Shown: piece by piece, positions 1-64,000 of the stretch
How positions within the stretch are numbered: the stretch's first letter is position 1
Layout: the number at the start of each line of letters is the position of its first letter
Assembly (NCBI GenBank): GCA_012513575.1
Contig: JAAZBX010000002.1
Span: 104,574 to 168,573, forward strand
DNA length: 64,000 bases
Origin: Candidatus Dojkabacteria bacterium
GTDB taxonomy: Bacteria; Patescibacteriota; Dojkabacteria; SC72
Direction of reading: 5' to 3'
Notes under the pieces: model-generated
Told to the model about the DNA's origin: nothing
What the model saw: the letters and a program-made list of their open reading frames with translations, nothing else
The model's database searches: none
Translations under genes and position numbers: made by a program

Positions 1-1003
1 AAATCTTTCAACTAACAATATTGGTGTAAAAGAAAGAAGACGTTTTTTACGGATAAAGAAGGTAAAGGAGAGGATTAGAATAGAGAAAAAGAGTAGTAAA
101 ATCGTCACTCTCGAAAAGGTAGGTATGATAGAAATTACAGAAATTAGCATTGTGAGAAAGGGAATAAAAGAATATTTCTTTTGGATATTTTTTACGAAGT
201 AGAGTGAAAGGAAAAAAGAAAAAAGGAAAAAACCAGCCAATATATTTGGATGAGGGAAGGTTCCGTAAGATCTTAGAATTTCTGTCCCTGAAAGACTTAC
301 AAAGCTTGAGCCCAACAATCCAGCAGCTACCTGTGATTCCCCTAAAAAATTGATTCCCAAAGAGACTCCCCTTTTGAATTGGAGATATCCGACTATCGCT
401 TGTCCCGCGGTCGTTAAGAAAAGTAGAATCGAAAAAATTTTCACTTCTTTACTTTCAATTTTTTCTCTTCTAAATTCTTCAATCAAAATTAAAAATGTGA
501 AGATATATGTTAAAAATCTTGCTGAATTTAAAGAGACAAGAAGATCTCTGAAAAAAATATTTTGAAGAAGTAGAATTAATGAGAAGAGGAACAATGGTAA
601 CTTGTATTTTTGGAATATTGTTTTGAATTGTAATCTATTTTCAATTAATAAGACAGTGATAAAAAGAAATACTCCCAAATCAATAATGGAAAGTGTTGGG
701 ACTAGATAGTTTACATGGATATTGTTTACCAATGTTTTTGAGAATTCGATAGGCAACTGATATGTAATATTTAATGGTAGAGATAGAAGTAAAAAAGAAA
801 TGAAGGCAATAGAAGTCTTTTTGGAAAATAAGTAAAAAAGATAGAAAAACAAAACAAGAATTGAGATTGAAATAAATCTCCCTATAGATTCTTTTACAAA
901 AAGAGACAATACCAAGAGGGTAAAAGCAAAGAGAAGAGAAACAAGTAGCTTCTTTTTTGAGAAGTGTTTAATTTGCATTAGCCAATTTTACCATTCACAC
1001 CAC

Positions 1004-1483
1004 TTACTTAATAGGAGATATAACAATTCTCCTATCCATACCCTCACCAATACTTTCAGAGGATATATCTTTAAATTTCATTAAAGCGAGGTGAACTATT
1101 CTTCTATCAGATGGTTTCATTGGGGGCAATTCAATTGGTTCTCCAAGTATTCTTGCATTATCAGCTTTTTCAAGTGCCATTTGCTCAAGTTTGTCATCCT
1201 TTTCTTTCCTATATCCCGCCACATCTACGAAAACTCTAAAATCCACTTCTTCACCAAGTTTTCTTCCTAAAATAATTTGGAGAATAAACTGTAAAGCGTC
1301 AAGGTGCCTCCCTCTATTTCCAATCATATATCCCAACTCTTTTCCCTCAAAGTTAACTTTGAGGTATTTAACACCCTCTTCTCCTTCTTCTATAGAGACT
1401 TCTCTCTCGCTCTCAACTTTGAGCAAAGAGGAGAGATTTTCTACCTCATTTTGGACAATTTTTAATAGTTCCTTATCTTTCAT
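1004..1483 (-). CDS. jag: Jag/KhpB-like RNA-binding protein (KH + R3H domains)
   Basis: The protein has a KH-like GxxG segment (GYMIGNRGRHLDALQ) and a C-terminal R3H-like region. Its position downstream of yidC in the conserved rpmH-rnpA-yidD-yidC-jag cluster supports the call. Confidence 0.75.
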   Translation of the reverse strand: MKDKELLKIVQNEVENLSSLLKVESEREVSIEEGEEGVKYLKVNFEGKELGYMIGNRGRHLDALQFILQIILGRKLGEEVDFRVFVDVAGYRKEKDDKLEQMALEKADNARILGEPIELPPMKPSDRRIVHLALMKFKDISSESIGEGMDRRIVISPIK

Positions 1484-1543
1484 TAAGATAATTCTAACAA
1501 TTTATTACAAAATAAACAGGGATACCTGACTAACTAGAACCCC

Positions 1544-2404
1544 TTATTTCTCTGCTTCTACGTTCCCTTTTCCTTTCCCTTTTTTCATTACAGAGATTAA
1601 ATTCTGAACACCCTTCTTTGTTTTATCCCAATCTAAGAGAACATACTGAGCAATTAATGCAAATGATTGCGCTACCCAATACAGACCTAAAAATGCTGGC
1701 ATCCTAATAGCAAAAAGAATAGTCATCACAGGAAGTACATAATTAAAGGATTTGGACATATTTTCTTGAAGCGCTTCTGGAGAAAGCTCTTCTGTTTTCT
1801 TCTTTTTCTTAGATTTCGCTGCCTGTGGATTTTGCATCAACTGTGTAAACTTCGTTGTAAAGTACTGAGAGACACCAGCTAAAATTGCAATGATCAAAAA
1901 TACGATTCCCTCTTTACTAAATTTGTCAGAAAGTTCTGAGTAAATATTTGTTAACTCCAAACCAAGAAATTTAGTATTTATGAGAAAATCTTTACTTGAT
2001 GCTATCCATTCATGAATAAATGGATACATTCCGTTAATATTATTCGCAGCAATATTTCTAATAGCCTGATAAAGAACAATTATAATTAATAACTGAGGAA
2101 TAAATGTCCCAAGACAGCCCAAAGGATTGTAACCAGACGCTTTGTAAAGCTTCATTTGCTCCTGAGAAAGTTTCTCAGGATTGTTCTTGTATTTTTTTTG
2201 AAGTGCATCTAACTGAGGTTTAAGTGAAGCCATTTTCCTTGTCATACTCGTTTGACTCTTGGTCAAAGGAAGAAGAACTAGCCTAAAAATTATTGCAAGA
2301 GCGATAATAGCTAATCCTAAATTATCTCCTAAAATGTGATAAAGAGACAAAGCGACATTAAGAATTGGGTTATACAGTAAATTCGTCCAAATCCAAGAAA
2401 ACAT
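1544..2404 (-). CDS. yidC: Membrane protein insertase YidC/Oxa1 family
   Basis: It is a polytopic membrane protein with a lysine-rich C-terminal tail. It has the conserved YidC core motifs and sits in the synteny position next to yidD and rnpA. Confidence 0.88.
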   Translation of the reverse strand: MFSWIWTNLLYNPILNVALSLYHILGDNLGLAIIALAIIFRLVLLPLTKSQTSMTRKMASLKPQLDALQKKYKNNPEKLSQEQMKLYKASGYNPLGCLGTFIPQLLIIIVLYQAIRNIAANNINGMYPFIHEWIASSKDFLINTKFLGLELTNIYSELSDKFSKEGIVFLIIAILAGVSQYFTTKFTQLMQNPQAAKSKKKKKTEELSPEALQENMSKSFNYVLPVMTILFAIRMPAFLGLYWVAQSFALIAQYVLLDWDKTKKGVQNLISVMKKGKGKGNVEAEK

Positions 2405-2460
2405 CTTTCGATTGTTGCTTAATTAAAATAGTATTTCGGACTATATCACAAAAAAAACAA

Positions 2461-2700
2461 TTAAGGAACAGGGTCGTATGTTCCAGCAGCTGTTTTGTAA
2501 TTACATCTTAAAATTCTTTTAATAGCTAAAAACCCTCCTTTTAAAACTCCGTATTTATCGATAGCGCTATATCCATACTCAGAACAGGTTGGAATAAATT
2601 TACATACTCTATAATTTGGACGAAGTTTCCCATAGAAACCATGATCTAAGGAAAGTGTTTTTTGATACCACCTAATTATTCTTAGTACTACCTCTTTCAT
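2461..2700 (-). CDS. yidD: Membrane protein insertion efficiency factor YidD
   Basis: It is a 79-aa protein with the conserved YidD Cys motif (CKFIPTCSEYG). It overlaps the 3' end of rnpA, as is typical. Confidence 0.85.
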   Translation of the reverse strand: MKEVVLRIIRWYQKTLSLDHGFYGKLRPNYRVCKFIPTCSEYGYSAIDKYGVLKGGFLAIKRILRCNYKTAAGTYDPVP

Positions 2701-3031
2701 CTGATAAAAGCTTTTTTAATAGATAATTAAAATCTTCTTTAAGCTTGGAATAATCATCACAGAAAGTAAATGCAATAAATTCAAAATTTCCATTCTTTAG
2801 AGAGAATTCTTGGCTTTTTATTGCTTCCATTGAAATTACTCTAAGAAGCCTTGTCATTCTATGCCTTCTTACAGCATTTCCTATCTTTTTACTTACTACA
2901 AATCCAAATTTGGGGATATTCTGAGAATTGTCAAAATAGAGTAGCATTCCATATTTACCCTTGGCTTTAATACCTTTTCTATACAACAATTGAAACTCTT
3001 TTGCAGGCAACCTGTATTTTCTAGGTAGCAT
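2672..3031 (-). CDS. rnpA: Ribonuclease P protein component
   Basis: It is a basic 119-aa protein starting MLPRKYRLP, with the RnpA fold signature. It lies between rpmH and yidD. Confidence 0.85.
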   Translation of the reverse strand: MLPRKYRLPAKEFQLLYRKGIKAKGKYGMLLYFDNSQNIPKFGFVVSKKIGNAVRRHRMTRLLRVISMEAIKSQEFSLKNGNFEFIAFTFCDDYSKLKEDFNYLLKKLLSDERGSTKNN

Positions 3032-3038
3032 GATATTA

Positions 3039-3221
3039 CTACTTAATATTTTGTTTATGCTTTTTTCTTAAGAGTTTGTACTCTTCTGAAACAGAAAGTT
3101 CTTTTCTGCCTTTAGCTCTTTTGGTTTTCAAAACCCTTCTTCCCCCAACAGTGCTGTTTCTTGCTCTAAAACCAAGCTTTTTAATTCTTCGCATGTTGTT
3201 TGGCTGATATGTTCTTTTCAT
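3039..3221 (-). CDS. rpmH: 50S ribosomal protein L34, with a lysine-rich C-terminal extension
   Basis: The protein begins [40 protein letters not shown], which matches the L34 consensus. The ORF is 60 aa, about 15 aa longer than a typical L34. Confidence 0.85.
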
Positions 3222-3369
3222 ATAATTTCTGATAAATGTGAAATCAAGCTGATTATATAGGAAGCAATTACATTTAGCAAATAAATAAAATTCTCTCTAA
3301 TATTATTAGAGTTGATCTCGCTTGTCAAAAAAGCCCTTTTAATAAAGATATTTTAGCATTAAAAAAAAG

Positions 3370-3400
3370 ATATCCACATTTTCCCAAAATTGAATATAAT
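3370..3400 (+). promoter_or_regulatory. DnaA-box-like 9-mer (GATATCCACA) and a TATAAT -10 element upstream of dnaA
   Basis: GATATCCACA lies at 3370-3379 and TATAAT at 3395-3400, in the AT-rich rpmH-dnaA intergenic region. Confidence 0.4.
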
Positions 3401-3467
3401 GGGAAAGAGTCCCAATCGACCATTGACTGCCCCCCAGAAAACTGTCATTAAGTTAAATAACTAAGCA

Positions 3468-4898
3468 ATGAACAAGGCTGATTTTAAAAGTTACTTCGAA
3501 AATATACAACCCAATTCGAATGAGGATGGGGATGAATTATGGAAATTAACTAAAGAGCACTTAAAATTAATGCTCGGAAACAGAATTTTCTTAAGTCTTT
3601 TTACAGGTGTATATATTGAGAATGTTGGGAATGGAATTGTGCAATTTACTTGTGACACAGAGTACAAAAGAGAGAAGATATTAAGAGATTACAAAGCTTC
3701 AATTAAGCAAGCGTTAAGAAAAGCTAGTGGTCTTAATTATGAAGTTGAGATGAATATTAAAACTTCTACAAATTCGAATAAAAAAGATAGATATGAATAC
3801 CATGATCCAAAAGAAGGAGAGTCCCTAGACCTTTTTTCTTCAAGTCAGAAGCAGAAAGAAAGATTTTTAAAAAGTATTGAGGATTCAAATTTAAATCCAA
3901 GATATCTTTTTTCTAATTTCATTGTCGGAAAAAGTAATGAACTTGCCGAGGCTGTTGCAGAAGCAGTTTCAAACGATTTGGGAAATGCATACAATCCAGT
4001 TTTCTTCTACGGAAATAGTGGGCTTGGGAAAACTCACCTTATGCAAGCGATAGGGAATGAGGTTTTAAAGCAGGATTCTTCAAAAAAAGTTGTTTACACA
4101 ACTACTGAAACCTTTTTAAATGAGATGGTTGATGCTATTAAAACAAAAAGAAATGATGATTTTCGAAACAAATACAGGACTGTTGATCTCCTTATGATTG
4201 ATGATGTCCAATTTGTCGAAATGTTTCCAAGAACTCAGGAGGAGCTCTTCCATACATTTAACGCACTCTATGATTCAAACAAACAAATCATCTTAGCATC
4301 GGATAGGCCACCAAAAGAAATTAAAAATATAACGGAGAGACTTAGAACACGATTCCAAGGTGGCATGGTTGCAGATATTCAGCCTCCCGATTACGAAACC
4401 AGGTTAGCTATTCTTCAACAATCACTTGAAGAGAAAAAACTAAGTATTCCAGAGGAGCATTTAGAAATGATCGCGAAGAATATTGAAAGCAATATTCGAG
4501 AACTTGAAGGAGCACTTACAAAAGTATCTTCACTTTACAGAATTGGCTTGAACCCAAATGAAGAGGAAGTTGCGAAAATTCTCCAAGTGGATTTAGATTC
4601 AAAAAGAAAGAAGATTACTTCAAGCAAAGTAATATCAACAGTAAGTGAAGTTTTTGATGTTAAGCCCTCGGATATTAAAGGAAGTCGTAGGACTGCATAT
4701 GTCGCACAGTGTAGACAAGTTGTCATGTATATCTTACGAAAAGAATTACAGCTTCCTCTTGAGAGAGTTGCAAAAGAGGTAAATAGAAAAGATCATACAA
4801 CCGTGCTTCATGCTTACGATAAAATTGAGGAATTAGTTACAAAGGATAATAGGTTTGGAGAAAGAGTGGATAAATGCATTCAACTGCTTAGGGAATAA
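3468..4898 (+). CDS. dnaA: Chromosomal replication initiator protein DnaA
   Basis: It has the Walker A motif GNSGLGKTHL, the AAA+ box VDLLMIDDVQF, and a C-terminal DnaA-box-binding HTH (HTTVLHAYDKIEE). Confidence 0.95.
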   Translation: MNKADFKSYFENIQPNSNEDGDELWKLTKEHLKLMLGNRIFLSLFTGVYIENVGNGIVQFTCDTEYKREKILRDYKASIKQALRKASGLNYEVEMNIKTSTNSNKKDRYEYHDPKEGESLDLFSSSQKQKERFLKSIEDSNLNPRYLFSNFIVGKSNELAEAVAEAVSNDLGNAYNPVFFYGNSGLGKTHLMQAIGNEVLKQDSSKKVVYTTTETFLNEMVDAIKTKRNDDFRNKYRTVDLLMIDDVQFVEMFPRTQEELFHTFNALYDSNKQIILASDRPPKEIKNITERLRTRFQGGMVADIQPPDYETRLAILQQSLEEKKLSIPEEHLEMIAKNIESNIRELEGALTKVSSLYRIGLNPNEEEVAKILQVDLDSKRKKITSSKVISTVSEVFDVKPSDIKGSRRTAYVAQCRQVVMYILRKELQLPLERVAKEVNRKDHTTVLHAYDKIEELVTKDNRFGERVDKCIQLLRE

Positions 4899-5351
4899 AC
4901 TTGTGGATAACCTTGTGAATAAGTGCTGGACAATTTTTTGTTTTTATAATTAAAAGATGTTTAACTAATCCTATGAGATCATTAAAAGGTTCCTACAACA
5001 ACATTTAAGATGACCTCTTGTATCCACACTCTTTACTAAGATATCCCGTGTTATCCAAAAAAATAATCCACATTGATACAGATTGCCATCTCAACATTTT
5101 TGATTTTCTTAAAGGATAATTCTAAGAAAAGATATCCACTAGGAATTTTGAAGAAAATACTAGTTCCTGACAACGTTAAAATAAATTTAAACAAAAGTTA
5201 TCTACTTATCCATATTGCCTACTACTTTTTCTAAGATATTTAATTAAAAAAGAAATTAATAGATACATTTGTGGAAAAATTAATGTATAATTGGGCATAA
5301 GATTTCTGTGTTAAGAAAACTACCCATATTTAAAATATGATTTGTTGAAAA
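4899..5351. promoter_or_regulatory. Candidate oriC: DnaA-box cluster and AT-rich unwinding region between dnaA and dnaN
   Basis: At least seven TTATCCACA-like 9-mers occur in both orientations. They are TTGTGGATAA at 4901-4910, TGTATCCACA at 5019-5028, TTATCCAAA at 5051-5059, TAATCCACA at 5064-5072, ATATCCACT at 5132-5140, TTATCTACT at 5198-5206 and TTATCCATA at 5206-5214. An AT-rich tract lies at 4930-4975. Confidence 0.6.
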
Positions 5352-6473
5352 ATGAAATTCACTTGTAATCAAGATACATTCTCAAAATATTTAAATATTG
5401 TAAGTAGAGTTGTTACATCAAAACCAGGTTTACCAATTTTAAGTAATGTGATGTTTGAGACAGAGAATGGTAAGCTTACTATGAAGACAACAGATTTAGA
5501 ATTGAGTATTAGTACCTGGATTGGAGCAGATATTCAAGAAGATGGAAAGATTACAGCCCCAGCAAAGCAGCTTTCTGAATTTGTGAATTCTATTCCTGAA
5601 GAAAAGGTAGATATTGAGATCGTTAAACAGAACTTTAATATCTCAACATCGAATAATACTGCTAGTTTTAATACAATGCCTTCTGAGGATTTTCCAAATA
5701 TCCCTGAGGTAGGAAAAAAGAAATATGACTTTAGAGTAAAAAAAATAGATATTGTCCAAGCAGTTAATAGAGTGGCTTTTGCAGCAGCCAGTGATGATAT
5801 TAAACCTGTTTTAACAGGAGTAAAGGTTGAAGTTGAGGATGATAAGGTTTCATTTGTTGCTACAGATGGATACAGGCTATCAAAGCAGAGTGTAAAGATA
5901 GAAAAAGATAGTGGTAAAAAAAGTTTTTTAGTTCCTGTTAGAGCTTTTTCTGAATTGACATATATTATCTCCGAATTGGATACGGATGAGGAGTGGGTTA
6001 ATATTTATCTCTTAGAGGATAGGAATCAGGTTCTTTTTAGATTGTCAGATGTAGATTTAGTTTCAAGATTAATAGATGGAGAGTATCCTGAGTACAAGCA
6101 GATTATTCCTACAGGTTTTGAGACTAAGTGTGTTATCAAGAGAGAGGATTTCCTTAATTCTTTGAAAGTTGTAAATATCATTGCTCGTTCTGTTCTAGGA
6201 AACAAAATGATTTTAAATATTAATACAAAAGATGGAAAGATTGCACTATCAGCTGTTCAAAGTGATTTGGGAAAGAACCAGAGTATTTTTAATGGAGATA
6301 TTAAAGGAAATGATATTAAAATTGCATTTAGTGCAAAGCTTCTATCTGATATATTAAATCATTTAGATTCTGAGGATTTGGTATTCCAGTGTACTGATCC
6401 TGTAAAACCAGGTGTCTTCCTTATTGAAGGGGAAGAGGATTTTGTACATTTGGTTATGCCTATGATGCTTTAG
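5352..6473 (+). CDS. dnaN: DNA polymerase III beta sliding clamp
   Basis: It is a 373-aa protein whose N-terminus (MKFTCNQDTFSKYLNIVSRVV...LPILSNVMFE) and three-domain length match DnaN. It lies immediately downstream of dnaA. Confidence 0.9.
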   Translation: MKFTCNQDTFSKYLNIVSRVVTSKPGLPILSNVMFETENGKLTMKTTDLELSISTWIGADIQEDGKITAPAKQLSEFVNSIPEEKVDIEIVKQNFNISTSNNTASFNTMPSEDFPNIPEVGKKKYDFRVKKIDIVQAVNRVAFAAASDDIKPVLTGVKVEVEDDKVSFVATDGYRLSKQSVKIEKDSGKKSFLVPVRAFSELTYIISELDTDEEWVNIYLLEDRNQVLFRLSDVDLVSRLIDGEYPEYKQIIPTGFETKCVIKREDFLNSLKVVNIIARSVLGNKMILNINTKDGKIALSAVQSDLGKNQSIFNGDIKGNDIKIAFSAKLLSDILNHLDSEDLVFQCTDPVKPGVFLIEGEEDFVHLVMPMML

Positions 6474-6484
6474 GTTTTCTGTCT

Positions 6485-7030
6485 CTAATCAAAGCATTCT
6501 CTTAGACTTCTCCAAGCTTCTATAATTATCTCTTTGTCGTCTCTTAATCTTTCTGAAGCAAATTCCAAAGCCACTCCATTATTTTTAACAGCTTTCAAAA
6601 CTACCTCTTTATCATTTTTTAATTCATCGGAAGCATATTTTAAAGCAAAACCATAACTTTCAACTACCTCAGTGACAATATCTTTATCATTTTTTAATTC
6701 ATCTGTCGCATATTCTAAAGCATTTGGATTTTTTTGAAGTACCTCTATCATAAACTCCCTATCACTTCTTAACTCATCAGAAGCAAATAGTAAAGCTTTG
6801 CCATTTAGTATTTCCCATGGTGATATTAAACCTTCTGCCTCGCTTGTAATTGCAGTCATCACAACTTCCCTATCATTTTTTAATCTTTCTGAAGCATATT
6901 CTAAGAATGTTCCTATTTTCTTAACGACTTTTAAAGTAATCTCTTTATCCTCCCTGAGAGCTGGAATCTCATGGTATTCCTTAACATAATCAGGAGTACT
7001 TAGTTCTTGTTCTAACTCCGAAGTTTCCAT
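6485..7030 (-). CDS. DUF4116-type repeat protein
   Basis: It contains at least four tandem repeats of about 35 aa, of the form A(S/T)DELKNDKEVV...ALE(Y/F)AS. Confidence 0.55.
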   Translation of the reverse strand: METSELEQELSTPDYVKEYHEIPALREDKEITLKVVKKIGTFLEYASERLKNDREVVMTAITSEAEGLISPWEILNGKALLFASDELRSDREFMIEVLQKNPNALEYATDELKNDKDIVTEVVESYGFALKYASDELKNDKEVVLKAVKNNGVALEFASERLRDDKEIIIEAWRSLRECFD

Positions 7031-7109
7031 ATCTATATCATCAAAAATAAAATATATGGGGAGTTTGTGTATATATTATATAACAATTCTCTTTGGAGTC
7101 CAATTATAG

Positions 7110-7790
7110 TCATTCTTTAGGTTTTCTGTCTCTAACAATGTATCCTATACCATGTACTGTCTCAATGACATTTCTGTCTTCAAGTTTACTTCTCAGTCTG
7201 TTTATATGCACATCGATTGTGTTTGAACCTATATACTCTCTATAGTCCCAAACATGATCGAGCAATTCACACCTTGAAATTGGTCTGTCTTTATTTCTTA
7301 CCAAATACTCAAATAGGTCATATTCCTTATTCCTAACTTCAATATCCTCATTTCCCTTTTGTATGCTTTTGCTATTAGTATCCAAGACTAAGTTTCCAAG
7401 ATAAAGGTTGTTATCTATATACGATTTAGGTCTTCTGCTTACTGATTGAATTCTTGCTAATAACTCTTGCATAGGAAAAGGATATGTAAGGACATCATCT
7501 CCTCCATGGTTTAGAAAATTCACTTTCTCAGGCCAACCACCATTATTACAAACACCCAAAACTTTTGTTTTAGGGCAATGCTTAATTATGTAAGAAAGTA
7601 TTTCCTCGCTCTTGTTGCCTGAAAGTTTTGTGTTTAATATTACAAACTCAAAAATCCCATCTTTGACGTATACCTTACTACCAAAATTCTCATTATCTAA
7701 AGTCACTTTATATCCGTATGAATCAAGAGTTTTTTCTATAATCTGTGAAAGAGTGGAAGAATTCTCTATAATTAAGATATTCATTCGCAA
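7110..7790 (-). CDS. Atypical OmpR/PhoB-family response regulator with a degenerate receiver domain and a winged-helix DNA-binding domain
   Basis: The C-terminal trans_reg_C domain is intact (RCELLDHVWDYREYIGSNTIDVHINRLRSKL...GIGYIV). The receiver-like N-terminus lacks the acidic pocket (ENSS instead of DD) and the phospho-acceptor Asp (VILNTKL). It also lacks the conserved T and K positions. Confidence 0.7.
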   Translation of the reverse strand: MRMNILIIENSSTLSQIIEKTLDSYGYKVTLDNENFGSKVYVKDGIFEFVILNTKLSGNKSEEILSYIIKHCPKTKVLGVCNNGGWPEKVNFLNHGGDDVLTYPFPMQELLARIQSVSRRPKSYIDNNLYLGNLVLDTNSKSIQKGNEDIEVRNKEYDLFEYLVRNKDRPISRCELLDHVWDYREYIGSNTIDVHINRLRSKLEDRNVIETVHGIGYIVRDRKPKE

Positions 7791-7861
7791 AAAGTGTAAA
7801 ATTAATAGGCAAAGCTTAATTTTATATATATGTATAATTAAATCCTAGTAAACGAACATTT

Positions 7862-8230
7862 ATGAAATTTACTTTTACTTTTTTCTTTCTTTTAGGCTTT
7901 AGCGTAAGCTTCTTGTATTATTTATTTCAAAACCAAACCTTCCTTCCAACTGTTTCTTTGCATGAAGTAAATTGGAGTAACTTGTTTGTATTTGTAACCT
8001 TCTCTCTTCTCTCACTTCTCTCTCTCTTAAATTTGATTTTCTATCATTCATACAAAATATTTAAGAAAGAAATGCCCGAGAAATTAAGAATCAGAGAAAG
8101 TGTTAAATTCTCCCTCTTCATTTCTTTAGGTATTCTTGTTGTTTTCGCGTTACACATCTTCCACATAATCAGCTTCCCTTGGGGTATTGGAATCCTTGTT
8201 GTTCTACTGTTACTCTTTTTTGTGGTATGA
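7862..8230 (+). CDS. Hypothetical small multi-pass membrane protein
   Basis: It is a hydrophobic 122-aa ORF with no recognisable motif. It could be spurious. Confidence 0.3.
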   Translation: MKFTFTFFFLLGFSVSFLYYLFQNQTFLPTVSLHEVNWSNLFVFVTFSLLSLLSLLNLIFYHSYKIFKKEMPEKLRIRESVKFSLFISLGILVVFALHIFHIISFPWGIGILVVLLLLFFVV

Positions 8231-8915
8231 TAAACCAAGAAATATGGAAAATGACAGCATGGAAAAATTAGCAGATTTCTTAACAGGAGAGAAAGCTCTT
8301 CGAGATAAGGAGCAAAGTATTGAGAATGCAAAGAAAGAAGCTATTAAAGAGGAAAAAAACAAAAGAAGGAGAGATATTGTAGAAGGCAAAGCGAAATTAA
8401 AAGAAGATCCTGTTCAGAAAAAGAAGGTTGTCCAAAATATTAAACTTTTTGAATGGTCCGCTCCAGAAAGGTATCAGATCAAGCTTCAAAGCAAGAACTT
8501 TTTAATCATTGTTGTTATTTCACTTCTCTTTATCTCCCTTCTTGCTGTTCTTGGTAAATATTATCTTATTGCTGCAATAATTTCTGTCCTTTTTGTAATA
8601 TATGCTGCTGGTAGTACCAAACCTTTAATTGCAAAACATAAAATTACTGCAAGGGGGATAGAAACTGTTGGGAAACTGTATGAATGGTATATGCTTGAAG
8701 ATTTCTACTTTTGTAAAAAGGGAAATATGTATACTCTGCTTGTTCAAACAAAATTGAACTTCCCTAAAGCATTAGTATTACTTTGTAATGAGAAGGACAA
8801 AGACCCAATATTTGTAATTCTTCAAAAGAAACTTCTGTACAGGGATATTAGAAAGAAACTAAGCAAAGTTGATGTTCTTTCCTTTGGAGAATATGTTCCA
8901 TTAGAGAGAATCTAA
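8187..8915 (+). CDS. Hypothetical membrane protein with a lysine-rich coiled-coil N-terminus and two TM helices
   Basis: The true start is probably the internal Met near 8244 (MENDSMEKLADF), which would avoid overlap with the previous ORF. No known motif was found. Confidence 0.35.
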   Translation: MESLLFYCYSFLWYDKPRNMENDSMEKLADFLTGEKALRDKEQSIENAKKEAIKEEKNKRRRDIVEGKAKLKEDPVQKKKVVQNIKLFEWSAPERYQIKLQSKNFLIIVVISLLFISLLAVLGKYYLIAAIISVLFVIYAAGSTKPLIAKHKITARGIETVGKLYEWYMLEDFYFCKKGNMYTLLVQTKLNFPKALVLLCNEKDKDPIFVILQKKLLYRDIRKKLSKVDVLSFGEYVPLERI

Positions 8916-8930
8916 CGTTAAAGTTTCTGA

Positions 8931-9587
8931 ATGAAAAAAGTTCAAAAGAATTTAAATATCGAGAAATTAAGGAAAAACTTTTCCCATTTGTTTGTTGGAA
9001 TGGATTTGCAGAAAACAGAGATTGAATTCTTGTTTTCTGAATTAAAAGAAATGTATGAACAGGAGGGTAGATATTACCATAATTTGAAGCATATTGAGAG
9101 AATGCTTTCTTTTTTAGAAAGAAGAGTAGACAGAATAGAAGATTGGGTATCTATTCAGCTAGCTGTTTGGTTTCATGATTGTATTTATGATATCCATGAC
9201 AGTAAAAATGAAGAAAGAAGTGCCGATTTCGCTAGAAAAAGACTATCCGATTTAGGAGTATCTGAAGATCTTGTTGAGAAAGTAGCAGATTTAATTCTTC
9301 TTACGAAAAAGCACGAGATTACGGCAAAACATTCTAATTATGACACCAAAATCTTTTTAGATTCAGACCTTATGTCTTTGGGAGGTAGTTTTGAGGAATA
9401 CAGCAAGATATTTGAAAGAATTAAAAAAGAGTATTCTGAAATTCCTAGTGAAGTATTCAAGAATGGTAGAAGAGTATTTCTCCAATCAATTCTTTCAAAA
9501 CCAAGAATATTTTACACAGATGAAATGTTTTTAGAATTTGAACAGGATGCAAGGAGAAATTTGGAAAGGGAGTTAGTTAGCATTTAG
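8931..9587 (+). CDS. HD-domain metal-dependent phosphohydrolase-like protein
   Basis: It carries an H...HD metal-binding signature (YHNLKHIERM ... VWFHDCIYD). Confidence 0.5.
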   Translation: MKKVQKNLNIEKLRKNFSHLFVGMDLQKTEIEFLFSELKEMYEQEGRYYHNLKHIERMLSFLERRVDRIEDWVSIQLAVWFHDCIYDIHDSKNEERSADFARKRLSDLGVSEDLVEKVADLILLTKKHEITAKHSNYDTKIFLDSDLMSLGGSFEEYSKIFERIKKEYSEIPSEVFKNGRRVFLQSILSKPRIFYTDEMFLEFEQDARRNLERELVSI

Positions 9588-9613
9588 ATTTCCGTGGTAT
9601 AATGATGGATATT

Positions 9614-9700
9614 GGAGAGATGCCTGAGTGGTTGAAAGGGAAGCTCTCGAAAAGCTTTGTTTGGTTTTCCAAACCGGGGGTTCGAATCCCTCTCTCTCCG
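9614..9700 (+). tRNA. tRNA-Ser (anticodon CGA)
   Basis: The acceptor strands GGAGAGA and TCTCTCC pair. The anticodon loop is CTCGAAA, there is a long variable arm (GTTTGG...CCAAAC), and the T-loop is GGTTCGAATCC. CCA is not encoded. Confidence 0.85.
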
Positions 9701-9708
9701 TATACAAG

Positions 9709-10122
9709 ATGAAAAAAGAAATAGATAAAACACACTGGACAATTCAAACCTTAGTATTTTTGACAATCATTCCTATGTTTGTTTTTCTTAATCAGATCGT
9801 CCCTTCTGAAGAGATTTTCTCTTTCAAAGAAGCAACCTCTCTTCTCTTCCTTCCCTCTCTACTTTCTATTTCTTTGGTAATGATTTCACTCTTTTGTAAC
9901 AGGAGAAAGCTCTTTTCAAAGGAGTATTGGTATTTGAATGATTTTGTTTACTGGAATATTTTTTCTTGCACTCTTTCCTTAATAGCAATTTTTCACGGCA
10001 TTAACAGTAAAGTATTTCCACTAATATTCTCCCAAGTCTTTGCATATATCGCTCTTCTTCTTGGTTATGCAAATGAACTTAGAAATGAGATAATAGAGGG
10101 AAAATTTAAGAAAGGAGAATAA
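9709..10122 (+). CDS. Hypothetical multi-pass membrane protein
   Basis: The ORF-track start at 9628 lies inside the tRNA-Ser gene. The plausible start is the Met at 9709 (MKKEIDKTHW). The protein is hydrophobic. Confidence 0.4.
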   Translation: MKKEIDKTHWTIQTLVFLTIIPMFVFLNQIVPSEEIFSFKEATSLLFLPSLLSISLVMISLFCNRRKLFSKEYWYLNDFVYWNIFSCTLSLIAIFHGINSKVFPLIFSQVFAYIALLLGYANELRNEIIEGKFKKGE

Positions 10123-10848
10123 ATGCAATTACCAAAATTAAAAAGATATCAAAAGAAGTATGATTTTTCGTATGCATTTGGTGCATATCCTGTACTTGAT
10201 CTTTTAAAATACCGAAAGGAGAAAGTACTTAAGATTTTTGTTAAGAGTGAGGGATTACAAAGTGATGGGATATCTGAAATTTCAGAGATTTGTAAAAAAG
10301 AAAATATTTCATTTGAAGAAAATAACCGATTGATTGACAAGATAGCTTATAAAGAGAATACATATGTGGTGGGTGTTTTTGAGAAATATGAATGTATTTT
10401 AGAACAGAATGAGAACCATATTGTTCTTGTAAATCCAAGTAATGCGGGTAATTTAGGGACAATAATTAGAACAATGATTGGTTTTGATTTTAGAAATCTT
10501 GCAATTATTAAACCAGGTGTAGATATTTTTGATCCTCTTGTTGTCAGGTCTACGATGGGGGCGTTGTTTGGAATCAACTTTAAGTATTTTGAGAGTTTTA
10601 AGGGGTATACAGAGGCTTACAAGGCACACAATTTGTATCCCTTTATGTTGGATGGAGCAAAGAATATTCTTGATATTGATTTTAAAGAACCTTTTTCATT
10701 TGTGCAGGGGAATGAGGGTAAGGGATTAGATGCCGGTTTCAAAGATTTCGGAGAGAGTATATATATTCCACACTCAGAGAAGATAGACTCTTTGAATCTT
10801 TCAGTCGCAACAGCTATTGGTATGTGGGAGTACAGTCGAAGAAAGTAG
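10123..10848 (+). CDS. TrmH/SpoU-family RNA 2'-O-methyltransferase
   Basis: It has the SPOUT motifs LVNPSNAGNLGTIIRT, VQGNEGKGLD and LNLSVATAIGMWE. Confidence 0.8.
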   Translation: MQLPKLKRYQKKYDFSYAFGAYPVLDLLKYRKEKVLKIFVKSEGLQSDGISEISEICKKENISFEENNRLIDKIAYKENTYVVGVFEKYECILEQNENHIVLVNPSNAGNLGTIIRTMIGFDFRNLAIIKPGVDIFDPLVVRSTMGALFGINFKYFESFKGYTEAYKAHNLYPFMLDGAKNILDIDFKEPFSFVQGNEGKGLDAGFKDFGESIYIPHSEKIDSLNLSVATAIGMWEYSRRK

Positions 10849-11193
10849 TAGTTTTCCTTTGTGGTGATATAATGGGGGATTAATTTAATATTAATTAAAT
10901 ATGTTCCCCCTAAAAGTTTTAGAGATTTCAAAAGAGCAAAAGGAAAGATTTAACAAGTATTTTGTAGAAGAGGATGGTAAATTCATGTTCAAAGGTATGT
11001 TCACTTTGTAGACCACTATACAGTCTTAACGGAGGGACAGAAAGAATATCTTGCGGTAGCAGATGCTTATCTTTGTGTTTCGAATACGTTACCAAGTAAT
11101 GAACTTGAGATATACGCAAACAAGATATATGAGGCATTAAAGAAAAACGGTTTCGTAGAAGCAGAGAAAGGTCTTTACAAGAAAGAGAATCTG

Positions 11194-12027
11194 TTGATTG
11201 AATTTAAGTATTTTGATGATCATCCCAAAAATAAAGAAGGTAATGTCTCGTTCCCCGCAGGCTATCGTTCATTAGACATATTTGTTTACTCTGAGGGAAA
11301 TGAGTTTGAAAGTCACTATGACAGAATGTGGGAACATTCTACAAAGATGTTTAGAATTCCAGATAAAAGGGAGAATCCTTTGTATGCAACTGATGTAAAA
11401 TTGATAGAGAAGTATCTCCCCGCACAGGTGGAAATGGGTTGTGGGCCATCAATTGAGGTTGGAATTCCTCCTCTACATGGAATGCACGAGACTTACAAAG
11501 TTCAGAATCACCTAACTCACAAATTCTACTTCGCTGATATGGATTATTTGATATTGCAAATTATCGAGAATCCTCTTGAGATGTATAAAAAGTTTTCAAG
11601 AGTCCCCATTCTATGTCTTACATCTGAACACTCTGATGCATATTTGAAGTTTAAAAAGTATTATGACAAAGGTTTGTTTGTAGGAACTGTATACAACAAC
11701 AATTTTGATAGGTTAGTTAAGAGATTAGATATTCCAGAATTTATTTTGCGAATATATGACAAAAAGAGGTATTTACCAAAGATTGATTTTGATCCAAAAG
11801 CAAAATCATTAATTTGTTTTGGTTCTCATGCAGATAGGAGAATGGTTCAAAAACAAGCAAGAGAGAAGGGTCTTCAAATTATATTTGTTGATCCAGAGGG
11901 TTTTGATACACCAAATGGATTTGATTCTTATCCAATAGAGGGTCCTAAGGATGGAGATATTATTTTCAAGATGCCATTCTCAGAATTTATGGATAAGTTT
12001 GATAAATATTTTGAGAAAAGAAACTAA
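11194..12027 (+). CDS. Hypothetical protein
   Basis: The ORF track begins at a TTG. The first in-frame ATG is at 11326. No motif was recognised. Confidence 0.4.
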   Translation: MIEFKYFDDHPKNKEGNVSFPAGYRSLDIFVYSEGNEFESHYDRMWEHSTKMFRIPDKRENPLYATDVKLIEKYLPAQVEMGCGPSIEVGIPPLHGMHETYKVQNHLTHKFYFADMDYLILQIIENPLEMYKKFSRVPILCLTSEHSDAYLKFKKYYDKGLFVGTVYNNNFDRLVKRLDIPEFILRIYDKKRYLPKIDFDPKAKSLICFGSHADRRMVQKQAREKGLQIIFVDPEGFDTPNGFDSYPIEGPKDGDIIFKMPFSEFMDKFDKYFEKRN

Positions 12028-12044
12028 CTTAGACAAAGTTCTGG

Positions 12045-12073
12045 TTGAGTGAAATTTGAAAAAATGGTATAAT
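12045..12073 (+). promoter_or_regulatory. Sigma70-type promoter with an extended -10 element, upstream of ssrA
   Basis: TTGAGT lies at 12045-12050. After a 17-bp spacer comes TGgTATAAT at 12065-12073, about 20 nt upstream of the tmRNA 5' end. Confidence 0.5.
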
Positions 12074-12094
12074 ACTAATGTTCTTTACAAATAT

Positions 12095-12501
12095 GGGGAC
12101 GTCAGGCTATCGACAGAAGCTTGATTCTAGTTATCACAAACCGTTTGTTAAGTTCGTTATTCTTAACACACATTATAAGTGTAAAAAATAAAATCGTCGC
12201 TTTTGCAGAGCAGTTAAAAGCAGCTGTTTCAGCTCCACTTTATAACTATAACTTTGCATAAGTTTAACTGATTAATTTCGGTTAATGTCTTTTATCCTTT
12301 TCCCTAATGAGGGATGTAAGACAGTCGTTATTAGGGTATGGTCTTCTATCAGGTCAGTAGGGTAGTAGATTGAAAAATATAACTGAGGAGATGTACTTTT
12401 TGTCTAATCTTTTAGGTATGTCTTACTAAACAAGAGTAGATATGTTTGTATATGGTGCTAGATGACACTTTTGGACATGGGTTCAATTCCCATCGTCTCC
12501 A
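12095..12501 (+). ncRNA. ssrA: tmRNA (SsrA)
   Basis: The 5' GGGGACG pairs with the 3' CGTCTCC to form a tRNA-like acceptor, and the T-arm is ATGGGTTCAATTCCCAT. An internal tag ORF reads GCT TTT GCA GAG CAG ... AAC TTT GCA TAA. Confidence 0.85.
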
Positions 12502-12526
12502 CATTGTAAAGATTTAAATGTGGAAA

Positions 12527-12934
12527 CTATTTCTCTTTTGTAATTAACTTTTTTACATCTATAAGCCCTTTTATCAAAACAGGAACTAGTAAGATTGGGA
12601 TAATTGGCAAAGAATCATCAAACATCAGAAATTCAGCAATAATAGCAACAATTGTAAGTATTATTGAGTAAATAAATATTTTCTCTGTACTTTTAGGAGT
12701 TTCAAGTTTGTCTTTTCTAAGCTTGTTCCCAAATATAAATATTCCGATGGAAACAAAAATAGAAGCAGAGAAGTAGACAATATCTATTGTAGATATGCTC
12801 TCAGAAGTATATACATCGTAGTATATAAATTGCCCGGCGATAAAGACTATCTGCCTAAGTAGGAAAATTATAGAGATAATAAAAACAATCCATCCGATAG
12901 CTTTTATCGTTTTTTTTGTTTCCTCTTGGTCCAT
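12527..12934 (-). CDS. Hypothetical multi-pass membrane protein
   Basis: It is a 135-aa hydrophobic ORF with no motif. Confidence 0.4.
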   Translation of the reverse strand: MDQEETKKTIKAIGWIVFIISIIFLLRQIVFIAGQFIYYDVYTSESISTIDIVYFSASIFVSIGIFIFGNKLRKDKLETPKSTEKIFIYSIILTIVAIIAEFLMFDDSLPIIPILLVPVLIKGLIDVKKLITKEK

Positions 12935-13063
12935 TTAATTATTGTTTAATTTAATAAAAAAATCATATATCTTTATTCCTTCACCGTCAACGTCTATCCT
13001 GCCTTTAATTGTATAAAGCCAATAATTTAGGTATATTAAACTAATAAATTAATATTAATCTAA

Positions 13064-13696
13064 ATGGAAGATAAAAAATATCTCAACGAGGAAAAATATC
13101 AAAAAGTTGTAAAAAAGTTATCTAAAATATCAATTGTCATATTAATATTGGGTCTCTTAATAGGGGGAGGATTAATAGCGTATGGATTTTTCAAATCCAA
13201 TGAAAAAACAACACCAGCAGTTGTGAAGGAAGAAGAGAAAAGTGAAGAGGATATTAAGGCAGAGATTCAGGCTTTAGAAAATGAAATAGCTCCTTTAGAA
13301 GCAAAAAAGGCTGAAGAATTTACACAAAACGGCTTTTCTGAGGAATACTACAGACTCTCAAATCAAATAGAGGAGAAAGATATAAAGTTAGGCAGTTTAA
13401 GAGTTGGGTCATTTGAAGAATCGAAGGTTTTTGAAGATTTTAAAGAGAAGTCGGATTCAATTGTAAAGAAAGTAAAATACTCTCCTTTCTATATGATAGG
13501 TGGTTTTATCATTTTTGCATCATTTGTAGTCTCTTTCATGGTATTTCTCTTTTCCAAGAGAAGAGAGATTTCAGCTTTCTCAGTACAGCAGAGTATGCCT
13601 GTGGCTAAGGAAGGTTTGGAAAAGATTGCGCCTTCATTGGGCGAAGTAGGAAAAGAAATTGCAAAAGGAATCAAAGAAGGGACAAAGGAGGAATAG
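13064..13696 (+). CDS. Hypothetical membrane-anchored coiled-coil protein
   Basis: It has an N-terminal TM helix, a Glu/Lys-rich coiled coil and a second TM helix. Confidence 0.4.
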   Translation: MEDKKYLNEEKYQKVVKKLSKISIVILILGLLIGGGLIAYGFFKSNEKTTPAVVKEEEKSEEDIKAEIQALENEIAPLEAKKAEEFTQNGFSEEYYRLSNQIEEKDIKLGSLRVGSFEESKVFEDFKEKSDSIVKKVKYSPFYMIGGFIIFASFVVSFMVFLFSKRREISAFSVQQSMPVAKEGLEKIAPSLGEVGKEIAKGIKEGTKEE

Positions 13697-13697
13697 A

Positions 13698-14324
13698 TTA
13701 AAGCGAAAGAAGTAGCACAACGATAATACCAAGCACCATAAATGGAACAAAGGGTATTTTTAATCCCTTAAACCTCTTTTTCTTGTAAGCAAGTATCAAA
13801 CCATAGATTAAAGCAGTAAAGATAGTAATATATAGCCAAAGTATTAAATTACTACTCCCAATTAAAAGACCACAGATAATTGCAATCCTAACATCTCCTT
13901 GTCCTAGTCCTTTCTCTTTAGTAATTACAACAATCAATTGAAATATCAGACCTAATATAATAGCTCCAATTAAATTCTCATAAGGGAGATAGAAGTAATT
14001 TCTTGTTACTTCAAGTCCCCAAGTACTTCCTTTAACTAGAAAAAAAGAGACATTCAAAAGTAAGAGGGTGATAATTAGATAAAGAGACACCTTTTGATCT
14101 ACCTCCATCGTTTTGAAATCCTTTAATGCGAGAAAGAGGAGCAGGGTAAATATGAGAAGAAGAATCAAAAGGATAAATACTGTTTTAAAAGAACAGGTGG
14201 AATTGAGAAGGACTTTAAAGCTTGCAAAAAGCTGTACTAGAATAAATACTGTGATACTTATGATCTCTTCGATTTTTAATTTCTCTTTAAATATTTGAAA
14301 TTTCAAATGGGTCCGAATTAACAT
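13698..14324 (-). CDS. pilD: Prepilin peptidase (A24 family, short form)
   Basis: It is polytopic with the A24 signature GLGQGDVRIAIICGLLIG. It sits at the end of the pilus operon. Confidence 0.7.
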   Translation of the reverse strand: MLIRTHLKFQIFKEKLKIEEIISITVFILVQLFASFKVLLNSTCSFKTVFILLILLLIFTLLLFLALKDFKTMEVDQKVSLYLIITLLLLNVSFFLVKGSTWGLEVTRNYFYLPYENLIGAIILGLIFQLIVVITKEKGLGQGDVRIAIICGLLIGSSNLILWLYITIFTALIYGLILAYKKKRFKGLKIPFVPFMVLGIIVVLLLSL

Positions 14325-14664
14325 TTAATTCTTTTAGGATATTTACATAATTATCTGAATCATCTGTTGCTGTTATGCTCAAAAGTTTAACTCCAGGTTC
14401 TCCAACCTTCTCAGCTATTATTGAATTGCAACTCCAACCTTCCTGAGTCATTGAGAATACTCCAACAAAGAGGTGGTCTCTTTTAATTTTGTATACACTT
14501 TCTTCAAGGCAGGTCTCAGCATTTATTTGGAGTATGTTACTGTCATAGGTCATTTTGCTTGTAAGGAGTAGTCCAATATTTTTGTAAACTAAATCAATTC
14601 CTGTTAGAAGAAGGATTGGTAATACTATTAATACGGTTGTTAGTGCAATATATCCTTTTTTCAT
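14287..14664 (-). CDS. Small pilus-associated membrane protein, possibly a PilX-like minor pilin without E5
   Basis: It has an N-terminal hydrophobic helix (KKGYIALTTVLIVLPILLL) and lies within the pilus operon. The assignment is weak. Confidence 0.35.
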   Translation of the reverse strand: MKKGYIALTTVLIVLPILLLTGIDLVYKNIGLLLTSKMTYDSNILQINAETCLEESVYKIKRDHLFVGVFSMTQEGWSCNSIIAEKVGEPGVKLLSITATDDSDNYVNILKELNVNSDPFEISNI

Positions 14665-14666
14665 TG

Positions 14667-15143
14667 TTATCTAATTATTGCTAAAAAACTTATCGTTTTT
14701 GATTGGCTATACTTGCTTCCCGATACAATCTCAACAGTTATCTTTGTTGCAACTACTTCATTTTTTCGATTTGTCACTGGTTCAAGATACATCTTTATTA
14801 CTTGTATATTACTTGGTGTAATGGGAATAGAGTTGTAAAGGATTCTAGAATTTTCCAAACGATATATCTTTTCCCCATCTTTGAGCATTACTGAGAGAAC
14901 TCCAGAGTCGTTGTTAAATATTGTATTGGTTGTATTAATACTTAAAGTTTTGCTGAATGTGTCCTGTATATGCTGGATTACGAAAGAAGAAGATTGCAGG
15001 GCAAGAACTCTACTTGCTGTTCTCTGGCTTGATTCTTGTGCGGAGAGCATGAATGAAACAATTATTATCATGATTGAAGCAGTAAGCCCTATGTAGAGAA
15101 CCGTTTCAAACAATGTTAATCCTTTTAATTTGTTACTTTTCAT
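14667..15143 (-). CDS. Prepilin-type N-terminal domain protein (minor pilin or pseudopilin)
   Basis: The true start is probably the Met at 15143 (MKSNKLKG|LTLFETVLYIGL). The cleavage site is G|LTLFE, with Glu at +5. Confidence 0.55.
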   Translation of the reverse strand: MKSNKLKGLTLFETVLYIGLTASIMIIIVSFMLSAQESSQRTASRVLALQSSSFVIQHIQDTFSKTLSINTTNTIFNNDSGVLSVMLKDGEKIYRLENSRILYNSIPITPSNIQVIKMYLEPVTNRKNEVVATKITVEIVSGSKYSQSKTISFLAIIR

Positions 15144-17061
15144 AGCTAATAGAGAGTTCCTTAAGTAAAGATGTTGTATCCGTATTTGAAACAAAGTCAG
15201 CTTTGTACTGGAAATATCTTCCATGGAGTGGAGCAGTAAGGTAGTAAATGCCTGTGGTTGAGTAGTAAGTATCCGGGGTGTTGTCTGGTCCCACCCAAGT
15301 GCTTCCTTCCATTGTAGCTGAGGAGCTTGCCCTTAGTTGAATTTTTAATTCAGAACCTACTGGAATTTCGGTATCTAAAGTTAAAGTGTAAAAAGTGGCA
15401 GTTTCGGAGGTAGTATCTAAAATTTTTGACAGATATTGACCAGAAGGAAGATATCCATAACCATCGTCTCCTCCGCCTCCGTTTCCTCCTTCAATTACTT
15501 TGAGCTCATTTGTTGAATCTGATGTAAGTACATATGTGTAAAGGTGTTCTCCAAGAATTACTAAATCCATGGAATTGATTGATGTTGAGATACTCAATTG
15601 CCCACATTGAGTGGCTGAGGTCCCTGTGGAGATATCAAGTACAATGTAGTCTGGGTTTCCATACCCACCCTCTCCTCCAATCATAACTCTGTTCTCTACC
15701 GCAGTAATTGAGCTTACAGCAAGTGTCCCTAGTTCGTATGAGAAAACAAGTGGGTATTCTGTATACTTGTTTGAGATATCAAGGACATAGAATTCGTGTC
15801 CAGCATTTGTGCTTGTCCCTACATATGCTTTGTTCTTGTCTAGGGAGATAAAGAGGGCAGTAGGGGTAATGCTTCCCAAATTTGCTTTGCCTACTAGCGT
15901 AATTGTGGGAGAATAAGTGTAAACTTTTAGGTTGTAAGTATCACCACTTACAGTGACATACATGAAATTTTCATCAACATACAAATCAGTTACCAAAGCT
16001 CCTCCGCCTCCTACAGAAACAGATCTTAATGTACTTCTTGATCCTGTTTTTACTGTAATATCAAAGAGTGTTACATTGTTTCTGTAACTTACAAATCCAA
16101 TATTCCCATATCCTGCGACATGTTGGCCATCAACATTCCCAGACAAATCATACCATCCGACCTCCTGATAGGGAGAAATATTTGTACTTATGATAGACAC
16201 CTCCTTTGAGTTTGTGTCTGACCCAATTAATGCATATCCATCAGGGAGAGCTTGTATATCATTGGTTTTTCCAAGATCGACATTCCCATTTACTGTTAAT
16301 ATTGGTTCTCCATTTGAATTCTCTGTTACTGTCGCCTTTACAAAAGAGAGACCTGAAGCGTTGTCCCCTGTTCCCATATATATGGTATTCCCATGGGTAG
16401 AAATTGTTTTTGCTACACCTTGTCCTGGCAGGTCAAAAGCATATGTACTAAGAGATGGCCTGCACCAATCAAAATACCTTTGGGGGGCAAGCCTTAATTC
16501 TCCTCCATATGTCTCTTGTGCTAGGGTATCGGTATATGTCCCTAGGTCAAAATCTGCTTTTGAAGTAAATACAACTGAATTAATATTCCAGTCATTTAAA
16601 AATAGCTTTGGAGTAAGTGTGTAAAGTTTCCCCAATCTATCTCTCCATTGGATATTAATATCTACAGTTCTTGTATGAGGATCTAGCGTGCCACCCTCGC
16701 TGACTATCTCCCCCAAGTTATTTCTGTAGGCATACGAGATGGTAAAAAAGTAGTTTAAAGAATTTTGAACTCCAGGACCCTCAGCTATACTGTACGTTCC
16801 GTCAACAAACTCGATATGCCTTTCTCCTCCATCTGTTTCTTTGGAAATACCAAACCACTCCTCAGATTTAACAAATTTTAGAGCGGAGTATATATCCCTC
16901 GTTAAATTTGCAGCATTTGTCCTTTTCTCAATATTTTCATATGCTCTTGTGGCATCTACCATCAAGAAAATCAGAAAAGAAGATATAACCGCAAAAAGTC
17001 CAATAGAGAGAACTATCTCAGTTAAGCTAAAACCTTCCAATTTTTTCTTCTTTTTATTCAT
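15133..17061 (-). CDS. Giant 642-aa prepilin-type protein, a putative pilus tip or adhesin subunit
   Basis: It has a class III signal (MNKKKKKLEG|FSLTEIVLSIGL) followed by about 600 aa of Gly/Thr/Ser-rich, beta-rich sequence. Confidence 0.6.
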   Translation of the reverse strand: MNKKKKKLEGFSLTEIVLSIGLFAVISSFLIFLMVDATRAYENIEKRTNAANLTRDIYSALKFVKSEEWFGISKETDGGERHIEFVDGTYSIAEGPGVQNSLNYFFTISYAYRNNLGEIVSEGGTLDPHTRTVDINIQWRDRLGKLYTLTPKLFLNDWNINSVVFTSKADFDLGTYTDTLAQETYGGELRLAPQRYFDWCRPSLSTYAFDLPGQGVAKTISTHGNTIYMGTGDNASGLSFVKATVTENSNGEPILTVNGNVDLGKTNDIQALPDGYALIGSDTNSKEVSIISTNISPYQEVGWYDLSGNVDGQHVAGYGNIGFVSYRNNVTLFDITVKTGSRSTLRSVSVGGGGALVTDLYVDENFMYVTVSGDTYNLKVYTYSPTITLVGKANLGSITPTALFISLDKNKAYVGTSTNAGHEFYVLDISNKYTEYPLVFSYELGTLAVSSITAVENRVMIGGEGGYGNPDYIVLDISTGTSATQCGQLSISTSINSMDLVILGEHLYTYVLTSDSTNELKVIEGGNGGGGDDGYGYLPSGQYLSKILDTTSETATFYTLTLDTEIPVGSELKIQLRASSSATMEGSTWVGPDNTPDTYYSTTGIYYLTAPLHGRYFQYKADFVSNTDTTSLLKELSISYEK

Positions 17062-17515
17062 ATTCTATCAACCCCTCCTCATTTATACTTACTTTAACTG
17101 ATTGCGAACCTATTCCAACATATATGTTTCCAAAAGATACTGGCTTGAAAGAGTCATTTGGGAAGAGAATTGAGTTATCAGTTGTTAATGCTGTTGAAGA
17201 AATATATGTGTTTTTAGGAAGAACTTTTTCGTCTTTTTCTGTTCCTGTATCAAAGGAGTCCCCATCAAAAAGGTAATATCTTCCGTTGGTAAAATATATC
17301 CCTGTTGAGATATTTTTGCTTTTTGCTCTTTGTTGTTGATAGTAGATATCGGAAGCTATCTGAGAAGCGTACCCCTTTATCTTTGATTTTTGGACATTTC
17401 CAAGAGTTGTAGGGAATGTTAATGCCGAAATTAGAAGTAAAAGCCCCAGAGTAAGGATAATTTCAAGGAGAGAGAAGCCTTTCAAATCTTTTGTTTTTAA
17501 TTTTTTCCTAACCAT
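17054..17515 (-). CDS. Minor pilin (prepilin-type N-terminal cleavage/methylation domain)
   Basis: The N-terminus is MVRKKLKTKDLKG|FSLLEIILTLGLLLLIS, with Glu at +5. Confidence 0.6.
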   Translation of the reverse strand: MVRKKLKTKDLKGFSLLEIILTLGLLLLISALTFPTTLGNVQKSKIKGYASQIASDIYYQQQRAKSKNISTGIYFTNGRYYLFDGDSFDTGTEKDEKVLPKNTYISSTALTTDNSILFPNDSFKPVSFGNIYVGIGSQSVKVSINEEGLIEYE

Positions 17516-18707
17516 TGATAGTACCCATTAATTGATAGATTGGCATGAGAACAGTAATTCCCAGACCCCCAATTATTGCTCCTACCAAAATTAGAAGAAG
17601 AGGTTCTACGAATGTAACAATATTGTTGCTCATTTCAGTTACTTCTTCTGAGTAGAATTCGTGAAGGTACATGAGATTATCTTCCAAAGAGCCACTTACC
17701 TCACCGATATCCACCATTTTTACGAAAGAGGTGTTGAAATATTTAGGATATTCAGCAAGTGAGATGGAGAGATCTTTCCCATCATGGATACTTTGGTGTA
17801 TTTCTTTTAAGATCCCTGCATAGATGGAATTACTTGTCGTGGCAGAAGCGATTTCCATTGATTGCTCTAGAGGAATTCCACTTGCTAGAAGGACGCTTAA
17901 TGTCCTTGAAAAGGAAGCAAGAATGTTTGCGATAAAGAGTTTTTTGAGGATTGGGAAATGTATTGCAAGCCATCCGAGGAATTTTTTACCAGATTTTGTT
18001 TTAAGATAAAGAATAATTAAGGTAATAATGACTGCTAATATTGCAAATATATACATCCAATTTGTTCTAATGAACTTTGAGGCGCTCATTATGAAGAGAG
18101 TGAATTTAGGAATATTCTCAAAAGCCTCAAACATTGTTTCAAGTTTAGGAAGAACGATAAAGATCATTCCAAGAAATTCCATTAGAGTCATTCCCACAAT
18201 TATGACTGGGTAGATAATTGCTCCTTTGAGTTTTTTGTTTATCTCCCATTCTTTTTGAATTGTCTCCGCAACAAATATTAAGTTTTTTTCTAAGGAGCCA
18301 CCTTTCTCTCCAGCCTCGACAACAGAGGATATTGTTCTTGGGAATACTTTCGGAAATAGATTCATAGCTTTAGCCAAACTTACGCCTTTTTTTACTTCGT
18401 TGGATATATAGTCGTATATCTTATTTAAATTTTGATCACTTGATTGTCCAGAGATGGTCTCAATCGTTTCTGACAATGGGATTCCTGCTTTTAATAGGGC
18501 AGCTAGGGATTTAATTGAAATTAGTAGTGTAGGGACTTTAATCTTGTAACTCTGTAAAGTTTTTAGTAGCTTAGCTTTTTTCTTGTCCTCTATCTGAATT
18601 TGGCTTGTTTTTTCCTCCCCTATTGTCTCTTTGGTCTTAACGGCTTCTTCCTTTTTAACTTCTTCCACTAATTCTTCTTTTTTAGTTTGTTCCTTTTCTT
18701 CTTTCAT
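17508..18707 (-). CDS. pilC: Type IV pilus assembly platform protein PilC (GspF family)
   Basis: It has two GspF-type repeats (e.g. EAGEKGGSLEKNL and GEVSGSLEDNL) and three TM segments. Confidence 0.85.
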   Translation of the reverse strand: MKEEKEQTKKEELVEEVKKEEAVKTKETIGEEKTSQIQIEDKKKAKLLKTLQSYKIKVPTLLISIKSLAALLKAGIPLSETIETISGQSSDQNLNKIYDYISNEVKKGVSLAKAMNLFPKVFPRTISSVVEAGEKGGSLEKNLIFVAETIQKEWEINKKLKGAIIYPVIIVGMTLMEFLGMIFIVLPKLETMFEAFENIPKFTLFIMSASKFIRTNWMYIFAILAVIITLIILYLKTKSGKKFLGWLAIHFPILKKLFIANILASFSRTLSVLLASGIPLEQSMEIASATTSNSIYAGILKEIHQSIHDGKDLSISLAEYPKYFNTSFVKMVDIGEVSGSLEDNLMYLHEFYSEEVTEMSNNIVTFVEPLLLILVGAIIGGLGITVLMPIYQLMGTING

Positions 18708-20131
18708 TAATCTTTTATTGCAATAACTCTTATTAATTCTTTTATATCTATCATACCATCTGTTAATTTACTTACTGCATCTTCAACCATGAGTTTGAAG
18801 TCACCCTTTTTAGCTGTTGTCAGAATTGCATCCATTGAAGGGTTAGAAATAATGGTGTCCCTTAAAGGTTTATCTATATACAACAACTCATAGATTCCGA
18901 CTCTTCCAGAGTATCCAGTGTTGTTACATTTCTCGCAGCCTACAGCTTTGTAAAGTTTTTGAGAGGGTTTAACAAATTTCTGTAGGTCAGGTCGTAATTT
19001 AAGTAACTCTTTGTTCTCTTCATCTTTTTCTAGTACATACTCTTTTTTACACTCTTTACAAAGTCTTCTTGCAAGTCTTTGAGCTACAACAATATTCAAT
19101 GTAGAGGCTATCAGGAATGGCTCAATCCCCATATCCACAAGTCTTGGGATGGCACTTACGGAATCATTTGCGTGAAGAGTAGAGAGAACTAGATGGCCAG
19201 TTAATGCTGAGTTTACAGTAATTCTTGCGGTCTCAGTGTCTCTAATCTCTCCGACCATGATTACATTTGGATCTTGTCTTAGAATAGACCTTAATCCTGT
19301 GGCGAATGTTAAATCACTTTTCACATTTATCTGTATGTGGTTTACACCATCGATACTGTATTCAACAGGGTCTTCAATAGTGGTAATGTTAACCTCTCTA
19401 GTGTTTAGAATTTTAAGGATAGAGTAGAGGGTTGTTGTTTTCCCACTTCCAGTTGGGCCAGTTATGAGGATGAGTCCGTACGGTTGTCTGTATGATTTTT
19501 CTAGGAATTCTAAATCATGGTTACTGAAACCTAAATCAGACATAGAGTACGACTTATTGGCTTGAGTGAGCAACCTTATTACAACTTTCTCACCAAAAGT
19601 CACAGGCAATATTGATACTCTTGCATCAACATTGTATGTGTCTTTTTCTAGAGATTGAAATGCCTCTAAACGGTTTAATGTCTTTTTGATTTCCTTTTCT
19701 TTCTCTTTTTCTTCGTCTTTACCCCATCTGCTCTTTTTTGGCTTCTCTTCCTCTTTTGTCTCTTCTGCTTCTTTTTCTTCTTCCTCTTTCTCGTTCTCTT
19801 CCTTGGATATTGGTTCTCCATCGATTAAGGATTTTTTGAATTCAAAAGGAATTTTTCCATCCTGAGGTGTTAGATGAACATCTGTTCTTAACTTAGCTCT
19901 TACTTTGATAATAAAGAGTAAGCTTTCTTTTAATTCTGGGCCAATGGAAATTGTGTCTCTTAGTACACCATCAACTCTGTATCGTACTAAAAGTGCATTG
20001 TCTTCTTTTGACTCTATGTGAATATCAGAAGCTCTGCTCTTTAGGGCATCTAGGATTAAAGCATCAAGAAAGTCAGATATATTAATCTTCTTCTTGAGCA
20101 CATCATCCATTAATTCTAGTAGTTCAATCAT
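18707..20131 (-). CDS. pilB: Type IV pilus assembly ATPase PilB (GspE family)
   Basis: It has the Walker A motif LITGPTGSGKTTTL, Asp and His boxes, and a tetracysteine motif (CKECKK...CEKCNNTGY). Confidence 0.9.
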   Translation of the reverse strand: MIELLELMDDVLKKKINISDFLDALILDALKSRASDIHIESKEDNALLVRYRVDGVLRDTISIGPELKESLLFIIKVRAKLRTDVHLTPQDGKIPFEFKKSLIDGEPISKEENEKEEEEKEAEETKEEEKPKKSRWGKDEEKEKEKEIKKTLNRLEAFQSLEKDTYNVDARVSILPVTFGEKVVIRLLTQANKSYSMSDLGFSNHDLEFLEKSYRQPYGLILITGPTGSGKTTTLYSILKILNTREVNITTIEDPVEYSIDGVNHIQINVKSDLTFATGLRSILRQDPNVIMVGEIRDTETARITVNSALTGHLVLSTLHANDSVSAIPRLVDMGIEPFLIASTLNIVVAQRLARRLCKECKKEYVLEKDEENKELLKLRPDLQKFVKPSQKLYKAVGCEKCNNTGYSGRVGIYELLYIDKPLRDTIISNPSMDAILTTAKKGDFKLMVEDAVSKLTDGMIDIKELIRVIAIKD

Positions 20132-20200
20132 AACCCTAGGACAGCTAAGAGCTATCTGATATTCACTTTAAATACACAAAACACGTTATCTAGTAAGAAC

Positions 20201-20632
20201 CTATCTTCTTACTGAAATTACTTTTCCCTCTGCCCTTGGAGCAGCAATCTGAATCCTTGTACCTACTGTACAAATTGTGTAGCCAGTAATAGCATCTGTT
20301 CCATTTGTTGGATCTGTTGGGATTGAGACAATGTAGTCTTGATCCTCAGCTGTTAGAATTGTGAGGTCAATACCCTCCGTACCAATCGATGAAGGACCAT
20401 CAACATCGTCACATGATTTTATTCCTTCTGGGAGCTCATTCCTATCAGTTGTGTACTGTGTAACCGCATTTAGGATTGAGTTCACATCTGAGCTCCTCTG
20501 TGCATTTCTAGTATCCTTGAAGTTCTTTCCAGGATTGATAGCAACAATTGTTATTGTAGCAAGAATGATGATCAATGCTACAACAACAAGGATCTCGATA
20601 AGTGAGAAGCCCTCGTATCTTTTTCTACTCAT
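20201..20632 (-). CDS. pilA: Type IV major pilin (PilA-like)
   Basis: The N-terminus is MSRKRYEG|FSLIEILVVVALIIILATITIVA. Two C-terminal Cys residues are consistent with a D-region disulfide. Confidence 0.75.
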   Translation of the reverse strand: MSRKRYEGFSLIEILVVVALIIILATITIVAINPGKNFKDTRNAQRSSDVNSILNAVTQYTTDRNELPEGIKSCDDVDGPSSIGTEGIDLTILTAEDQDYIVSIPTDPTNGTDAITGYTICTVGTRIQIAAPRAEGKVISVRR

Positions 20633-20709
20633 AGAAAAATATATTAAATAAAATTAAGTACATATTTAATATACGAGGTAATCGAGAGTGTGTCAATTGT
20701 AAAGAATTC

Positions 20710-21537
20710 TTACTTAGCAAAATCTAAACTTCCAAGAATTGAATCTAAAGCAGTAAGTTCCTCTTCACTTGCATCTTGAGAAATCCACACATTAAAAAGT
20801 GGCACAGGACTTACTTCTTCAAGCCCTTTTAGTACTAACCAGTTACTTTCACATTGAGCCTCAAAAGTATTAGTACTTCTATCAGTATCATAGAATACTT
20901 TGGTTTCAACTCTTCTGAGTTCTGTACCAAACAGAGAGATCTCAGAATATTTTGTGTCTGTATAGTCAAGGACATTAGCTTGTATTCCGATTTCTTCATT
21001 TTGTTGATTCTGTTTCTCTTCAAAGTCTTCTGGGGAGTCTTTAAAAAGAACAATTTGAGAGCATCCTACACTCCCAACCCCATCAAGTATTTCAAGTCTA
21101 AAGATATTCTTGCTTTCGTGAGAGATCTCAAATTTTGTCAACCCACTATACTGAACCCCTTCGGTAACCATGTCGCTTTCTTCCCCATTTTTAAACTCTT
21201 TAATACTCCATCCTTGTGGTATTTCTGTGGTAAGATACTCACCTTGAAATTTTACTAATTCAGGTTCCTTTACAGTTTCTTCTTCTTTCTTTTCTTCCTC
21301 TTCTTCTATAGTATTGGTGGGGTTCTTTTCTGTAAAGTATCCTTCCTTAATAAAGATGTAAGTTCCCATTGCAATAACAGCAAAAAACAATATGAAGATT
21401 ATTACCATTAACCCTTTATTACCCTTTGTCTTCTTCTTCTCAACCTCGGCAATTGCTTCCTCCCCAGCTATGTTTACTTGATTATTCTCCTTAACAATCG
21501 TACCGTCCAAAGGAGTATTATTTGAATTCTCGTCCAT
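20710..21537 (-). CDS. Hypothetical membrane-anchored acidic protein
   Basis: It has a single N-terminal TM helix followed by a Glu-rich linker. Confidence 0.35.
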   Translation of the reverse strand: MDENSNNTPLDGTIVKENNQVNIAGEEAIAEVEKKKTKGNKGLMVIIFILFFAVIAMGTYIFIKEGYFTEKNPTNTIEEEEEKKEEETVKEPELVKFQGEYLTTEIPQGWSIKEFKNGEESDMVTEGVQYSGLTKFEISHESKNIFRLEILDGVGSVGCSQIVLFKDSPEDFEEKQNQQNEEIGIQANVLDYTDTKYSEISLFGTELRRVETKVFYDTDRSTNTFEAQCESNWLVLKGLEEVSPVPLFNVWISQDASEEELTALDSILGSLDFAK

Positions 21538-21586
21538 AAAATATTTAATATAATTTTATTATTTCAGTATAACCCAAATTAAAAAT

Positions 21587-22645
21587 TTGGGATATGGTAA
21601 AATAATAAGCTATATTATTTTTTACAGCATTCATTTGAAAAAATTACTCATAGGAATTCTTTTTGTTTTGCTTTTTCCGATTCCTTCTTTTGCAAAGGAG
21701 CAAGTAACTCTTTTTTGGGGGGTCACATGTCCATACTGTCATACAGTAAGAGAAAAAATTTCTGAAGAGAAACTAGATGAGAAGATAGATATTGTTGAAA
21801 TTGAGCTACAGGAAAACAAGGAGAACTTACCTAAGTTTGAGGAAAAAATTAAAGAGTGTAATATTAATCCTCAGCAAGCGGGGATTCCAATGCTTTTTGT
21901 TGATGGAAAATGCTATCAAGGAGTTGACCCCATAATGGAAAAACTAAACGGTATGGTTGAAGGAAAAGATGTCAATGGCTCAATTGAGGAAATAGATTTG
22001 GTTGAAGGCAAAAGAAATACAGAGATAATGATTGGAATTGTATCTCTTTTTCTTGTTGTGCTCGTTTTGTTCGGATACTACAGACAGAATATGAAGACAA
22101 GCAGAAAGAAAGATGCAAAAAAATCAAAAAAGGTATACACCTTAATATTGTTTTTGCTAGCTCCTTTGTTTTTTGCTTCCAAAACATACGCCATATGTCC
22201 ACTATGTACCATCGCTGTGGGCGCAGGAGTAGGATTCTCAAGATCATTGGGTATAGATGATCTAATTGTAGGACTTTGGGTCGGAGGTCTTCTTGTTTCT
22301 AGTAGTATGTGGCTTTTCGAATGGCTAAAATCTAAAAAGATTGCAAAGAAGCACACTGAGACATATTGGGCTTTTGGTGCTGCAACGTTAATGTTTGCTC
22401 TAACTCTCATACCTCTAAAGATGGCAGGTATTATTGGTCATCCTTTTAACAAAATGTTTGGAATAGACAAGGTTTTGCTAGGGGTAGTAATTGGGAGTGT
22501 TGTATTTTTTGCTTCGGGGAGATTACACTTTTACCTCAAGAGTAAAAACAAGGACCAAGTATATTTCCCTTATCAAAAAGTTGTAATACCTGTTGGAGCG
22601 TTGTGGTTGACTACAATTATCTTGTATTTAATAGTATACTATTAG
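21587..22645 (+). CDS. Exported glutaredoxin-like domain (CPYC) fused to a polytopic membrane domain carrying a CPLC motif; putative thiol-disulfide oxidoreductase
   Basis: It has a signal peptide, a Grx-like active site (WGVTCPYCH) and the Grx motif GIPMLFVDGKCYQG. At least five TM helices follow, with CPLC at the start of a helix. Confidence 0.5.
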   Translation: MGYGKIISYIIFYSIHLKKLLIGILFVLLFPIPSFAKEQVTLFWGVTCPYCHTVREKISEEKLDEKIDIVEIELQENKENLPKFEEKIKECNINPQQAGIPMLFVDGKCYQGVDPIMEKLNGMVEGKDVNGSIEEIDLVEGKRNTEIMIGIVSLFLVVLVLFGYYRQNMKTSRKKDAKKSKKVYTLILFLLAPLFFASKTYAICPLCTIAVGAGVGFSRSLGIDDLIVGLWVGGLLVSSSMWLFEWLKSKKIAKKHTETYWAFGAATLMFALTLIPLKMAGIIGHPFNKMFGIDKVLLGVVIGSVVFFASGRLHFYLKSKNKDQVYFPYQKVVIPVGALWLTTIILYLIVYY

Positions 22646-22662
22646 ACTTAAATTGACTTTTT

Positions 22663-23115
22663 TTGTTTATGCCAAAAGGAAAAAAAGTAACTGCCGAGGA
22701 TGTGAACAAATTGGTTGAGAAGTATGATGCTTTAAAAAAAGATGAGAAGCTTGATTTGTCTGCCGATGAAGATTTGTCTATTGCAATCATGAACCTCATT
22801 TCAATCGAAGAGCATTTGTTCTTTAGTGGCGGGAAAACAGGAAATAGTAAGTATTATGAACTTCTAAATGAGGTAAGAGATATGAGGAAGGGATTGCTTA
22901 AGAAAATTATCAAAGAGTATGAGGGAGAGGTATGGTGTATTTCTAAGCATCTTCTTGCAAGTAGCTACCGACTTATGGAATATGGTACTAAATGCTTGGG
23001 AAGAGGAAAGAACAAGGAGGCCTACGATATGTTTGAGAAAGCATACAACTTGTATTCTCTGTTTTGGGCTTTGAATATGGGAGTTATTAATCTAAGTGAA
23101 GTTAAAGAGGCGTAA
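22663..23115 (+). CDS. Hypothetical cytoplasmic protein
   Basis: It is a 150-aa ORF with no motif. Confidence 0.3.
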   Translation: MFMPKGKKVTAEDVNKLVEKYDALKKDEKLDLSADEDLSIAIMNLISIEEHLFFSGGKTGNSKYYELLNEVRDMRKGLLKKIIKEYEGEVWCISKHLLASSYRLMEYGTKCLGRGKNKEAYDMFEKAYNLYSLFWALNMGVINLSEVKEA

Positions 23116-23216
23116 TGAAGAAGGAAATGAAGAAGAAAAAAGCAAAGAAGAATGATTTTTGGAGTAAAATTGGAGACGTTGTAAAAAACGCTGTGGATTG
23201 CTGTATAGAGTAGGAG

Positions 23217-23801
23217 TTATTTAGTCTTAGGCTCTGGCTCTTGTACGGGTCCTAATTTCTTCTTAACTAGGAAGTAGTAAAGTATTCCTGGGATTATCCC
23301 AAACCCCATGAGTGTACCAGCGATTAGTATTACCATCCAGAGAGTTTTGTCTTGGAATTCCCTTTTGTTACAATCAATTAGCATAATAATGTTGAGGATT
23401 ATTCCTCCAAATGCAAGAAGACCAAAGAGTATCAATATTCCAAGAAAGACAAAGATACTTCCAAAGACTGCCACAATACCGTCCTCAATATTCTTTACGG
23501 GGGCATCATCAACCATTCTAGAAATGTCCTCGATATCACCTTGAATCTCTTCTCTCTGAGTATCAAACTCGTCCATTTTCTCTTCAAACAGTTCGTATGT
23601 TTCTCCAGTATCAGGAGCTTGCTCTTTGGCTTTTTCAAGATTCTCCTCCATTAGCTTTTTTGTTTCTTCCATCTGTAAATCGATCTCTTCATCTGTAGGT
23701 AATTGGGAAAGAATATTTTTTTGTTCCGCAAAAGAGTGTAGTGGTAAAAGGAGTATAAAGAAAAATACAAAGGTAGAGATTTTTAATATATTTTTAACCA
23801 T
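23217..23801 (-). CDS. Hypothetical exported or membrane protein
   Basis: It has a signal peptide, an acidic coiled coil and two C-terminal TM helices. Confidence 0.35.
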   Translation of the reverse strand: MVKNILKISTFVFFFILLLPLHSFAEQKNILSQLPTDEEIDLQMEETKKLMEENLEKAKEQAPDTGETYELFEEKMDEFDTQREEIQGDIEDISRMVDDAPVKNIEDGIVAVFGSIFVFLGILILFGLLAFGGIILNIIMLIDCNKREFQDKTLWMVILIAGTLMGFGIIPGILYYFLVKKKLGPVQEPEPKTK

Positions 23802-24057
23802 TAATGTATATCCCTAAATTAATATGCATATTGTTGCATAGGGATATTTGGTTGTCAATTTGAAATAATACGGGGATATTACAGAAATTAAATAAATAAT
23901 ACAGAAAAAATACAAAGAAAATATTGAGAAAGGGCTTTAGAAAGGAAAATGTCATGTGGGAGATAATATGAGATAGAGATATAGTACAAAAAGCTTACAG
24001 TGAAGATTTAGCTCTCTCTATCTTGCCTTCTTTGATCTTAACAAGTATATTACAGAA

Positions 24058-24873
24058 ATGAACACATCAAAATTTCTCAAAAAGGAAATAAACATGTCTC
24101 TCTTTCTCATATCAATATTAATATTGATAACAGTAATAGGTATACAAAGTACGAAAATTACAAACCTTCAAACGAGAGTAAACAAATCAAAAAGAGAGCT
24201 ACAAGAAGATTCTACAAGATTAACGTCAACATATGGGGTGGAAGAGTACATTCTTAATTGGAATGGAGTAATAGATGGATTCGAAAGAGAATACGAATTC
24301 ATATCATCTCCCAAATACTACCTTACGAATGAAAGAAACAAAGTAAGTGACACATGGATTCTTAGAGGGGGATACAGGTTGGAATTGGATTGTCCCGAGA
24401 TAGACTCTATGGTTATAGTCCCAGAAGACCCCTACGGTTGTAAGGTAAAATACAACGATCAATTAATTCGTTCTGATGTGAGATTCAACCTTGTTCCATG
24501 GGGAGTAGGTAAGTCCACACCATCATATGTAGATTTGGTTGTATACTCTCCGCGCAATAGTACAATAGAGGGTTTAGAGATTCTTGCATTAGGGGGCTAT
24601 CGTGGAGGACAGGTTGATGATATTTTCATATACAGGTTAGAAGATGGCGAAGCAGAATTAACACCTTTTAGTTTTCAAAACGAGCTTCTCCAATCATGGT
24701 CAGTTGAGAGTTCCATGAGTATTGGTTTGTATTACAACACAGCTGGAGATGTAAAACTAGTTACAGCATACTATGACCATATTGAGGATTTAGTAGGACC
24801 AGTAATTAGAGAGTGGAAACTAGGAAAGAATTCTTTGACTTTAGAGAAATCATTTGGTATTTCTACCAACTAA
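24058..24873 (+). CDS. Hypothetical membrane-anchored protein
   Basis: It has an N-terminal TM helix. No motif was recognised. Confidence 0.35.
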   Translation: MNTSKFLKKEINMSLFLISILILITVIGIQSTKITNLQTRVNKSKRELQEDSTRLTSTYGVEEYILNWNGVIDGFEREYEFISSPKYYLTNERNKVSDTWILRGGYRLELDCPEIDSMVIVPEDPYGCKVKYNDQLIRSDVRFNLVPWGVGKSTPSYVDLVVYSPRNSTIEGLEILALGGYRGGQVDDIFIYRLEDGEAELTPFSFQNELLQSWSVESSMSIGLYYNTAGDVKLVTAYYDHIEDLVGPVIREWKLGKNSLTLEKSFGISTN

Positions 24874-24894
24874 AGAATTGCTTACTTTCTCTCT

Positions 24895-26115
24895 TTAAAC
24901 AAACGTAAGTGCATACCCCTTTTTCCCAGCTCTTCCTGTTCTACCTATTCTGTGAATGTAATCATCATAGTTTTCGGGCATATCGTAGTTAATGACATGT
25001 GTAATATTGTTTATATCCAACCCTCTAGATGCCACATCTGTTGCAATTAAGATATTTACGTAATCTTTCTTAAATGAATCGATAATTCTTGATCTTTGCG
25101 ACTGTCTTTTATCCCCATGCAATGCATTAACCTTAATTCCTTTTTCAATTAATTTATTTGAAAGAGCATCTGCCTGTCTTTTAGTTCTAGTAAATATCAA
25201 TACCTTCTTGAATTCCTCTTTGTTAATATATTGGTACAACACATCAAACTTCGTCTCCCCTTCTTTTAAACGTATTACATCTTGATCAACATTCTTTCCT
25301 TTGGATTCTTCCTCTATCTGTATCTTTACCGGTTTCTTAAGTAGAGTATTGGCAATCTCCTCGCTTTTTCTGTTCATAGTGGCTGAGAAAAAAAGAGATT
25401 GTTTGTTCTCATTTAACTTCGAAATGATAAAACGAATGTCTTCGATAAAGCCCATATCAAGCATTCTATCTACCTCATCTAGCACTACATTATTTATTCT
25501 AAGTAAATCAATAGCTTTTCTACCAATTAAATCTTTCAATCTACCTGGTGTGGCTATTACAAAATGAGGATCTCTTTTCAAAACTCCTATCTGTTTCCCC
25601 ATACTGTTTCCTCCCATAATTAATACAGATCTCATACCTGTATTTCTTGCAAGTTGCAAAAATTCATCCTGTATTTGCATTGCTAACTCTCTTGTAGGTA
25701 CTACAATTAGAAACCTTTGAGAACTGTCTAGCACCCCTTTGTTTATCATAGGGATGAGAAATGCCGCTGTCTTTCCTGAGCCTGTATTTGCAATACCTAA
25801 AATGTCTTCTCCTTTGAGAATATGTGGTATTGCCTCATACTGAATCTTAGTTGGGCTTGTATATTTTTTGTATGTAATATTCTTTTTTAATTCTTTTGTT
25901 AAATCAAATTCTAAAAGATTATGATCTAATACATATATGCTTGGGAGGTCTTCAAATACAGCCTTAGCTATTAGCTGGCTGACATTTATACTACTTCCTC
26001 TTTTGTTGTACCCACCACCTCTTCTACTATTGCTGTATGAAGAACTTCTGTATGACGGTCTCCTTCTGCCGTAACGATTGTTACGTGCGTATTTATTTGT
26101 GGAATTGTTTTCCAT
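24895..26115 (-). CDS. DEAD-box ATP-dependent RNA helicase
   Basis: It has motif I (NTGSGKTAAF), motif II (LDEVDRML), SAT, and motif VI (HRIGRTGRAGKKG). The N-terminus is an Arg/Ser/Gly-rich low-complexity segment. Confidence 0.9.
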   Translation of the reverse strand: MENNSTNKYARNNRYGRRRPSYRSSSYSNSRRGGGYNKRGSSINVSQLIAKAVFEDLPSIYVLDHNLLEFDLTKELKKNITYKKYTSPTKIQYEAIPHILKGEDILGIANTGSGKTAAFLIPMINKGVLDSSQRFLIVVPTRELAMQIQDEFLQLARNTGMRSVLIMGGNSMGKQIGVLKRDPHFVIATPGRLKDLIGRKAIDLLRINNVVLDEVDRMLDMGFIEDIRFIISKLNENKQSLFFSATMNRKSEEIANTLLKKPVKIQIEEESKGKNVDQDVIRLKEGETKFDVLYQYINKEEFKKVLIFTRTKRQADALSNKLIEKGIKVNALHGDKRQSQRSRIIDSFKKDYVNILIATDVASRGLDINNITHVINYDMPENYDDYIHRIGRTGRAGKKGYALTFV

Positions 26116-26259
26116 TATTAAGTTTATTAATTTTATTTTCAGTTCTATAGAGGTAAATGAAAATAAAAATGTTTAACCTAATATGGATATGAGGCGATTA
26201 TTTCGTTTAAATCTAATCAAACGGATATGAGTATATCACAAATGTTTGAAAAGACCTAA

Positions 26260-26790
26260 TTAATGTTCCTTTACATCTCCGTATTTACCAGTAATGGGGT
26301 CTTTGAAGAGAAATATCTTGGGAGGGTAGTAGGAGAATATAGCAAATATTCCAACTATTCCAAGAGAGAGTAGAAGAGCAATCTCTTCTGGGAAGAGATA
26401 TATGTTCTCCTTGAGGAAGTATGACTGAGTTAGTAGTCCAAATAATATTGAAAGTATGAATATTAGGATGGTTACAGAGAAGGGGACTTTTTTAAGAAGT
26501 AAACGGAGAGGTTCAAATAGTAGGGGGATTGAGGTCACTTCTACGAGAAGTAGTATGAATATGGAATTAAAGAGGTTTGTATAGGTTTCTTTTAGAAATA
26601 TATATTGTAATATACCTACCAGTATTGTTGGTGCAACTAGTAGCTTCATGTGTTCCCATGTACTTTCATTTAATGCAGAGAATATGTGAAGAAGAATTCC
26701 CTTCTTTATCCAATCATGTGTGAAATGTAGGAGAGAGCCAAAAATGATCAGGAAGCAGAAAGAGAGGATCAAGATACTATATATATCCAT
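26260..26790 (-). CDS. Hypothetical polytopic membrane protein
   Basis: It is a 176-aa hydrophobic ORF. Confidence 0.4.
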   Translation of the reverse strand: MDIYSILILSFCFLIIFGSLLHFTHDWIKKGILLHIFSALNESTWEHMKLLVAPTILVGILQYIFLKETYTNLFNSIFILLLVEVTSIPLLFEPLRLLLKKVPFSVTILIFILSILFGLLTQSYFLKENIYLFPEEIALLLSLGIVGIFAIFSYYPPKIFLFKDPITGKYGDVKEH

Positions 26791-27106
26791 ACCTTAGTAT
26801 ATATGTAGGAGAGATATTTTCCAATATGGATACAGAATTTGGTAGAAGACAAGTAAATGAGAAAAGGGAGAAATCTGTTTTTCCCGAGCCTCCCAGGCGA
26901 CAGCCCATAGTGTTGAGTCCCCAGCCCAATTTTGGTATAATATGTTGTATTAAGACCAAAAGTTTCCTTTTAAGGAACAGTCTTTACAAATATTGCACCT
27001 TAATAAATATTAATATTGGCAAGGATAGTACTCCTCCTTTAGGGTGGTATTACCCTTGTCAATATAATCAAGAGTCCATATACAAAATACAAAAAAGGAG
27101 ATTACG

Positions 27107-28108
27107 ATGGAAATTTTCGCAAATGGAGTAGCTACATTGCTGTTTGTCTTGTTGTTCTTGGGGGCAGTAGTTTTTGTGCTTTCCCTAATCTTTGAGGGTC
27201 GCTCTGATGCCCTTTTGATCATCCCTGCGGTGATGCTGGTTTGTTCCGTCTTTGGGTTAAGCTACAGCACAACTCATAGAGTTGTCCCAGCGAATCAGAG
27301 GTGGGTCGTTATCAACACTCTCAAGGGAGAGGTTCAAGGGGGTGTGAGAAAATCTGGGATTACAAAGATGCCTTTGATCCGGGATATTCACAAGTACCCT
27401 GGGGCACAAGAACAGCCATTTTGTATACAATATACCCCAGCATTAAAAGAGGGATATGAAATCACTGTAGACATCTGCGGCAACTATGATGCCTCCATCT
27501 TGGATTGGGAGCAAATTTACAAAGCGTACAACTTCACTGGAGAAGAGCAATTGCTTGCACATTGGGCTAACCAGTCCAAGGAAGTTGTAAGTTTGGCTTT
27601 CGTAGGTGTCGACTATTCGAAGTTGACAACTGAAAGACCTCAAGTTTCCAATCAGGTAAGAGAGAATCTTAATCCTTGGTTTGAGGATTGGGGAGTTTCT
27701 GTGTCTAATATAGTACTTAAAAATTGGGACTTCACGTCTGAGCAAGTGAAGCTGCAGGTTGATAGAGCTAGCTCTGCATCTATGCAAAAGACGATCGAAT
27801 CTCAATTACTGGAAGCAGCCAAACTGGCAAGAGAGCGTCAATTGTATGAGGTAGAAACTGCAAATTTGATTCTTAAAGAGAGGGGTTTAGGTCTTAAAGA
27901 CTTAATAGAATCTCTTGGGATCAAAGATGATAGTGCTAAGGCACAAATTGCTACCCAAATGACTTGGTACGCTTATGCTGAAAATCCCCCTGAGGGAGTT
28001 CAGATTGTTTTGTCTGTAGGAAGTGGAGGTAGTGTCCCAGTTTCAATTCCAATTGATTTTGGTAACATTACTACCGTTCCGGAAGTACCTGTTGAAGGTG
28101 AAAAATAA
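27107..28108 (+). CDS. SPFH/band-7-like domain membrane protein
   Basis: It has an N-terminal TM region followed by an SPFH-like core (VVPANQRWVVINTLKGE...VDICGNYDA...VSNIVLKNWDF). Confidence is moderate. Confidence 0.5.
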   Translation: MEIFANGVATLLFVLLFLGAVVFVLSLIFEGRSDALLIIPAVMLVCSVFGLSYSTTHRVVPANQRWVVINTLKGEVQGGVRKSGITKMPLIRDIHKYPGAQEQPFCIQYTPALKEGYEITVDICGNYDASILDWEQIYKAYNFTGEEQLLAHWANQSKEVVSLAFVGVDYSKLTTERPQVSNQVRENLNPWFEDWGVSVSNIVLKNWDFTSEQVKLQVDRASSASMQKTIESQLLEAAKLARERQLYEVETANLILKERGLGLKDLIESLGIKDDSAKAQIATQMTWYAYAENPPEGVQIVLSVGSGGSVPVSIPIDFGNITTVPEVPVEGEK

Positions 28109-28132
28109 TAACTCTTGATTAAAAGGTGCATT

Positions 28133-28185
28133 TACCCCACAAAGTTTTTATCTATTTAATAGATATTTACCGAGTGGGGTTTTTG
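28133..28185 (+). terminator. Rho-independent terminator-like hairpin
   Basis: CCCCAC...GTGGGG is followed by TTTTT. The enclosed loop contains the perfect palindrome TATCTATTTAATAGATA. Confidence 0.4.
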
Positions 28186-28283
28186 CATTTTATAGGGGAG
28201 AGGACGTGTAAATCCCTTTTCTTCCGAGTAATTCTTAGATGGTATAATTATATATATGTAATTAATTTTATTACATCAATTTT

Positions 28284-28562
28284 ATGGAAATTAAAATAAA
28301 AGATTCGGTTAGTTGTATTAATGGGAAGGGGGATGAGGATTATACTTATATCTTTGATGCAGAATCAAAGTCCCATATTTTTATTTGTAACGCATTACTA
28401 AAAGAACTTGGGTACGAGAATTTAGAGGAAAAAGAAGAGGAGATTTTTCTTCAAATCACAAATGCTTTAGATTATGGGACATTTCATGAGGAGCATCTTA
28501 AAAAGGGCATTTTTATTAGAACAGAAGAGGAATTTAGGGATAATTTGTGTAAGAATCTTTGA
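28284..28562 (+). CDS. Hypothetical small protein
   Basis: It is a 92-aa ORF with no motif. Confidence 0.3.
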   Translation: MEIKIKDSVSCINGKGDEDYTYIFDAESKSHIFICNALLKELGYENLEEKEEEIFLQITNALDYGTFHEEHLKKGIFIRTEEEFRDNLCKNL

Positions 28563-28574
28563 AGATGGGGACTT

Positions 28575-31481
28575 TTATAAACTGATTTTGCTTATTTCTT
28601 TCATAATCCTATCCGTCTCCTTCAATGCCACTATTATTTTTTGATAATGCTCTATATCCTCATTAGTTAATACCCTTCTTTTTCTATCCTTTAACCATTT
28701 CTGTGCAGGTTGATAACCACCAATATAAAAGTTCCAAACTACTTCAGGAACATTACCAAAGTATTGAGTATCATTAATATATGTATTCCCATCTTTGTAT
28801 ACTACTTTTTCTACCGTATCTGTCCCATCAATAGGGTATGTAGTTATATATTTATTTATCTTTGGTGATTCCATTAGGTGTAGTTCTCTTAATTCTGTAC
28901 CTATCTTTACTAATTTTTTAAATGATTCTTTATCTTTAGGATATGGTACTCTAGGGAAATCTATCTTTAAGAATTCTTTGTATTTTTCTCTATATGTAGG
29001 ACTATGTAATACTGCATATATATAATCAAAGATATCTTCTGGTGTAGTTTTACCTACTATTTCTTCTATTTTAGATACTATCTCAGGGTTTAGGTTAGGG
29101 GTTTTGGTCCCATCATCAAAGTAGAGGTATAGAGGACAACTGTATGTGTGGTTAGTAATCAAATCGCGGTTTACCAAATACCTTGATGCTAAGACTTCAA
29201 CACCATTTAATTTTGATTGCTTTACAATATTTATACCTAGGTTATTTCCCAAAATATAATTTCTCATTAACTTAAGCCTTGCTCGCTGTATTGTATTCGT
29301 ATCATAATAAACATATCTATCATCAAATGGGCGATAATGGATTTTTTTTAATTTTTCTCGCATGGACAAATCCAGATCTTTTGGTAAGAACCCAATATAT
29401 TTCTCATCTTTTCCTGTTGCTAGTCCCATATTATGAAGCGGAAACAAATCTATTATTTTGAAATAATTGTTATATTTATTTATGGAGCTAAAGTTCTTTG
29501 GTGCAAAGAAATAGTATGGTACCTCACAATCTAATATCTTCCAATCAGTCTTTTTCTTATTAAGATACTCAAACTTCTTTTCTCTCGAACCATATAAATC
29601 CATGTGATGTAATTTCCCCAATACTTTTTTTTCTTTGTTTTTCCTTACAAAAATATTAATACTCACACCCTGCATAATATTGAATACATTCTCATCCTTA
29701 CTACCATCAGGAGATACTTCTTTCTTCTTAGAATTCCCGTGTAAATCTAAAACATATATATCATCAAAGGTCTCTAACAAATGCTTTCTCATCTGACGAT
29801 GGATAATCCCATCTATGAAGGAATTATTAGTAATCATTGCAACGACTCCGCTTCCATTTTTTTCAACATAAGACTCTGCGAATCTTATAAATTTAATATA
29901 GTCATCAGAAAGAGGTTGAATATTTTTCTCGTCCAAATTTTGCTTGTATATCTTTATTAGGTTTGTAATCCATTCTCCTTTATTGGACGAGCTAACACTA
30001 TACGGAGGATTTCCTAACACAACCATAATAGGAGTGTCTTTCTTAATCTTTTCTGCTTCCTTAGATTCTTCTGTAATACTTGATGCAAAACCAAAAGAAA
30101 ATAGATCTTCCTGTTTAATCCCTTCTTCTAATGCATTAGTTAAATATATTCCCAATCTCTTGTTGAAATGTATAAACCCTGTCTTTTTAAAAGCAATACT
30201 AAGTTTAAGATGGGCAATGGTATATGGAGCCATCATAAGTTCAAAAGCGTGAATACGAGGTAAAAGATCATGATGAACATATGAAGGCCATCTACCTTTT
30301 TGACCTGAATCTAGAATCTTTTTATATATGAGGTTTATCACGGCACTAATGAAAGTACCTGTACCAGTAGCAGGATCTAATACTTGGACGATATGTTTCC
30401 CATCTGCAGATTTAGAAGTATCGGCTAAACCATTTGGAAGATTGAAATCTTTCTTAAGAATAGTGTCTACTGAATTTACAATGAAGTTTACAACTGGGAG
30501 GGGAGTGTAGTAAGCGCCCATTCTTTTTCTTAATTCAGGGTCATATTCTTGCAAAAAATCTTCATAGAAATGAATAATTGGATCTTTCCCTTCTTTCTTT
30601 TCAAAATACTCTTCTAATAAATATTTTACATCAGCATGTGAGAAAACTTCACATAATTCATTGACGATATATTCTAACCTTTTATCAAAATCCGGCCCTA
30701 CTATATGATCAAAAAAATGTCTTAGAAGTGGATTAGACTGTGGTATTAAATCTCTTGCTTCTTGTCTTGTAAAACTTTCTGGTGATTCGTCATTGTATCT
30801 TGCTGCAAATAGCCCATATACCAATGTTTGCGCATACATATCTGCGAAGGAATCTATTGAAAGATCACTAACAAGTAATTTCTTAAGCATTTCATATACT
30901 TTTGCTATCTCTGTACCCTCTTTAAGATATTCTTTTACATTGTCTCTAATTCTTTGTGCTTTTCCTGCCATTATCTTCGAGAGGTGCGCACCAGACTTTA
31001 TAGGTTCTTTGTATGATTCTATAAATTCTATTAATGTTTGTGCAACATGCTCAAAATTTGAAGGTATTGCTGAGATCGTTCTATGCTTTTTGTCATTCTC
31101 TGCGATCTTTATTGGATCTTGATATCTAATACCATTTCTGTAGAATCTGAACTCGATATAATCAGTTAGTACAAGGTTCGCATAACCATAATATCTACGC
31201 ATTTGGTCAGAATTTTCTATCTTGTCTAATGAAACACCAATATCTTTTGCTTCTATGTAAAGAATTGGTATTTCACCGTTAAAAAGAACGAAATCTGGTT
31301 TGTTCCCATCAATAGCTTTCGCGTCATGATCAATTCTTTTGTTGAATTTTTTTACTTTTACATTATCAAAAACCTTGTTGAGAAGTATTTCAAAGTCAGT
31401 TCTATACCCATATTCGGAAGTTTCCTCATGGGAATATTTCTTGGAAATAGCTGAAAGGTATTCGTTAAAGATTTGTTCCAT
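28575..31481 (-). CDS. Type IIL/IIG restriction-modification enzyme, MmeI-like (fused PD-(D/E)xK endonuclease and N6-adenine methyltransferase)
   Basis: The N-terminal nuclease has a D...EAK motif (KPDFVLF...YIEAKD). The methyltransferase has motif I (VLDPATGTGTF) and motif IV (LGNPPY). The length, 968 aa, matches the MmeI family. Confidence 0.75.
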   Translation of the reverse strand: MEQIFNEYLSAISKKYSHEETSEYGYRTDFEILLNKVFDNVKVKKFNKRIDHDAKAIDGNKPDFVLFNGEIPILYIEAKDIGVSLDKIENSDQMRRYYGYANLVLTDYIEFRFYRNGIRYQDPIKIAENDKKHRTISAIPSNFEHVAQTLIEFIESYKEPIKSGAHLSKIMAGKAQRIRDNVKEYLKEGTEIAKVYEMLKKLLVSDLSIDSFADMYAQTLVYGLFAARYNDESPESFTRQEARDLIPQSNPLLRHFFDHIVGPDFDKRLEYIVNELCEVFSHADVKYLLEEYFEKKEGKDPIIHFYEDFLQEYDPELRKRMGAYYTPLPVVNFIVNSVDTILKKDFNLPNGLADTSKSADGKHIVQVLDPATGTGTFISAVINLIYKKILDSGQKGRWPSYVHHDLLPRIHAFELMMAPYTIAHLKLSIAFKKTGFIHFNKRLGIYLTNALEEGIKQEDLFSFGFASSITEESKEAEKIKKDTPIMVVLGNPPYSVSSSNKGEWITNLIKIYKQNLDEKNIQPLSDDYIKFIRFAESYVEKNGSGVVAMITNNSFIDGIIHRQMRKHLLETFDDIYVLDLHGNSKKKEVSPDGSKDENVFNIMQGVSINIFVRKNKEKKVLGKLHHMDLYGSREKKFEYLNKKKTDWKILDCEVPYYFFAPKNFSSINKYNNYFKIIDLFPLHNMGLATGKDEKYIGFLPKDLDLSMREKLKKIHYRPFDDRYVYYDTNTIQRARLKLMRNYILGNNLGINIVKQSKLNGVEVLASRYLVNRDLITNHTYSCPLYLYFDDGTKTPNLNPEIVSKIEEIVGKTTPEDIFDYIYAVLHSPTYREKYKEFLKIDFPRVPYPKDKESFKKLVKIGTELRELHLMESPKINKYITTYPIDGTDTVEKVVYKDGNTYINDTQYFGNVPEVVWNFYIGGYQPAQKWLKDRKRRVLTNEDIEHYQKIIVALKETDRIMKEISKISL

Positions 31482-31581
31482 ATGCTAGTAATGGTTTATT
31501 TAATTCCTGAATTCAACAAATTATACAATGCTAGCTATAAAAACGATAGGACAGTTATATAATATATGTATGTTAGCAATA

Positions 31582-33318
31582 CTACCAACTTCCACCTCCA
31601 CCTCCTCCTCCACCTCCACCACTTGAGCCACCACTAAAACCACTCCCTCCACTACTAAAACTGCCACCTGAATCAACAGGAGTTGCTATTGTGGAACTAA
31701 TATTCGATACAGAGTTCAAAAGTACCATACTATTAAATGTAGACATATCTCCTGTGTACCAATCTGGAGGGGTAGTGTAGAGGTCTTTAAACTCATTCAT
31801 CCACTTCTTCTCTAAACCAAATAATATGGCATAAGGAAGGAGAGACTCGAAAACACCTCTAAACTTATCTGGATCATTGTGAAATTCAATCCTATGCTTC
31901 TCTGCTGTATTTATATACATCTTAAGACCCAGAAGTTCATAGTAAGCATCATTCCCTTTCTCTGATCTAAAATCCCAGAAAACGGAGATAATAAAAATCG
32001 AGATACCGGTAACAAATAAAGATAATGCAGCAAAAATTGAACCATTAACAAGCATTAATGCAAGGGCCACAGGAGCACCACCTAATGATAAGATACCTAA
32101 AAACGCCAATAATAATCCTTTTTTAGTCTTCTTCTCATCTACAAACCCATTATTTACAGCATCTAATCGTGTTTGCTCCCAAATCGTAGGACCATAGCCA
32201 TATAGATTAGACGTTTTACTCTTTGTACTAATTTCATCTAAAGAACCAAACAACAAATCAAAAAGCTTTTCAGATGAAGGATGGGGAATTATTGGTTCAA
32301 GAATAGTCTTACGCAAAATATACTCTTTCCTTTTCTTTTGCTCTATATCAATAAATCTCTGAATAGCTAAATAGATAATCTCTGCAGTGATATATTTACT
32401 TCTAAGTCGTCCTTTCGATAGTAAATAACTGGCTACAAGTGGATTTAAACCTTTCGGAGGGGTAAAAGATGGTGCTACAGTTTTTTTACGGCTTTTGAGC
32501 TTAGAACCAAATAGGTAGAAGAGAGGAATAAGAAGAAGCGAAGATGAATACAGTATATTATTTCTTTTAATATTTTCATTCTCTTTTTCTAGGACATCAA
32601 CAATAGAACCCTTTGGCATTGATACGGCTATTGTAATAGCCTCATTTTCTCTTAGTGGTGCGGTATTGGTTAATAGAAGAGAGGTGTCGGACTCTTTTGT
32701 AATTTGGCAATTAGTACCTGTAGAGCCATAAACTCCGGTATAGCAAACTGTATCCTGAATTACTCCTGGAACATTTATCTTTGCCTCGACGCTGTTAATT
32801 GGAACTGTCCATCCAGTACCAATTATGTTCCAATACAGTTCGTCATGGTCTTCAAAATAGTTTATTCCGTTTTTCACGGTATAGTCGATCTCATAAATAT
32901 AAAGACCAGTAATTGTCCTATCTGCATCTCCAATTCTTAAAACGACTTCATCGTTAAGATTTACCTCTTTAGAATATGAATTGCCAATACTAGCAGGGCT
33001 ATCGCTAGGGTAATACAAGATTGAGTTTATTTTGATGCTAGTAGGTGTTTTGAGACGGTTCCCTTCACTTCTTTTGTTAATAGGGACATTTCTATATATT
33101 CCATGCTTTGGGGTTGAGAAGTAGTAGTGAATCCTCTCTTTTATCCTAATATCTGAATTTGTTTGAAGAGATAAACTGATTTCAAACTTCTCAACTACCT
33201 CAGGCTTATATACAGAGGGGGAGTTAGTAATCTGAGGATTTTGCCCATATGCTAAGGAGGGTATGAATAAACCTACAGAAAAAATAATACCTAAAAATAT
33301 TAGCAGTATTTTCTTCAT
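31582..33318 (-). CDS. DUF2207-family membrane protein with a C-terminal Gly/Ser-rich tail
   Basis: It has a signal peptide, a beta-rich ectodomain, TM helices, and ends ...GGSGFSGGSSGGGGGGGGGGSW. It is paired with LemA. Confidence 0.6.
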   Translation of the reverse strand: MKKILLIFLGIIFSVGLFIPSLAYGQNPQITNSPSVYKPEVVEKFEISLSLQTNSDIRIKERIHYYFSTPKHGIYRNVPINKRSEGNRLKTPTSIKINSILYYPSDSPASIGNSYSKEVNLNDEVVLRIGDADRTITGLYIYEIDYTVKNGINYFEDHDELYWNIIGTGWTVPINSVEAKINVPGVIQDTVCYTGVYGSTGTNCQITKESDTSLLLTNTAPLRENEAITIAVSMPKGSIVDVLEKENENIKRNNILYSSSLLLIPLFYLFGSKLKSRKKTVAPSFTPPKGLNPLVASYLLSKGRLRSKYITAEIIYLAIQRFIDIEQKKRKEYILRKTILEPIIPHPSSEKLFDLLFGSLDEISTKSKTSNLYGYGPTIWEQTRLDAVNNGFVDEKKTKKGLLLAFLGILSLGGAPVALALMLVNGSIFAALSLFVTGISIFIISVFWDFRSEKGNDAYYELLGLKMYINTAEKHRIEFHNDPDKFRGVFESLLPYAILFGLEKKWMNEFKDLYTTPPDWYTGDMSTFNSMVLLNSVSNISSTIATPVDSGGSFSSGGSGFSGGSSGGGGGGGGGGSW

Positions 33319-33325
33319 TCCGTAT

Positions 33326-33871
33326 TTAGAATTTTACCTCAACATTCTTCTGTTCCTCTTGGGACGCTTCAAAGAAATCTACTTTCTTGTATCCGAAGAG
33401 CTGAGCAATTAGATTGGTTGGGAATACAACAAGGGATGTATTGAAATCTCTTGCAGCACCATTGTAGTACCTTCTGGATTTCTGAATTCCTTCTTCAAGC
33501 TCTTTTAAGGTTGTTTGAAGTTGAATGAAATTGGTATTGGCTTTTAAGTCTGGATAGTTTTCTGCAACAGCAAAGATTTTTGAGATAGCACTGGTTAGTC
33601 CCTCTTCTAGTTTCATTTTCTCAGGGAGAGTACCTGCAGACATTGCTTTTGTCCTCATTTCAGTAACCATTGCTAACGTAGCACTTTCATGTTTTGCATA
33701 TCCTTTAACCATCTCAACAAGGTTTGGTATCATGTCGTATCTTTGTTTGAGAAACGTTTCAATATCTGAGGAAGCCTCTTCTACCATAACCTTTAATTTC
33801 GCAAGTTTATTGTAGATTCCAATAAAGGCGAGAAATAGAACAGCAACCACACCTAAGATTCCGTATAACAT
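33326..33871 (-). CDS. lemA: LemA family protein
   Basis: It has an N-terminal TM helix and the LemA signature (KLKVMVEEASSDIE...YYNGAARDFNTSLVVFP). Confidence 0.85.
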   Translation of the reverse strand: MLYGILGVVAVLFLAFIGIYNKLAKLKVMVEEASSDIETFLKQRYDMIPNLVEMVKGYAKHESATLAMVTEMRTKAMSAGTLPEKMKLEEGLTSAISKIFAVAENYPDLKANTNFIQLQTTLKELEEGIQKSRRYYNGAARDFNTSLVVFPTNLIAQLFGYKKVDFFEASQEEQKNVEVKF

Positions 33872-34157
33872 GTTAAGTAAGAATAAAATTAATACTTGAT
33901 TGTAAGAATAATTACCTCAGCTGTCAACAAATTCCACATCTGTTTCTACCTAAGATATTTCTTTAGTTTGTTGTACTGACCCTTAGTTAGAAATATCCTA
34001 TGTACATCTTTATCATCCGTGTCTCCGGTGAGAGTAGCAGTATCCGATATCCCCCAATTAACAATTTTCATAGTTACTATATTTATATCTATGAAAAAAT
34101 ATTCACTATCTTTATTCATAGTTAATTAAATATATATCAAATTATTTTTAATTGGAA

Positions 34158-34251
<94 letters not shown>

Positions 34252-34303
34252 ATAAACAGTTTCCAATTATACTTCATTCAATTAATATATGCTAGAATAG
34301 TAT

Positions 34304-35173
34304 ATGTACCTAGGTATTCATGTATCATCATCAGGTGGTATACAAAACTCAATAACTAATGGTGAGAAGTATGGAGTAAATAGTATCCAAATTATGCCAA
34401 CCGCACCCATGAGGTGGGCAACAAAACTAATCACTGATGAACAGATTGATATATTTCTAGATACTTTAGAGAAATCTAGTATAAAGAAGATATTGATACA
34501 TGGAATATACCTAACTAACCTTGCAAGAGAAGACAAACAGCTATTTCATCTTGGGAAAATGGGATTGGTAGTATATTTAGATTTTGCTGAAAAAGTAGCT
34601 AAGGGTATACGGGAAAGAAAAATTGATAGCGAAATACTTGGTGTATGTTTTCACCCTGGTTCTCAAAAAGAACTCTCCTATGAAGATAGTCTAGAAAGAA
34701 TCTCTTACGGAATGCAGTGGGTATTAGATGAGGTAAAGGGAAGTCAGAAACTACTAATTGAAACTACAGCAGGAACAGGTGGAAATCTAGGTAGAAATTT
34801 TACAGAATTAAGGTTGATGAGAGAAGGAGTCAAGGACAAACAGAGAATTGGTTTTGTAATGGATACTGAACATACATATGCATCTGGTTATGATTGGGTG
34901 AATAATTTTGATGGCGTAGTAGAGGATATGGATAGGGAGCTGGGTATACGAAATGTTAAAGCAATACACCTTAATGATTCTATGGTTGAGTGTGGGAGCA
35001 ACAAGGATAGACATGCAAATTTAGGAGAGGGAAAGCTAGGGGAGAATACAATTTCAAAAATATTGCACTATAAGAGATTTAAGGACACACCTTTTATACT
35101 CGAGACCCCAGCACTTAAAGGAGATGCTACAATCCCAGATGAGGTAAAGATGCTTATGAAATTAGCAAAATAA
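34304..35173 (+). CDS. nfo: Endonuclease IV (AP endonuclease, TIM barrel)
   Basis: The conserved metal-binding blocks are HGIYLTNLA, LIETTAGTGGNLG, DTEHTYASGYD and HLNDSMVECGSNKDRHANLGEG. Confidence 0.85.
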   Translation: MYLGIHVSSSGGIQNSITNGEKYGVNSIQIMPTAPMRWATKLITDEQIDIFLDTLEKSSIKKILIHGIYLTNLAREDKQLFHLGKMGLVVYLDFAEKVAKGIRERKIDSEILGVCFHPGSQKELSYEDSLERISYGMQWVLDEVKGSQKLLIETTAGTGGNLGRNFTELRLMREGVKDKQRIGFVMDTEHTYASGYDWVNNFDGVVEDMDRELGIRNVKAIHLNDSMVECGSNKDRHANLGEGKLGENTISKILHYKRFKDTPFILETPALKGDATIPDEVKMLMKLAK

Positions 35174-35327
35174 TTTTAATATGAAAATATATGAAAGAAA
35201 AAGATAGAAAAAAGATACTAAAATTTCTTGAAATACTACCCAATCCTAAGGTCTTATCCCTAATTGCAATTACGATAATCTTGGGGGTCATATTTTACAT
35301 CTTAATCTTATCCTCTCTAACAAAGTA

Positions 35328-38300
35328 ATGGGACAAGTAAACCTAAACGAAAAGCAGAAACAAGCAGTAGAATTCAATAAAGGAGATTTACTGATAATTG
35401 CAGGAGCAGGAACGGGAAAAACATCTGTAATAACCGAAAGAATCATACATATCATTAATAGTGGATGGGCAAAACCCTCAGAAATTCTTGCATTAACCTT
35501 TACCGAAAAAGCAGCACAGGAAATGCAAACAAGGATTGATGAAAGAATGGAATACGGATATGACGAACCGTACATATCTACATTTCATTCCTTCTGTGAC
35601 CATATCCTTAGGAATGAGGGATACAACATAGGTCTTGATGGGAGCTACTCACTACTTAGCACCGCTCAAGCATACATTTTTTTAAGAAAACACCTTTATG
35701 ATATGCCATTTAAAACCCTTCTTCCAAAGGGAAATCCTACGAAATTTCTAAATGATTTCCTTAAACATGTAAGCCGACTTCAAGATGAGGACGTATCACC
35801 TGAAGAGTATGAAAAGTATGCAAAATCTCTTCCTAAATCAACTGACGATTTGAAGGAGGAATATACAAGGGTAAATGAGTTAGCACAGGGGTACAAAAAG
35901 TATTCAGAGTTAAAAATTGCGGAATCAAAGGTCGATTTCGGAGATTTAATACTACTTACGATAAAGCTCTTTAGAGAAAAGCCAAATATTCTCGCTAAAT
36001 ATCGAAACAAATACAAATATATACTTGTAGATGAGTTCCAGGATACAAACTACACACAAAATGTTTTAGTAAATATTCTTAAAGGAGATGGAAAGACTCC
36101 ATTTCTAACCGTAGTGGGGGATGACGATCAGGCCATATACAAATTTAGAGGTGCTGCAATCTCAAATATACTTCAATTCAAGGAAAGATATCCAAAAGCA
36201 TTTGAGATTGTATTAACTGAAAACTATCGTTCAAAACAGGAGATACTTGATTCTGCACATACTTTAATCCGACATAATGACCCAAATCGTCTTGAAGTTA
36301 CCGAGAGGATAGACAAAAGCCTTGTTGCACGAGGAGTATTTGAAGACGATAGAAACTCTGTCCAACTAATGGTCTCTCAATATGAGTCAATTGAAGCAGA
36401 GAGGGTAGCTGAGGAAATTATGAAATTAACAGGGTATGGAGAGTTGGTAAAATTAAGGGAAGATAGAGACAGTCAAACATTTGACGAGAAAGGTCAATCA
36501 ACATTTTTAGATAGTCAAACTCCTGGAAAAGATGCAAAATACAAATTCTCAGATATCGCTATCCTTGTAAGAGCTAATTCAAATGCTGATATATTTGTTC
36601 AGGAATTTAGGAATAGAGGTATAAGGTACAAGCTGGGGGGCTCAAGAGGTTTGTATTTCAGAGAAGAGATAAAGAATTTGATTGCTTTTCTTAGAGTGCT
36701 TACGGATTTTACGGATGAAGTGTCAATGTACAAACTTCTTACCATGGGTATTTGGAACTTCTCTCCAAGGGAGTATATGGAATTAATACAATTAGCAAGA
36801 ATGGAGAAGTTAACACTTCTTGAACTCCTCGAGGCAGAGTGGAAGATAAAGATAGGGGAAGAGAGTTTTAGTGAGGGAGATTTTAAGGAAATTGATAGCA
36901 AGATAATGGATAAAATACTTTCTCCTCAAGCTATTGCAGGAGTAAGTACTCTCCTTATGCTTCTTGATACAAGCATGAAAAAGATTAAAGAGGGTAGGTC
37001 TCTCGTAGAAATACTTTATGATTTTGTCATGAACAGTAGATATGTGGGAGAATTTCTAGACAAGGAGACACCAGAGAGTATCTTTGCGATTTCAAATATT
37101 AACAAGTTCTTCGAATTAGTAAAAAACTATGAAAAGGACAATCCTGATTCCAATATCTATGAATATGTAGATTACCTTAATTACAGTATTCAAATTGGAG
37201 AATCACCTTTAGTCGATTCTGTTGATATGGATGAGTTAAATGCTGTTAACATTATGACAGTACATTCAGCTAAAGGTTTGGAGTTTCCAGTTGTATTTTT
37301 AGTAAATCTTGTATCAGAGAGGTTTCCTACAAAAGCAAGGGGAGATGCTTTGCCCATACCGGATGAATTAATTAAAGAAACAGGGATTGAAAACCTTGAT
37401 GAAAAAGAGGCAAATATTCAGGAGGAGAGAAGACTCTTCTATGTTGGAGCGACAAGAGCAAAAGAGAAATTGTATCTTACCGCCTCTAATTTCTATGGAG
37501 ATGCAAAGAGAAAGAAAAAACCAAGTATTTTTCTCCATGAAATTCTTGATAGAAGTGTAGATGAAGATTTCAAAGAGAAGGTGCAAGTTAATGATTTTAC
37601 TGATGATATAATACATTTAACTTCTATTGAAGGTTTGGATCAATCAATAATCCCATCCAAAGACATAATGAATATAGTAAAAAGATTTAGTTACTCTCAA
37701 CTTAATGTGTATGAGAGCTGTCCTAGGAAGTATGAATATGCATATGTTTTACGTATTCCAACAAAAGGAAATGCTTCAACAGCTTTTGGAACTACAATTC
37801 ACAATACACTTAAGGATTTCTATACTCTTCTTCAAAGGTCTAAGGAGAGTTTAGGTGGAATTGTGCAAGCCCCAACGAAAGACGATCTGCTCGCATTGTA
37901 TGGGAAGAACTGGGTAAGAAGCGGCTATGAGAGTAAGAAACAGGAGGAGATTAGAAAAAAAGAGGGGAGAAAGATAATGGGGCAGTATTTTGATAAGGTG
38001 TTCTCTCTTGAAGAGAGCCCTTTACGATTAGAGGAGTCATTCAGTGTTCATTTCGCAGATGTAGTATTCAGTGGGAAGATTGACAGGATAGATTTGATTA
38101 AATCGGGCGAAGGTATCCAAGAGGTTTGTATCGTGGATTACAAAACCGGCTCAGAGAAGAGTGCAAGTGACATTAAGAAGGATTTACAGTTACCTCTTTA
38201 TGCTTTGGTAGCGGAAGAGAAATTTGGCTTGAAAGTAGTTGGTGCCAAATATGTATTTGTAGAAACAGGCAACTGTGTCGATGTAAATGTATCTCAGGAC

Positions 38301-38432
38301 AGAAGGGAAGAGGCAAAAGAAAAATTGATTGAATCACTTGAGAGTGTTAAGAAGGGAAATTTCAAAGCAACACCTGGGTTTGTATGCAGATTCTGTGATT
38401 TTAACTCTATTTGTGAGTACGCCGATTTATAG
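35328..38432 (+). CDS. UvrD/PcrA-family helicase fused to a C-terminal RecB/Cas4-like PD-(D/E)xK nuclease with a 4-Cys cluster
   Basis: Helicase motif I is AGAGTGKTS, and there are DEFQD and later helicase motifs. The C-terminus has GKIDRIDLI, IVDYKTG, QLPLY, and cysteines (ESCPRKY...CRFCDFNSIC). Confidence 0.8.
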   Translation: MGQVNLNEKQKQAVEFNKGDLLIIAGAGTGKTSVITERIIHIINSGWAKPSEILALTFTEKAAQEMQTRIDERMEYGYDEPYISTFHSFCDHILRNEGYNIGLDGSYSLLSTAQAYIFLRKHLYDMPFKTLLPKGNPTKFLNDFLKHVSRLQDEDVSPEEYEKYAKSLPKSTDDLKEEYTRVNELAQGYKKYSELKIAESKVDFGDLILLTIKLFREKPNILAKYRNKYKYILVDEFQDTNYTQNVLVNILKGDGKTPFLTVVGDDDQAIYKFRGAAISNILQFKERYPKAFEIVLTENYRSKQEILDSAHTLIRHNDPNRLEVTERIDKSLVARGVFEDDRNSVQLMVSQYESIEAERVAEEIMKLTGYGELVKLREDRDSQTFDEKGQSTFLDSQTPGKDAKYKFSDIAILVRANSNADIFVQEFRNRGIRYKLGGSRGLYFREEIKNLIAFLRVLTDFTDEVSMYKLLTMGIWNFSPREYMELIQLARMEKLTLLELLEAEWKIKIGEESFSEGDFKEIDSKIMDKILSPQAIAGVSTLLMLLDTSMKKIKEGRSLVEILYDFVMNSRYVGEFLDKETPESIFAISNINKFFELVKNYEKDNPDSNIYEYVDYLNYSIQIGESPLVDSVDMDELNAVNIMTVHSAKGLEFPVVFLVNLVSERFPTKARGDALPIPDELIKETGIENLDEKEANIQEERRLFYVGATRAKEKLYLTASNFYGDAKRKKKPSIFLHEILDRSVDEDFKEKVQVNDFTDDIIHLTSIEGLDQSIIPSKDIMNIVKRFSYSQLNVYESCPRKYEYAYVLRIPTKGNASTAFGTTIHNTLKDFYTLLQRSKESLGGIVQAPTKDDLLALYGKNWVRSGYESKKQEEIRKKEGRKIMGQYFDKVFSLEESPLRLEESFSVHFADVVFSGKIDRIDLIKSGEGIQEVCIVDYKTGSEKSASDIKKDLQLPLYALVAEEKFGLKVVGAKYVFVETGNCVDVNVSQDRREEAKEKLIESLESVKKGNFKATPGFVCRFCDFNSICEYADL

Positions 38433-38441
38433 TATAATGCG

Positions 38442-38789
38442 ATGATGATTAATATTTTTCTTACAATTAATAATTTTTTGGTTCAAAGAGCATATGCGCA
38501 GAGTATAGGGGCAAGCTTAGAAGAGGGTTTGTCTGTTGATTCTGACACCAACGTGGATAGCTTGTTAGAAAGAATTGTGAGGATAGCTGTTCCTGTTGCA
38601 GTTATTTCAGCATTTGTTCTTCTGTCTTATGGGGGATATTTGCTAATCTCAAGTCAAGGGAATCCAGATAAATTGCAGGAAGCAAGATCTATTATTACCA
38701 ATGCAATTATCGGACTTTTAGTTGTTGTCCTTTCAGTAGCTATACTTTTGATAATTAGTGGGACTTTTGATTTAAATATATTTAATTAA
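38442..38789 (+). CDS. Small VirB2/TrbC-like T4SS-pilin-family membrane protein, paralog 1 of 6
   Basis: It has a signal-like N-terminus and a hairpin of two hydrophobic helices joined by the conserved loop YLLISSQGNPDKLQEA...IIGL. Confidence 0.55.
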   Translation: MMINIFLTINNFLVQRAYAQSIGASLEEGLSVDSDTNVDSLLERIVRIAVPVAVISAFVLLSYGGYLLISSQGNPDKLQEARSIITNAIIGLLVVVLSVAILLIISGTFDLNIFN

Positions 38790-38794
38790 AAAAT

Positions 38795-39100
38795 ATGGTA
38801 AACATTTCAAGACTTCTATCAACATTTGGATTGGCCTCACTTGATGGGAATACTGATAATATAGATAGTGTATTAGAAAACAAAATCAAGCCTGGTTTGA
38901 ACTGGATAGTCGCAATGGCAGTGGTTGCTGCTGTGGCTATGATTATTGTCGCAGGGTATAACCTAATCACTTCTAACGGAGATCCCGAAAAGATACAAAA
39001 GGGAACAAAAGGTATAACAGCAGCGATCATTGGTCTGGTAATTGCTTTCTCTGCAAGAATAATCTTAGTGTTTATTTTAGAGAAATTAGGTCTTCAATAG
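38795..39100 (+). CDS. Small VirB2/TrbC-like T4SS-pilin-family membrane protein, paralog 2
   Basis: Its conserved loop is AGYNLITSNGDPEKIQKG...IIGLV. Confidence 0.55.
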   Translation: MVNISRLLSTFGLASLDGNTDNIDSVLENKIKPGLNWIVAMAVVAAVAMIIVAGYNLITSNGDPEKIQKGTKGITAAIIGLVIAFSARIILVFILEKLGLQ

Positions 39101-39164
39101 TATTGTTTTTTAAATTATACTATTGTACTATTTGTTAGGCTTAAATAAATTAATTCATTACTAA

Positions 39165-39515
39165 ATGAAAAGTTTAAAATATTCTTTGACCCCGATTTTG
39201 TTTGGTTTGTTTCTCCCCTCAGCGGTTTTTGCAGACGGAATAATTACTGGTATCCTTCCAGAGGGTCCTAATACAACAATTCCAATTTTAATCAAAACAG
39301 TTTTGAATTTTGCCATTGGATTTGCAGTTGTTGTTTGTGTCGCTATCTTAATCTTCGCAGGCTATTCATATATGACAGCAAATGGTGATGAAGACAAAAT
39401 CCAGAAAGCAACAAAATCCTTAACATGGGCAATCATTGGATTGGTAGTATGTTTTGTTGCAATTCTCTTAGTAAGATTTGTAGGGGAAAAGATTGGAATT
39501 GATTTTGGAGCTTAA
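39165..39515 (+). CDS. Small VirB2/TrbC-like T4SS-pilin-family membrane protein, paralog 3
   Basis: It has a signal peptide (AVFA|DG) and the conserved loop AGYSYMTANGDEDKIQKA...IIGLV. Confidence 0.55.
   Translation: MKSLKYSLTPILFGLFLPSAVFADGIITGILPEGPNTTIPILIKTVLNFAIGFAVVVCVAILIFAGYSYMTANGDEDKIQKATKSLTWAIIGLVVCFVAILLVRFVGEKIGIDFGA
39297..39515 (+). repeat. Nucleotide-level duplicated block, copy A (3' two-thirds of pilin paralog 3)
   Basis: It is about 93 percent identical to 39781-40000 by eye alignment. It starts at the shared ...CAGTTTTGAATTTTGC... and runs to the stop codon. Confidence 0.7.
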
Positions 39516-39649
39516 GACTTTATTCAAGAGCAATTGACATTTCTTCACGACATCGGAGTGTTCTTTATTAACCACTCTTGTTGAATTCCTAATATTGTTA
39601 TTATATAATGAGCATTAAGATAATTAATATTAAATAAATAATTAAAACA

Positions 39650-40000
39650 ATGAAGATTTCAAAATTATCGGTTGCTCCAATTTATTTGGCTATGGCAAAT
39701 GCGACTGCGGTATATGCAGATGCTTCTGGATTTCTTCCAGACGACCAGACCGGAGGGAAAACACTCCCAGGAATTATCCAGACAGTTTTGAATTTTGCTA
39801 TTGGATTTGCAGTTGTTGTTTGTGTTGCCATCTTAATCTTCGCAGGCTATTCATACATGACAGCAAATGGAGATGAGAACAAAATCAAGAAAGCTACAAC
39901 ATCTTTAACATGGGCAATCATTGGATTGGTAGTATGTTTTGTTGCAATTCTCTTAGTAAGATTTGTAGGAGAAAAGATTGGAATTGGTTTTGGAGTTTAA
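39650..40000 (+). CDS. Small VirB2/TrbC-like T4SS-pilin-family membrane protein, paralog 4
   Basis: It has a signal peptide (AVYA|DA). Its C-terminal 72 aa are nearly identical to paralog 3. Confidence 0.55.
   Translation: MKISKLSVAPIYLAMANATAVYADASGFLPDDQTGGKTLPGIIQTVLNFAIGFAVVVCVAILIFAGYSYMTANGDENKIKKATTSLTWAIIGLVVCFVAILLVRFVGEKIGIGFGV
39781..40000 (+). repeat. Nucleotide-level duplicated block, copy B (3' two-thirds of pilin paralog 4)
   Basis: It matches 39297-39515. The 5' thirds of the two genes, which encode the mature N-terminal region, are unrelated. Confidence 0.7.
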
Positions 40001-40036
40001 GAAATCCATTGAATAAGATATAAGAATACATTCGGA

Positions 40037-40309
40037 ATGGAATGGTTAAGTTTTGTTGAAAAGTTTAATAGGGTGGAGTTCTCCTCATTGCAAGATTTTA
40101 TTGCGAATCTGTTTAATGTTGCAATGTCATTTTCAGTAGTTATTGTGGTAATTGCATTAATCATAGCTGGCTTCAAATATATGTTTTCTAAAGGAGATGG
40201 AGACAAGGTAAAGGAGGCGACTAGGAGTTTAATCTTTGCCCTTATCGGTTTGGTAATTGTATTTCTTTCTCCAACTATTGTAAAATTTGTGATAGATAAA
40301 TTTCTTTAA
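40037..40309 (+). CDS. Small VirB2/TrbC-like T4SS-pilin-family membrane protein, paralog 5
   Basis: Its conserved loop is AGFKYMFSKGDGDKVKEA...LIGLV. Confidence 0.5.
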   Translation: MEWLSFVEKFNRVEFSSLQDFIANLFNVAMSFSVVIVVIALIIAGFKYMFSKGDGDKVKEATRSLIFALIGLVIVFLSPTIVKFVIDKFL

Positions 40310-40316
40310 TTAAGAA

Positions 40317-40640
40317 ATGTCAAAAAATTTAAATAGAACTATTCTGCTACTTACTTCTCCTTTTCTTTTCATCTCGAAGGTATATGCTGAGGATCCTCCA
40401 GAAATTAATGCTGAAACTATCGACAAATTAATAAATACCATTACTAGTAGATTGCTTCCAATCGCTGGTCTGTTGTCATTCATATTCATCGTTTACGGAG
40501 CATATATGTGGATAATATCTGCTGGGGATCCAGATAAAATTAAAAAAGCTCAGGGTACTTTACAGTGGTCAATTATCGGCCTTATCTTTGTAATTATCGT
40601 CTCCCTTATCCTCAGGGCAGTTCTTGATGCAGTTGCATAA
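40317..40640 (+). CDS. Small VirB2/TrbC-like T4SS-pilin-family membrane protein, paralog 6
   Basis: It has a signal peptide (KVYA|ED) and the conserved loop YGAYMWIISAGDPDKIKKA...IIGL. Confidence 0.55.
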   Translation: MSKNLNRTILLLTSPFLFISKVYAEDPPEINAETIDKLINTITSRLLPIAGLLSFIFIVYGAYMWIISAGDPDKIKKAQGTLQWSIIGLIFVIIVSLILRAVLDAVA

Positions 40641-41037
40641 AATGAAAAACCATTCTTACAAATCAGAAGATTTTTTCAAAAGCCAAGGCTATGCAAGGAA
40701 TGGTATTAAGTTGATTTACAAGAATGAGAGAAATTTCCGAATAGAGCTTGTATTCACGCTTTTGGTCATACTTGCTGGGGTATTTTTCAAGGTTACTCAT
40801 TTTGAGTGGATAGCTTTAAGTTTAGTAATTTCCATGGTTCTAATATCCGAGACAATAAATAGTGCAATTGAAGCTTTGTGCGATACTGTTACTCAGGATT
40901 TTAAGATTAATGTAAAGTATGCTAAGGATGTTAGTGCTGGAGCAGTATTGGTAAGTTCCCTTCTTTCGGTTATCACAGGCCTTATTATCTTTCTCCCATA
41001 TATCATTGAACTTGCTCAAAACATCTTTTTGAGATAA
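40624..41037 (+). CDS. dgkA: DgkA-family lipid kinase (diacylglycerol or undecaprenol kinase)
   Basis: It has the motif blocks NERNFRIELVF, SETINSAIEALCD and YAKDVSAGAVL, and three TM helices. The start may be at 40627. Confidence 0.7.
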   Translation: MMQLHKMKNHSYKSEDFFKSQGYARNGIKLIYKNERNFRIELVFTLLVILAGVFFKVTHFEWIALSLVISMVLISETINSAIEALCDTVTQDFKINVKYAKDVSAGAVLVSSLLSVITGLIIFLPYIIELAQNIFLR

Positions 41038-41053
41038 TGGTATAATTAGGGCG

Positions 41054-42931
41054 ATGAAAGGTATGCCCCAATTCAAAAAAACTTTATTTATCTCTATCAC
41101 TTTACTTTTAGGAATTTTCCTCTTTTTCAATTCTCCAGTATATTCCCAATCAGTTTCAGATCTTGAAAAAGAGATAGAGGAAAGTAATAGGGCAATTTCA
41201 GAGAAAGAGAGTATTTTAGGAAATATTGAGAAGAGGATAGCGGAGATAAAGGGAGGAAATCAAACTTTAAGTCAGAAGATTCAGTTGATGACTGATGAGA
41301 TTAATAAGGTTAAGGATACAATTTCACAAAAAGAGATAGAGATTGAAACAAAGGGTAAGGAGATTGAGAGTAAGCAAGAGCAGCTTAATATTCGAAAAGA
41401 AACTTTAGATTTAGTTTCGGCTGAGTTGTATATGGAGACAAGGAATAGGGTGTCAACCTTTTTCCTTTCAGATTGGTCTGATTTAGTAAGAAACTTTTAC
41501 CTTAAAAGAAATATAGTTTCTGATTTGAGACATCAGGTTGAGATGATTAGTGGAGAGTTTAGTTCTTTAGCTGAGGCAAAGGAGTTGTTAGATTCTGAGA
41601 AGAGTCTTTTAGATACACAGAAGAAGGAGTTGGATGATTCCTTGGGTATTTTAGCAACAGAGAAAGCAAAGTTACAGGCAGAACTTAGTAAGCAGTATGC
41701 ACAGAAGGGGAGTTTGAGTTCAGAGATTACAGATTTAACAAAGAAGGTATCTCAATTACAGGCGGCATTGATAGCAGCAAGAGGGGCTGGAACTATATCT
41801 TCGGGGGGTAGTACGGGGACTGTTCCTGGGACTTCGATTTCTCAAGCACCAGCAGGCTATTTTGGAGTTTTCTCTATTGGTGCATATACGCATAGAAACG
41901 GTATGAGTCAGTGGGGAGCGAGGGCGAGGGCTGATGCAGGACAATCTACAGGACAGATACTAAGCTTTTACTATCCTAACACAAGAATCTCAAATGGTGT
42001 AGTTAATTCTAATGGAATTCCCCAACCTTTAATGCAGAATATTAATGTGAATAATGTAGGTACTCTTTCATTTGAGGATTACTATCTATTGGGTATACAG
42101 GAGATGCCGGAGAGTTGGAATATGGAAGTATTGAAAGCCCAAGCAATTGTTGCTAGAACCTACGCCGTGTGGTACGTTAACAATGGGAATGGAAGATGGG
42201 TAAACAAAACTCTTGTTAACTCTATTTGCACATCCCAGAGTTGTCAAGTATTTAATACCCCACTCAAAGCTGGGGCTTGGAGAACCGCTGTACAGCAAAC
42301 AAGAGGGCAAATTTTGACAGACTCAAGTGGATCTGCAGTAATGGCTGAATATGCAGCTGTACATGGAGCATGGGGGAATTGGCAGGGGCAAGCTACAGGT
42401 TGGGACACACAGAGTGGAAGTGGAGATAATTGGTTTACCGATGCTTGGGATAAAATTTCTGGTGTTAACTGGTTTTATAGATCTTGGTATATCAATGGAT
42501 CTGGTTATTCTGGAGAAACATGCGGACATTCACCATATCTTTCTCCATCAGAAATGTTAATCATTCTTAATGCCTATTATGTAAAGAAAGGTGAGGGTTT
42601 AAGGATGACTCCCGATTTGTCAAGATTGCTTCCAAGCGATTATGGGAAGTGCCCAGGAGGAGCAAGGGATGATGACTTCGGTCGAACAGACAAAGTCCCA
42701 TACAGTTTATCTGAATTACAGGGATTGTTATCAAATCCAGTAACATCTATATCCTCTGTATATGCTTCCTTTGCTAACGGACAAACCACAAATGTATATT
42801 TTCAAACAAATAGAGGCCTTATATCAATGTCCGGCTTTGCCTTCAAAGATATATACAATCAAATGGCTCCAGGTCATATGAGAATACAACAACAATCTTC
42901 CTATGCTTTCTTCAATATAGAAAAGAAATAG
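41054..42931 (+). CDS. Secreted coiled-coil protein with a C-terminal SpoIID/LytB-like peptidoglycan-remodelling domain
   Basis: It has a signal peptide and about 200 aa of coiled coil (an EnvC-like N-terminus). The SpoIID-like block is LKAQAIVARTYAVWYV. Confidence 0.55.
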   Translation: MKGMPQFKKTLFISITLLLGIFLFFNSPVYSQSVSDLEKEIEESNRAISEKESILGNIEKRIAEIKGGNQTLSQKIQLMTDEINKVKDTISQKEIEIETKGKEIESKQEQLNIRKETLDLVSAELYMETRNRVSTFFLSDWSDLVRNFYLKRNIVSDLRHQVEMISGEFSSLAEAKELLDSEKSLLDTQKKELDDSLGILATEKAKLQAELSKQYAQKGSLSSEITDLTKKVSQLQAALIAARGAGTISSGGSTGTVPGTSISQAPAGYFGVFSIGAYTHRNGMSQWGARARADAGQSTGQILSFYYPNTRISNGVVNSNGIPQPLMQNINVNNVGTLSFEDYYLLGIQEMPESWNMEVLKAQAIVARTYAVWYVNNGNGRWVNKTLVNSICTSQSCQVFNTPLKAGAWRTAVQQTRGQILTDSSGSAVMAEYAAVHGAWGNWQGQATGWDTQSGSGDNWFTDAWDKISGVNWFYRSWYINGSGYSGETCGHSPYLSPSEMLIILNAYYVKKGEGLRMTPDLSRLLPSDYGKCPGGARDDDFGRTDKVPYSLSELQGLLSNPVTSISSVYASFANGQTTNVYFQTNRGLISMSGFAFKDIYNQMAPGHMRIQQQSSYAFFNIEKK

Positions 42932-42980
42932 TCATACTTAATTAGCTACTCTAAATCAATAAATTATGTTATCCTAATTT

Positions 42981-43598
42981 ATGAATGAGGTAGAAAAGAT
43001 CAATATCCCAGAAAAATTCCAAAAAATAGATAGAACATTCCTAAACCATCTTCGTAATGAAAAGGGCAGTGTATTTATGCCATTCCCTAGAAATACGTCA
43101 TTTTTAGGAAAAGAGGATGATGAAAGCGTAGTCTTAATCCTAAGAAAACATTGGCAATTTCTTCTACCCACAATCCTAGAATGTATCTTCTTACTTCTTC
43201 TACCTTTCATCCTTTCAGTGATAATTCCAAATTTGCCCAACAGAGGACTATTCGTCTTCGCTCTCTTTCTTGTATCCCTTTTAATTTCCTTATCCCTATT
43301 AATATATCGATATGTAAGATGGTTTTACAATGTAAATATCATAACTGACCAAAGAGTAATTGATATGGATTTTGAAACTCTTTTCTCACACAAAACAACT
43401 GAAGCAAGACTGGAGAAGGTAGAGGATATTACTTTCAAGCAAATTGGAATCCTCTCAAACCTGTTTGATATTGGTTCAATATATATTCAAACGGCGGGAG
43501 CAAAATCAGAAATAGAGTTTAAGGGAATTCACAATCCCAAACAGGTTCAAGACATACTCTCTGATCTGCTAGAGTCTAAAAAGAAAGGAGAAATTTAA
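42981..43598 (+). CDS. Membrane protein with a bacterial PH (YdbS/YdbT-like) domain
   Basis: It has two TM helices followed by a bPH_2-like region (DQRVIDMDFETLFSHKTTEARLEKVEDITFKQ...IYIQTAG). Confidence 0.45.
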   Translation: MNEVEKINIPEKFQKIDRTFLNHLRNEKGSVFMPFPRNTSFLGKEDDESVVLILRKHWQFLLPTILECIFLLLLPFILSVIIPNLPNRGLFVFALFLVSLLISLSLLIYRYVRWFYNVNIITDQRVIDMDFETLFSHKTTEARLEKVEDITFKQIGILSNLFDIGSIYIQTAGAKSEIEFKGIHNPKQVQDILSDLLESKKKGEI

Positions 43599-43864
43599 TG
43601 GTGGGAAATGAAATATTAGACAGTATAAATATGGTTGAGGTAAATACATTTGATTTTAATATGCTCCCTCTTCTTAAGGTTCCTTTTATACTCTTGTTAA
43701 TTGCAAATCTGTTTTTTGCATTAATTCTTTATCTTCGAATCAGAATTCTCTCTGACACATTTGTCACTTTTGAAAACAGGAGAATAAAGAGTATAGTTGT
43801 TATCTATCTAATAGGCTCACTTGTTCTCTCTTTATTTGCCTTACTCTTTTTAATATTATCATAG
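43598..43864 (+). CDS. Hypothetical small membrane protein
   Basis: It is an 88-aa ORF with two hydrophobic helices. Its start overlaps the previous stop. Confidence 0.3.
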   Translation: MVGNEILDSINMVEVNTFDFNMLPLLKVPFILLLIANLFFALILYLRIRILSDTFVTFENRRIKSIVVIYLIGSLVLSLFALLFLILS

Positions 43865-43867
43865 TAT

Positions 43868-46237
43868 ATGGAAATAACTGCTCAACAATACATCTCGAAT
43901 GAAAAAGATTCTCAAGCATATGTAACTACATATGCGAACCTTTTTGACTCTCGAAAAGAAAAAACAGGTAAAGAAGGAGATATTTATGTAATCTTGAAAA
44001 TGTCCTCAACAAAGAAATTGCCTCTTAGTAGGCTATCTAAATTTGTTTTAGACAGTCTTACTGATGGATATCTTTACTCTCACGAGAAAACAACTAACGA
44101 ATCCATGAAATCCTCTTTAGAGGACGGCTTTAACAAATTGAGGAGCTTAATCCAATCAGATAAAGATATTGAAGGGAGTAAAATTGATTTAACAATACTT
44201 GTATGTTTAGTTAAAAAGGAGGGTCTGTATATTGGCTCAATAGGAAAAGGTGAGATATATGTAATTAAAGGAGGAAAAGCAGTAAATATTGCTGAGATAA
44301 TGGAGAAAAAAGAGGCGAATACGGCGGGAGTGTTACTTGAAGAGAATGAAGCACTCCTTCTATCTACACAGGGCATCCTTTCAGAAAATTTGGCAGATAT
44401 CATTGTTGCATCAGAGCAAAAGAAAATTGCAAGAGAAATTACAAAAATTGGAGTAAATCTAAAGGGTGATAACGCGTTAATGACATTTGTAAATCAGAAG
44501 AAAAAAGAGGCCCCATCATTAATTGTAGAAACTTTGAAACCTGAAGTTGAAGAGGATAAACAACTACTCTCTGAGCAGGAAACCTCCGAAGGACAGGGTG
44601 GCGAGGAAGAGGTAAAAACCAAGAAGAAATTTAGCATAAAAGGATTTAGATTAAACAAATTAAAAGCAAGCGAGAATGTTCAGAGGTTTGGGAAAACATT
44701 TGCTCTAACGGCTTCTAAAGTATCTGAATTCGGAAAGAAAATGAAGCCTTCTTCCGAAACGGTAGGTAAATTCAAAAATATTCTGTTCAGAGTGGGCAAT
44801 ATATTTAAGAAAATTTGGGGTTTGATAAAGATGTTGTTTGCAAAAATTTGGCAGAAAATCTCACCTATACTTTCTAGAAAAAGATGGTTCAAGAAGGTAA
44901 TGTCTAAATATTCAGAGATAAGTTTTAAACAACCAAAAAGGACAGCGCAGACAGTTGGGGTGAGGATAGATGATTACAAAGTAAAGGACTTGAGGGGAAA
45001 GAGGATTAAGTTGGTATTGGGAATCCTCTTGATAATTGTATTGATTGTATTTGGAGTCAACTTCGCGATTCAAACAAAGGAAGCTAATGAGCTAAGCAAA
45101 GATGCGAATCAGAAGTTTGATCAGATTGAGAATTTCTTGGACAAAACTGAAAAAAATATTACTTCTGACAAGAGTAGTGCAGAGGTAGCATATTTTGAAG
45201 CAGGAAATATTCTTAAAGAGATACCATCCCCACTTAGAGAGAAAGAGATTGAGAGGGAAAAGAAGATAAATGAGAGGTATAGCTCTATTGGGGATCAACT
45301 ATTTAAGAAAGAGGGTTTTTCTACTGACTTGAAAAATCTTTCTGTATATATCAATCCAAGTCTTTCCTCTATGGGAGAAGGGGTTGATTTGGTAGACATT
45401 GATAAGTATATGGATAAAAATAATAGGGAGTATTTGTTACTTACAGATAAAGGAAAAAAGGTTGTTTATAAGATACTTATTGAAGATACTCCGACTGTGG
45501 AAGTTATTGCTGATGAAAAGAAATTAATTAAAACCCCTCAATATGTATCTGTCGGGGAAAGAGGGGTCTTTGTATATGATAAAGATGCTGGAGTTTTAAA
45601 ATCTTCGATTGCGGAGGATGGGACACTTACAAGCTTTATCTCTCTTCCTGGAATACTTGGCAGGGACATCCCTGATGATGTGATAGAAGATATGATTATT
45701 CTTACTGCCAATGATAATGTTTATCTTGTTTCTTCAACTCAAAAAGCTGTTCTAAGATCAACGGCTGTATATGGAGACAGGTACTCAATGCTAAACAAAT
45801 ATATAGAGAACCCTCTTTTTGAGAGAGCCAAAGATATCCATGGAGATTTCAGTACATATCTATTTGTTGAATCTGATGAAGGTATTTTACGATACATCTG
45901 GAGTTCCGTTGAGCAGAAACAGGTTCCTTCAGAATTAGGAATTACTGGACTCTCGGGGGGTGTAGGAAAGATTACTAAAGGATACACGTATGCAGATAGT
46001 ATGGATAGTGGATTGTATATGTTTGATTCTGAGGGGAGAAGATTTTTAAGGTTTGAAAAACCGCAAGAGAGTGCCTCAGATTTACGACACCCAAACCAGT
46101 TGTTACTACTAAAACAGTATGAATACAGGGGTGAGAATCAGGATGAATTTAAAAATGTAAAGGATTTTGTTGTTGACTATAAAGAAGAGAATATGTACGT
46201 TTTAGATGGTAATACCGTATGGAAAATTTCTTTGTAG
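43868..46237 (+). CDS. Large hypothetical membrane-anchored protein (789 aa)
   Basis: It has an N-terminal domain of about 200 aa, a Lys-rich linker, a central TM helix (GILLIIVLIVFGVNFAI) and a beta-rich C-terminal domain of about 400 aa. It has no catalytic motif. Confidence 0.4.
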   Translation: MEITAQQYISNEKDSQAYVTTYANLFDSRKEKTGKEGDIYVILKMSSTKKLPLSRLSKFVLDSLTDGYLYSHEKTTNESMKSSLEDGFNKLRSLIQSDKDIEGSKIDLTILVCLVKKEGLYIGSIGKGEIYVIKGGKAVNIAEIMEKKEANTAGVLLEENEALLLSTQGILSENLADIIVASEQKKIAREITKIGVNLKGDNALMTFVNQKKKEAPSLIVETLKPEVEEDKQLLSEQETSEGQGGEEEVKTKKKFSIKGFRLNKLKASENVQRFGKTFALTASKVSEFGKKMKPSSETVGKFKNILFRVGNIFKKIWGLIKMLFAKIWQKISPILSRKRWFKKVMSKYSEISFKQPKRTAQTVGVRIDDYKVKDLRGKRIKLVLGILLIIVLIVFGVNFAIQTKEANELSKDANQKFDQIENFLDKTEKNITSDKSSAEVAYFEAGNILKEIPSPLREKEIEREKKINERYSSIGDQLFKKEGFSTDLKNLSVYINPSLSSMGEGVDLVDIDKYMDKNNREYLLLTDKGKKVVYKILIEDTPTVEVIADEKKLIKTPQYVSVGERGVFVYDKDAGVLKSSIAEDGTLTSFISLPGILGRDIPDDVIEDMIILTANDNVYLVSSTQKAVLRSTAVYGDRYSMLNKYIENPLFERAKDIHGDFSTYLFVESDEGILRYIWSSVEQKQVPSELGITGLSGGVGKITKGYTYADSMDSGLYMFDSEGRRFLRFEKPQESASDLRHPNQLLLLKQYEYRGENQDEFKNVKDFVVDYKEENMYVLDGNTVWKISL

Positions 46238-46248
46238 TATAATAACGA

Positions 46249-46692
46249 ATGAAAATTTCTAATAAAAAGGCTACTTTCAATTATGAGATTATCGAATCTT
46301 TCGAAGCAGGTATTATTCTATCTGGAGCAGAAGTGAAGAGTATAAAGGAAGGAAGAGTAAATCTAACCGATTCATTTGTGAAGATTGTTAGCGGAGATTT
46401 GTATCTAATAAATGCGGAAGTCCCTCAATACAGATACAGTACAGACGAATTTTATGACTCAAGAAAATCAAGAAAGCTTCTTGTTAAAAGGTATGAACTT
46501 ATACAGATTGCTAGCAAACTAAAAGCGAAAAATCTCCTTTTGATACCTTTATCAATATATACTAAAGGGAAGTTGGTAAAAGTTGAAGTTGCATATGCCC
46601 GAGGAAGAAAAAGGCATGAGAAAAAACAAAGAGAGAAGGAAAGGGATTTGGATAGAGAATTGCTTTACGAAAGCCGTAAATTTGTTGTATAA
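46249..46692 (+). CDS. smpB: SsrA-binding protein SmpB
   Basis: The N-terminus and length match SmpB (KKATFNYEIIESFEAGIILSGAEVKSIKEG), and it has a basic C-terminal tail. Confidence 0.9.
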   Translation: MKISNKKATFNYEIIESFEAGIILSGAEVKSIKEGRVNLTDSFVKIVSGDLYLINAEVPQYRYSTDEFYDSRKSRKLLVKRYELIQIASKLKAKNLLLIPLSIYTKGKLVKVEVAYARGRKRHEKKQREKERDLDRELLYESRKFVV

Positions 46693-46700
46693 TTAAGACT

Positions 46701-47021
46701 ATGAGCGAAATAATAAGTACTGGAATAGAAAGGCATTCGGAAGTGATTAAAAATCCTTCTGAAAGAATCCCTTCAGAAGAGATTCCATCTGTTGAGTTGA
46801 GGGAAAATCCTCTTCCACAGTCAGTTGGTTCACTCACTCCTGCTTTGCAGTCAGAATTGCTTAAAACTACTGAAATCATCCCCCAAAAGGATAATATATG
46901 GGATGGATGTGGCTATACTCCAGGTCAAATAGAAGAGGGATCGACTGAAGCAATCAGTAGTGGTGATAGGGCACGAGATGTTGTTGCTAAAAAGATTTCG
47001 CAAGTCCCTGTTACGGAGTAA
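46701..47021 (+). CDS. Hypothetical small protein
   Basis: It is a 106-aa ORF rich in Ser, Glu and Pro, with no motif. Confidence 0.3.
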   Translation: MSEIISTGIERHSEVIKNPSERIPSEEIPSVELRENPLPQSVGSLTPALQSELLKTTEIIPQKDNIWDGCGYTPGQIEEGSTEAISSGDRARDVVAKKISQVPVTE

Positions 47022-47114
47022 TTTTCTTTTGTTTTTTACAACTCTTCCTAATATTTTTTTGATATACAACTATTTCTGTGATATCCTTAATGGATAATAT
47101 ATACTGTCCTTTCG

Positions 47115-49616
47115 ATGTATTCAGAAGATATTTATGCACAAGTATTTGGACCTACGCTAGGGGATTCGGGTAGCGAAACATCTACCAGGTACAAAGATAA
47201 TTCCTATGATACTTTCGATATGGATATTCCTTGGGGGTGGATTTCTTTCTCTATTGTTCTAATTGCTCTTGTTGTATTAGGCTTTTTGTATATAAAAAAG
47301 AATCTCAAGAAGAAGGATAGAAATGAAAAAGCGAGTGATGGTATTCTAATGGAAATTCGGGTACCTAAAGGCAATGAAGTAGAGATAGGATCAGCAGAAA
47401 AGATGTTTGCAAATCTTTATGGTATTGGAGGAAAAGCAGATGGGATAGCCGAGAAATTTAGTGTAAGTAACTGTGTCACTTTCGAAATGGTAGGATTGCC
47501 GGGAGAAATACGCTTCTTTGTTCATTGTCCTAGGAAATATGCAGATATGGTTGAGAAACAAATACTTGGCTCATATCAAGATGCAGATGTCTCTGTTGTA
47601 GACGAATATAATATATTTGCCCCGAAATCAGAAATTGCATATGCGAGGCTTGTATTAGACGAGGATTCATATGCCCCGATAAGAACAGCTGAAAGCTTTA
47701 CTGGCGATCCTATGGCAAATGTTCTTAGCACATTGAGTAAAATGTCTGAACAGGAGGGTGCGATTGTTCAACTTGCTGTTGCTCCTACTGACAATCGATG
47801 GCAGAAGAATGGTAGTGGGTTTGTTCAGAACATTGAAAAAAACAATTCTGATCCAGAAAAAAAGAAGATAAATGTCCCTCAAGAGAAGATACAAGCGATA
47901 AACAAGAAAATCTCTAAGCCTGGATTAATCTCAGAGATTAGAGTAGTTACTAGTGCTCCAACTAAGGAATTTGCAAAAATGCATTTAGATAATATTCTTG
48001 CTGCTTTTGATCAATATTCTAATCCAGGAATAAACAAGTTGAAGAAGAAAAAGATAAAAGATAGTGAAGAGATGTCTTTTCTTTACGATGTAATTTATAG
48101 AAGGACACCTGAGAGTGAGAAAAGTATTCTTAATATTGAAGAATTGGCTGGTTTGTACCACTTCCCAAACAAGGAAATTACAACACCAAATATTTTTTGG
48201 CTTCTTTCTAAAGAGCTTCCAGCAGGGAATGAGATAAGTTCGGATATAAATTCAAGAGACGCAATTTGGCTTGGGAATAACTATTTCCGAGGGAAAAGAA
48301 AGATGATTTGCTTCCAAAGAGATGACCGAAGAAGGCATGCGTACATTTTGGGACAAACAGGTACAGGGAAATCATGGTTGATGGTTAGAATGATGATTCA
48401 AGATATTTATAATGGTGATGGATGTTGTTTTATTGATCCTCACGGTTCAGCAGCTGAGATGCTTTTAGAGAGGATTCCACCTGAGAGGGCAGAGGATGTT
48501 ATCTATTTTAATGCTGCCGATTTTGACAGGCCATTTGGGTTGAATATTATGGAATTCTATAACGAGCAACATAAGCATCAAATTGTAAACAGCTTCTTAG
48601 CTTTGTTAATAAGATTGTTCGATCCAAATAATCAGGGGTATGCTGGGCCTGCTTTCCAGCAAGCAGTTAGAAACTCAATGCTTACAGCCATGTCTAAGCC
48701 AGGTTCTACATTGGTTGAAGTTGTGAGAATTCTTCAGGACGAAGAATGGGTCATGAACTACTGGTTACCCTTAATTAAAGATGAAATGGTACTTGGATAT
48801 TGGACTGACCAGGTAGCGAAGACGGATAAGAAGACAAAGGCTGAGTCATTGACTTACTTTATTTCTAAATTCGATAAATTTACAACAAACTTAGCCATTC
48901 GAAATATTATTGGTCAATCAGAATCATCTTTTGATTTTAGAAAGATCATGGATGAAGGAAAGATTCTCATTGTAAATCTTTCAAAAGGTTTGATAGGGGA
49001 TGAAAATATGTCTTTTCTTGGTTTGTTGATTGTTCAGAAACTTTTAGCTGCTGCTTTGAGTAGAGAGAACATCCCAGAAGAGGAGAGGAAGGATTTCTTT
49101 TTCTATGCAGATGAGTTCCAGAATTTTGCTACGGAGGAGTTTAATTCAATTCTTTCAGAGGCAAGGAAATATAGACTGAATTTGACACTAGCACATCAAT
49201 ATATTGGACAACTTCCAGAGGATATTAAGAATGCAGTTTTTGGAAATGTTGGTTCTCTCTTTATTACAAGGTGTAGTCCTGAAGATGCACAGTTCCTAGA
49301 GACTCCGTTTGAAGGGTATGTGACAGCTTCAGACATAGTCAATCAGTCGATGGGGCATTGGTATACCAAACTCCTTAATAACGGCTCGTATCCCTCTCCT
49401 TTCTCATTGGTAAGTTCGTATGGCCCGAAGTTTCCTGATTCGGGGTTTGATTTGCCAGTAAACAAAGAAGTTACAGGCATTATTAAGGAGATGTCTAGGA
49501 GAAAGTATGGTAGAGATGTAAATGTTGTTGCTAATGATATCCGCACTAGAGCTCAGCTTGATAGGAAGGAAGAGCAAGCTCAGAATCCAGCCCCTGGATT
49601 TCCCCCAATCTTTTAG
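47115..49616 (+). CDS. Membrane-anchored VirB4/TrbE-like or TraD/TrwB-like ATPase of the FtsK/HerA superfamily
   Basis: It has an N-terminal TM helix, a mid-protein Walker A motif (ILGQTGTGKSWLMV), a DPHG block (CFIDPHGSAAE) and a Walker B motif (FYADEFQNF). Its 833-aa length and the Walker A position fit VirB4. Confidence 0.55.
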   Translation: MYSEDIYAQVFGPTLGDSGSETSTRYKDNSYDTFDMDIPWGWISFSIVLIALVVLGFLYIKKNLKKKDRNEKASDGILMEIRVPKGNEVEIGSAEKMFANLYGIGGKADGIAEKFSVSNCVTFEMVGLPGEIRFFVHCPRKYADMVEKQILGSYQDADVSVVDEYNIFAPKSEIAYARLVLDEDSYAPIRTAESFTGDPMANVLSTLSKMSEQEGAIVQLAVAPTDNRWQKNGSGFVQNIEKNNSDPEKKKINVPQEKIQAINKKISKPGLISEIRVVTSAPTKEFAKMHLDNILAAFDQYSNPGINKLKKKKIKDSEEMSFLYDVIYRRTPESEKSILNIEELAGLYHFPNKEITTPNIFWLLSKELPAGNEISSDINSRDAIWLGNNYFRGKRKMICFQRDDRRRHAYILGQTGTGKSWLMVRMMIQDIYNGDGCCFIDPHGSAAEMLLERIPPERAEDVIYFNAADFDRPFGLNIMEFYNEQHKHQIVNSFLALLIRLFDPNNQGYAGPAFQQAVRNSMLTAMSKPGSTLVEVVRILQDEEWVMNYWLPLIKDEMVLGYWTDQVAKTDKKTKAESLTYFISKFDKFTTNLAIRNIIGQSESSFDFRKIMDEGKILIVNLSKGLIGDENMSFLGLLIVQKLLAAALSRENIPEEERKDFFFYADEFQNFATEEFNSILSEARKYRLNLTLAHQYIGQLPEDIKNAVFGNVGSLFITRCSPEDAQFLETPFEGYVTASDIVNQSMGHWYTKLLNNGSYPSPFSLVSSYGPKFPDSGFDLPVNKEVTGIIKEMSRRKYGRDVNVVANDIRTRAQLDRKEEQAQNPAPGFPPIF

Positions 49617-49660
49617 GTCTTCTAAAAAGAGTAAAGTTTTGATAGAATTGTTGGATTAAT

Positions 49661-49737
49661 GGGAATATAGCTCAGGTGGTTAGAGCGCGGTTCTTATAAA
49701 GCCGTGGTCGGTGGTTCGAGTCCACCTATTCCCACCA
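49661..49737 (+). tRNA. tRNA-Ile (genomic anticodon TAT; decodes AUA)
   Basis: The acceptor strands GGGAATA and TATTCCC pair. The anticodon loop is CTTATAA, the T-loop is GGTTCGAGTCC, and the 3' CCA is encoded. Confidence 0.8.
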
Positions 49738-49750
49738 TAGAAAGATATCA

Positions 49751-50341
49751 ATGAGGAGATACAAAATATCACAAATGCAAGAAAAAGATATACCCGAAGT
49801 AATTAACTTTCACAATAATTATCTAGGGGAGAGAGATTTTATTAATGAAAGAGAGCTATTAGATAGGTTGGAATCAAATAGGGGCATTTTTCTTGTTGCA
49901 AAAGATGAGGATGAGAAAATAGTTGGAATTAAGCTTTCCTTTATAGAGAACGATGTATGCCTAGGAAGGGGAGTCGCAGTAGATAAAAATTTCAGGAGAT
50001 TAGGAATCGGAAAGGAGTTAGTAAGTATTTTTGAATTAGAGTTGAAAAAATTTCCAGGTGTAAAAAAGTATGTATTTGCTTCATCAACACAAGAAGGAGT
50101 TCCATTTCATATCAAATTGGGATACAAACCTTTAATATTACTGCAATCAGAAAACAATGTTCTGTTAGAGGGTATGGATTTTAATATGTTTACAGTTAGA
50201 GAGAAGCTGTTTAATAAAGAATACAATGTATATCAAGTATACCTAGAATCAGATAAGGAGCTTGATTTAAACTTTCTTTCAAAGATTAAAGCTCAATATC
50301 CGGAATTAGAAATTACCTATTTATTTGAAAAAATTCTTTAA
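49751..50341 (+). CDS. GNAT-family N-acetyltransferase
   Basis: It has the acetyl-CoA-binding motif VAVDKNFRRLGIGKELV. Confidence 0.65.
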   Translation: MRRYKISQMQEKDIPEVINFHNNYLGERDFINERELLDRLESNRGIFLVAKDEDEKIVGIKLSFIENDVCLGRGVAVDKNFRRLGIGKELVSIFELELKKFPGVKKYVFASSTQEGVPFHIKLGYKPLILLQSENNVLLEGMDFNMFTVREKLFNKEYNVYQVYLESDKELDLNFLSKIKAQYPELEITYLFEKIL

Positions 50342-51225
50342 AGTTCCTTTAGTGCTTTCTCCTCTTTGCCAACACTCTTAAGAATATTTAAATACTTCTC
50401 TGTTGTAGAGAGTCTCTTGTGTCCTACCAATTTTGAAACGGTTGGTAATCCTACACCATTGGCTAAGTGATGAGCAATAAAAGTATTTCTTAAATCATTA
50501 ACCTTCGCATTTTTTATTCCAGCTCTCTCAAACGACTTGTCTATTGCTGTCCTAATATTTCTAACAAGCAAGGGTCTTCCGTTCTTAGTAACAAAAACGG
50601 TATCATCCTCTGTCTCAGGCCTTACAAGAATGTAGTCATCTAATGCTTTCTTTGCTGATTTGTTTAGTGGAACTTTTCTTGAAGGATGGCTTCCTGCTGC
50701 TTTTATATAGAGAAAATCTATTTTCCCATCTTTTGATTTTCTAATATCTTCTATTGAAAGTGCTGCCAACTCTCCGATTCGTATCCCTGTTTGAAGTAAA
50801 ATCTCAACAATAGAGTAGAGCCTAATATCAACTCTACTTACATCTCTTAACGCCCTATACTCCATTTCTGATAGCACTCTAGGTGGCTTAAGTTCAAATC
50901 GGGGGTGAGCCAATTTTTCGGAAACGTTATCAGGAATATAACTATGATCTAGCAAATATCTGAAGAATGTCCTAGTGCTGTTAATTTTTCTAGATACACT
51001 TTTTGGGGTGTAATTATTGTCCTGTAGGTTTTGTCTATATCCCTCAAGGTCTTCAATTGTAACCTTGTCCAAGGAGTTAATTCCAATCTTGGAAAAGTAG
51101 TTTAGAAGCTGTTCTATGTCTTTGGCGTATGCAATGACTGTAGATTCAGAACGGTTTTTTGCTTCTAGATCTTTAGTAAATAGGTCAGCTTTATCCTTAA
51201 AATTAACATTGTTGATTCCGCTCAC
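50338..51225 (-). CDS. Tyrosine site-specific recombinase (XerC/XerD-like integrase family)
   Basis: It has an N-terminal SAM-like domain. The catalytic core has R...HxxR (IAHHLANG) and LGHKRLSTTEKYLNI with the catalytic Tyr. Confidence 0.85.
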   Translation of the reverse strand: MSGINNVNFKDKADLFTKDLEAKNRSESTVIAYAKDIEQLLNYFSKIGINSLDKVTIEDLEGYRQNLQDNNYTPKSVSRKINSTRTFFRYLLDHSYIPDNVSEKLAHPRFELKPPRVLSEMEYRALRDVSRVDIRLYSIVEILLQTGIRIGELAALSIEDIRKSKDGKIDFLYIKAAGSHPSRKVPLNKSAKKALDDYILVRPETEDDTVFVTKNGRPLLVRNIRTAIDKSFERAGIKNAKVNDLRNTFIAHHLANGVGLPTVSKLVGHKRLSTTEKYLNILKSVGKEEKALKEL

Positions 51226-51374
51226 GATTACTTTTGGCTCAATTTAAGGGGCATTTGTTTAATATAGAGTAATTATATCACCACTCATGTGGGAGGGCAA
51301 TAGTAATTGTATATGGGTCAGTTGCTCTTTTGGTCGTACTGGTCTCTTTTCTGTTTTTAATATATATTTGACTA

Positions 51375-51830
51375 ATGGATAGAGTAATTTACAAACCCAA
51401 AAAAGATTTCATAAACAACGAAGAAGAGAAAAGCAAGAATCCTATAAATTCTGTTATAGGGAACTCTTTCGTAAAGATTGTTTTAATAGGTGTTTCACTA
51501 TTTCTTTTTTACAGTATATATAATTCGGTTATAATTACATATCAAAAAATTGAAATCTCTAAACATGCGAGAGAGGAAGTCGATAAACTTAGATTGGAAA
51601 ATTTGAAGTTAGCTCTTTCTCTTGAATCAATGAGTTCACAAGAGTATATAGAAGTTCAGGCCAGAGACAGATTAAATTTTTCTGGTAGTGATGAATATAT
51701 TTTTGTAATACCTGATAGTACTCTAAAATCAGCACAGGAACAGATTCAGGTGTTTTTCTCTGAACCAGAAGAGAAGACAGATACTCAAGTATATGAGGTA
51801 TGGATTGATTTTCTTAAAAACGGTATTTGA
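51375..51830 (+). CDS. Septum formation initiator family protein (FtsB/DivIC-like)
   Basis: It has an N-terminal TM helix, a coiled coil (VDKLRLENLKLALSLESM) and a conserved EYIEVQARDRLNF block. Confidence 0.6.
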   Translation: MDRVIYKPKKDFINNEEEKSKNPINSVIGNSFVKIVLIGVSLFLFYSIYNSVIITYQKIEISKHAREEVDKLRLENLKLALSLESMSSQEYIEVQARDRLNFSGSDEYIFVIPDSTLKSAQEQIQVFFSEPEEKTDTQVYEVWIDFLKNGI

Positions 51831-51871
51831 ATACATTATATAAAAGGGTTATAATGACTTCATATCGCTAA

Positions 51872-51946
51872 CGCGGGGTAGAGCAGTGGAAGCTCGTTAG
51901 GCTCATAACCTAAAGGTCGTCGGTTCGAGTCCGACCCCCGCAACCA
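51872..51946 (+). tRNA. Initiator tRNA-fMet (anticodon CAT)
   Basis: It has a C1xA72 acceptor mismatch, an A11:T24 D-stem pair, the anticodon loop CTCATAA, and an encoded CCA. Confidence 0.75.
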
Positions 51947-52087
51947 TTTTCTCCATCTATTTATACTAGACAACAATTTCTTTACAGATTTCTTTTTTTA
52001 GTCAAAAAAATACAATGTCTATTGTAAAATTATATATATCAAGCTACCATTGTTTTGTAATAAATATATAAGTTTATTATTAACAAA

Positions 52088-52555
52088 ATGAAAATATCAG
52101 TAGTGTATGACTCAAAGTTTGGTAATACTCAAAAGATAGCAGAAACGATAAAAGAAGTTGTTGAAAGGGGAAATGAAGTTAAAGTAATTCATGTTACGGA
52201 TACAAAGATAAAGGATATTGAGAGCCCCGATATAGTAATAATAGGTTCACCAACTCATGCGGGGAATGTATCAGAAGCAACGAAGGTACTTCTTAATATG
52301 ATTCCTAAGGACTCGTTAAAAAATAAGCCTTTTGCAGTATTTGATACAAGTGTTGCTTCTTTTGGTCAGAATATCTTTATGAAAGGTATTATCAAATTTT
52401 TTGGCTATTCAGCTCCTAAGATGGCAAACGTATTGAAGAAAAGAGGGGCAAAGATAGTTTCGATTCAGTCTTTCTTTGTAATGGGAATGAAAGGCCCTTT
52501 AAAAGAAGATGAAATAAAACGAGTAAAAAATTGGGCTAAAGGTATAATTGAGTAA
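52088..52555 (+). CDS. Flavodoxin-like protein
   Basis: It begins MKISVVYDSKFGNTQKIAE, which contains the FMN-binding loop. Its size, 155 aa, fits. Confidence 0.7.
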   Translation: MKISVVYDSKFGNTQKIAETIKEVVERGNEVKVIHVTDTKIKDIESPDIVIIGSPTHAGNVSEATKVLLNMIPKDSLKNKPFAVFDTSVASFGQNIFMKGIIKFFGYSAPKMANVLKKRGAKIVSIQSFFVMGMKGPLKEDEIKRVKNWAKGIIE

Positions 52556-53486
52556 TATGATAACAGTAACAGGATATATAAACCCTGACATCGATTGTGT
52601 CGCCTGTTCAATAGGGTATGCTGAGTTTCTAAGAAAAGGTCTTAAAGAAGCTCAAGCAGTATATTCTGGGGATATAGGAAAAGAGTCTGAATTTGTAAAA
52701 AAATACTTGGGGTATTTAAGTATTCTGCATGTATCTGGGGGACTTGAAGAGGATCAGATTGTATTGGTGGACACTTCAGACGTTGAATCAATAGATTTAA
52801 GCATTAAAAAGGAGAATATCATCGAAGTTATTGACCATCGAAAGCTTTCATATATTCATGATTTCCCCAAGGCGAAGATGCAAATAGATTTGGTTGGCTC
52901 TTGTGCGACATTAATTACTGAGAGATTTCATGATAATGGCATTATCCCATCGAAAGAATCCGTGATACTGCTTTTCTCTGCAATAGTGTCTAATACTGTA
53001 AATTTTATGAGTAATGTAACAACACAAAGGGACAAAGACATGGCGAATTGGCTAAAAAAATATGCAAATATCCCTCAAGATTATATCTCAGATATGTTTG
53101 AATATAAGTCAGAAATAAACAGGAAAAACATTGAGGAGGTATTAACAGAGGAGTTTAAGCAGTATACAATTTTGGGTAAAAAAATTGGAATAGTGCAATT
53201 AGAGATAACCGAAGCTATTCGTAGGGTCTCAGAATTGGAAAATGACCTAAGGGAGAAGCTTTGTAAAATTAAGAGTGATAAGGAGTTAGATTATTTGCTT
53301 TTGTCTTGTGTAGATATTAAAGAAGGATTTAATTATTTCTTAACAATAGATTCGGAGTCCTCAGATTTTTTTGAAAAGGCCCTTGGAATTACCGCTGTTT
53401 ATGATGGTGTAAAGTCGGAGGGTATTTATATGAGAAAGGAGATATATCCAAAATTAGTAAAGTATTTAGAAGACAGAAAGTATTGA
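52548..53486 (+). CDS. DHH-family phosphoesterase-like protein (PpaC-like), with DHH altered to DHR
   Basis: Motif I/II is GYINPDIDCVACSIGYAEF. The motif III position reads VIDHRK instead of DHH. Confidence 0.45.
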   Translation: MSNMITVTGYINPDIDCVACSIGYAEFLRKGLKEAQAVYSGDIGKESEFVKKYLGYLSILHVSGGLEEDQIVLVDTSDVESIDLSIKKENIIEVIDHRKLSYIHDFPKAKMQIDLVGSCATLITERFHDNGIIPSKESVILLFSAIVSNTVNFMSNVTTQRDKDMANWLKKYANIPQDYISDMFEYKSEINRKNIEEVLTEEFKQYTILGKKIGIVQLEITEAIRRVSELENDLREKLCKIKSDKELDYLLLSCVDIKEGFNYFLTIDSESSDFFEKALGITAVYDGVKSEGIYMRKEIYPKLVKYLEDRKY

Positions 53487-53541
53487 TTAACAATGTTTCT
53501 GGTGCTAGAATAGCCCTTGTTTAATTGTCAACCATCACTAT

Positions 53542-54099
53542 ATGCCAATTACCGCACAACCTGTTAAAGGAATGTATCTTCTTGAAGAGGGAAGAGTCTT
53601 TATCTTGCAAGATAGAAAATTAAAGACCCAAGGCAGACAGGGAGGGTTGATTATTCTTAAGATGAAAGCTTTGGATAGTGGACAAATTGTTACTAAAACA
53701 ATTAAGGCTGGTGCCAAGGTGGAATATATTGAGCCTGAGACAAAAGAGGTTCAGTTTCTTTACTCTGATAGCGAAGGTTCATTCTTTATGGATTCGGAGA
53801 CCTTTGAGACAATTATGATTCCCAAAGATGTTATAGGTAGTTATGTACAATTTCTTAAGGAAGGAGAATCTGTTTTGGTTATGCTTTTTGATGGTAAAAT
53901 TCTCTCAGTAAAAGAGCAGCCTTCTGTGTCTCTTAAAGTTATAGAATCTAGTGATGCAGTAAGAGGGAATACTTCCAACTCTGCAACTAAAGAGATTGTT
54001 TTAGAGACAGGCTACAAGGTACATGTCCCATTGTTCATAAAAGTAGGGGATGTGCTGAAGATAAATACTGAAACAGGAGCCTATTCAGGGAAGGCTTAA
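53542..54099 (+). CDS. efp: Elongation factor P
   Basis: It has a three-domain, 185-aa EF-P layout (KGMYLLEEGRVFIL...). The tip loop reads KTQGRQGG where KPGKG is expected. Confidence 0.75.
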   Translation: MPITAQPVKGMYLLEEGRVFILQDRKLKTQGRQGGLIILKMKALDSGQIVTKTIKAGAKVEYIEPETKEVQFLYSDSEGSFFMDSETFETIMIPKDVIGSYVQFLKEGESVLVMLFDGKILSVKEQPSVSLKVIESSDAVRGNTSNSATKEIVLETGYKVHVPLFIKVGDVLKINTETGAYSGKA

Positions 54100-54162
54100 T
54101 CAAGTCTGAGAGGCTCTTCTGGTTGGTAAGTAATACATTTCTTTGGTATAATCAATATGCTC

Positions 54163-54236
54163 GGTGGGATAGCTCAGTCGGTTAGAGCATGGGATTCATA
54201 AACCCAAGGTCGGTGGTTCGATTCCACTTCCCACCA
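54163..54236 (+). tRNA. Elongator-type tRNA with anticodon CAT (Met, or Ile if lysidine-modified)
   Basis: The acceptor strands GGTGGGA and TCCCACC pair, with a G1-C72 pair. The anticodon loop is TTCATAA and the T-loop is GGTTCGATTCC. There is no encoded CCA. Confidence 0.8.
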
Positions 54237-54246
54237 TACATTTTTT

Positions 54247-56163
54247 GTGTTTTACCTAATTTTGATTACTCATAAGATGGAAGATAAAAGAAAAAAACAG
54301 GTTAAGGGGAAAAAGGACAATGTATATGTTGTTGATATTAGGAAATTACCTAAAGGAAAAATGCTCAAAATCTCTAGTTTTGGTGTAATTCTTCTAATTA
54401 CATTGCTTCTTTCAGCAGTTGTGTTTTTGTATAGAGCATTCTCTTACAAGGGAGAGGAAGTATCGGTAAGTAAGATAGTCTCTGAGATTTCTCAGAAAAA
54501 TTACGAGAAGATAATACTTAGGGATGATATGGTTGTTCTTGAGCAAAAAGAGGAGATAGATGGGAAGCCAGTTGTGATAAAAAAGTTCGCGATGATTCCA
54601 GTCAAAATGGATTTCTATCAAGTTCTTTCCGATTCTGATATTGATATCAAAGAATTAGGAGATGATTTCTATGAGCCGAAAGTTGGCATTACATTTGGGG
54701 ATGTAATAACGCTAGTTTTCTTTGGTTCTGTTTTGGTTTTTGGATACATGATGATTAAAAATATGCAAGCTCAAGGAGGGAAAATAATGGATTTTGGAGA
54801 GAGCAAAGCAAGATTACTCTTTGGGAAAAAGACGGGTATCTCGTTTGATGATGTCGCAGGAGTTGATGATTCAAAACAGGAACTTACTGAGATTGTAGAT
54901 TTTCTAAAAAATCCGAAGAAATATAGAGATTTAGGAGCTAGAATCCCAAAGGGGGTACTTCTTGCAGGTGCTCCAGGAACGGGTAAAACACTTTTAGCAA
55001 AAGCTGTAGCTGGTGAAGCAGAGGTTCCATTTTTCCATACATCAGGTTCTGAATTTGAAGAAATGCTTGTTGGAGCCGGAGCATCAAGGGTAAGAGATCT
55101 GTTTAAGAAAGCCAGAAAAGCTGCCCCGTGTATCATTTTCATTGACGAGATTGATGCTGTGGCCAAAAAGAGAGGTACAGTTCTTCATTCTGGGGCAGGT
55201 GAGCAAACATTAAATCAGATTTTGGTTGAAATGGATGGGTTGGAAGATAGGGAGAATGTAATTGTTCTTGCAGCAACAAACAGGCCAGATGTTCTTGACC
55301 CGGCAATTTTGCGACCAGGAAGGTTTGATAGAATGGTTGTTGTTCATATGCCAGATGCTCAGGGGAGAAAAGAAATTCTTGAAGTTCATGCAAAGAACAA
55401 AAAGTTTGCAAAGGATGTAGATTTAGGAACATTGGCCAAGAAAACAATTGGATATTCAGGTGCAGATTTAGAAAATATCTTGAACGAGGCAGCGATAATG
55501 GCTGCTCAAGATGGGGACAAAGAAATAGGGCAGGATGATCTTGCAGAGGCATTCCTTAAGGTAAAACTTGGTAGAAAGAAGAATCCGGAGAAAGAGCAAG
55601 AAGATTTAAAGAAGACTGCATATCATGAAGCTGGGCATGCAATTGTTGCGAAATTTACACCTGCTTCTGATCCAGTTGAACAGGTTTCAATTATCCCAAG
55701 AGGGATGTCAGGGGGTGTTACGGTATACTTACCAGAGAAGGAAAGAAAAACTCTTTACAGGAATCAGATGTTAGCATGGTTAAGAAGTGGTGTGGCTGGA
55801 AGAGCCTCTGAGGATTTGTTCCTTGACGATATCTCCTCTGGTGCATCGGCAGATATTGAGCAAGCAACTGAGGTTGCAAAGGAAATGGTAATGAAGTACG
55901 GAATGAGTGAAAAACTTGGAATGGTAAAGTATGGAGATTTAGATGAGACTACACATTTGGGATATTCATATGGGGGTGGAAGGGATTTCAGTGAGGAGAC
56001 AGCAAAAATGATTGATGCAGAAGTGAAACGTTTAATTAGTGAGGCATACGAAGATGCTAAGAAGGTGCTTACTGAACATAAGGAGGATGTTGAGAAATTA
56101 GTAGCTGTTCTTCTTGAGAAAGAAGTTGTAACCAGAGAGGAATTTGATGCTCTCTTTGTGTAG
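54247..56163 (+). CDS. ftsH: ATP-dependent zinc metalloprotease FtsH
   Basis: It has an N-terminal TM pair, an AAA Walker A motif (GAPGTGKTLLAKAVAGEA), an SRH region and the HEAGHAIVA zinc site. The start may be at 54277. Confidence 0.95.
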   Translation: MFYLILITHKMEDKRKKQVKGKKDNVYVVDIRKLPKGKMLKISSFGVILLITLLLSAVVFLYRAFSYKGEEVSVSKIVSEISQKNYEKIILRDDMVVLEQKEEIDGKPVVIKKFAMIPVKMDFYQVLSDSDIDIKELGDDFYEPKVGITFGDVITLVFFGSVLVFGYMMIKNMQAQGGKIMDFGESKARLLFGKKTGISFDDVAGVDDSKQELTEIVDFLKNPKKYRDLGARIPKGVLLAGAPGTGKTLLAKAVAGEAEVPFFHTSGSEFEEMLVGAGASRVRDLFKKARKAAPCIIFIDEIDAVAKKRGTVLHSGAGEQTLNQILVEMDGLEDRENVIVLAATNRPDVLDPAILRPGRFDRMVVVHMPDAQGRKEILEVHAKNKKFAKDVDLGTLAKKTIGYSGADLENILNEAAIMAAQDGDKEIGQDDLAEAFLKVKLGRKKNPEKEQEDLKKTAYHEAGHAIVAKFTPASDPVEQVSIIPRGMSGGVTVYLPEKERKTLYRNQMLAWLRSGVAGRASEDLFLDDISSGASADIEQATEVAKEMVMKYGMSEKLGMVKYGDLDETTHLGYSYGGGRDFSEETAKMIDAEVKRLISEAYEDAKKVLTEHKEDVEKLVAVLLEKEVVTREEFDALFV

Positions 56164-56180
56164 TTAGTGTAGAATACAGT

Positions 56181-58853
56181 ATGAACTTAGTTAAAACATC
56201 TAAGCAAAGGTTTCTTGCAATTGATGCCAATGCAATTGTGCACAGAGCTTTTCATGCATATCCTGCAAGTCTTCAAACAGAAAACGGGATCCAAGTTAAT
56301 GCCGCCTATGGCTTTACAGTAATGCTTCTTGAAGCTTTGGATATGTTTGAACCGGAATATGTTCTTTGTTCTTTTGATACAGCCAAGCCAACCTTTAGGC
56401 ATGTCGAATTTCAAGAATACAAGGGGACTAGGAAGCCAACGGACCAGTCATTAATTGACCAATTTCCAATTGTTGAAGAAATATTAACAGCTTTTAATAT
56501 CCCAATTTTGAAGAAGGAAGGGTTTGAAGCTGATGATGTTCTAGGAACCATCTCCAAATATGTTAGAGAAGGAAAATGGAGTAACGAAAATATCGAGCTT
56601 TACATCTTAAGTGGTGACAGAGACCTTTTGCAGCTGGTATCCGACAATGTAAAAGTATGTCTTCCACAAGGAAATTTCAAGAACTTGATTGCATATGACA
56701 GGGATGAAACAAAGAAGAAATTTCATATGTATCCGGAGCAGATTGTTGATTACAAAGGCATGGCTGGAGATGCTTCAGACAATATCCCCGGAGTTAAAGG
56801 GGTGGGGAGTAAGACGGCCATAGAACTTTTAAGCAGATATGGAAGTTTAGATGAAATCTACAAAAATCTCTCAGAGGTAAAATCAAGATATGCGCTTCTT
56901 CTTAGGGAGGGAGTGGAGCAGGCAGAAATGAGCAGGAGACTTGCGAAAATTGATCAAAATGTTGATATACAAATCAAACTTGAAAATTGTTTGCTTAGAG
57001 ACTTTAACAAATCTGAAGTTTTGGAGGTATTTCATAAATATTCATTTAGGTCACTCATTACGAAGATTGACAAATTGAAGAAGGATGAACAGAAGTCCAT
57101 AACTACCCAATTAGATATTTTTTCATCAAATCAACCAGAAGTAGAATGGACAAAAGATTTGGATGCAAAAGATATTGTGAAAGACGCAGAGAAAATATTA
57201 ATTGCATATATTGATGAAAATGAATCAGCTCTGGAGAGGGGTTTCTTTCTTCTCCGAAAATTTGTTAATTCCTCAAATTTTGAAGACTACCTTCTTGAGG
57301 ATATTGAACAGATAATTGGATGTGATTGTGAGAAAGTAGTCTACAATCTTGAAGGAATTCTTTCTGATGTTGGAGAACCTAAAGGTTCACTTTTCGACTT
57401 AGGTTTCTTTGCTCACCTAATTAATTCTGAAAGAAGGGGATATTTACTCAAGGATTTGGCTTTTGATTACTCATCTTTTATGTTTGGGGAGAAAATACAT
57501 CCGTCAGAAATAAAGAAAGTTTTAGATTCAATCGGTGAGATTCAACAAACTCAAATAAACAAGGCAAACAAAATAGAGTTGTACGAATATACAAAGAAAT
57601 GTATGAGGGACATTCTCAGAATAGAGAAGGATTACTTCCTTCAGAGTCTGGAGAAAATAGAAATACCAATTTCTATGGTTCTTTCTAAAATGGAAAAAAG
57701 AGGAATAAAGATTGATATCGATTGGTTGAAAAGTTTGGATGTAGAGCTTTCTAAAGCTATAGAAATGGTGAAAAAAGAGATATTTGAATCAGTTGGCCAT
57801 GAATTCAATATTAATTCTCCTAAACAGCTTTCAGATGTGCTTTTTTCCGAATTGAAACTTCCAGATAGAAAGAAGGGTTCAACCAGAGAAACGGTATTAG
57901 ATCTATTGAAAGGTACCCATCCTGTTGTAGAAAATATTCTTGAATATCGTGAATTAAGTAAAATTCATACTACATATGTACGACCTTTGCTTGAGTTAGG
58001 AGAGATGAATGAAGATAGTACAATTCATACTGATTTTAAACAAACAGGAACCTCCTCTGGGAGGCTTTCCTCAGTTAACCCAAATATGCAAAATATTCCC
58101 ATAAAAGGAGAGTGGGCAGAGAAGATTAGAAAATCTTTTGTTGCAAGAAATGGTTTTAAATTACTTGGCATGGATTACTCTCAGATGGAGTTAAGGGTAC
58201 TTGCGGATATGTCAGAGGATGAGCTGTTAATTGAGGATTTTCAAAATGATGTGGATATTCACAAGGCAACAGCAAGTAGAATATTAAAGAAGGATGTTGA
58301 GGAAATTACTAAAAAGGAAAGAAGTTTAGGTAAAACTGTTAATTTTGGGATACTTTTTGGCCAAACGGCGTTTGGATTAGCTAATATGCTTAAAATTGAT
58401 AACGATGTGGCATCTGGGTATATCCAAAACTATTTTCAACACTATACAGGCGTTGAGGAGTACATGAGATCTTTGGAGAAAGAAGCGTACAAGAGAGGGT
58501 ATGTGCAAACAATGTTCGGTACGACAAGGTGGATTAAAGGTATCAAATCAAGGAACATCCGATTGATGAGAGCTGCCCAGAGAGAGGCTATTAATATGCC
58601 TATACAGGGAGGAGAGGCTGATATTATGAAATATGCAATGATTCAATTAGATCAGATGATAGAGGAAAAATTTAAGAATGAGGCGTTTATACTACTTCAG
58701 ATTCATGACGAGCTTATTTTTGAAGTTATGGAGGGGAGAGTTAAGGAGTTTGAAGAAGAGGCCAAGAAGATTATGAGAGAAGCAGTTTCATTAAATGTTC
58801 ATCTTGATGTTAGTTCTGCTATTGGAGAGAATATGGCTGAGTTAAAAAGCTAA
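56181..58853 (+). CDS. polA: DNA polymerase I
   Basis: The 5'-3' exonuclease block is GDASDNIPGVKGVGSKTA. The polymerase has motif A (DYSQMELRVLA), motif B (KTVNFGILFG) and motif C (QIHDELIFEV). Confidence 0.9.
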   Translation: MNLVKTSKQRFLAIDANAIVHRAFHAYPASLQTENGIQVNAAYGFTVMLLEALDMFEPEYVLCSFDTAKPTFRHVEFQEYKGTRKPTDQSLIDQFPIVEEILTAFNIPILKKEGFEADDVLGTISKYVREGKWSNENIELYILSGDRDLLQLVSDNVKVCLPQGNFKNLIAYDRDETKKKFHMYPEQIVDYKGMAGDASDNIPGVKGVGSKTAIELLSRYGSLDEIYKNLSEVKSRYALLLREGVEQAEMSRRLAKIDQNVDIQIKLENCLLRDFNKSEVLEVFHKYSFRSLITKIDKLKKDEQKSITTQLDIFSSNQPEVEWTKDLDAKDIVKDAEKILIAYIDENESALERGFFLLRKFVNSSNFEDYLLEDIEQIIGCDCEKVVYNLEGILSDVGEPKGSLFDLGFFAHLINSERRGYLLKDLAFDYSSFMFGEKIHPSEIKKVLDSIGEIQQTQINKANKIELYEYTKKCMRDILRIEKDYFLQSLEKIEIPISMVLSKMEKRGIKIDIDWLKSLDVELSKAIEMVKKEIFESVGHEFNINSPKQLSDVLFSELKLPDRKKGSTRETVLDLLKGTHPVVENILEYRELSKIHTTYVRPLLELGEMNEDSTIHTDFKQTGTSSGRLSSVNPNMQNIPIKGEWAEKIRKSFVARNGFKLLGMDYSQMELRVLADMSEDELLIEDFQNDVDIHKATASRILKKDVEEITKKERSLGKTVNFGILFGQTAFGLANMLKIDNDVASGYIQNYFQHYTGVEEYMRSLEKEAYKRGYVQTMFGTTRWIKGIKSRNIRLMRAAQREAINMPIQGGEADIMKYAMIQLDQMIEEKFKNEAFILLQIHDELIFEVMEGRVKEFEEEAKKIMREAVSLNVHLDVSSAIGENMAELKS

Positions 58854-58960
58854 ATTACACACTTTTTAAGAAAACCTTGCATTAATCCTACACAGTTGGA
58901 TATAATCCGACAGAGCGATAGGGAAACCTGTTCTTAAAAACCTAGAATAAAGGAGATAAC

Positions 58961-59197
58961 TTGGCATCGGTTACGAAGGACCCTGAAAAATTAAGAATAC
59001 ACAGATTTTTCAATTGGACTTGTCAAGAATGTGGGAAAAAAGAGGATCCCAGTTATCCGATCTTCACAATCCATCACATTAACCCCAAATCTAATGGGGG
59101 AACATCAAACCTTTCCAATCTTCTTCTCTTGTGTCAATCTTGTCACAGAAGGCTTCATCATTCGGAGCAGAAAAGAAACAAAAAGAGGAAGAAATAG
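58961..59197 (+). CDS. HNH endonuclease
   Basis: It has a CxxC...HHINPKSNGG...N...CQSCHRRLH zinc-finger HNH motif. Confidence 0.7.
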   Translation: MASVTKDPEKLRIHRFFNWTCQECGKKEDPSYPIFTIHHINPKSNGGTSNLSNLLLLCQSCHRRLHHSEQKRNKKRKK

Positions 59198-59287
59198 AAG
59201 GGACTAGGGAAGGGAGGTATTAAATATATCTTGCTACAAGTATAAGTACCTCCCTTTAATCTTCCTCGTAATGATATATAATTAAGT

Positions 59288-59677
59288 ATGGAAGACAATA
59301 ATCAAAAAGAAAGGTCTGTTAAGTCTTTACTTACCAGTATATTGAGCTTGTTAATTGGTCTCTTTATCCTTGGTTCCATATTAAAAAATAGAAAGGATGA
59401 AGATTCTAAGTCAGAACTAAAGGAAAAGCCGCAAACTCCAGATAAAGAGGAAATTGTACAGGATAGTGTAAAGAATGTTGTTGGATTGAACAAAAGGCAA
59501 GCAGAAATTCTTGCAGAAGTAAGTAGGTTAAAAGAAATTACGCCTTCCGAATTGTATAAATTGCAACCAAATGTTTCTTCCAGAACTCTAAGAAGGGATA
59601 TGGATGTTCTTGTTAACAAAGGATTGGTAAGTCAAGATGGGAGCACAAAATCAACTAAGTATACATATTTAGGATGA
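59288..59677 (+). CDS. Small membrane-anchored protein with a C-terminal DeoR-like winged-helix motif
   Basis: It has an N-terminal TM helix. The C-terminus reads SSRTLRRDMDVLVNKGLV. Confidence 0.4.
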   Translation: MEDNNQKERSVKSLLTSILSLLIGLFILGSILKNRKDEDSKSELKEKPQTPDKEEIVQDSVKNVVGLNKRQAEILAEVSRLKEITPSELYKLQPNVSSRTLRRDMDVLVNKGLVSQDGSTKSTKYTYLG

Positions 59678-61497
59678 AGAACAGTAAAACTACTTTCAAA
59701 GAGATAAGTGAAATATTTCAAACAATAGAGGAAATTGCCTCAAGGAATGAGATTACGGAAATACTAGCATCTTTTTACAGAGAATTGACGAGCGAAGAGG
59801 GAGAGATTCTTTCATACTTGATATTAGGTAGGGTTGCACCATTTTTTGTAAATAGTGAGTTTAACTATTCTGAAAAAAGCCTAATTTCATTGTTAGAAAA
59901 GTATGCAAAAGCCAAGGATATCGATATCAGAGTTCAGCAGGAGAGAGATAGATTGGGGGATATTGGTGATACAGTAAAACTTTTTTCCGAAAAGTGTGGG
60001 TTTGTTTCAAAAGGGGCATCCCTTTTTGAGGCCTATGATACCCTTTGGGGTATTGTAAAAACAGAGGGAAATGGTTCTGTGGAAAGGAAAAATTCAATTA
60101 TCTTGGGTGCTTTGGAATCCTTTTCTCCTTTGGAAGCGAAATACTTTGTTAGAGTAATTTGTGGGCAGTTAAGATTTGGCATTAGCTTTAAGACTCTCCT
60201 TGATGTTTTCTCTTTCGTTGTTGTTGGCGATAAAAGCTTACGATTGGATTTGGATAGGGCATATGGAATCTGTGCTGATATCGGATATATTTACAGCTGT
60301 ATAGCTCAAAAAGCAAGAATGGAAGCTGTAGAAAGTTTGAAAAATTTAAAAATACAACCTGGTATCCCAGTTATGCCTAGGTTGGTCGAAAGAGTAGGCT
60401 CTTTTGAAGAAACGTTTGAAAGAACAGGTTCGCCTGCTCTTGTTCAGCCAAAATTTGATGGACTTAGGTGTCAAATTCATAAATATGAAAGTAAGGATTT
60501 TGAGCACAGGGAATATATTTGGAAAAAATATCTCTCACGAAAAGATATTGGTCTTTTTGAACAAGCTTCAAATGATGTTGAGATTAAGCTTTTTACCAGG
60601 AATCTAGAAGATGTTACAGAAATGTTCCCAGAGATTGCTGAATCTGCAAAAGCAATTTCTGACAAATCATTTATTTTGGATTCCGAAGTTTTGGGATTTA
60701 AGGATGGGAAGTTTCTTCCTTTCCAAGATACGATGCAGAGAAGGAGAAAATATTCAATTGGAGATGCATCAAAAAATATCCCTGTAAAGGGGATGGTTTT
60801 TGATGTGCTGTTCCTAAATGGAAAAGATTTGATTGAACAAGATACACAAAAAAGGGTAGAGACACTAAGTAAAATTGAAATGGGAGAAAGCCTTGAGCTT
60901 TGTGAGACTAAAGAGGTTTCTGACTTAGATAGCTTGATGCAGATATTTCATGAGAATGTTGAGAAAGGATATGAAGGAGTAATTGTGAAAATGCTTTCAG
61001 GTGAATATCTCCCAGGTGTGAGAAACTATGATTGGATTAAGTTAAAAAAGAGTATGATGAATACATTGGTGGATACTGTAGATTTGGTTTGTGTTGGCTA
61101 CTATTACGGTTCTGGAAGGAGATCAGATTTTGGTGTGGGAGCAATATTGGGTGCTTTGTATAACGAGAAGACAGATGGATATGAGGCTATTTGTAAGGTA
61201 GGAACAGGTTTTAGTGATGAGCAGTTGCGAAGCATTAAAGGGCAGTTGGAGACAAAGATTGAGGAGGGCCAACCACAGAATGTTCTTTGTCCAGAGAATC
61301 TTAAACCAGATATTTGGGTATATCCAGAAGTTGTATTTACTGTTGAAGCAGATGAAATTACAAAAAGGTTGGGAGAGGAGAATATCGGAGGTGGTCTCTC
61401 ACTTAGATTCCCAAGATTGGTGGAGTGGAATAGGGACAAAAGTTCTAATGATGCCACAAGAGTTAGTGAACTGATTAAGATGTTCGAGATGAAGTAG
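59674..61497 (+). CDS. ATP-dependent DNA ligase
   Basis: It has adenylation motif I (QPKFDGLRCQIH), motif IV (EGVIVKM) and motif V (DWIKLKK). Confidence 0.85.
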   Translation: MKNSKTTFKEISEIFQTIEEIASRNEITEILASFYRELTSEEGEILSYLILGRVAPFFVNSEFNYSEKSLISLLEKYAKAKDIDIRVQQERDRLGDIGDTVKLFSEKCGFVSKGASLFEAYDTLWGIVKTEGNGSVERKNSIILGALESFSPLEAKYFVRVICGQLRFGISFKTLLDVFSFVVVGDKSLRLDLDRAYGICADIGYIYSCIAQKARMEAVESLKNLKIQPGIPVMPRLVERVGSFEETFERTGSPALVQPKFDGLRCQIHKYESKDFEHREYIWKKYLSRKDIGLFEQASNDVEIKLFTRNLEDVTEMFPEIAESAKAISDKSFILDSEVLGFKDGKFLPFQDTMQRRRKYSIGDASKNIPVKGMVFDVLFLNGKDLIEQDTQKRVETLSKIEMGESLELCETKEVSDLDSLMQIFHENVEKGYEGVIVKMLSGEYLPGVRNYDWIKLKKSMMNTLVDTVDLVCVGYYYGSGRRSDFGVGAILGALYNEKTDGYEAICKVGTGFSDEQLRSIKGQLETKIEEGQPQNVLCPENLKPDIWVYPEVVFTVEADEITKRLGEENIGGGLSLRFPRLVEWNRDKSSNDATRVSELIKMFEMK

Positions 61498-61618
61498 TAG
61501 GTTGATATTTCCTCATTGATGGTAAGACAATATCTATTTGTGTATACAAATGATAGTCAAACCGGAGGTGTTTTTTTTCTTTTTACAATACAAAAACCTT
61601 CATATATAATCCCAGGTT

Positions 61619-63061
61619 ATGATTTCAGGCAAAAACATAACTAAGAAATTTGATGACCGAGTTCTTTTCTCTAAGATTGATTTCAAGCTTTCTGGAAACA
61701 AAAAAGTTGGTCTAGTAGGAAGAAATGGCTGTGGGAAAACGACACTCCTTAAACTAATTGTTGGAGAGGAGGATACAACAGAGGGTAAAATTAGCAAAGT
61801 AGCTGAATATGTAGGGTATATCCCTCAAGAATTTTCTTTTCCAAACGAAATGGTGGGTATATATCTTGAAGAGCAACTTGAAAATTCATGGGATGGGTAC
61901 AAGATTGAAAAATTAGCTTCTCAGCTTGAATTTACGAATTTTGACCCTTACCAAAATTTAAACACATTAAGTGAGGGTCAGAAAATGAAGGTAAAGTTAA
62001 TCGAACTTTTACTTCATGATCCAACAACACTTTTAATTGACGAGCCTACAAATCACTTAGATATTGAGGGAATAGAGTGGTTTGAGAAATATATTAAAAG
62101 AGTGCAGATCCCAGTGTTGATGATCTCTCATGATAGGCAGTTTTTGAATAATGTTGTTGACGAAATATGGGAGATTGAAAGACATGGATTAATCAAATAT
62201 GTAGGGAATTATGATAATTACAAGGAAGAAAAATATAAGTTGATCGAGAAATGGAATGATGAATTCAAATTACAGGAAAGAAAAAGAGCTCAGTTAGAGA
62301 GATTGTTAGAAAATGTTAGAAAAATCGGTGCTGGGCACCAAAGATCAAGAGCAATTAGTGCGGCTAAGACTAGGATTGAGAGGTTGGATAGAGTGAAAAC
62401 TGAGAAATACGAAAACAATGTTATCGAAGAAATTAAAATTAAGACAGAAGTACACAAATCAAAGCTTATGTTAAGAGTATCTGACTTAACAATGAATTAC
62501 GGGGATATCAAGGTGTTTGAGGGTTTAGATTTGGAAATTAGAGGAGGTGAAAAAATTTGGCTTTTTGGCCCTAATGGGGCTGGTAAAACAACTTTTGTAA
62601 AACTAGTGATGGGGTTGGAGAAGCCAAAGAGAGGAGAGGTAAAGATAGGTGATAACTTGAGAATAGGTTACTTTTCTCAGATACAGGAGACAAAGGGGTG
62701 CTTGAAGAATATTCGGGAAGAGTTTATCGACAGAACAAAATGTTTTTACGGTAATTCTGGGGGATATTTATCTAAGTTCCTTTTCACTAAAAATGATATT
62801 GAACTTAAAAGTCTAAAGCAATTAAGTCCGGGGGAAAGGGCAAGGTTTGAGTTCGCCGTGTTTAGCTACAAAGATTACGATATGCTAATTCTTGATGAGC
62901 CAGATAACCATTTAGATATTGAAACTAAGGAGGTTCTAGAGCAAAGTCTTAAAGAGTATAGTGGGACAATATTGTTGGTGTCTCATGACAGATATTTTGT
63001 CGCAAATAGCGGAATAACGAGCGTATTAAATCTCAAAGATGGGGAATTAAGGAATTGTTAG
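61619..63061 (+). CDS. ABC-F family ATPase (tandem ABC domains, no TM domain)
   Basis: The two Walker A motifs are GRNGCGKTTLLK and GPNGAGKTTFVK. The two signature motifs are LSEGQKMKVKL and LSPGERARFEF. Confidence 0.85.
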   Translation: MISGKNITKKFDDRVLFSKIDFKLSGNKKVGLVGRNGCGKTTLLKLIVGEEDTTEGKISKVAEYVGYIPQEFSFPNEMVGIYLEEQLENSWDGYKIEKLASQLEFTNFDPYQNLNTLSEGQKMKVKLIELLLHDPTTLLIDEPTNHLDIEGIEWFEKYIKRVQIPVLMISHDRQFLNNVVDEIWEIERHGLIKYVGNYDNYKEEKYKLIEKWNDEFKLQERKRAQLERLLENVRKIGAGHQRSRAISAAKTRIERLDRVKTEKYENNVIEEIKIKTEVHKSKLMLRVSDLTMNYGDIKVFEGLDLEIRGGEKIWLFGPNGAGKTTFVKLVMGLEKPKRGEVKIGDNLRIGYFSQIQETKGCLKNIREEFIDRTKCFYGNSGGYLSKFLFTKNDIELKSLKQLSPGERARFEFAVFSYKDYDMLILDEPDNHLDIETKEVLEQSLKEYSGTILLVSHDRYFVANSGITSVLNLKDGELRNC

Positions 63062-63146
63062 TATTGTTTTCTAGTGGAGCTTTTGGTATAAAACATTTAT
63101 ATTATTCTACTGCTCACAAATTAATATAAATTAATAGCAACTTTTT

Positions 63147-63836
63147 ATGGAGAGCAGTACTTCCGAGTTCAAATCCCGACCAGAAAAATTAGTTGGAGTT
63201 TACGGCCAACAAATACCTTCTATTGAAGGACTTTCTGTTGATCCTTTAAATTTTTGTATTAGAGATAGTGGCCTAATAGTCCCGGAAAGACTTTATAATC
63301 CTTCATATTCTATATTTCTCTCAGGAGATGTGGATGTAGAGATGCTTGATTATCTAAAAAACGAATTGATTGAACTCGAAGAATCGGATATATTTGTTAA
63401 GAATCTTAATATTGATTTGGCCTCTTACGGTGGCGAGGTGTACTATGGCTTTGCTGTCTATGATGCATTGTCAATTTTTAGGAAGGAAAAAAATCTTTCT
63501 ATTACAACCACAAGTATTGGTCCAGTTATGTCAATGGCGGCATTAATCCTTCAAGTAGGAGATGTTCGAAGGATGTCAGCAAATTCTGTTATGTTAATTC
63601 ATCCTATAACGGGACTGGCTACGGGAAGTAAAAATGAGATAAAAGCAGAGTCAGTTCAAATGGATAGACTGGATAAAGTATATAGCGAAATTCTTGTTGC
63701 AAGAGCCCAGGCGAGTGGGGTAGAGAGCACAACGGAGAAGGTGTTGGAAGAAATAACTAATGCACATAATGGGGTTGGGACATATCTTTCTGCTCAAGAA
63801 GCTAAGAAATATGGCTTTGTGGATGAAGTAATTTAA
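63147..63836 (+). CDS. ClpP-family (S14) serine protease-like protein
   Basis: It has a Ser block (GPVMSMAALIL) and a His block (VMLIHP). Its size is ClpP-like, and the N-terminus is divergent. Confidence 0.6.
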   Translation: MESSTSEFKSRPEKLVGVYGQQIPSIEGLSVDPLNFCIRDSGLIVPERLYNPSYSIFLSGDVDVEMLDYLKNELIELEESDIFVKNLNIDLASYGGEVYYGFAVYDALSIFRKEKNLSITTTSIGPVMSMAALILQVGDVRRMSANSVMLIHPITGLATGSKNEIKAESVQMDRLDKVYSEILVARAQASGVESTTEKVLEEITNAHNGVGTYLSAQEAKKYGFVDEVI

Positions 63837-64000
63837 AGAATATTGTATTGTTTAGTATTAGGGATTGTTGGAGATACTGTTAATTTTATTCCTGTCGCAA
63901 TAACATATGCTGGAGACAAATTATGTCCTCAATAAGGGTACTTGCATAGCAAAAATTTCTATGCTATACTTCTGCTCACGAGTTTGGGAATATATTTAAA

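Follow-up and report, generated by a model that had tools for sequence, protein, structure and literature searches.

The regulator gene and its surroundings

The window, that is, the whole stretch of DNA analyzed here (64,000 nucleotides of a contig from Candidatus Dojkabacteria), carries a gene for an OmpR-family response regulator that lies close to dnaN and to the probable replication origin and is divergent from a pair of genes for small membrane proteins. The features of this region are the following:

4865..5351, no strand assigned: probable oriC, the dnaA-dnaN intergenic region and adjoining sequence, with a cluster of DnaA boxes
5352..6473, plus strand: dnaN (beta clamp), from the DNA_pol3_beta domains that Pfam recognizes in locus L080, which is identical
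6465..7135: lineage-specific insertion with a 24-nt direct repeat at its two ends (6465-6488 and 7112-7135)
6485-7030, minus strand: DUF4116 gene between dnaN and the regulator (Pfam E=4e-78)
7110..7784, minus strand: OmpR-family regulator CDS, 224 aa (ATG 7782-7784, TGA 7110-7112), from the ORF list, an identical database protein, the starts of orthologs and a codon check
7785..7861, no strand assigned: divergent intergenic region of 77 bp between the regulator and the membrane-protein operon
7862..8230, plus strand: 122-aa protein with about 4 TM segments, from synteny (tblastn/phmmer) and hydropathy
8259..8915, plus strand: 218-aa protein with 2 TM segments, second gene of the divergent pair, from synteny and hydropathy

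The reading frame delimited by the initial annotation (7110-7790, minus strand) is real, but its start is the ATG at 7784 (MNILII...) and not the TTG at 7790. Indeed, ATG 7782-7784 is used by 160 of the 160 orthologs with a readable start, and public databases contain a 224-aa protein, annotated as Candidatus Dojkabacteria, that is 100% identical to the regulator; since the orthologs all begin at this ATG and the database proteins are 224 aa long, we define the CDS as 7110-7784. Identity to the regulator is 54-100% in the core-clade loci and 38-48% in six deep-branching loci, and the named relatives of the family all belong to Dojkabacteria/WS6. Judged from these comparisons, this is a genuine gene on which purifying selection acts strongly. 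The view that it encodes a decaying, nonfunctional relic of a two-component system, to which the degenerate active site and the marginal Pfam receiver score described below might lend themselves, has a negligible probability and is effectively refuted by conservation: the frame is intact across ∼160 loci, 95 columns are invariant in an alignment of 19 diverse family members, conservation is high on the alpha4-beta5-alpha5 face and in the recognition helix, and the gene is kept in genomes whose largest contigs are only ∼0.45-0.8 Mb. We found no support for the antisense ORFs 7093-7245 and 7612-7848 (both plus strand), no Rfam or tRNA match within 6000-9000, and no promoter or terminator pattern counts above those of shuffled sequence around the gene.

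The ∼160 orthologous loci from Dojkabacteria, a lineage of the CPR/Patescibacteria, display the regulator gene in a single fixed arrangement, with the 4-TM and 2-TM genes pointing away from it on one side and dnaA and dnaN pointing toward it on the other, an order kept even in members only 32-37% identical. The proximity to dnaN and oriC put forward by the initial annotation thus holds in the window (637 nt and ∼1.8 kb) and in every family member examined, down to ∼32% identity. In ∼150 loci, dnaN and the regulator are tail to tail with a stop-to-stop gap of -49 to +3, their 3' ends overlapping in most species, whereas in the window dnaN ends at 6473, 637 nt from the regulator stop. The DUF4116 protein and the small membrane proteins that had been listed as neighbors are all present, but the former is, as the flanking sequences indicate, the product of a recent 647-bp insertion, and the ancestral convergent neighbor is dnaN. 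The direct repeat is 23/24 identical at a spacing of 647, DUF4116 is found here in a few close relatives only, and loci L148, L149, and L153, whose regulators are 95% identical, have an empty site in which the dnaN stop TAG lies inside the last codons of the regulator.

On the other side, the 122-aa 4-TM gene is divergent from the regulator in nearly all loci, divergent members included. No Pfam or NCBIfam family was found for its product, and the C terminus of the 218-aa protein is weakly DUF5673-like (Pfam E=9e-4, below the cut-off). The direct targets of the regulator are most likely its own promoter and this two-gene operon. Alternatively, the 4-TM and 2-TM proteins might sense a signal and sequester the regulator at the membrane or release it, replacing the lost kinase, a type of control for which Rem-MirA offers a precedent among pseudo-receivers (PMC12632262, section 18) and which would fit the head-to-head position of the membrane pair in essentially every locus, even in members 32-42% identical. 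We regard such control by partner proteins as unlikely, given that the divergent neighbors are read equally well as a target operon and that neither protein has a recognizable domain or family.

Receiver-like and DNA-binding domains

The two domains of the regulator and the residues discussed in this section are encoded as follows:

7434..7784, minus strand: pseudo-receiver domain, residues 1-117, from Pfam, alignments to DrrD, CheY, and PhoB, and the AF2 model
7764-7766, 7761-7763 and 7632-7634, minus strand: active-site codons E7, N8, and N51
7548-7550, 7491-7493 and 7482-7484, minus strand: active-site codons C79, V98, and Y101
7434..7535, minus strand: alpha4-beta5-alpha5 face, residues 84-117 (W84...GGDDVLTYPFPMQELLARIQSVSR), from conservation and identity to PhoB
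7134..7409, minus strand: winged-helix DNA-binding domain, residues 126-217, from Pfam Trans_reg_C
within 7134..7409, minus strand: recognition helix, residues 188-201 (NTIDVHINRLRSKL)
7269-7271, minus strand: codon C172, in helix alpha2 of the winged-helix domain

Pfam Response_reg (PF00072) recognizes the N-terminal domain with E=4e-7 and 30.5 bits, barely above the cut-off of 30.2. Active-site residues were mapped in three independent alignments, made with phmmer against the PDB and with MAFFT including CheY and PhoB, which place E7-N8 on D12-D13 of the DD pair, N51 (FVILNTKL) on the acceptor D57, C79 (GVCNNG) on T87, V98 on the switch Tyr Y106, and Y101 (LTYPF) on K109. Four of the five residues of the catalytic quintet (DD, D, T/S, and K) are therefore replaced in the window protein and the first acidic residue is kept as Glu, which PhoB likewise has at this position. 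The substitutions of Asn for the acceptor Asp, Cys for Thr, and Tyr for Lys, which had been read from the sequence before any alignment, all stand, with no Asp at the acceptor position, and the alignments agree with an OmpR-family pseudo-receiver whose canonical site does not allow phosphorylation. Two statements need correction: that the protein lacks every phospho-acceptor residue is right for N51, N8, C79, and Y101 but overstated in view of the Glu at the first acidic position, and the replacement of DD by ENSS comes down to the loss of the second acidic residue, since the first is Glu and the SS lies outside the pair.

The loss of the Lys is common to the family, the position being occupied by Y or F, and once by H, among 158 locus-encoded copies and ∼30 cluster representatives aligned there. 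The acceptor position varies more widely (N, D, G, S, T, or E), and in the core clade D occurs there only together with Lys at the second position of the DD pair (38/38), which argues for a neutralized, noncatalytic pocket. With a receiver recognized by an HMM, phosphotransfer residues missing, and an acceptor other than Asp, the regulator falls under the definitions of both the pseudo-receiver (PsR) and the aspartate-less receiver (ALR) domains (PMC12632262 and PMC4395418).

The AF2 model has a mean pLDDT of 88, and its receiver part displays the five strand-helix units of a (beta-alpha)5 fold with pLDDT >90 over most of residues 1-117. Among 67 diverse members, the mean frequency of the top residue is 0.81 on the alpha4-beta5-alpha5 face compared to 0.52 elsewhere in the receiver, of which it is the best-conserved part, and 14 of the 26 residues of this stretch are identical to PhoB. 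OmpR-family proteins dimerize through this surface. Because the face is conserved, we infer that it serves for dimerization, and it probably acts as the dimerization module of the regulator. The winged-helix output domain is intact, as the initial annotation had recognized (Trans_reg_C, PF00486, E=7e-24, 84 bits against a cut-off of 26.2), and Foldseek superposes on it the isolated effector domains of SaeR, YycF, PhoB, and CovR with an rmsd of 1.3-2.4 Å. The mean top-residue frequency in the recognition helix is 0.82 in the same 67 members, and S187, N188, T189, D191, V192, H193, and R198, in or near the helix, are invariant.

The regulator contains Cys at 70, 79, and 172, and two of these might form a thiol/redox or metal switch, with C79 and C172 gating dimerization or DNA binding as in RitR and HP1021. 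Both positions are Cys in 123 of the 131 unique core-clade locus sequences, the contig sources trace the Dojkabacteria loci mainly to anaerobic digesters and sludge, and there are precedents in the disulfide dimer of RitR and in the Cys/Zn-dependent oriC binding of HP1021 (PMC12632262, section 20; PMC8266642). However, the co-occurrence of C79 and C172 is limited to one clade and may thus reflect a single inheritance event, the deep-branching members, in which both are mostly absent, work without either Cys, and the linker (residues 118-125, RPKSYIDN) is free of Cys, contrary to a switch of the RitR type. Overall, we consider a role of these thiols in switching to be improbable.

Histidine kinases, upstream region, and replication origin

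The initial annotation had described the regulator as an orphan with no histidine kinase gene nearby. Within the window this is correct: a phmmer search in which five kinase cores were run against every ORF in the six frames of the 64 kb, and which detected the positive-control locus L077 at 3e-41, found no histidine kinase; the identical gene sits on a contig of 450,994 bp. Furthermore, in the ∼160 loci, of up to ∼20 kb, no kinase or second receiver was found outside four deep-branching loci. In these four (L084, L085, L086, and L088), in which the word orphan does not apply, a 7TM histidine kinase lies within 10 kb of the regulator, in two of the relatives between dnaN and dnaA. The four kinases are orthologous over their full length, and a protein database search with a profile built from them retrieved at least four close orthologs from a capped list of candidates, in which two of its own four queries were missing.

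These kinases raise the question of whether the regulator still depends on a distant kinase, which would phosphorylate another residue or act inefficiently, all the more so as phosphotransfer sometimes survives a substitution at DD, T, or K (PMC12632262, section 20). We find this very unlikely for the window protein, which lacks four of the five catalytic residues, the acceptor included; in addition, ∼160 core-clade loci are devoid of a kinase, and the acceptor drifts across the family, with G or N in the very members that are adjacent to one. Residual phosphorylation may nevertheless persist in the lineages of the members that keep the acceptor Asp and of the four with a nearby kinase.

Binding sites of the regulator were sought in the divergent intergenic region, where a MAFFT alignment of 125 unique upstream regions, analyzed by per-column information content and PWM matches, yielded two conserved blocks only and no OmpR-style direct repeat:

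within 7795-7809: ATTAATTT, ∼15-20 nt upstream of the regulator ATG
within 7838-7853: TCTCTAGGTTTT (window version TTTACTAGGATTT), 12-14 nt upstream of the ATG of the 122-aa gene

Both blocks lie at core-promoter distances for short-leader mRNAs and so may not be binding sites.

The probable oriC contains 8 DnaA-box-like 9-mers (≤1 mismatch) at 4865-5278, so that 8 of the 23 matches of the window fall within 414 bp, ∼1.8 kb from the regulator; the first box is inside the last dnaA codons, and a DnaA-trio-like TACTAC lies near 5220. Among 109 dnaA-dnaN intergenic regions of Dojkabacteria, ATCCACA occurs in 95% and CTACTAC in 72%. This proximity suggests a further possibility, namely that the regulator binds oriC or the control regions of dnaA and dnaN, or acts by convergent overlapping transcription into dnaN, and thereby couples replication to a signal, as with HP1021, CtrA, and MtrA. 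The adjacency to dnaN and to a spacer rich in DnaA boxes is invariant across the family, the usual overlap of the dnaN and regulator 3' ends leaves no room for terminators, a related kinase stands between dnaN and dnaA in two deep-branching genomes, and another atypical regulator, HP1021, binds oriC (PMC8266642). Several observations lead us to rate an action at the origin as unlikely. In a PWM scan of 132 loci, the more specific upstream block occurred at 4.5/kb at home and at 0.09/kb in the dnaA-dnaN spacer against a background of 0.10/kb, a weak test insofar as this block may not be the operator of the regulator; k-mers common to the spacer and the upstream region were generic AT-rich words only. 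The DUF4116 insertion shows, moreover, that direct abutment on dnaN is dispensable, and a conserved gene order near origins is general among bacteria.

Relation to known regulators and proposed mode of action

The best phmmer match of the regulator in the PDB is the canonical DrrD (1kgs, 1.5e-32); CosR (2.4e-23) and HP1043 (4.7e-19) are also significant, and ChxR is absent from the best 60 sequence matches. Foldseek retrieves the whole OmpR family from the PDB, with CosR first and HP1043 34th and with full-length regulators at the top, among them the atypical CosR, RitR, and HP1043; as scores are similar throughout the family, we rejected a specific structural affinity to any one regulator. 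The 25 NCBIfam response-regulator equivalogs listed (PhoB, MtrA, CtrA, NblR, RpaB, and others) all score far below cut-off, the best being PhoB TIGR02154 with 123 bits against 296. A specific relationship to HP1043 or ChxR, of which the regulator had reminded the initial annotation, is not borne out by these rankings, and orthology to HP1043/CosR is rejected in view of the better score of DrrD and of an identity of only 26-28%. On the evidence of these scores, the resemblance to HP1043 and ChxR is convergent.

HP1043 (HsrA, from Helicobacter pylori) and CosR (Campylobacter jejuni) share with the regulator a REC-like domain with a degenerate active site joined to a winged helix; they are orphan atypical members of the OmpR family without a partner kinase, and HP1043 is a constitutive dimer (PMC8345958, PMC5253667, PMC12632262). 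In CosR, too, the acceptor position is not Asp: it has a Ser (LVLASWNL) where DrrD has Asp (VILDIML) and the regulator N51. CosR keeps the Lys (VKKPL), whereas the Dojkabacteria family has Tyr/Phe at this position and Cys at that of the Thr, and a fixed location convergent with dnaN is proper to this family. ChxR of Chlamydia trachomatis, likewise an atypical OmpR/PhoB-type regulator from a reduced genome, needs no phosphorylation to dimerize, bind DNA, and activate transcription (PMC3960148); it differs from the regulator in lineage and in a genomic context that is not linked to the origin. The atypical orphans HP1021, Cj1608, and Abu0127 have in common with it an origin link and conserved cysteines in both domains; regulators of the HP1021 type bind oriC and work as Cys-based redox switches (PMC8266642; PMC12632262, section 20), whereas the oriC link of the regulator is positional only. 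RitR of Streptococcus pneumoniae, an OmpR-family pseudo-receiver found among the structural and sequence matches (5u8k, 5u8m, 5vfa), switches through a single linker Cys (C128), which the regulator does not have. As for DrrD and PhoB, their alpha4-beta5-alpha5 and recognition-helix motifs are largely common to the regulator, in which, in contrast, the switch Tyr and all but one of the five catalytic residues have been exchanged and the adjacent kinase is missing. The regulator is thus a member of an already known kind, DNA-binding proteins with a phosphorylation-incompetent receiver, and the family itself is undescribed; none of the papers searched connects Dojkabacteria or Patescibacteria with atypical or pseudo-receiver regulators.

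Constitutive dimers and phosphorylation-independent DNA binding are documented for ChxR, HP1043, and GlnR (PMC12632262, PMC3960148, PMC8345958), and we propose that the regulator, a protein of the OmpR/PhoB fold, probably controls transcription independently of phosphorylation, in the manner of HP1043, CosR, or ChxR. Its pseudo-receiver keeps the scaffold of the (beta-alpha)5 fold together with the alpha4-beta5-alpha5 surface. What it has lost is the ability to bind the metal, the Asp that accepts the phosphoryl group, and the Thr and Lys that respond to it. The protein would dimerize constitutively through its alpha4-beta5-alpha5 surface, the dimer would bind DNA by its invariant recognition helix, and output would be set by abundance or by a nonphosphoryl input rather than by a kinase. 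The residues, the fold, the conservation, the synteny, and the local lack of a kinase are shown by the analysis; from there we infer dimerization, constitutive activity, and targets, as well as the order of the evolutionary events that follow.

Given the orthologous 7TM kinase close to the gene in four deep-branching relatives, the family probably descends from a real two-component pair. This pair would have resided at the replication-origin locus of the ancestor of Dojkabacteria. Being common to all members, the change of Lys to Tyr/Phe may have come first; the acidic pocket would then have decayed by separate routes, to N8/N51 or to K8 beside a D51 that stayed in place, and the main clade would have lost its 7TM kinase.

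Among the receiver domains of bacteria, several percent are pseudo-receivers, and how they switch is largely unknown (PMC12632262). The family described here offers a clean natural series, in which one orthologous gene at a fixed position across a CPR class combines a common loss of Lys to Tyr, at least two independent routes of pocket decay (N/N, and K with D retained), and a presumed partner kinase still present in deep branches, so that the sequence of steps by which a pseudo-receiver arises becomes testable. Should the regulator simply act, constitutively, on its own gene and on those of two membrane proteins, it would be an ordinary addition to a known class. A more speculative view, to which we assign a low probability, is that the surviving half of a two-component system has become an origin-linked master regulator that couples dnaA/dnaN expression or origin firing to an envelope or redox cue; it would act via oriC binding or convergent overlapping transcription with dnaN, and the cue would be sensed by the paired membrane proteins or by the C79/C172 thiols. 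If true, an ultra-small episymbiotic bacterium would possess here a minimal controller of its cell cycle. Dojkabacteria genomes are small and reduced, contigs of 0.45-0.8 Mb carrying the regulator gene, and its universal retention beside dnaN/oriC in such genomes makes it a sensible starting point in the search for a global or replication-linked regulator of this uncultivated lineage.

Active-site residues across the family

The longest minus-strand ORF at 7110-7790 encodes an OmpR/PhoB-type protein. Since all 160 orthologues whose start can be read begin at ATG 7782-7784 (MNILII...) and the 100% identical database protein, annotated as Candidatus Dojkabacteria bacterium and encoded on a 450,994-bp contig, has 224 aa, we place the coding sequence at 7110-7784, not 7110-7790. 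The winged-helix output domain is intact, as the initial annotation held (Pfam Trans_reg_C, E=7e-24), and the receiver domain lies barely above its Pfam threshold (30.5 bits vs 30.2). AlphaFold2, supplied with 67 family sequences, gave a confident model (mean pLDDT 88) in which a winged helix follows a complete (beta-alpha)5 fold. Three independent alignments (phmmer against PDB chains, MAFFT of close relatives with CheY and PhoB, and MAFFT of 150 cluster representatives) were concordant on the active-site residues, and the MAFFT placement was re-checked.

Active-site positions of the regulator and their CheY equivalents
E7/N8: D12/D13
N51 (FVILNTKL): D57
C79 (GVCNNG): T87
V98: switch residue Y106
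Y101 (LTYPF): K109

The alignment with CheY and PhoB bears out the substitutions first proposed, except that the loss of every phospho-acceptor residue was overstated: the protein has lost four of five catalytic residues and keeps Glu at the first acidic position, the same as in PhoB. Functionally, the regulator is a pseudo-receiver, or aspartate-less receiver, regulator. Such domains make up ~6% of bacterial receiver domains, and their OmpR-family representatives include HP1043, CosR, ChxR, GlnR and RitR (PMC12632262 section 4; PMC4395418).

Scanning one genome per GTDB species gave 78 Dojkabacteria loci, some under the automatic label 'uncultured Saccharibacteria', and one unrelated canonical regulator; a metagenome scan added 80 further loci. 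Among 1.84 billion cluster representatives, the regulator forms part of a discrete ~30-cluster family (E below about 1e-30); the next matches past it are ordinary EDDTYK regulators. All named members of the wider family are Dojkabacteria, WS6 or 'Patescibacteria group', and no NCBIfam equivalog came close to its cut-off for the regulator.

Every family sequence aligned there has Tyr or Phe in place of the Lys, apart from one divergent member with His, and the switch-Tyr position is Val, Ile or Cys throughout. Cys fills the Thr position across the core clade (orthologues at least 50% identical), and deeper branches have S, H, T, N or I there. At the acceptor, most members carry N and about 40 loci carry D; the wider family adds G, S, T or E.

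Core-clade signatures (residues at DD1, DD2, D, T, Y106 position and K) and number of loci
ENNCVY: 85
EKDCVY: 31
EKNCVY: 10
DKDCVY: 7
EDNCVY: 6
EENCVY: 5
ENSCVY: 4
EKGCVY: 4

Wherever the core clade retains the acceptor Asp (38/38 sequences), the metal-binding DD2 position carries Lys, which we read from the residues as a charge neutralisation that would leave a pocket no longer binding Mg2+. After a loss of Lys common to the family, the pocket would then have taken at least two routes of decay, which makes these regulators a natural series for the study of pseudo-receiver birth.

Gene arrangement and histidine kinases

Genomic context is the most notable result on the regulator. The gene and dnaN converge in essentially all loci, usually so closely that their 3' ends overlap (ORF gaps of -49 to +3 between the stops), and just past dnaN lie dnaA and then rpmH-rnpA-yidD-yidC-jag. 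On the opposite side the regulator shares a spacer about 75 bp long with two divergently transcribed genes, which encode a 4-TM protein of 122 aa and a 2-TM protein of ~190-270 aa. The same arrangement is found in members just 32-42% identical, whether the acceptor is N, G, D or even E. The two membrane proteins, invariably paired with the regulator, could be either its sensory partner or its target operon. Immediately past this pair, one divergent relative (L083, 7257-8759) encodes a 500-aa PAS-domain protein without a kinase domain, which could be an alternative sensory component.

The DUF4116 neighbour named by the initial annotation is present, as a lineage-specific feature:
6485-7030, minus strand, DUF4116 gene; 647-bp lineage-specific insertion between dnaN and the regulator (6465-7135)
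Flanking the insertion is a direct repeat of 24 nt (at 6465-6488 and 7112-7135, 23/24 identical), which duplicates the former dnaN/regulator 3' overlap. In relatives L148, L149 and L153, whose regulators are 95% identical, the site is empty and the dnaN stop lies inside the regulator's last codons. The DUF4116 gene itself is made of 75-nt (25-aa) internal repeats.

A phmmer search with five kinase cores (HK853, EnvZ, PhoR, DesK and CheA) against all six-frame ORFs of at least 60 aa found no histidine kinase in the 64-kb window or the core-clade loci; the one canonical outgroup locus scored 3e-41. No second receiver domain was found in the window or the core-clade loci either. The description of the regulator as an orphan thus holds for the window and the core-clade loci and fails for four deep-branching relatives (regulators 38-45% identical), in which orthologous kinases with full-length homology (720-794 aa) lie no more than 10 kb from the regulator.

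7TM-HisKA-HATPase_c kinases near deep-branching regulators
L084, 4330-6714, between dnaN and dnaA
L086, 12421-14748, between dnaN and dnaA
L088, about 12008-14284
L085, 17929-20089

The regulators beside the kinases of L084, L085, L086 and L088 read EDGICF, EDNHVY, ADDNCY and EDNSVY, so that the kinase persists next to regulators already without Lys and, in three of four, also without Asp. The simplest history, inferred from these four loci, would have a two-component pair at the origin locus as its ancestral state, with Lys lost first and the kinase lost afterwards in the main clade.

Conserved surfaces and relation to known pseudo-receivers

Conservation, measured as mean top-residue frequency in 67 diverse members, is 0.81 on the alpha4-beta5-alpha5 face (residues 84-117, ...GGDDVLTYPFPMQELLARIQSVSR) and 0.82 in the DNA-recognition helix, vs 0.52 in the remainder of the receiver-like domain. 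The alpha4-beta5-alpha5 segment, which is the dimerisation surface of OmpR-family receivers, shares 14/26 residues with PhoB. Mainly on the basis of this conservation and of the constitutive dimers documented for ChxR, HP1043 and GlnR (PMC12632262 section 18; PMC3960148), we propose that the pseudo-receiver would serve as a permanent dimerisation module and that the winged helix would always be competent. A possible input is the C79/C172 pair, by analogy with the thiol switches RitR and HP1021 (PMC12632262 section 20; PMC8266642): both residues are Cys in 123/131 unique core-clade sequences, but the pair is restricted to this one clade, both cysteines being mostly missing in deeper branches.

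Orthology to HP1043, CosR, ChxR, GlnR or RitR was rejected, because the best PDB sequence match is the canonical DrrD (1.5e-32), ahead of CosR (2.4e-23) and HP1043 (4.7e-19), whereas ChxR is absent among the best 60. CosR is the first Foldseek match, yet the whole OmpR family scores alike. The likeness to HP1043 and ChxR drawn initially probably holds for the mode of working but does not extend to membership of their groups; the observation as a whole is confirmed, and its interpretation is supported in part. Unlike these known regulators, the Dojkabacteria family has a universal Tyr/Phe at the Lys position and Cys at the Thr position, is conserved throughout a class of CPR bacteria and occupies a fixed dnaN-convergent, origin-proximal position. 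We found no publication on it. In a lineage that is uncultivated and has reduced genomes, the protein is a candidate for a key regulator.

Probable origin region, candidate operators and other features

The dnaA-dnaN spacer holds eight of the window's 23 DnaA-box-like 9-mers, packed into 414 bp, and the DnaA-box word ATCCACA occurs in 95% of 109 such spacers. Judged from this clustering, 4865-5351, which holds the eight 9-mers, is probably oriC, ~1.8 kb from the regulator, in keeping with the proximity to dnaN and oriC noted at the outset. At ~5197-5260, AGTTATCTAC, TTATCCATA, TTGCC and TACTACTTT precede AT-rich sequence, an order that resembles a basal unwinding system; CTACTAC is present in 72% of the 109 Dojkabacteria spacers vs 3-4% in both control regions (regulator upstream and dnaA coding).

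As the recognition helix is invariant, its operator would be expected to be conserved too. The divergent spacer has just two conserved blocks, ATTAATTT, 15-20 nt upstream of the regulator ATG, and TCTCTAGGTTTT, 12-14 nt upstream of the ATG of the 122-aa gene; both are placed like -10 elements of short-leader mRNAs and so may be promoters, not operators. For the more specific of the two blocks, the dnaA-dnaN spacer shows no enrichment (0.09 per kb vs a background of 0.10), and no specific k-mer is common to that spacer and the regulator upstream region, so that the idea of oriC as a target is neither supported nor excluded.

The motif AAAACCTAGA(A/G), the conserved element ahead of the 122-aa membrane-protein gene (7838-7853), recurs, as the window's top PWM score, at 58935-58950, where it precedes an AAGGAG Shine-Dalgarno sequence and a small gene whose start is at 58961. 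Its role could be that of a promoter or 5'-UTR element. Elsewhere the window contains:

12095-12504, tmRNA gene, tag VKNKIVAFAEQLKAAVSAPLYNYNFA
about 13698-20632, type IV pilus / type II secretion-like gene cluster (prepilin peptidase A24, T2SSF platform protein, 474-aa putative ATPase and several pilin-like proteins bearing GFSLxE motifs at the N-terminus)
49661-49737, tRNA-Ile, anticodon UAU
38442-40640, seven small tandem genes of 90-116 aa (from the ORF list only)

The products of these tandem genes mostly have hydrophobic, signal-peptide-like N-termini, and two of them are alike, having ...IKTVLNFA / ...IQTVLNFA in common.

Follow-up and report, generated by a model that had tools for sequence, protein, structure and literature searches.

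Pilins that carry additional, non-pilin modules are a described kind of protein, and several type IV filament (T4F) systems that bear on the present locus have been characterized. The T4aP of S. sanguinis, which has PilT and PilMNO, displays the modular pilins PilB (vWA module) and PilC (Ig and ConA-lectin modules), both of them tip adhesins (Raynaud et al., 2021, PMC8179133; Shahin et al., 2023, PMC9934059). The survey of modular pilins published in 2021 also lists, in its Dataset S1, about 30 proteins that combine IPR012902 with 1 to 13 copies of IPR013211, which we confirmed to be LVIVD; the pilin+LVIVD architecture has thus been known since then (PMC8179133). Within the CPR, Nanosynbacter lyticus TM7x possesses a PilT-less T4P-2 with PilX2, a 7-bladed propeller pilin required for binding to the host (Grossman et al., 2025, PMC12206443). 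The Com pilus (T4dP) of Firmicutes, encoded by comGA-GG and comC, requires only eight genes and is capped by ComGD-GF-GE-GG (PMC12153270), and it retracts without a retraction ATPase (10.1101/2021.01.17.426607). In diderm T4aP, PilY1/PilC places a 7-bladed beta-propeller at the tip together with four minor pilins; it is a non-pilin protein with an IPR008707 propeller, and its docking is non-covalent.

Attachment to other microbes is the presumed way of life of CPR bacteria, with pili as the foremost candidates for locating a host and staying bound to it. We know of no host or attachment factor for Dojkabacteria and, to our knowledge, none of the LVIVD pilins has been studied. The locus described here belongs to Candidatus Dojkabacteria (WS6, CPR/Patescibacteria) and lies on the minus strand of a 64-kb stretch of DNA, the whole of which was analysed and is referred to below as the window. 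It is a self-contained minimal T4F system, a single tightly packed unit spanning positions 13698-20696, with eight co-directional, mostly overlapping genes for one major pilin, four minor pilins, an ATPase, a platform protein and a prepilin peptidase. The gene overlaps, of 1 to 38 nt, are consistent with translational coupling. All nine ORFs (the eight of the operon and one upstream gene) were found at the coordinates and on the strand given in an earlier note on this DNA, whose gene order had to be amended in the length of one "pseudopilin", in the label of one "small membrane protein" and in the membership of the upstream gene. The features are as follows:

20710..21537, minus strand: upstream gene for a 275-aa bitopic protein, no family match
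20668..20696, minus strand: promoter-like site TTGACA-17-TATATT, 11/12 consensus, the best such site, in the 77-nt gap upstream of pilA
20201..20632, minus strand: PilA, major pilin candidate, 143 aa, leader MSRKRYEG/FSLIE, two Cys, N_methyl E=7e-6
18707..20131, minus strand: extension ATPase of PilB/GspE type, 474 aa, T2SSE E=6e-117
17508..18707, minus strand: platform protein PilC/GspF, 399 aa, T2SSF E=7e-50
17054..17515, minus strand: minor pilin, H position, 153 aa, conserved leader ...DLKG/FSLLE
15133..17061, minus strand: giant modular minor pilin, I position, 642 aa, leader MNKKKKKLEG/FSLTE, AF2 model with pLDDT 83
16567..17061, minus strand: giant pilin aa 1-165, class III leader, alpha1 (13-67) and pilin beta-sheet (81-165), from the AF2 model
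15481..16464, minus strand: giant pilin aa 200-527, seven-bladed beta-propeller of probable LVIVD type, 28 strands, from the AF2 model
15136..15450, minus strand: giant pilin aa 538-642, C-terminal beta-sandwich, strands 540-641, from the AF2 model
14667..15143, minus strand: minor pilin, J position, 158 aa, leader MKSNKLKG/LTLFE, start fixed by orthologues and independent gene calls
14287..14664, minus strand: fifth pilin-like protein, K position, 125 aa, N-terminus MKKG/YIALT, AF2 model with pLDDT 85
13698..14324, minus strand: prepilin peptidase, 208 aa, A24 domain only, Peptidase_A24 E=2.7e-12

The features that define the T4F superfamily are all present, namely class III leaders, an A24 peptidase with two catalytic Asp residues, a T2SSE ATPase and a T2SSF platform; the family matches, the conserved leaders and the invariant Asp residues of the peptidase bear out the description of this stretch as a compact type IV filament operon. 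The translation of the ATPase shows a Walker A motif (GPTGSGKTT), a CxxC...CxxC tetracysteine motif and an E/K-rich insert at about aa 100-160, and its NCBIfam scores are highest for GspE (461 bits) and PilB (423), followed by ComGA (229) and the PilT family (155), all below the equivalog cut-offs. The platform gene overlaps pilB by 1 nt, and its product matches HofC, GspF, PilC and ComGB, again under the cut-offs in every case. The peptidase conserves D69 and GxGD144 invariantly in 22 orthologues and gave no match to the N-terminal PF06750; this short enzyme would probably cleave the leaders without N-methylating them. PilA, whose gene is the first of the operon and has an intergenic gap on either side, matches GspG, ComGE and PilA models in its N-terminal part and is the best-conserved pilin (mean identity across species, 60%).

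The four class III leaders with Glu at +5 (G/FSLIE, G/FSLLE, G/FSLTE and G/LTLFE) are present exactly as first noticed and are conserved in orthologues. No other prepilin N-terminus with Glu5 exists anywhere in the 64-kb window, so their presence here is not a chance occurrence. The H pilin matches ComGD (E=2.7e-10) and GspH (E=8e-7), each below its cut-off. The J pilin had been listed as a 185-aa pseudopilin; orthologues and independent gene calls place its real start at an internal Met, giving 158 aa, and its gene overlaps that of the giant pilin by 11 nt, exactly as in the orthologues, with an N_methyl match in 11 of the 14 family members. The protein previously labelled a small membrane protein, encoded by the last of the four minor pilin genes, has a conserved pilin-type N-terminus with Thr instead of Glu at +5 and invariant C52 and C79, and its AF2 model is a pilin lollipop made of one helix (3-62) and five strands. 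With this fifth pilin the operon has the canonical four minor pilins, and by modelled fold, lack of Glu5 and gene position the 125-aa protein would be of the GspK/PilX/ComGG type. For the J and K pilins, PDB profile searches and Pfam scans of the individual family members recovered nothing beyond the N-terminal helix or N_methyl, neither sequence nor fold searches assigned them to GspJ/K or ComGF/G, and Foldseek found nothing significant for the K model, the best pilin match being the Thermus competence pilin TT_C0855 (E=0.16). From gene order and N-termini we infer that the four minor pilins correspond to the H-I-J-K set (GspH/I/J/K, FimU/PilV/W/X, ComGD/E/F/G).

The I-position protein is by far the most unusual component in size. 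It had been described as a pilin N-terminus followed by about 600 aa of Gly/Thr/Ser-rich, beta-rich sequence; the leader, the composition (11.9% Thr, 11.1% Gly and 10.1% Ser over residues 166-642) and the all-beta character in the model stand, and the non-pilin part is shorter, of about 475 aa. A class III leader and a pilin module fused to non-pilin domains make it a modular type IV pilin. The beta-propeller that had been anticipated appears in the AF2 model with seven blades, its strands running from residue 203 to 525; the only two Cys of the protein, C200 and C486, flank it and are both invariant, and an invariant Gly-rich linker (aa 525-537) leads to the C-terminal beta-sandwich. The sandwich gave no Pfam or PDB sequence match, and fold searches with the full model were dominated by the propeller. 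No Pfam family matches the giant pilin at E<=0.1, PF08309 is precomputed for 8 of 20 homologues, and in the loci it is mostly "faint"; neither a catalytic family nor a catalytic motif was detected. The homologues are full-length (622-655 aa, 25-90% identity), and the family counts at least 952 cluster representatives at E<=1e-30; among the best 148 of these 952, 112 measure 600-720 aa and most have class III-like N-termini. In more than 30 Dojkabacteria species the gene is intact and always occupies the same operon position.

This conservation extends to the locus as a whole, since the identical eight-gene order recurs in about 30 species, wherever the Dojkabacteria locus was of sufficient length. 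Across species, identity is 65-69% for the machinery and 40-41% for the giant and J pilins, the fastest evolving components. ENA ERZ795066 contains, at 100% identity, the full 7,840 nt that comprise the operon with the upstream gene, and JGI 3300026290 and Logan SRR5007707 match the last 2,897 nt of this stretch without a difference. The upstream 275-aa protein had been counted as an operon member, and a role as a PilN/O-like component was also considered. It has no family support, and its synteny is patchy: the gene precedes pilA in 14 fetched loci and was not detected in the closest relative (L004), its product is the least conserved (32% identity), and the promoter-like site, whose match to the consensus makes it a proposed candidate operon promoter, is located downstream of it. 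It is probably a separate, non-conserved unit outside the pilus system.

Seen beside the closest described proteins, the giant pilin resembles S. sanguinis PilB and PilC in its class III leader with Glu5, in the arrangement of a small pilin module, a short linker and bulky non-pilin modules, in belonging to a monoderm-type cell and in a predicted tip-only location within the minor-pilin complex. It differs from them in its cargo, a complete 7-bladed propeller plus an unclassified beta-sandwich, and the operon differs from theirs in having neither PilT nor PilMNO. With PilX2, set beside it by its published description, the giant pilin shares the status of a CPR minor pilin, a lollipop joined to a hepta-bladed beta-propeller and a pilus locus without a retraction ATPase, and the requirement of PilX2 for host binding is, by analogy, the function that we propose here (PMC12206443). 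PilX2 differs in its RCC1-type propeller and in having no predicted PilD signal, and the TM7x locus in its PilM2/N2/O2, as the Dojkabacteria operon is devoid of PilM/N/O. PilY1, against which the earlier note had proposed a search, may be seen as a functional analogue, with its 7-bladed propeller at the tip among four minor pilins. Homology was rejected, as no family match to PilY1 was found, PilY1 is absent from the top structural matches and the giant protein is itself a pilin, whereas the PilY1 type is defined by an IPR008707 domain in a non-pilin protein.

Other CPR loci help to separate the carrier from its cargo. At the same operon position, large pilins of other CPR share with the giant pilin the pilin module alone (hhalign probability 98%, columns 1-160), and the remainder of these proteins is unrelated to the propeller and has no family match. 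In further CPR loci, ConA-type lectin, fn3, Flg_new and DUF2341 modules are found on the large pilins of the H and I positions.

No PilT, PilMNO or secretin is encoded in the operon, as stated from the outset, and the same holds for the scans of the 64-kb window and of up to 10 kb around the operon in the other species; none of the components that define a T4aP (PilT/PilU, PilM/N/O, PilQ) was found there. A tblastn search detected no second PilB-family ATPase gene in the window, and the loci fetched from other species, with flanks of up to 10 kb either way, have none. The larger window ORFs scanned contained no PilM, N, O or Q and no match to PilM_2 or related families, and three PilM sequences from CPR, used as phmmer queries, had no match in the six-frame translation of the window or in any Dojkabacteria locus. 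Nor did any secretin family match in the window, in agreement with the CPR literature (PMC6744442). The absence had been called expected for a monoderm CPR cell, which is right for the secretin and does not apply to PilT and PilMNO: other CPR pilus loci (L042, L046, L051) carry PilM, and PilT and PilMNO have been reported as common in CPR (PMC6744442, PMC12206443). The PilM-less layout therefore appears as a lineage feature that resembles Com pili; the supplements of PMC12206443 make no mention of PilT or PilM for Dojkabacteria.

Taken together, we favor a minimal T4F machine with an H-I-J-K cap in which the giant I pilin serves as a tip adhesin that tethers the cell, a reading to which we assign a probability of roughly 60%. 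In this model the Glu5-less K pilin would enter first, and the minor pilin set would form a priming complex that ends up capping the PilA filament. The giant pilin would be anchored in this cap through its alpha1 helix, displaying the propeller and the beta-sandwich at the pilus tip as an adhesin that binds a ligand and most likely ties the cell to the surface of a host or partner cell. As neither PilT nor PilMNO is encoded nearby, the pilus might be a static tether or might retract without a dedicated motor, as Com pili do. By analogy with the characterized modular pilins, a role of the giant pilin as a pilus-tip adhesin is plausible. Its further designation as a specificity determinant is only an analogy: pairwise identity is uniform over its modules (0.44-0.49), the propeller being no more variable than the others, and a test for a diversifying module gave no signal per domain.

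Because of its unusual size, the 642-aa ORF might be suspected of joining a minor pilin gene to a surface-protein gene through an assembly error or a frameshift, an idea that has nothing else in its favor and is refuted by the comparative data. The sequence is identical in independent assemblies, independent gene calls likewise give 642 aa, continuous, syntenic ORFs of 1.9-2.0 kb with 34-50% identity occur in more than 30 species, full-length relatives number in the hundreds, and the FSLTE leader is a real prepilin leader conserved in orthologues. More serious is the resemblance to the Com pilus. The operon has exactly its eight components without PilT or PilMNO, and in both systems four minor pilins make up the tip complex, the final one having no canonical Glu5. 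In size, the H, J and K pilins come close to ComGD/F/G. A competence (Com/T4dP-like) pilus would capture and take up DNA for a nucleotide-auxotrophic CPR cell, with the tip, possibly the propeller, binding DNA; we regard this as unlikely. The ATPase and the platform score higher on GspE/PilB and GspF/HofC than on ComGA and ComGB, with no cut-off reached by any model, and the ComG equivalog cut-offs are likewise missed throughout (ComGA 229/300 bits, ComGB 162/240, ComGC 18 vs. 75, ComGD 41/70, ComGE 20-26 vs. 49, ComGF a 13-bit match to the H pilin only, cut-off 80), ComGG giving no match among the operon proteins. The PilB/GspE-like ATPase has 474 aa and an N-terminal domain vs. the short ComGA, the I-position pilin has 642 aa instead of about 100, and the genes are arranged differently, that of the major pilin leading the operon and that of the peptidase being included in it. 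No link to DNA uptake genes was seen, and there is no ComEC-like protein among the window ORFs of >=400 aa. Furthermore, DNA binding in Com pili maps to ordinary ComGD/ComGF surfaces with no grafted module (PMC12153270), and the lectin modules found at these positions in sister CPR loci point to cell-surface ligands.

Another reading keeps the machine and sees the giant pilin chiefly as a structural subunit for priming or capping, comparable to PilY1 as an assembly factor or mechanosensor, or else as a pilus-borne enzyme; it draws on the uniform, moderate conservation with invariant Cys and Gly-linker features, which suggests structural constraint rather than diversifying selection, on LVIVD repeats being without known function (PMC10210494, PMC8179133) and on the peptidase modules of some modular pilins (PMC8179133). 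We consider it rather improbable, given the lack of any detected catalytic family or motif in the giant pilin and the adhesive role of the characterized modular pilins and of the TM7x propeller pilin (PMC8179133, PMC9934059, PMC12206443). It is highly improbable that the genes encode a T2SS-like endopilus pushing proteins through the cell wall instead of an external pilus. The top NCBIfam models of the ATPase, platform and major pilin are indeed GspE, GspF and GspG, with GspH jointly for the H pilin, and a retraction ATPase is missing; nevertheless, all these scores are far under the equivalog cut-offs, the locus lacks GspC/L/M, a secretin and any evident substrate gene, a tip pilin loaded with 50 kDa of propeller and sandwich does not easily fit a piston, and pili have been seen on CPR cells (PMC13293708).

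Starting from the favored tip-adhesin reading, a broader and so far tentative possibility is that the pilin-propeller-sandwich family is the main host-recognition adhesin of many CPR lineages, with the PilY1 function fused covalently into the priming complex and, in Dojkabacteria, mounted on an eight-gene machine free of PilM and PilT, the sole pilus of the lineage; if this were so, host range should be predictable from the surface of the propeller or the sandwich. The operon itself is a good example of the described pilins with added modules and leaves current concepts unchanged. In sister CPR loci one pilin "carrier" position bears varied cargo, which supports the published idea of module grafting and points to cargo type as a possible marker of host interaction to look for across CPR genomes. 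For Dojkabacteria, the operon provides a compact, very well conserved candidate attachment machine, and the propeller and sandwich constitute a single large surface module that could serve, once expressed, as a probe for the ligand or host.

The nine open reading frames placed by the earlier note on the minus strand at 13698-21537 are present as it gave them, and those assigned by family match (Pfam/NCBIfam) or by leader are, from pilA onward:

20201-20632, minus strand, PilA prepilin (N_methyl, E=7e-6)
18707-20131, minus strand, PilB/GspE-type ATPase (T2SSE, E=6e-117; GspE 461 bits, PilB 423 bits)
17508-18707, minus strand, PilC/GspF platform protein (T2SSF, E=7e-50)
17054-17515, minus strand, H minor pilin, ComGD/GspH-like
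15133-17061, minus strand, giant pilin of 642 aa, leader MNKKKKKLEG|FSLTE
13698-14324, minus strand, A24 prepilin peptidase

Against the PilT family, the ATPase reaches only 155 bits (NCBIfam). The operon encodes all four universal functions of type IV filaments (T4F), one major pilin and four minor pilins, a parts list equal to the eight genes necessary and sufficient for competence (Com) pili (PMC12153270). Prepilin N-termini with Glu at +5 (Glu5) are confined to the operon within the 64-kb window (regular-expression scan, six frames); its junctions, from pilB onward, measure -1, -8, -8, -11, +2 and -38 nt, and the 77-nt gap directly 5' of pilA contains the top sigma-70-like site (TTGACA-17-TATATT). 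In PilD-type enzymes the methyltransferase is carried by the N-terminal domain; this domain was not detected in the 208-aa peptidase, which shows the A24 domain only (D69 and GxGD144 invariant), so that the pilins of the operon may be cleaved but not N-methylated. In PilB, an E/K-rich low-complexity insert (approximately aa 100-160) follows the N-terminal domain and precedes the core of the ATPase; its length differs between orthologues (split tblastn alignments), and a recognisable MshEN domain takes its place in two more distant CPR loci (L050, L051).

Several gene assignments needed revision. The start of the J pilin ("pseudopilin") had been set too far upstream: orthologue frames opening just 1-3 codons ahead of a conserved MKNRLKG|xTLxE, together with independent gene calls of 157-158 aa, place it at an internal Met (14667-15143, 158 aa). 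The gene overlaps that of the giant pilin by 11 nt, the same as in locus L002, and 11 of 14 family members match N_methyl. The 125-aa "small membrane protein" begins with MKKG|YIALT (MKG|Y(I/V)ALT in most orthologues), lacks Glu at +5 and has two invariant cysteines, and its confident model (pLDDT 85) is a pilin lollipop of a 60-residue helix and a five-stranded sheet. The protein is therefore a fifth pilin (K), Glu5-less and placed last among the minor pilins in the manner of GspK, PilX or ComGG; sequence and fold searches gave no link to the GspK, PilX or ComGG families. Finally, the 275-aa upstream frame, which adjoins pilA in 14 of the fetched loci, has no family match, went undetected in the locus of the closest relative and is the least conserved of the protein set; it is treated here as a probable neighbour rather than a component.

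The operon is widely conserved. A 450,994-bp ENA contig matches the 7,840-nt stretch of upstream gene plus operon at 100% identity, two more assemblies contain the last 2,897 nt of this stretch unchanged, and the K pilin shows 100% identity with [quoted passage not shown]. When one genome per GTDB species was scanned, 43 loci proved to encode the giant pilin, some 35 of them from Dojkabacteria/WS6 MAGs, and the order pilA-pilB-pilC-H-giant-J-K-pilD recurs in every Dojkabacteria/WS6 locus long enough to judge. Averaged over the species, identity to the protein encoded here falls from PilB (69%), PilC (65%), PilA (60%) and K (54%) to PilD (52%), H (47%), J (41%) and the giant pilin (40%). The proposed absence of pilT and pilM stands as a local statement (64 kb here, up to 10 kb per side in other species): Dojkabacteria loci hold a single PilB-family gene within that distance, and phmmer with three CPR PilM queries found no PilM in the window or any Dojkabacteria locus. 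In several Dojkabacteria species (L006, L009, L013, L024, L029) a further, divergent gene for a PilA-like pilin (26-34% identity) lies apart from the operon, ~4-9 kb downstream on the opposite strand; the window has none.

The beta-propeller that the earlier note suggested looking for in the giant pilin appears in its AlphaFold model (pLDDT 83), where helix alpha1 (13-67) and a pilin sheet (81-165) precede seven blades of four strands each (28 strands, 203-525), followed by a Gly-rich linker modelled with low confidence and then a beta-sandwich (540-641). The sole cysteines, C200 and C486, are invariant and bracket blades 1 and 7 as a putative disulfide clasp. Pairwise identity is near-uniform among modules (0.44-0.49) and highest in the Gly linker (0.69), which is unusual for a merely flexible linker; this run, GGNGGGGDDGYGY (aa 525-537; 15451-15489), with several invariant Gly, joins the propeller to the C-terminal domain, for which no Pfam or PDB sequence match was found. 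Twenty word-indexed homologues are full length (622-655 aa, 25-90% identity) except one 413-aa fragment, and eight match PF08309 (LVIVD). A fusion artefact as source of the 642-aa frame was refuted. An exhaustive profile search returned 20,075 proteins at E<=0.001, a number that drops to 8,272 at E<=1e-10 and to 952 at E<=1e-30; weaker matches are probably other propeller proteins. Among the best 148 representatives, 112 measure 600-720 aa and the majority begin with a class III-like N-terminus, as does an inspected larger relative (P0121, 1,998 aa). The pilin family is large, unannotated and not restricted to Dojkabacteria. In L051, a PilB-PilC-...-PilM locus, the pilin at 6272-12268 is 1,998 aa long and has 11 matched propeller stretches, and P0176 (5,555 aa, 19 matched stretches) has a signal-peptide-like, not pilin-like, N-terminus.

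Elsewhere in CPR, the distant L050 and L051 show the order PilB(MshEN)-PilC-H-giant-J-K-(PilM)-major pilin. In L040 and L041 the corresponding position is taken by a pilin of ~590 aa that shares homology with the giant pilin over the pilin module only (hhalign probability 98%, columns 1-160), the rest of it being unrelated and without family match, and the large H- and I-position pilins of L042, L043 and L046 bear ConA-type lectin (Laminin_G_3), fn3, Flg_new and DUF2341 modules; a PilM_2 gene follows the K pilin in L042 and has a close homologue in L046. A carrier pilin with exchangeable cargo is therefore a general CPR pattern; loss of PilM from the locus, a first major pilin and a last peptidase are specific to Dojkabacteria.

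From T4F knowledge, the H-I-J-K minor pilins would form a priming complex ending as the filament cap (PMC9934059, PMC12153270), in which alpha1 would hold the giant pilin with propeller and sandwich exposed at the tip. It resembles the modular pilins PilB and PilC of S. sanguinis (PMC8179133, PMC9934059) and above all TM7x PilX2, a minor pilin that bears a hepta-bladed propeller, belongs to a pilus lacking PilT and is needed to bind the host (PMC12206443). By analogy with these pilins, the cargo most probably serves as an adhesin towards the surface of a host or partner. As no PilT is encoded locally, the filament may be a static tether, or may, like Com pili, retract with no dedicated motor (10.1101/2021.01.17.426607). 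The main alternative, a DNA-uptake pilus, would suit the Com-like parts list and the DNA scavenging attributed to CPR bacteria, but we consider it rather unlikely, as the machinery proteins score higher against GspE/PilB and GspF than against ComGA/GB, no genes for competence were seen nearby and the cargo at these positions is of lectin type in sister loci. A cargo with a purely structural or enzymatic role seems less probable still, and a T2SS-like endopilus very improbable.

Several other features of the window deserve mention. Divergent from the gene directly upstream, a 352-aa protein (21587-22645, plus strand) combines a glutaredoxin/thioredoxin fold (CPYC) and a multi-TM domain with CPLC, comparable to a CPR-enriched oxidoreductase family (PMC6744442); it is kept near the operon in L001, L002, L004, L016 and L019. 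As three of the five pilins contain two Cys apiece, no more and no fewer, this protein may be a disulfide-forming enzyme for pilin folding. The genes dnaA and dnaN lie ~7-10 kb from the operon (dnaN similarly near in L001 and L047), and the window also holds a tmRNA gene and a 968-aa Type ISP restriction-modification enzyme (jointly 3468-6473, 12095-12504 and 28575-31481). A tRNA-Ile with anticodon TAT, uncommon in bacteria, was located by ARAGORN (49661-49737, plus strand) near a tyrosine recombinase gene (50338-51225). Six tandem paralogous genes of 90-116 aa (38442-40640, plus strand; named together with 41054-42931 and 47115-49616) all match PF18895 T4SS_pilin/TrbC-VirB2 and are followed by genes for a diacylglycerol kinase, a 625-aa SpoIID-domain protein, a 789-aa protein without family and an 833-aa VirB4-like ATPase (DUF87/T4SS-DNA_transf). 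The set resembles the type IV secretion locus of monoderm type described from Patescibacteria and, if so read, would be a second surface-appendage system within the window.

Modular pilins were defined in 2021, with about 30 IPR012902 + IPR013211 (LVIVD) proteins in Dataset S1, one of which, with 13 repeats, is presumably the protein from Candidatus Falkowbacteria singled out in that paper (PMC8179133), and a CPR minor pilin that carries a propeller and has a host-binding phenotype followed in 2025 (PMC12206443). The operon is therefore a further, well-documented case, for which we infer the giant-pilin function by analogy, and its PilM-less, Com-like eight-gene layout and trimodular pilin-propeller-sandwich protein are modest variations.

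Follow-up and report, generated by a model that had tools for sequence, protein, structure and literature searches.

Introduction

Several described systems join an exported cysteine protein to a membrane partner, and they provide the natural yardstick for the locus analysed here. In DsbA-DsbB and VKOR-Trx modules, including the MdbA-VKOR pair of Actinobacteria, an exported thioredoxin-fold (Trx-fold) protein with a CxxC motif works with a polytopic membrane protein that bears an outer-face CxxC at a helix N-terminus, and the partner, be it DsbB or VKOR, has two Cys pairs. The DsbD/CcdA/ScsB relays (with ResA, DsbC/G or ScsC as exported partners, and with the ArsE-ArsG-ArsF set as a further case) are built of cytoplasmic, membrane and exported layers; they use only two membrane cysteines, one in each of two inverted repeats, draw on a cytoplasmic thioredoxin, and are associated with metal(loid)-stress genes. 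In MerP-MerT-MerA an outside CxxC protein with the ferredoxin-like HMA fold is combined with a small membrane protein that carries one Cys pair on its first helix and a second, cytoplasmic pair, and with MerA, which has a vicinal CC at its C-terminus. Finally, MauE, a small orphan-type membrane protein that has no cytoplasmic partner, has been described in a 2026 preprint as a single-motif (CXC) membrane oxidase proposed to recycle its Trx-fold partner MauD, with ubiquinone docking predicted (10.64898/2026.03.05.709764). For bacteria of the candidate phyla radiation (CPR), MdbA-like proteins together with VKOR have been proposed to form disulfides (PMC6744442).

Our analysis concerns a stretch of 64,000 nucleotides of DNA from Candidatus Dojkabacteria (the window), in which one gene encodes an exported glutaredoxin-like (Grx-like) domain, part A, joined to a CPxC membrane protein, part B, and the next encodes a cytoplasmic protein, part C. 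As judged by comparison of sequences, the fused gene belongs to a widespread three-gene, cysteine-based module of CPR bacteria, A-B-C. These bacteria account for a large part of bacterial diversity, lead a life attached to other cells and rely on their surface proteins; to our knowledge, most of them have neither respiratory chains nor quinone synthesis.

Results

The fused gene and its exported domain

We found 63 homologs of the fused open reading frame, and every full-length one with a named source comes from Candidatus Dojkabacteria. The parts of the frame, all on the plus strand, are as follows.

21587-22645, plus strand: whole open reading frame, the A-B fusion, 352 aa when read from the TTG at 21587
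21635-21694, plus strand: likely start TTG at 21635 and Sec signal peptide MKKLLIGILFVLLFPIPSFA, with n, h and c regions legible in the sequence
21695-21961, plus strand: part A, Grx/Trx-fold domain (aa 37-125) with CPYC, cis-Pro and an extra Cys pair
21728-21739, plus strand: CPYC active-site motif of part A
21857-21859 and 21911-21913, plus strand: C91 and C109, the extra invariant Cys pair of part A
21887-21889, plus strand: P101, the cis-Pro of part A
22019-22135, plus strand: adaptor, comprising helix TM-a (aa 145-166, running from outside to inside) and, after it, a cytoplasmic loop very rich in basic residues (aa 167-183)
22136-22192, plus strand: helix TM-b (aa 184-202), the retained signal peptide of part B, with an AxA-type site, T-Y-A202
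22193-22645, plus strand: part B proper (aa 203-352), with I-CPLC at 22196-22207, a short Gly-rich helix and four TM helices
22250-22261, plus strand: LGIDD turn of part B
22460-22471, plus strand: GIDK, within the outer loop GHPFN...GIDK of part B
22565-22582, plus strand: inner-loop motif FPYQKV of part B

Across 23 full-length homologs, down to 38% identity, C48, C51, C91, C109, C204, C207 and P101 are invariant, so the motifs of the frame are evidently under selection and not there by chance. Because most homologs begin at an aligned MKK, the in-frame TTG at 21635 (MKKLLIG...) is the likelier start on sequence grounds, and cleavage of the signal peptide is predicted after SFA36. A promoter/terminator scan returned 9 promoter-like sites where 7.7 are expected, and so carries no information. 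The motifs to which the first-pass annotation had drawn attention are all in place: CPYC at aa 48-51, the Grx/Trx signature GIPMLFVDGKCYQG, in which the cis-Pro position is P101, and AICPLCTIAVG, with CPLC at aa 204-207. In the AlphaFold2 (AF2) model of the fused protein (mean pLDDT 80) the helices after the signal peptide span residues 138-172, 182-195, 205-220, 225-249, 255-279, 295-320 and 330-351, and CPLC, which had been placed at the start of a helix, stands exactly at the N-terminus of helix 205-220. The CPxC helix is also the least confident part of the modelled membrane domain (pLDDT 49-69 over residues 191-220), a weak point of the relay proposed below.

Part A is a Grx/DsbA-like Trx-fold domain with CP[YH]C and a cis-Pro. 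It scores 27.0 bits with PF00462 (gathering score 22.9) over aa 40-109 and combines a CxxC at a helix N-terminus with a cis-Pro loop, as the Trx fold demands, while a G-x-x-D motif that follows strand 4 resembles the GGxDD motif of glutaredoxins. Its scores against the NCBIfam Grx equivalog models are far under their cut-offs (31 against 87), and so we call it a Grx-like domain and not the orthologue of a named glutaredoxin. The DsbA family profile PF01323 reaches only E = 0.08 (13 bits against a cut-off of 25.6, over the N-terminal 44 residues only), and the domain, of about 90 aa, lacks in the AF2 model the inserted helical domain of the DsbA type. What DsbA and the part A family have in common is the CPHC plus Val-cis-Pro signature: CPHC occurs in 46 of 50 stand-alone copies of A, and the residue before the cis-Pro is Val or Ile in 58 of 65 copies. 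In DsbA this signature is an oxidising one, and as such it speaks against the outward electron flow considered below. The two extra cysteines, kept in 62 of 65 copies, look like a structural disulfide.

A three-gene module

Outside Dojkabacteria, A and B are separate, adjacent, co-directional genes, which indicates that the fused gene is a fusion of functional partners. There the cassette consists of an anchored Grx-like protein of about 130 aa, then B, of about 170 aa, then C, tightly packed on one strand. The idea put forward earlier for the fused gene, of a coupling between an exported Trx-fold CxxC domain and a CxxC partner in the membrane, thus finds support in lineages where the two halves are encoded apart; the unit described at that time was incomplete, since it overlooked part C.

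22663-23115, plus strand: part C, cytoplasmic four-helix protein, 150 aa (the ATG at 22669 is also possible as a start)

This gene begins 17 bp after the stop of the fused gene and runs in the same direction, and its product is 59-62% identical to that of the gene 3' of B in Parcubacteria-type loci. We took a census of 86 loci, 15 of them fused. C lies directly 3' of B in 79 of 84 loci and A is present in 66 of 85; three loci picked via C also carry A-B-C. A is absent beside B in about 22% of loci, an observation that counts against the relay proposed below. At one locus (L053) a DsbA-like protein stands in the place of A, and at two others (L042 and L077) A is fused to an exported CxxC domain of the ArsF family. 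The part B family amounts to at least 1,894 clusters at 90% identity, with 579 representatives at 50% identity, and is found in at least 542 species genomes; for part C we count at least 8,000 clusters.

Part C has no signal peptide and is modelled by AF2 (pLDDT 75) as a four-helix bundle. Its invariant residues are E49-E50-H51 and W91-C92-x3-H96, and its mean column identity is 82%, as against 45% for A or B. Long-form C proteins end in CCxE-COOH and nearly always have three cysteines, namely C92 and the C-terminal CC. The window copy, which ends ...SEVKEA, is of the short Dojkabacteria form, with one invariant Cys and without the CCxE tail; the tail is absent from 13 of the 15 fused loci, these being Dojkabacteria-type. 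This loss weakens, for this very lineage, the case for a dithiol relay that runs through C, as proposed below. We considered reading C as an anti-sigma factor (ZAS) or as CsoR-like and rejected both, since neither family gives a match and the order of motifs is unlike either; for the anti-sigma reading there is also no recurrent sigma factor gene nearby.

Part B and its topology

The window protein has all the motifs of part B, that is Ala(-1), [VIF]-C-P-x-C-[TAVI]-x-A-x-G-A-G, LGIDD, GIDK and FP[FY]QKV; across 45 diverse members these vary little or not at all. The outer loops also carry conserved Asp, His and Asn residues beside CPxC. Part B contains an internal repeat (hhalign P = 3.8e-5), in which both GID turns lie outside and both KKN loops inside. 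It has a single Cys pair and no cofactor site recognisable in its sequence, two features that sit awkwardly with a relay. One stand-alone B matched RseC/MucC at 24.9 bits (cut-off 24.4) over its Gly-rich helices; the other B proteins give no such match, and we therefore take it to be compositional.

In the fusion, an insert of exactly two helices separates the Grx domain from CPLC. TM-a, covered by AF2 helix 138-172, is preceded by a conserved G-K-x-N-T motif and followed by the basic loop, and two divergent fused forms, L056 and L086, have this adaptor too. TM-b corresponds to what is the N-terminal signal peptide in stand-alone B. Position -1 is Ala in all 74 pattern-captured loci and, by eye, in the other 12, and position -3 is A, V, T, S or I in the 74; cleavage of TM-b at A202 in the fusion is putative. 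Between Ala(-1) and the Cys there is always a residue, hence no lipobox, and a reading of part B as a lipoprotein was dropped. As for positive-inside counts, mean K+R is 7.3 (for the adaptor loop, aa 167-183, across the 23 homologs), 4.3 and 3.1 in the inferred cytoplasmic loops and about 0-1.5 elsewhere. From these counts and the two-helix adaptor, both CxxC motifs are predicted to face outside, as the first-pass annotation had supposed. The prediction puts the CPxC of B at the outer surface or just beneath it, a position that offers no evident route to a cytoplasmic protein and is a further point against a relay.

Comparison with described families

Apart from that single RseC/MucC score, neither B nor C matches any Pfam or NCBIfam family; scans at E <= 10 brought up no membrane thiol enzyme or metal transporter for either, and against PDB profiles they give chance matches only (E about 0.1). 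At E <= 10 there is no match to DsbB (PF02600), VKOR (PF07884), DsbD/CcdA (PF02683, PF13386) or MauE (PF07291), and no VKOR structure is among the structural matches listed, in keeping with the earlier remark that the motifs are unlike those of VKOR and DsbB. The same tools give 67-295 bits to genuine DsbD_2/ArsG proteins encoded by neighbouring genes. None of the parts of the fused protein matches MerT or MerP/HMA (PF00403), while an HMA domain is readily detected in a neighbouring P1B-ATPase; the earlier worry that homology might reveal a heavy-metal or mercury transporter is thus not borne out, although the genomic context is metal(loid)-related nonetheless. Among the polytopic membrane proteins scanned within the window we saw no VKOR, DsbB or DsbD encoded elsewhere, and in the literature on the module, on Dojkabacteria redox proteins and on CPR disulfide systems we found no description of B or C.

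Set beside DsbA-DsbB and VKOR-Trx, A-B-C has the same exported Trx-fold CxxC domain and polytopic partner with an outer-face CxxC at a helix N-terminus, but B is similar to neither partner in sequence or fold, has one Cys pair instead of two, lacks the loop Cys pair of VKOR and shows no quinone-site signature; in the window the redox domain is N-terminal, the reverse of the VKOR-Trx order, and needs the two-helix adaptor, and the module adds a conserved cytoplasmic third protein. The three layers, the two membrane cysteines and the association with metal(loid)-stress genes are those of DsbD/CcdA/ScsB relays, and the window A shares with DsbG an exported domain with a CPYC-type site. However, both cysteines of B are on one helix (CPxC) and not one per repeat, the repeats of B are parallel and not inverted, and C is a helical bundle and not a thioredoxin. 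The pair B-A recalls MauE-MauD, since in both a small membrane protein has just one Cys motif and its partner is an exported Trx-fold protein; B and MauE are not homologous, and B has CPxC in place of CXC. MerP-MerT-MerA offers a CxxC protein on the outside, a small membrane component whose first helix bears a Cys pair, a vicinal CC at the C-terminus of MerA as in long-form C, and a metal(loid) gene context; yet there is no homology, the second, cytoplasmic Cys pair of MerT has no counterpart in B, A has the Trx fold and not the HMA fold of MerP, and the window C lacks the CC of MerA.

Genomic context

The module tracks arsenic- and metal-handling genes, not pili. Within fetched flanks of up to about 6 kb on each side, genes for ArsR, ArsE, ArsF, ArsG, ArsP, P1B-ATPase, CDF, ZIP, MntP, ABC-3 or DUF134 flank 30 of 89 loci, as a raw count. 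These neighbours are often contiguous and co-directional with the module, as in the operon ArsR-ArsE-[ArsF~A]-B-C-ArsG-ArsP, and the CcdA-type ArsE-ArsG-ArsF set sits within some module operons. The window cassette itself has no ars or metal genes beside it on the fetched sequence. The stand-alone family shows no recurrent link to pilus genes among the 89 loci. Pilus genes lie upstream of 5 of the 14 fused loci that have upstream sequence, all five among the closer relatives; more distant fused homologs adjoin LemA/DUF2207 or sit within an ArsR-ArsE-ArsP operon.

On the other side of the fused gene in the window are:

20710-21537, minus strand: divergent N-terminally anchored protein, 275 aa, with two conserved Cys, a candidate client
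20201-20632, minus strand: major pilin, with an N_methyl match and two Cys

PilB, PilC and PilD then follow on the minus strand. The first-pass annotation was right about the two-Cys pilin and the pilus operon, but the directly divergent gene is not that of the pilin, which it called adjacent: it encodes the 275-aa protein. Of 14 fused loci, 8 keep this neighbour next to the A-B gene, two of them without upstream pilus genes; both its cysteines are conserved in 7 homologs, and it has no Pfam match. The Cys content of secreted proteins had been suggested as a check. In the window all 7 Cys-containing exported proteins have an even Cys count, but among 22 cytoplasmic ones the same is true of 7 (Fisher p = 0.002), from which we infer that the organism does make exported disulfides.

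Discussion

We propose that the module is a surface thiol-disulfide relay linked to the cytoplasm, a reading to which we assign a probability of roughly 40%. Thiol exchange between A and B is probably its core chemistry. A and the CPxC of B would both be on the outer side of the membrane, where a disulfide would pass between them; this would make B a dedicated recycling partner of A, and the fusion would merely tether the pair. B would in turn be coupled to C via its conserved cytoplasmic loops, and such coupling would link thiol chemistry at the surface to the cytoplasm. As to the direction of electrons, we lean slightly towards an outward one, from C to B to A, akin to the pathway from DsbD/CcdA to DsbG or ScsC; this might keep exposed cysteines reduced or repair them under thiol-reactive metal(loid) stress. 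The envelope thiol systems tied to metal stress (DsbD-DsbC/G, ScsB-ScsC) are reductive and fed from the cytoplasm. That exchange between A and B and outward flow should both hold is, taken jointly, doubtful.

How could the same genes be read otherwise? A and B could form a general DsbA/DsbB-like oxidase pair, in which A gives disulfides to exported proteins and B, as a further non-homologous analogue of DsbB, VKOR and MauE, re-oxidises A and passes electrons to a membrane or cytoplasmic acceptor (scavenged quinone or C). The CPHC and Val-cis-Pro of stand-alone A, its apparent structural disulfide, the even Cys counts of the window's exported proteins and the DsbA-like replacement of A at L053 all agree with this; a single Cys motif can suffice, since MauE is reported to be a single-motif oxidase, and an oxidising arm would complement the ArsE-ArsG-ArsF set where the two share an operon. 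We nevertheless judge this reading unlikely: it leaves the near-obligatory cytoplasmic C (79 of 84 loci) unexplained, a DsbB-like oxidase needing none, B has neither a quinone-site or cofactor signature nor any similarity to DsbB, VKOR or MauE, CPR bacteria already have a proposed route through MdbA-like proteins and VKOR, and A, to judge from the ArsF~A fusions, operates in series with a domain fed by CcdA. It is likewise rather improbable, on our estimate, that the module is a relay for thiophilic metal(loid)s by analogy with MerP-MerT-MerA, in which the dithiols of A, B and C would bind, pass on or sense As(III), organoarsenicals, Cu(I), Zn or Cd with no disulfide exchange. The three cysteines of long-form C recall both the As(III) sites of ArsR and ArsD, which are built of three sulfurs, and the CC at the C-terminus of MerA; 30 of 89 loci are in or beside ars-type operons or metal transporters, B and C form the conserved core while A is dispensable, and the Asp, His and Asn of the outer loops of B stand beside CPxC. 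But no part of the module is homologous to MerT, MerP, HMA, ArsD or any transporter family; the neighbouring transporters span Zn, Mn, Cu and As, so that a general role in thiol stress fits better than one metal; A retains its cis-Pro and a Grx-type layout, as is typical of proteins that exchange thiols and disulfides; Dojkabacteria C proteins, the window copy included, have lost the CC tail; and the window cassette has no ars or metal neighbours.

Two readings remain. B and C might sense or transduce a signal across the membrane, or serve another non-redox purpose, with A tuning the sensing cysteines of B. The conservation of C, far above that of A or B, suggests contact with conserved cellular machinery, B has no cofactor site, and modules often adjoin regulators (ArsR, DUF134). 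C has no DNA-binding or signalling domain, however, and no downstream partner recurs among the loci, and we regard this reading as very unlikely. The first-pass annotation had taken the fused protein to be devoted to the oxidative folding of the adjacent type IV pilins, a natural idea given that in the window and four close relatives the gene is divergent beside a complete pilus operon whose major pilin has two Cys. We now find it scarcely tenable, as pilus synteny is confined to 5 of 14 fused loci and the module's association is with ars and metal genes instead, its constant partner is C and not a pilus gene, two pilin-like proteins of the operon have no Cys, and the 275-aa neighbour is kept at two loci that have no pilus genes.

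Thus the association with pili, tempting as it is, is specific to a lineage, and guilt by association is here corrected. The module occurs in at least 542 species-level genomes, and its membrane and cytoplasmic components are without annotation or structural relative; it is a concrete, clonable candidate for the management of extracytoplasmic cysteines or of thiol-reactive metal(loid)s, for which the natural A-B fusion of the window is a ready-made minimal construct. More generally, and tentatively, A-B-C may be a previously unrecognised transmembrane thiol conduit, made from two orphan families, that takes its place beside DsbB, VKOR/MauE and DsbD/CcdA. If so, this conduit would operate with neither a recognisable quinone component nor a recognisable thioredoxin, and many CPR bacteria would couple the cysteine chemistry of their surface to the cytoplasm in this way under metal(loid) stress.

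Results

Our analysis indicates that the ORF at 21587-22645 on the forward strand is real and that its 352-aa product has the features noted in the first-pass annotation, namely an exported glutaredoxin-like domain with a CPYC site and a membrane domain with CPLC at the start of a helix. The hydrophobic N-terminus ends SFA/K, and the motifs are CPYC (aa 48-51), GIPMLFVDGKCYQG and AICPLCTIAVG, with CPLC at aa 204-207. The Pfam Glutaredoxin profile matches aa 40-109 at 27.0 bits, above its gathering score of 22.9, and this domain is net acidic. An AlphaFold2 model (mean pLDDT 80; built on 23 homologs) has a Trx fold and then helices at 138-172, 182-195, 205-220, 225-249, 255-279, 295-320 and 330-351, with CPLC as the N-terminus of helix 205-220; confidence is low at this CPxC helix. 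There are 63 homologs, the named full-length ones all being Candidatus Dojkabacteria. Across 23 aligned homologs, reaching down to 38% identity, no substitution occurs at C48, C51, C91, C109, C204, C207 or P101, the cis-Pro position, and the motifs are therefore under selection. The in-frame TTG at 21635 (MKKLLIG...) is the likelier start, as it aligns with the first residue of most homologs. Public records go no further than 'glutaredoxin domain-containing protein'.

The membrane half of this protein is itself a free-standing family, here called B, and a search with its profile gave 1,894 or more clusters at the 90% identity level, most of them ~170 aa long. The named matches are all 'hypothetical' or 'uncharacterized', have no Pfam domain of their own and come mostly from Parcubacteria-type CPR lineages. 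An exhaustive HMM search gave 579 representatives at 50% identity, and the family occurs in at least 542 species-level genomes. At the four loci where we translated the neighbours, stand-alone B lies in a tight co-directional cassette A, B, C. Here A is an N-terminally anchored, Grx-like protein of ~130 aa (...LFYGDGCPHC...IGVPFLWDGKKC.IG), which corresponds by homology to the first half of the window's fused protein, and C is a soluble protein of ~177 aa (...DLSSDQDLSIAIMNLISIEEHFFF...EGEVWCISKHLLAASMRLME...). At 86 loci censused with local HMMs, A is present, fused or directly upstream, in 66/85, C lies directly downstream of B in 79/84, and A and B are fused (A~B) in 15; the order A-B-C was also found at three loci selected via C instead of B. 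Together, the separate cassettes, the census counts and the C-selected loci show the window gene to be a 'Rosetta-stone' fusion of two partners in a three-part module. The third part, missed when the fused gene was correctly picked out at first pass, is a C homolog at 22663-23115, which starts 17 bp beyond the fused gene's stop codon and shares 59-62% identity with C from other phyla.

Typical CPR-type cassettes also occur in many MAGs labelled 'uncultured Gammaproteobacteria', 'Bdellovibrionales' or 'beta proteobacterium' (loci L020, L022, L024, L035, L038-L042, L045, L076 and others), so that either the reach of the module exceeds CPR or the automatic labels are unreliable. In P0058, labelled Pacearchaeota, B is partially duplicated internally. 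At one Dojkabacteria MAG locus (L053:5001-6510) a stand-alone B is overlapped upstream by a 311-aa DsbA-like protein with the site CPYG, a single Cys, and no C gene follows.

The active site of A is CPHC in 46/50 stand-alone copies and mostly CPYC in fused ones. The residue preceding the cis-Pro is Val in 45/65 and Ile in 13/65, and two further Cys, likely forming a structural disulfide, lie downstream in 62/65 copies. In B, the motif [VIF]-C-P-x-C is preceded by Ala at -1 in 74/74 pattern-captured loci, and in 12/12 others by eye, with A/V/T/S/I at -3 in the 74; by its sequence, stand-alone B is predicted to start with an n/h/c signal peptide that ends in a classical signal-peptidase I site. 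The fusion retains this signal peptide as an internal helix, ahead of which come an additional out-to-in helix and a strongly basic loop; L056 and L086, both divergent fused forms, share this adaptor. In the fused protein, mean K+R is 7.3, 4.3 and 3.1 in the three loops taken as cytoplasmic and about 0-1.5 elsewhere. From the positive-inside rule and the two-helix adaptor we therefore infer that the Grx domain and the CPxC of B both lie outside, the topology already expected for the two CxxC sites. B also contains an internal repeat, '...G.G.SR.LGIDD - TM helix - KKN' against '...GHPFN...GIDK - TM helix - K.KN' (hhalign P=3.8e-5, probability 71%; part B 22193-22645, alignment A5), which would likewise keep the two GID turns together on one side and the two basic loops together on the other; the family may have originated by duplication of a helical hairpin. 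The conserved inner-loop motif FP[FY]QKV may be where C docks. C has no signal peptide, is predicted to form a four-helix bundle (pLDDT 75) and is far more conserved, with a mean column identity of 82% versus 45% for B. Its invariant residues include E49-E50-H51 and W91-C92-x3-H96. The long form ends CC-x-E-COOH and nearly always has three Cys; the Dojkabacteria form, including the window copy, is without the CC-x-E tail.

A type IV pilus operon does lie near the fused gene on the minus strand, as had been remarked, though the immediate divergent gene encodes an unannotated protein:

13698-14324, minus strand, prepilin peptidase of the type IV pilus operon
17508-18707, minus strand, PilC of the same operon
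18707-20131, minus strand, PilB of the same operon
20201-20632, minus strand, pilin with a Pfam N_methyl match
20710-21537, minus strand, unannotated 275-aa N-terminally anchored protein, directly divergent from the fused gene
31582-33871, minus strand, LemA and DUF2207 gene pair

The 275-aa protein has no match in a Pfam scan and keeps two Cys (G..GC and FE[PA]QC) in 7/7 homologs; it is possibly a Dojkabacteria-specific client or partner. PilB, a T2SSE-type ATPase, carries in its N-terminal part a highly charged low-complexity insert of ~40 residues (EENEKEEEEKEAEETKEEEKPKKSRWGKDEEKEKEKE). Further along the forward strand (38442-40640, 41054-42931 and 47115-49616) is a set of genes that opens with six small proteins in series, of 90-116 aa with two hydrophobic segments each; the one scanned, 39165-39515, matches T4SS_pilin (PF18895). 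After them come genes for a diacylglycerol kinase, a SpoIID-domain protein and a VirD4/TrwB-like coupling ATPase, and the whole resembles a cluster for type IV secretion or a conjugation-like process.

The proposal that the gene serves oxidative folding of pilins in particular is not supported by comparison across loci. A pilus operon lies upstream at five of the 15 fused loci only (the window, L006, L009, L010 and L012), and the recurrent neighbours over 89 loci are ars/metal genes. L028 and L049 keep the 275-aa neighbour next to the fused gene without pilus genes. L007 has LemA/DUF2207 directly upstream, a recurrence of the window's pair that hints at rearranged local synteny within Dojkabacteria, and at L008 the fused gene lies inside ArsR-ArsE-ArsP-[A~B]-C...ArsF-ArsG.

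Neighbouring genes of ars/metal type in the 89 loci (ArsE, ArsF and ArsG assigned above NCBIfam curated cut-offs)
ArsP_1 permease, 11 loci
ArsR, 9 loci
MTH895/ArsE-family thioredoxin-like protein, 8 loci
DUF134, 7 loci
ArsF-family exported CxxC protein, 6 loci
ArsG-family DsbD_2 protein, 6 loci
P1B-ATPase, 5 loci
CDF, 5 loci
ZIP, 3 loci
MntP, 3 loci
ABC-3, 1 locus

At least one of these occurs in 30/89 loci, where the chance adjacency of <10% is a rough estimate rather than a measured background. Moreover, at L042:5112-5963 and L077:5223-6011 A is fused to an extra N-terminal ArsF-family CxxC domain (ArsF~A), in the operon order ArsR-ArsE-[ArsF~A]-B-C-ArsG-...-ArsP. At L091:2189-2566 a 125-aa 2x[4Fe-4S] ferredoxin-like gene lies between ArsG and A-B-C; its best NCBIfam similarity, well below cut-off, is to HgcB-type ferredoxins. 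CcdA, thioredoxin-like proteins and ArsP were noted earlier as ars-operon components (PMC2963123), and for ArsEFG PMC9144182 cites the description by Chen, Zhang and Rosen (2019).

Discussion

Pfam and NCBIfam scans of B and C gave no match even at E<=10, PDB sequence searches with both found no relative, and we found no description of either in the literature; both are unnamed orphan families. The suggested likeness to VKOR-Trx or DsbB/DsbA modules is reasonable as to function and fails as to family membership, in keeping with the early remark that the motifs differ. By their defining features we rejected DsbB (two Cys pairs), VKOR (a loop pair plus CxxC), DsbD/CcdA (one Cys per repeat, two repeats), MauE (motif CXC; preprint 10.64898/2026.03.05.709764) and MerT as identities for B. 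The closest functional analogies to A-B are Trx-fold/membrane-thiol pairs in general.

We propose, with a probability of roughly 0.6, that thiol exchange between A and B is the core chemistry of the module. On the outer face, A and the CPxC of B would exchange a disulfide, by which B would recycle A, and on the cytoplasmic side B would be coupled to C. That electrons flow outward in this exchange, for reduction or protection, on the model of DsbD/CcdA feeding DsbG or ScsC, we put forward only tentatively; it is favored by the near-obligatory cytoplasmic partner C, the ArsF~A fusions that lie next to a CcdA-type protein and the ArsR-type and metal gene context, and to our knowledge every known cytoplasm-linked thiol relay is reductive. 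Weak points are that the only Cys pair of B lies close to the outer face and has no obvious route to the cytoplasm, that the CPxC helix is modelled with low confidence and that the CC tail of C is lost in the window's own lineage. A genuine though less likely rival is that the three Cys sites handle thiophilic metal(loid)s directly, much as MerP, MerT and MerA do for mercury; a sensor or other function is improbable.

That A-B instead acts as an oxidase is only somewhat less likely than outward flow, though highly improbable in its pilin-specific version; in its favor, A has the CPHC and Val-cisPro signature, a DsbA-like protein takes its place at L053 and exported proteins of the window have even Cys counts. 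Among window ORFs with Cys, counts are even in 7/7 exported or anchored proteins versus 7/22 cytoplasmic ones (7 even, 15 odd; Fisher p=0.002), the exported or anchored proteins having 0, 2, 4 or 6 Cys after the anchor. This suggests systematic extracytoplasmic disulfide formation in the organism; it indicates that exported disulfides are made and not which system makes them, and CPR bacteria have already been proposed to use MdbA with VKOR (PMC6744442).

Exported Trx-fold proteins paired with a membrane thiol partner are a known kind of system. New here are the components B and C, the order of the domains together with the adaptor, and the linkage to ars/metal genes.
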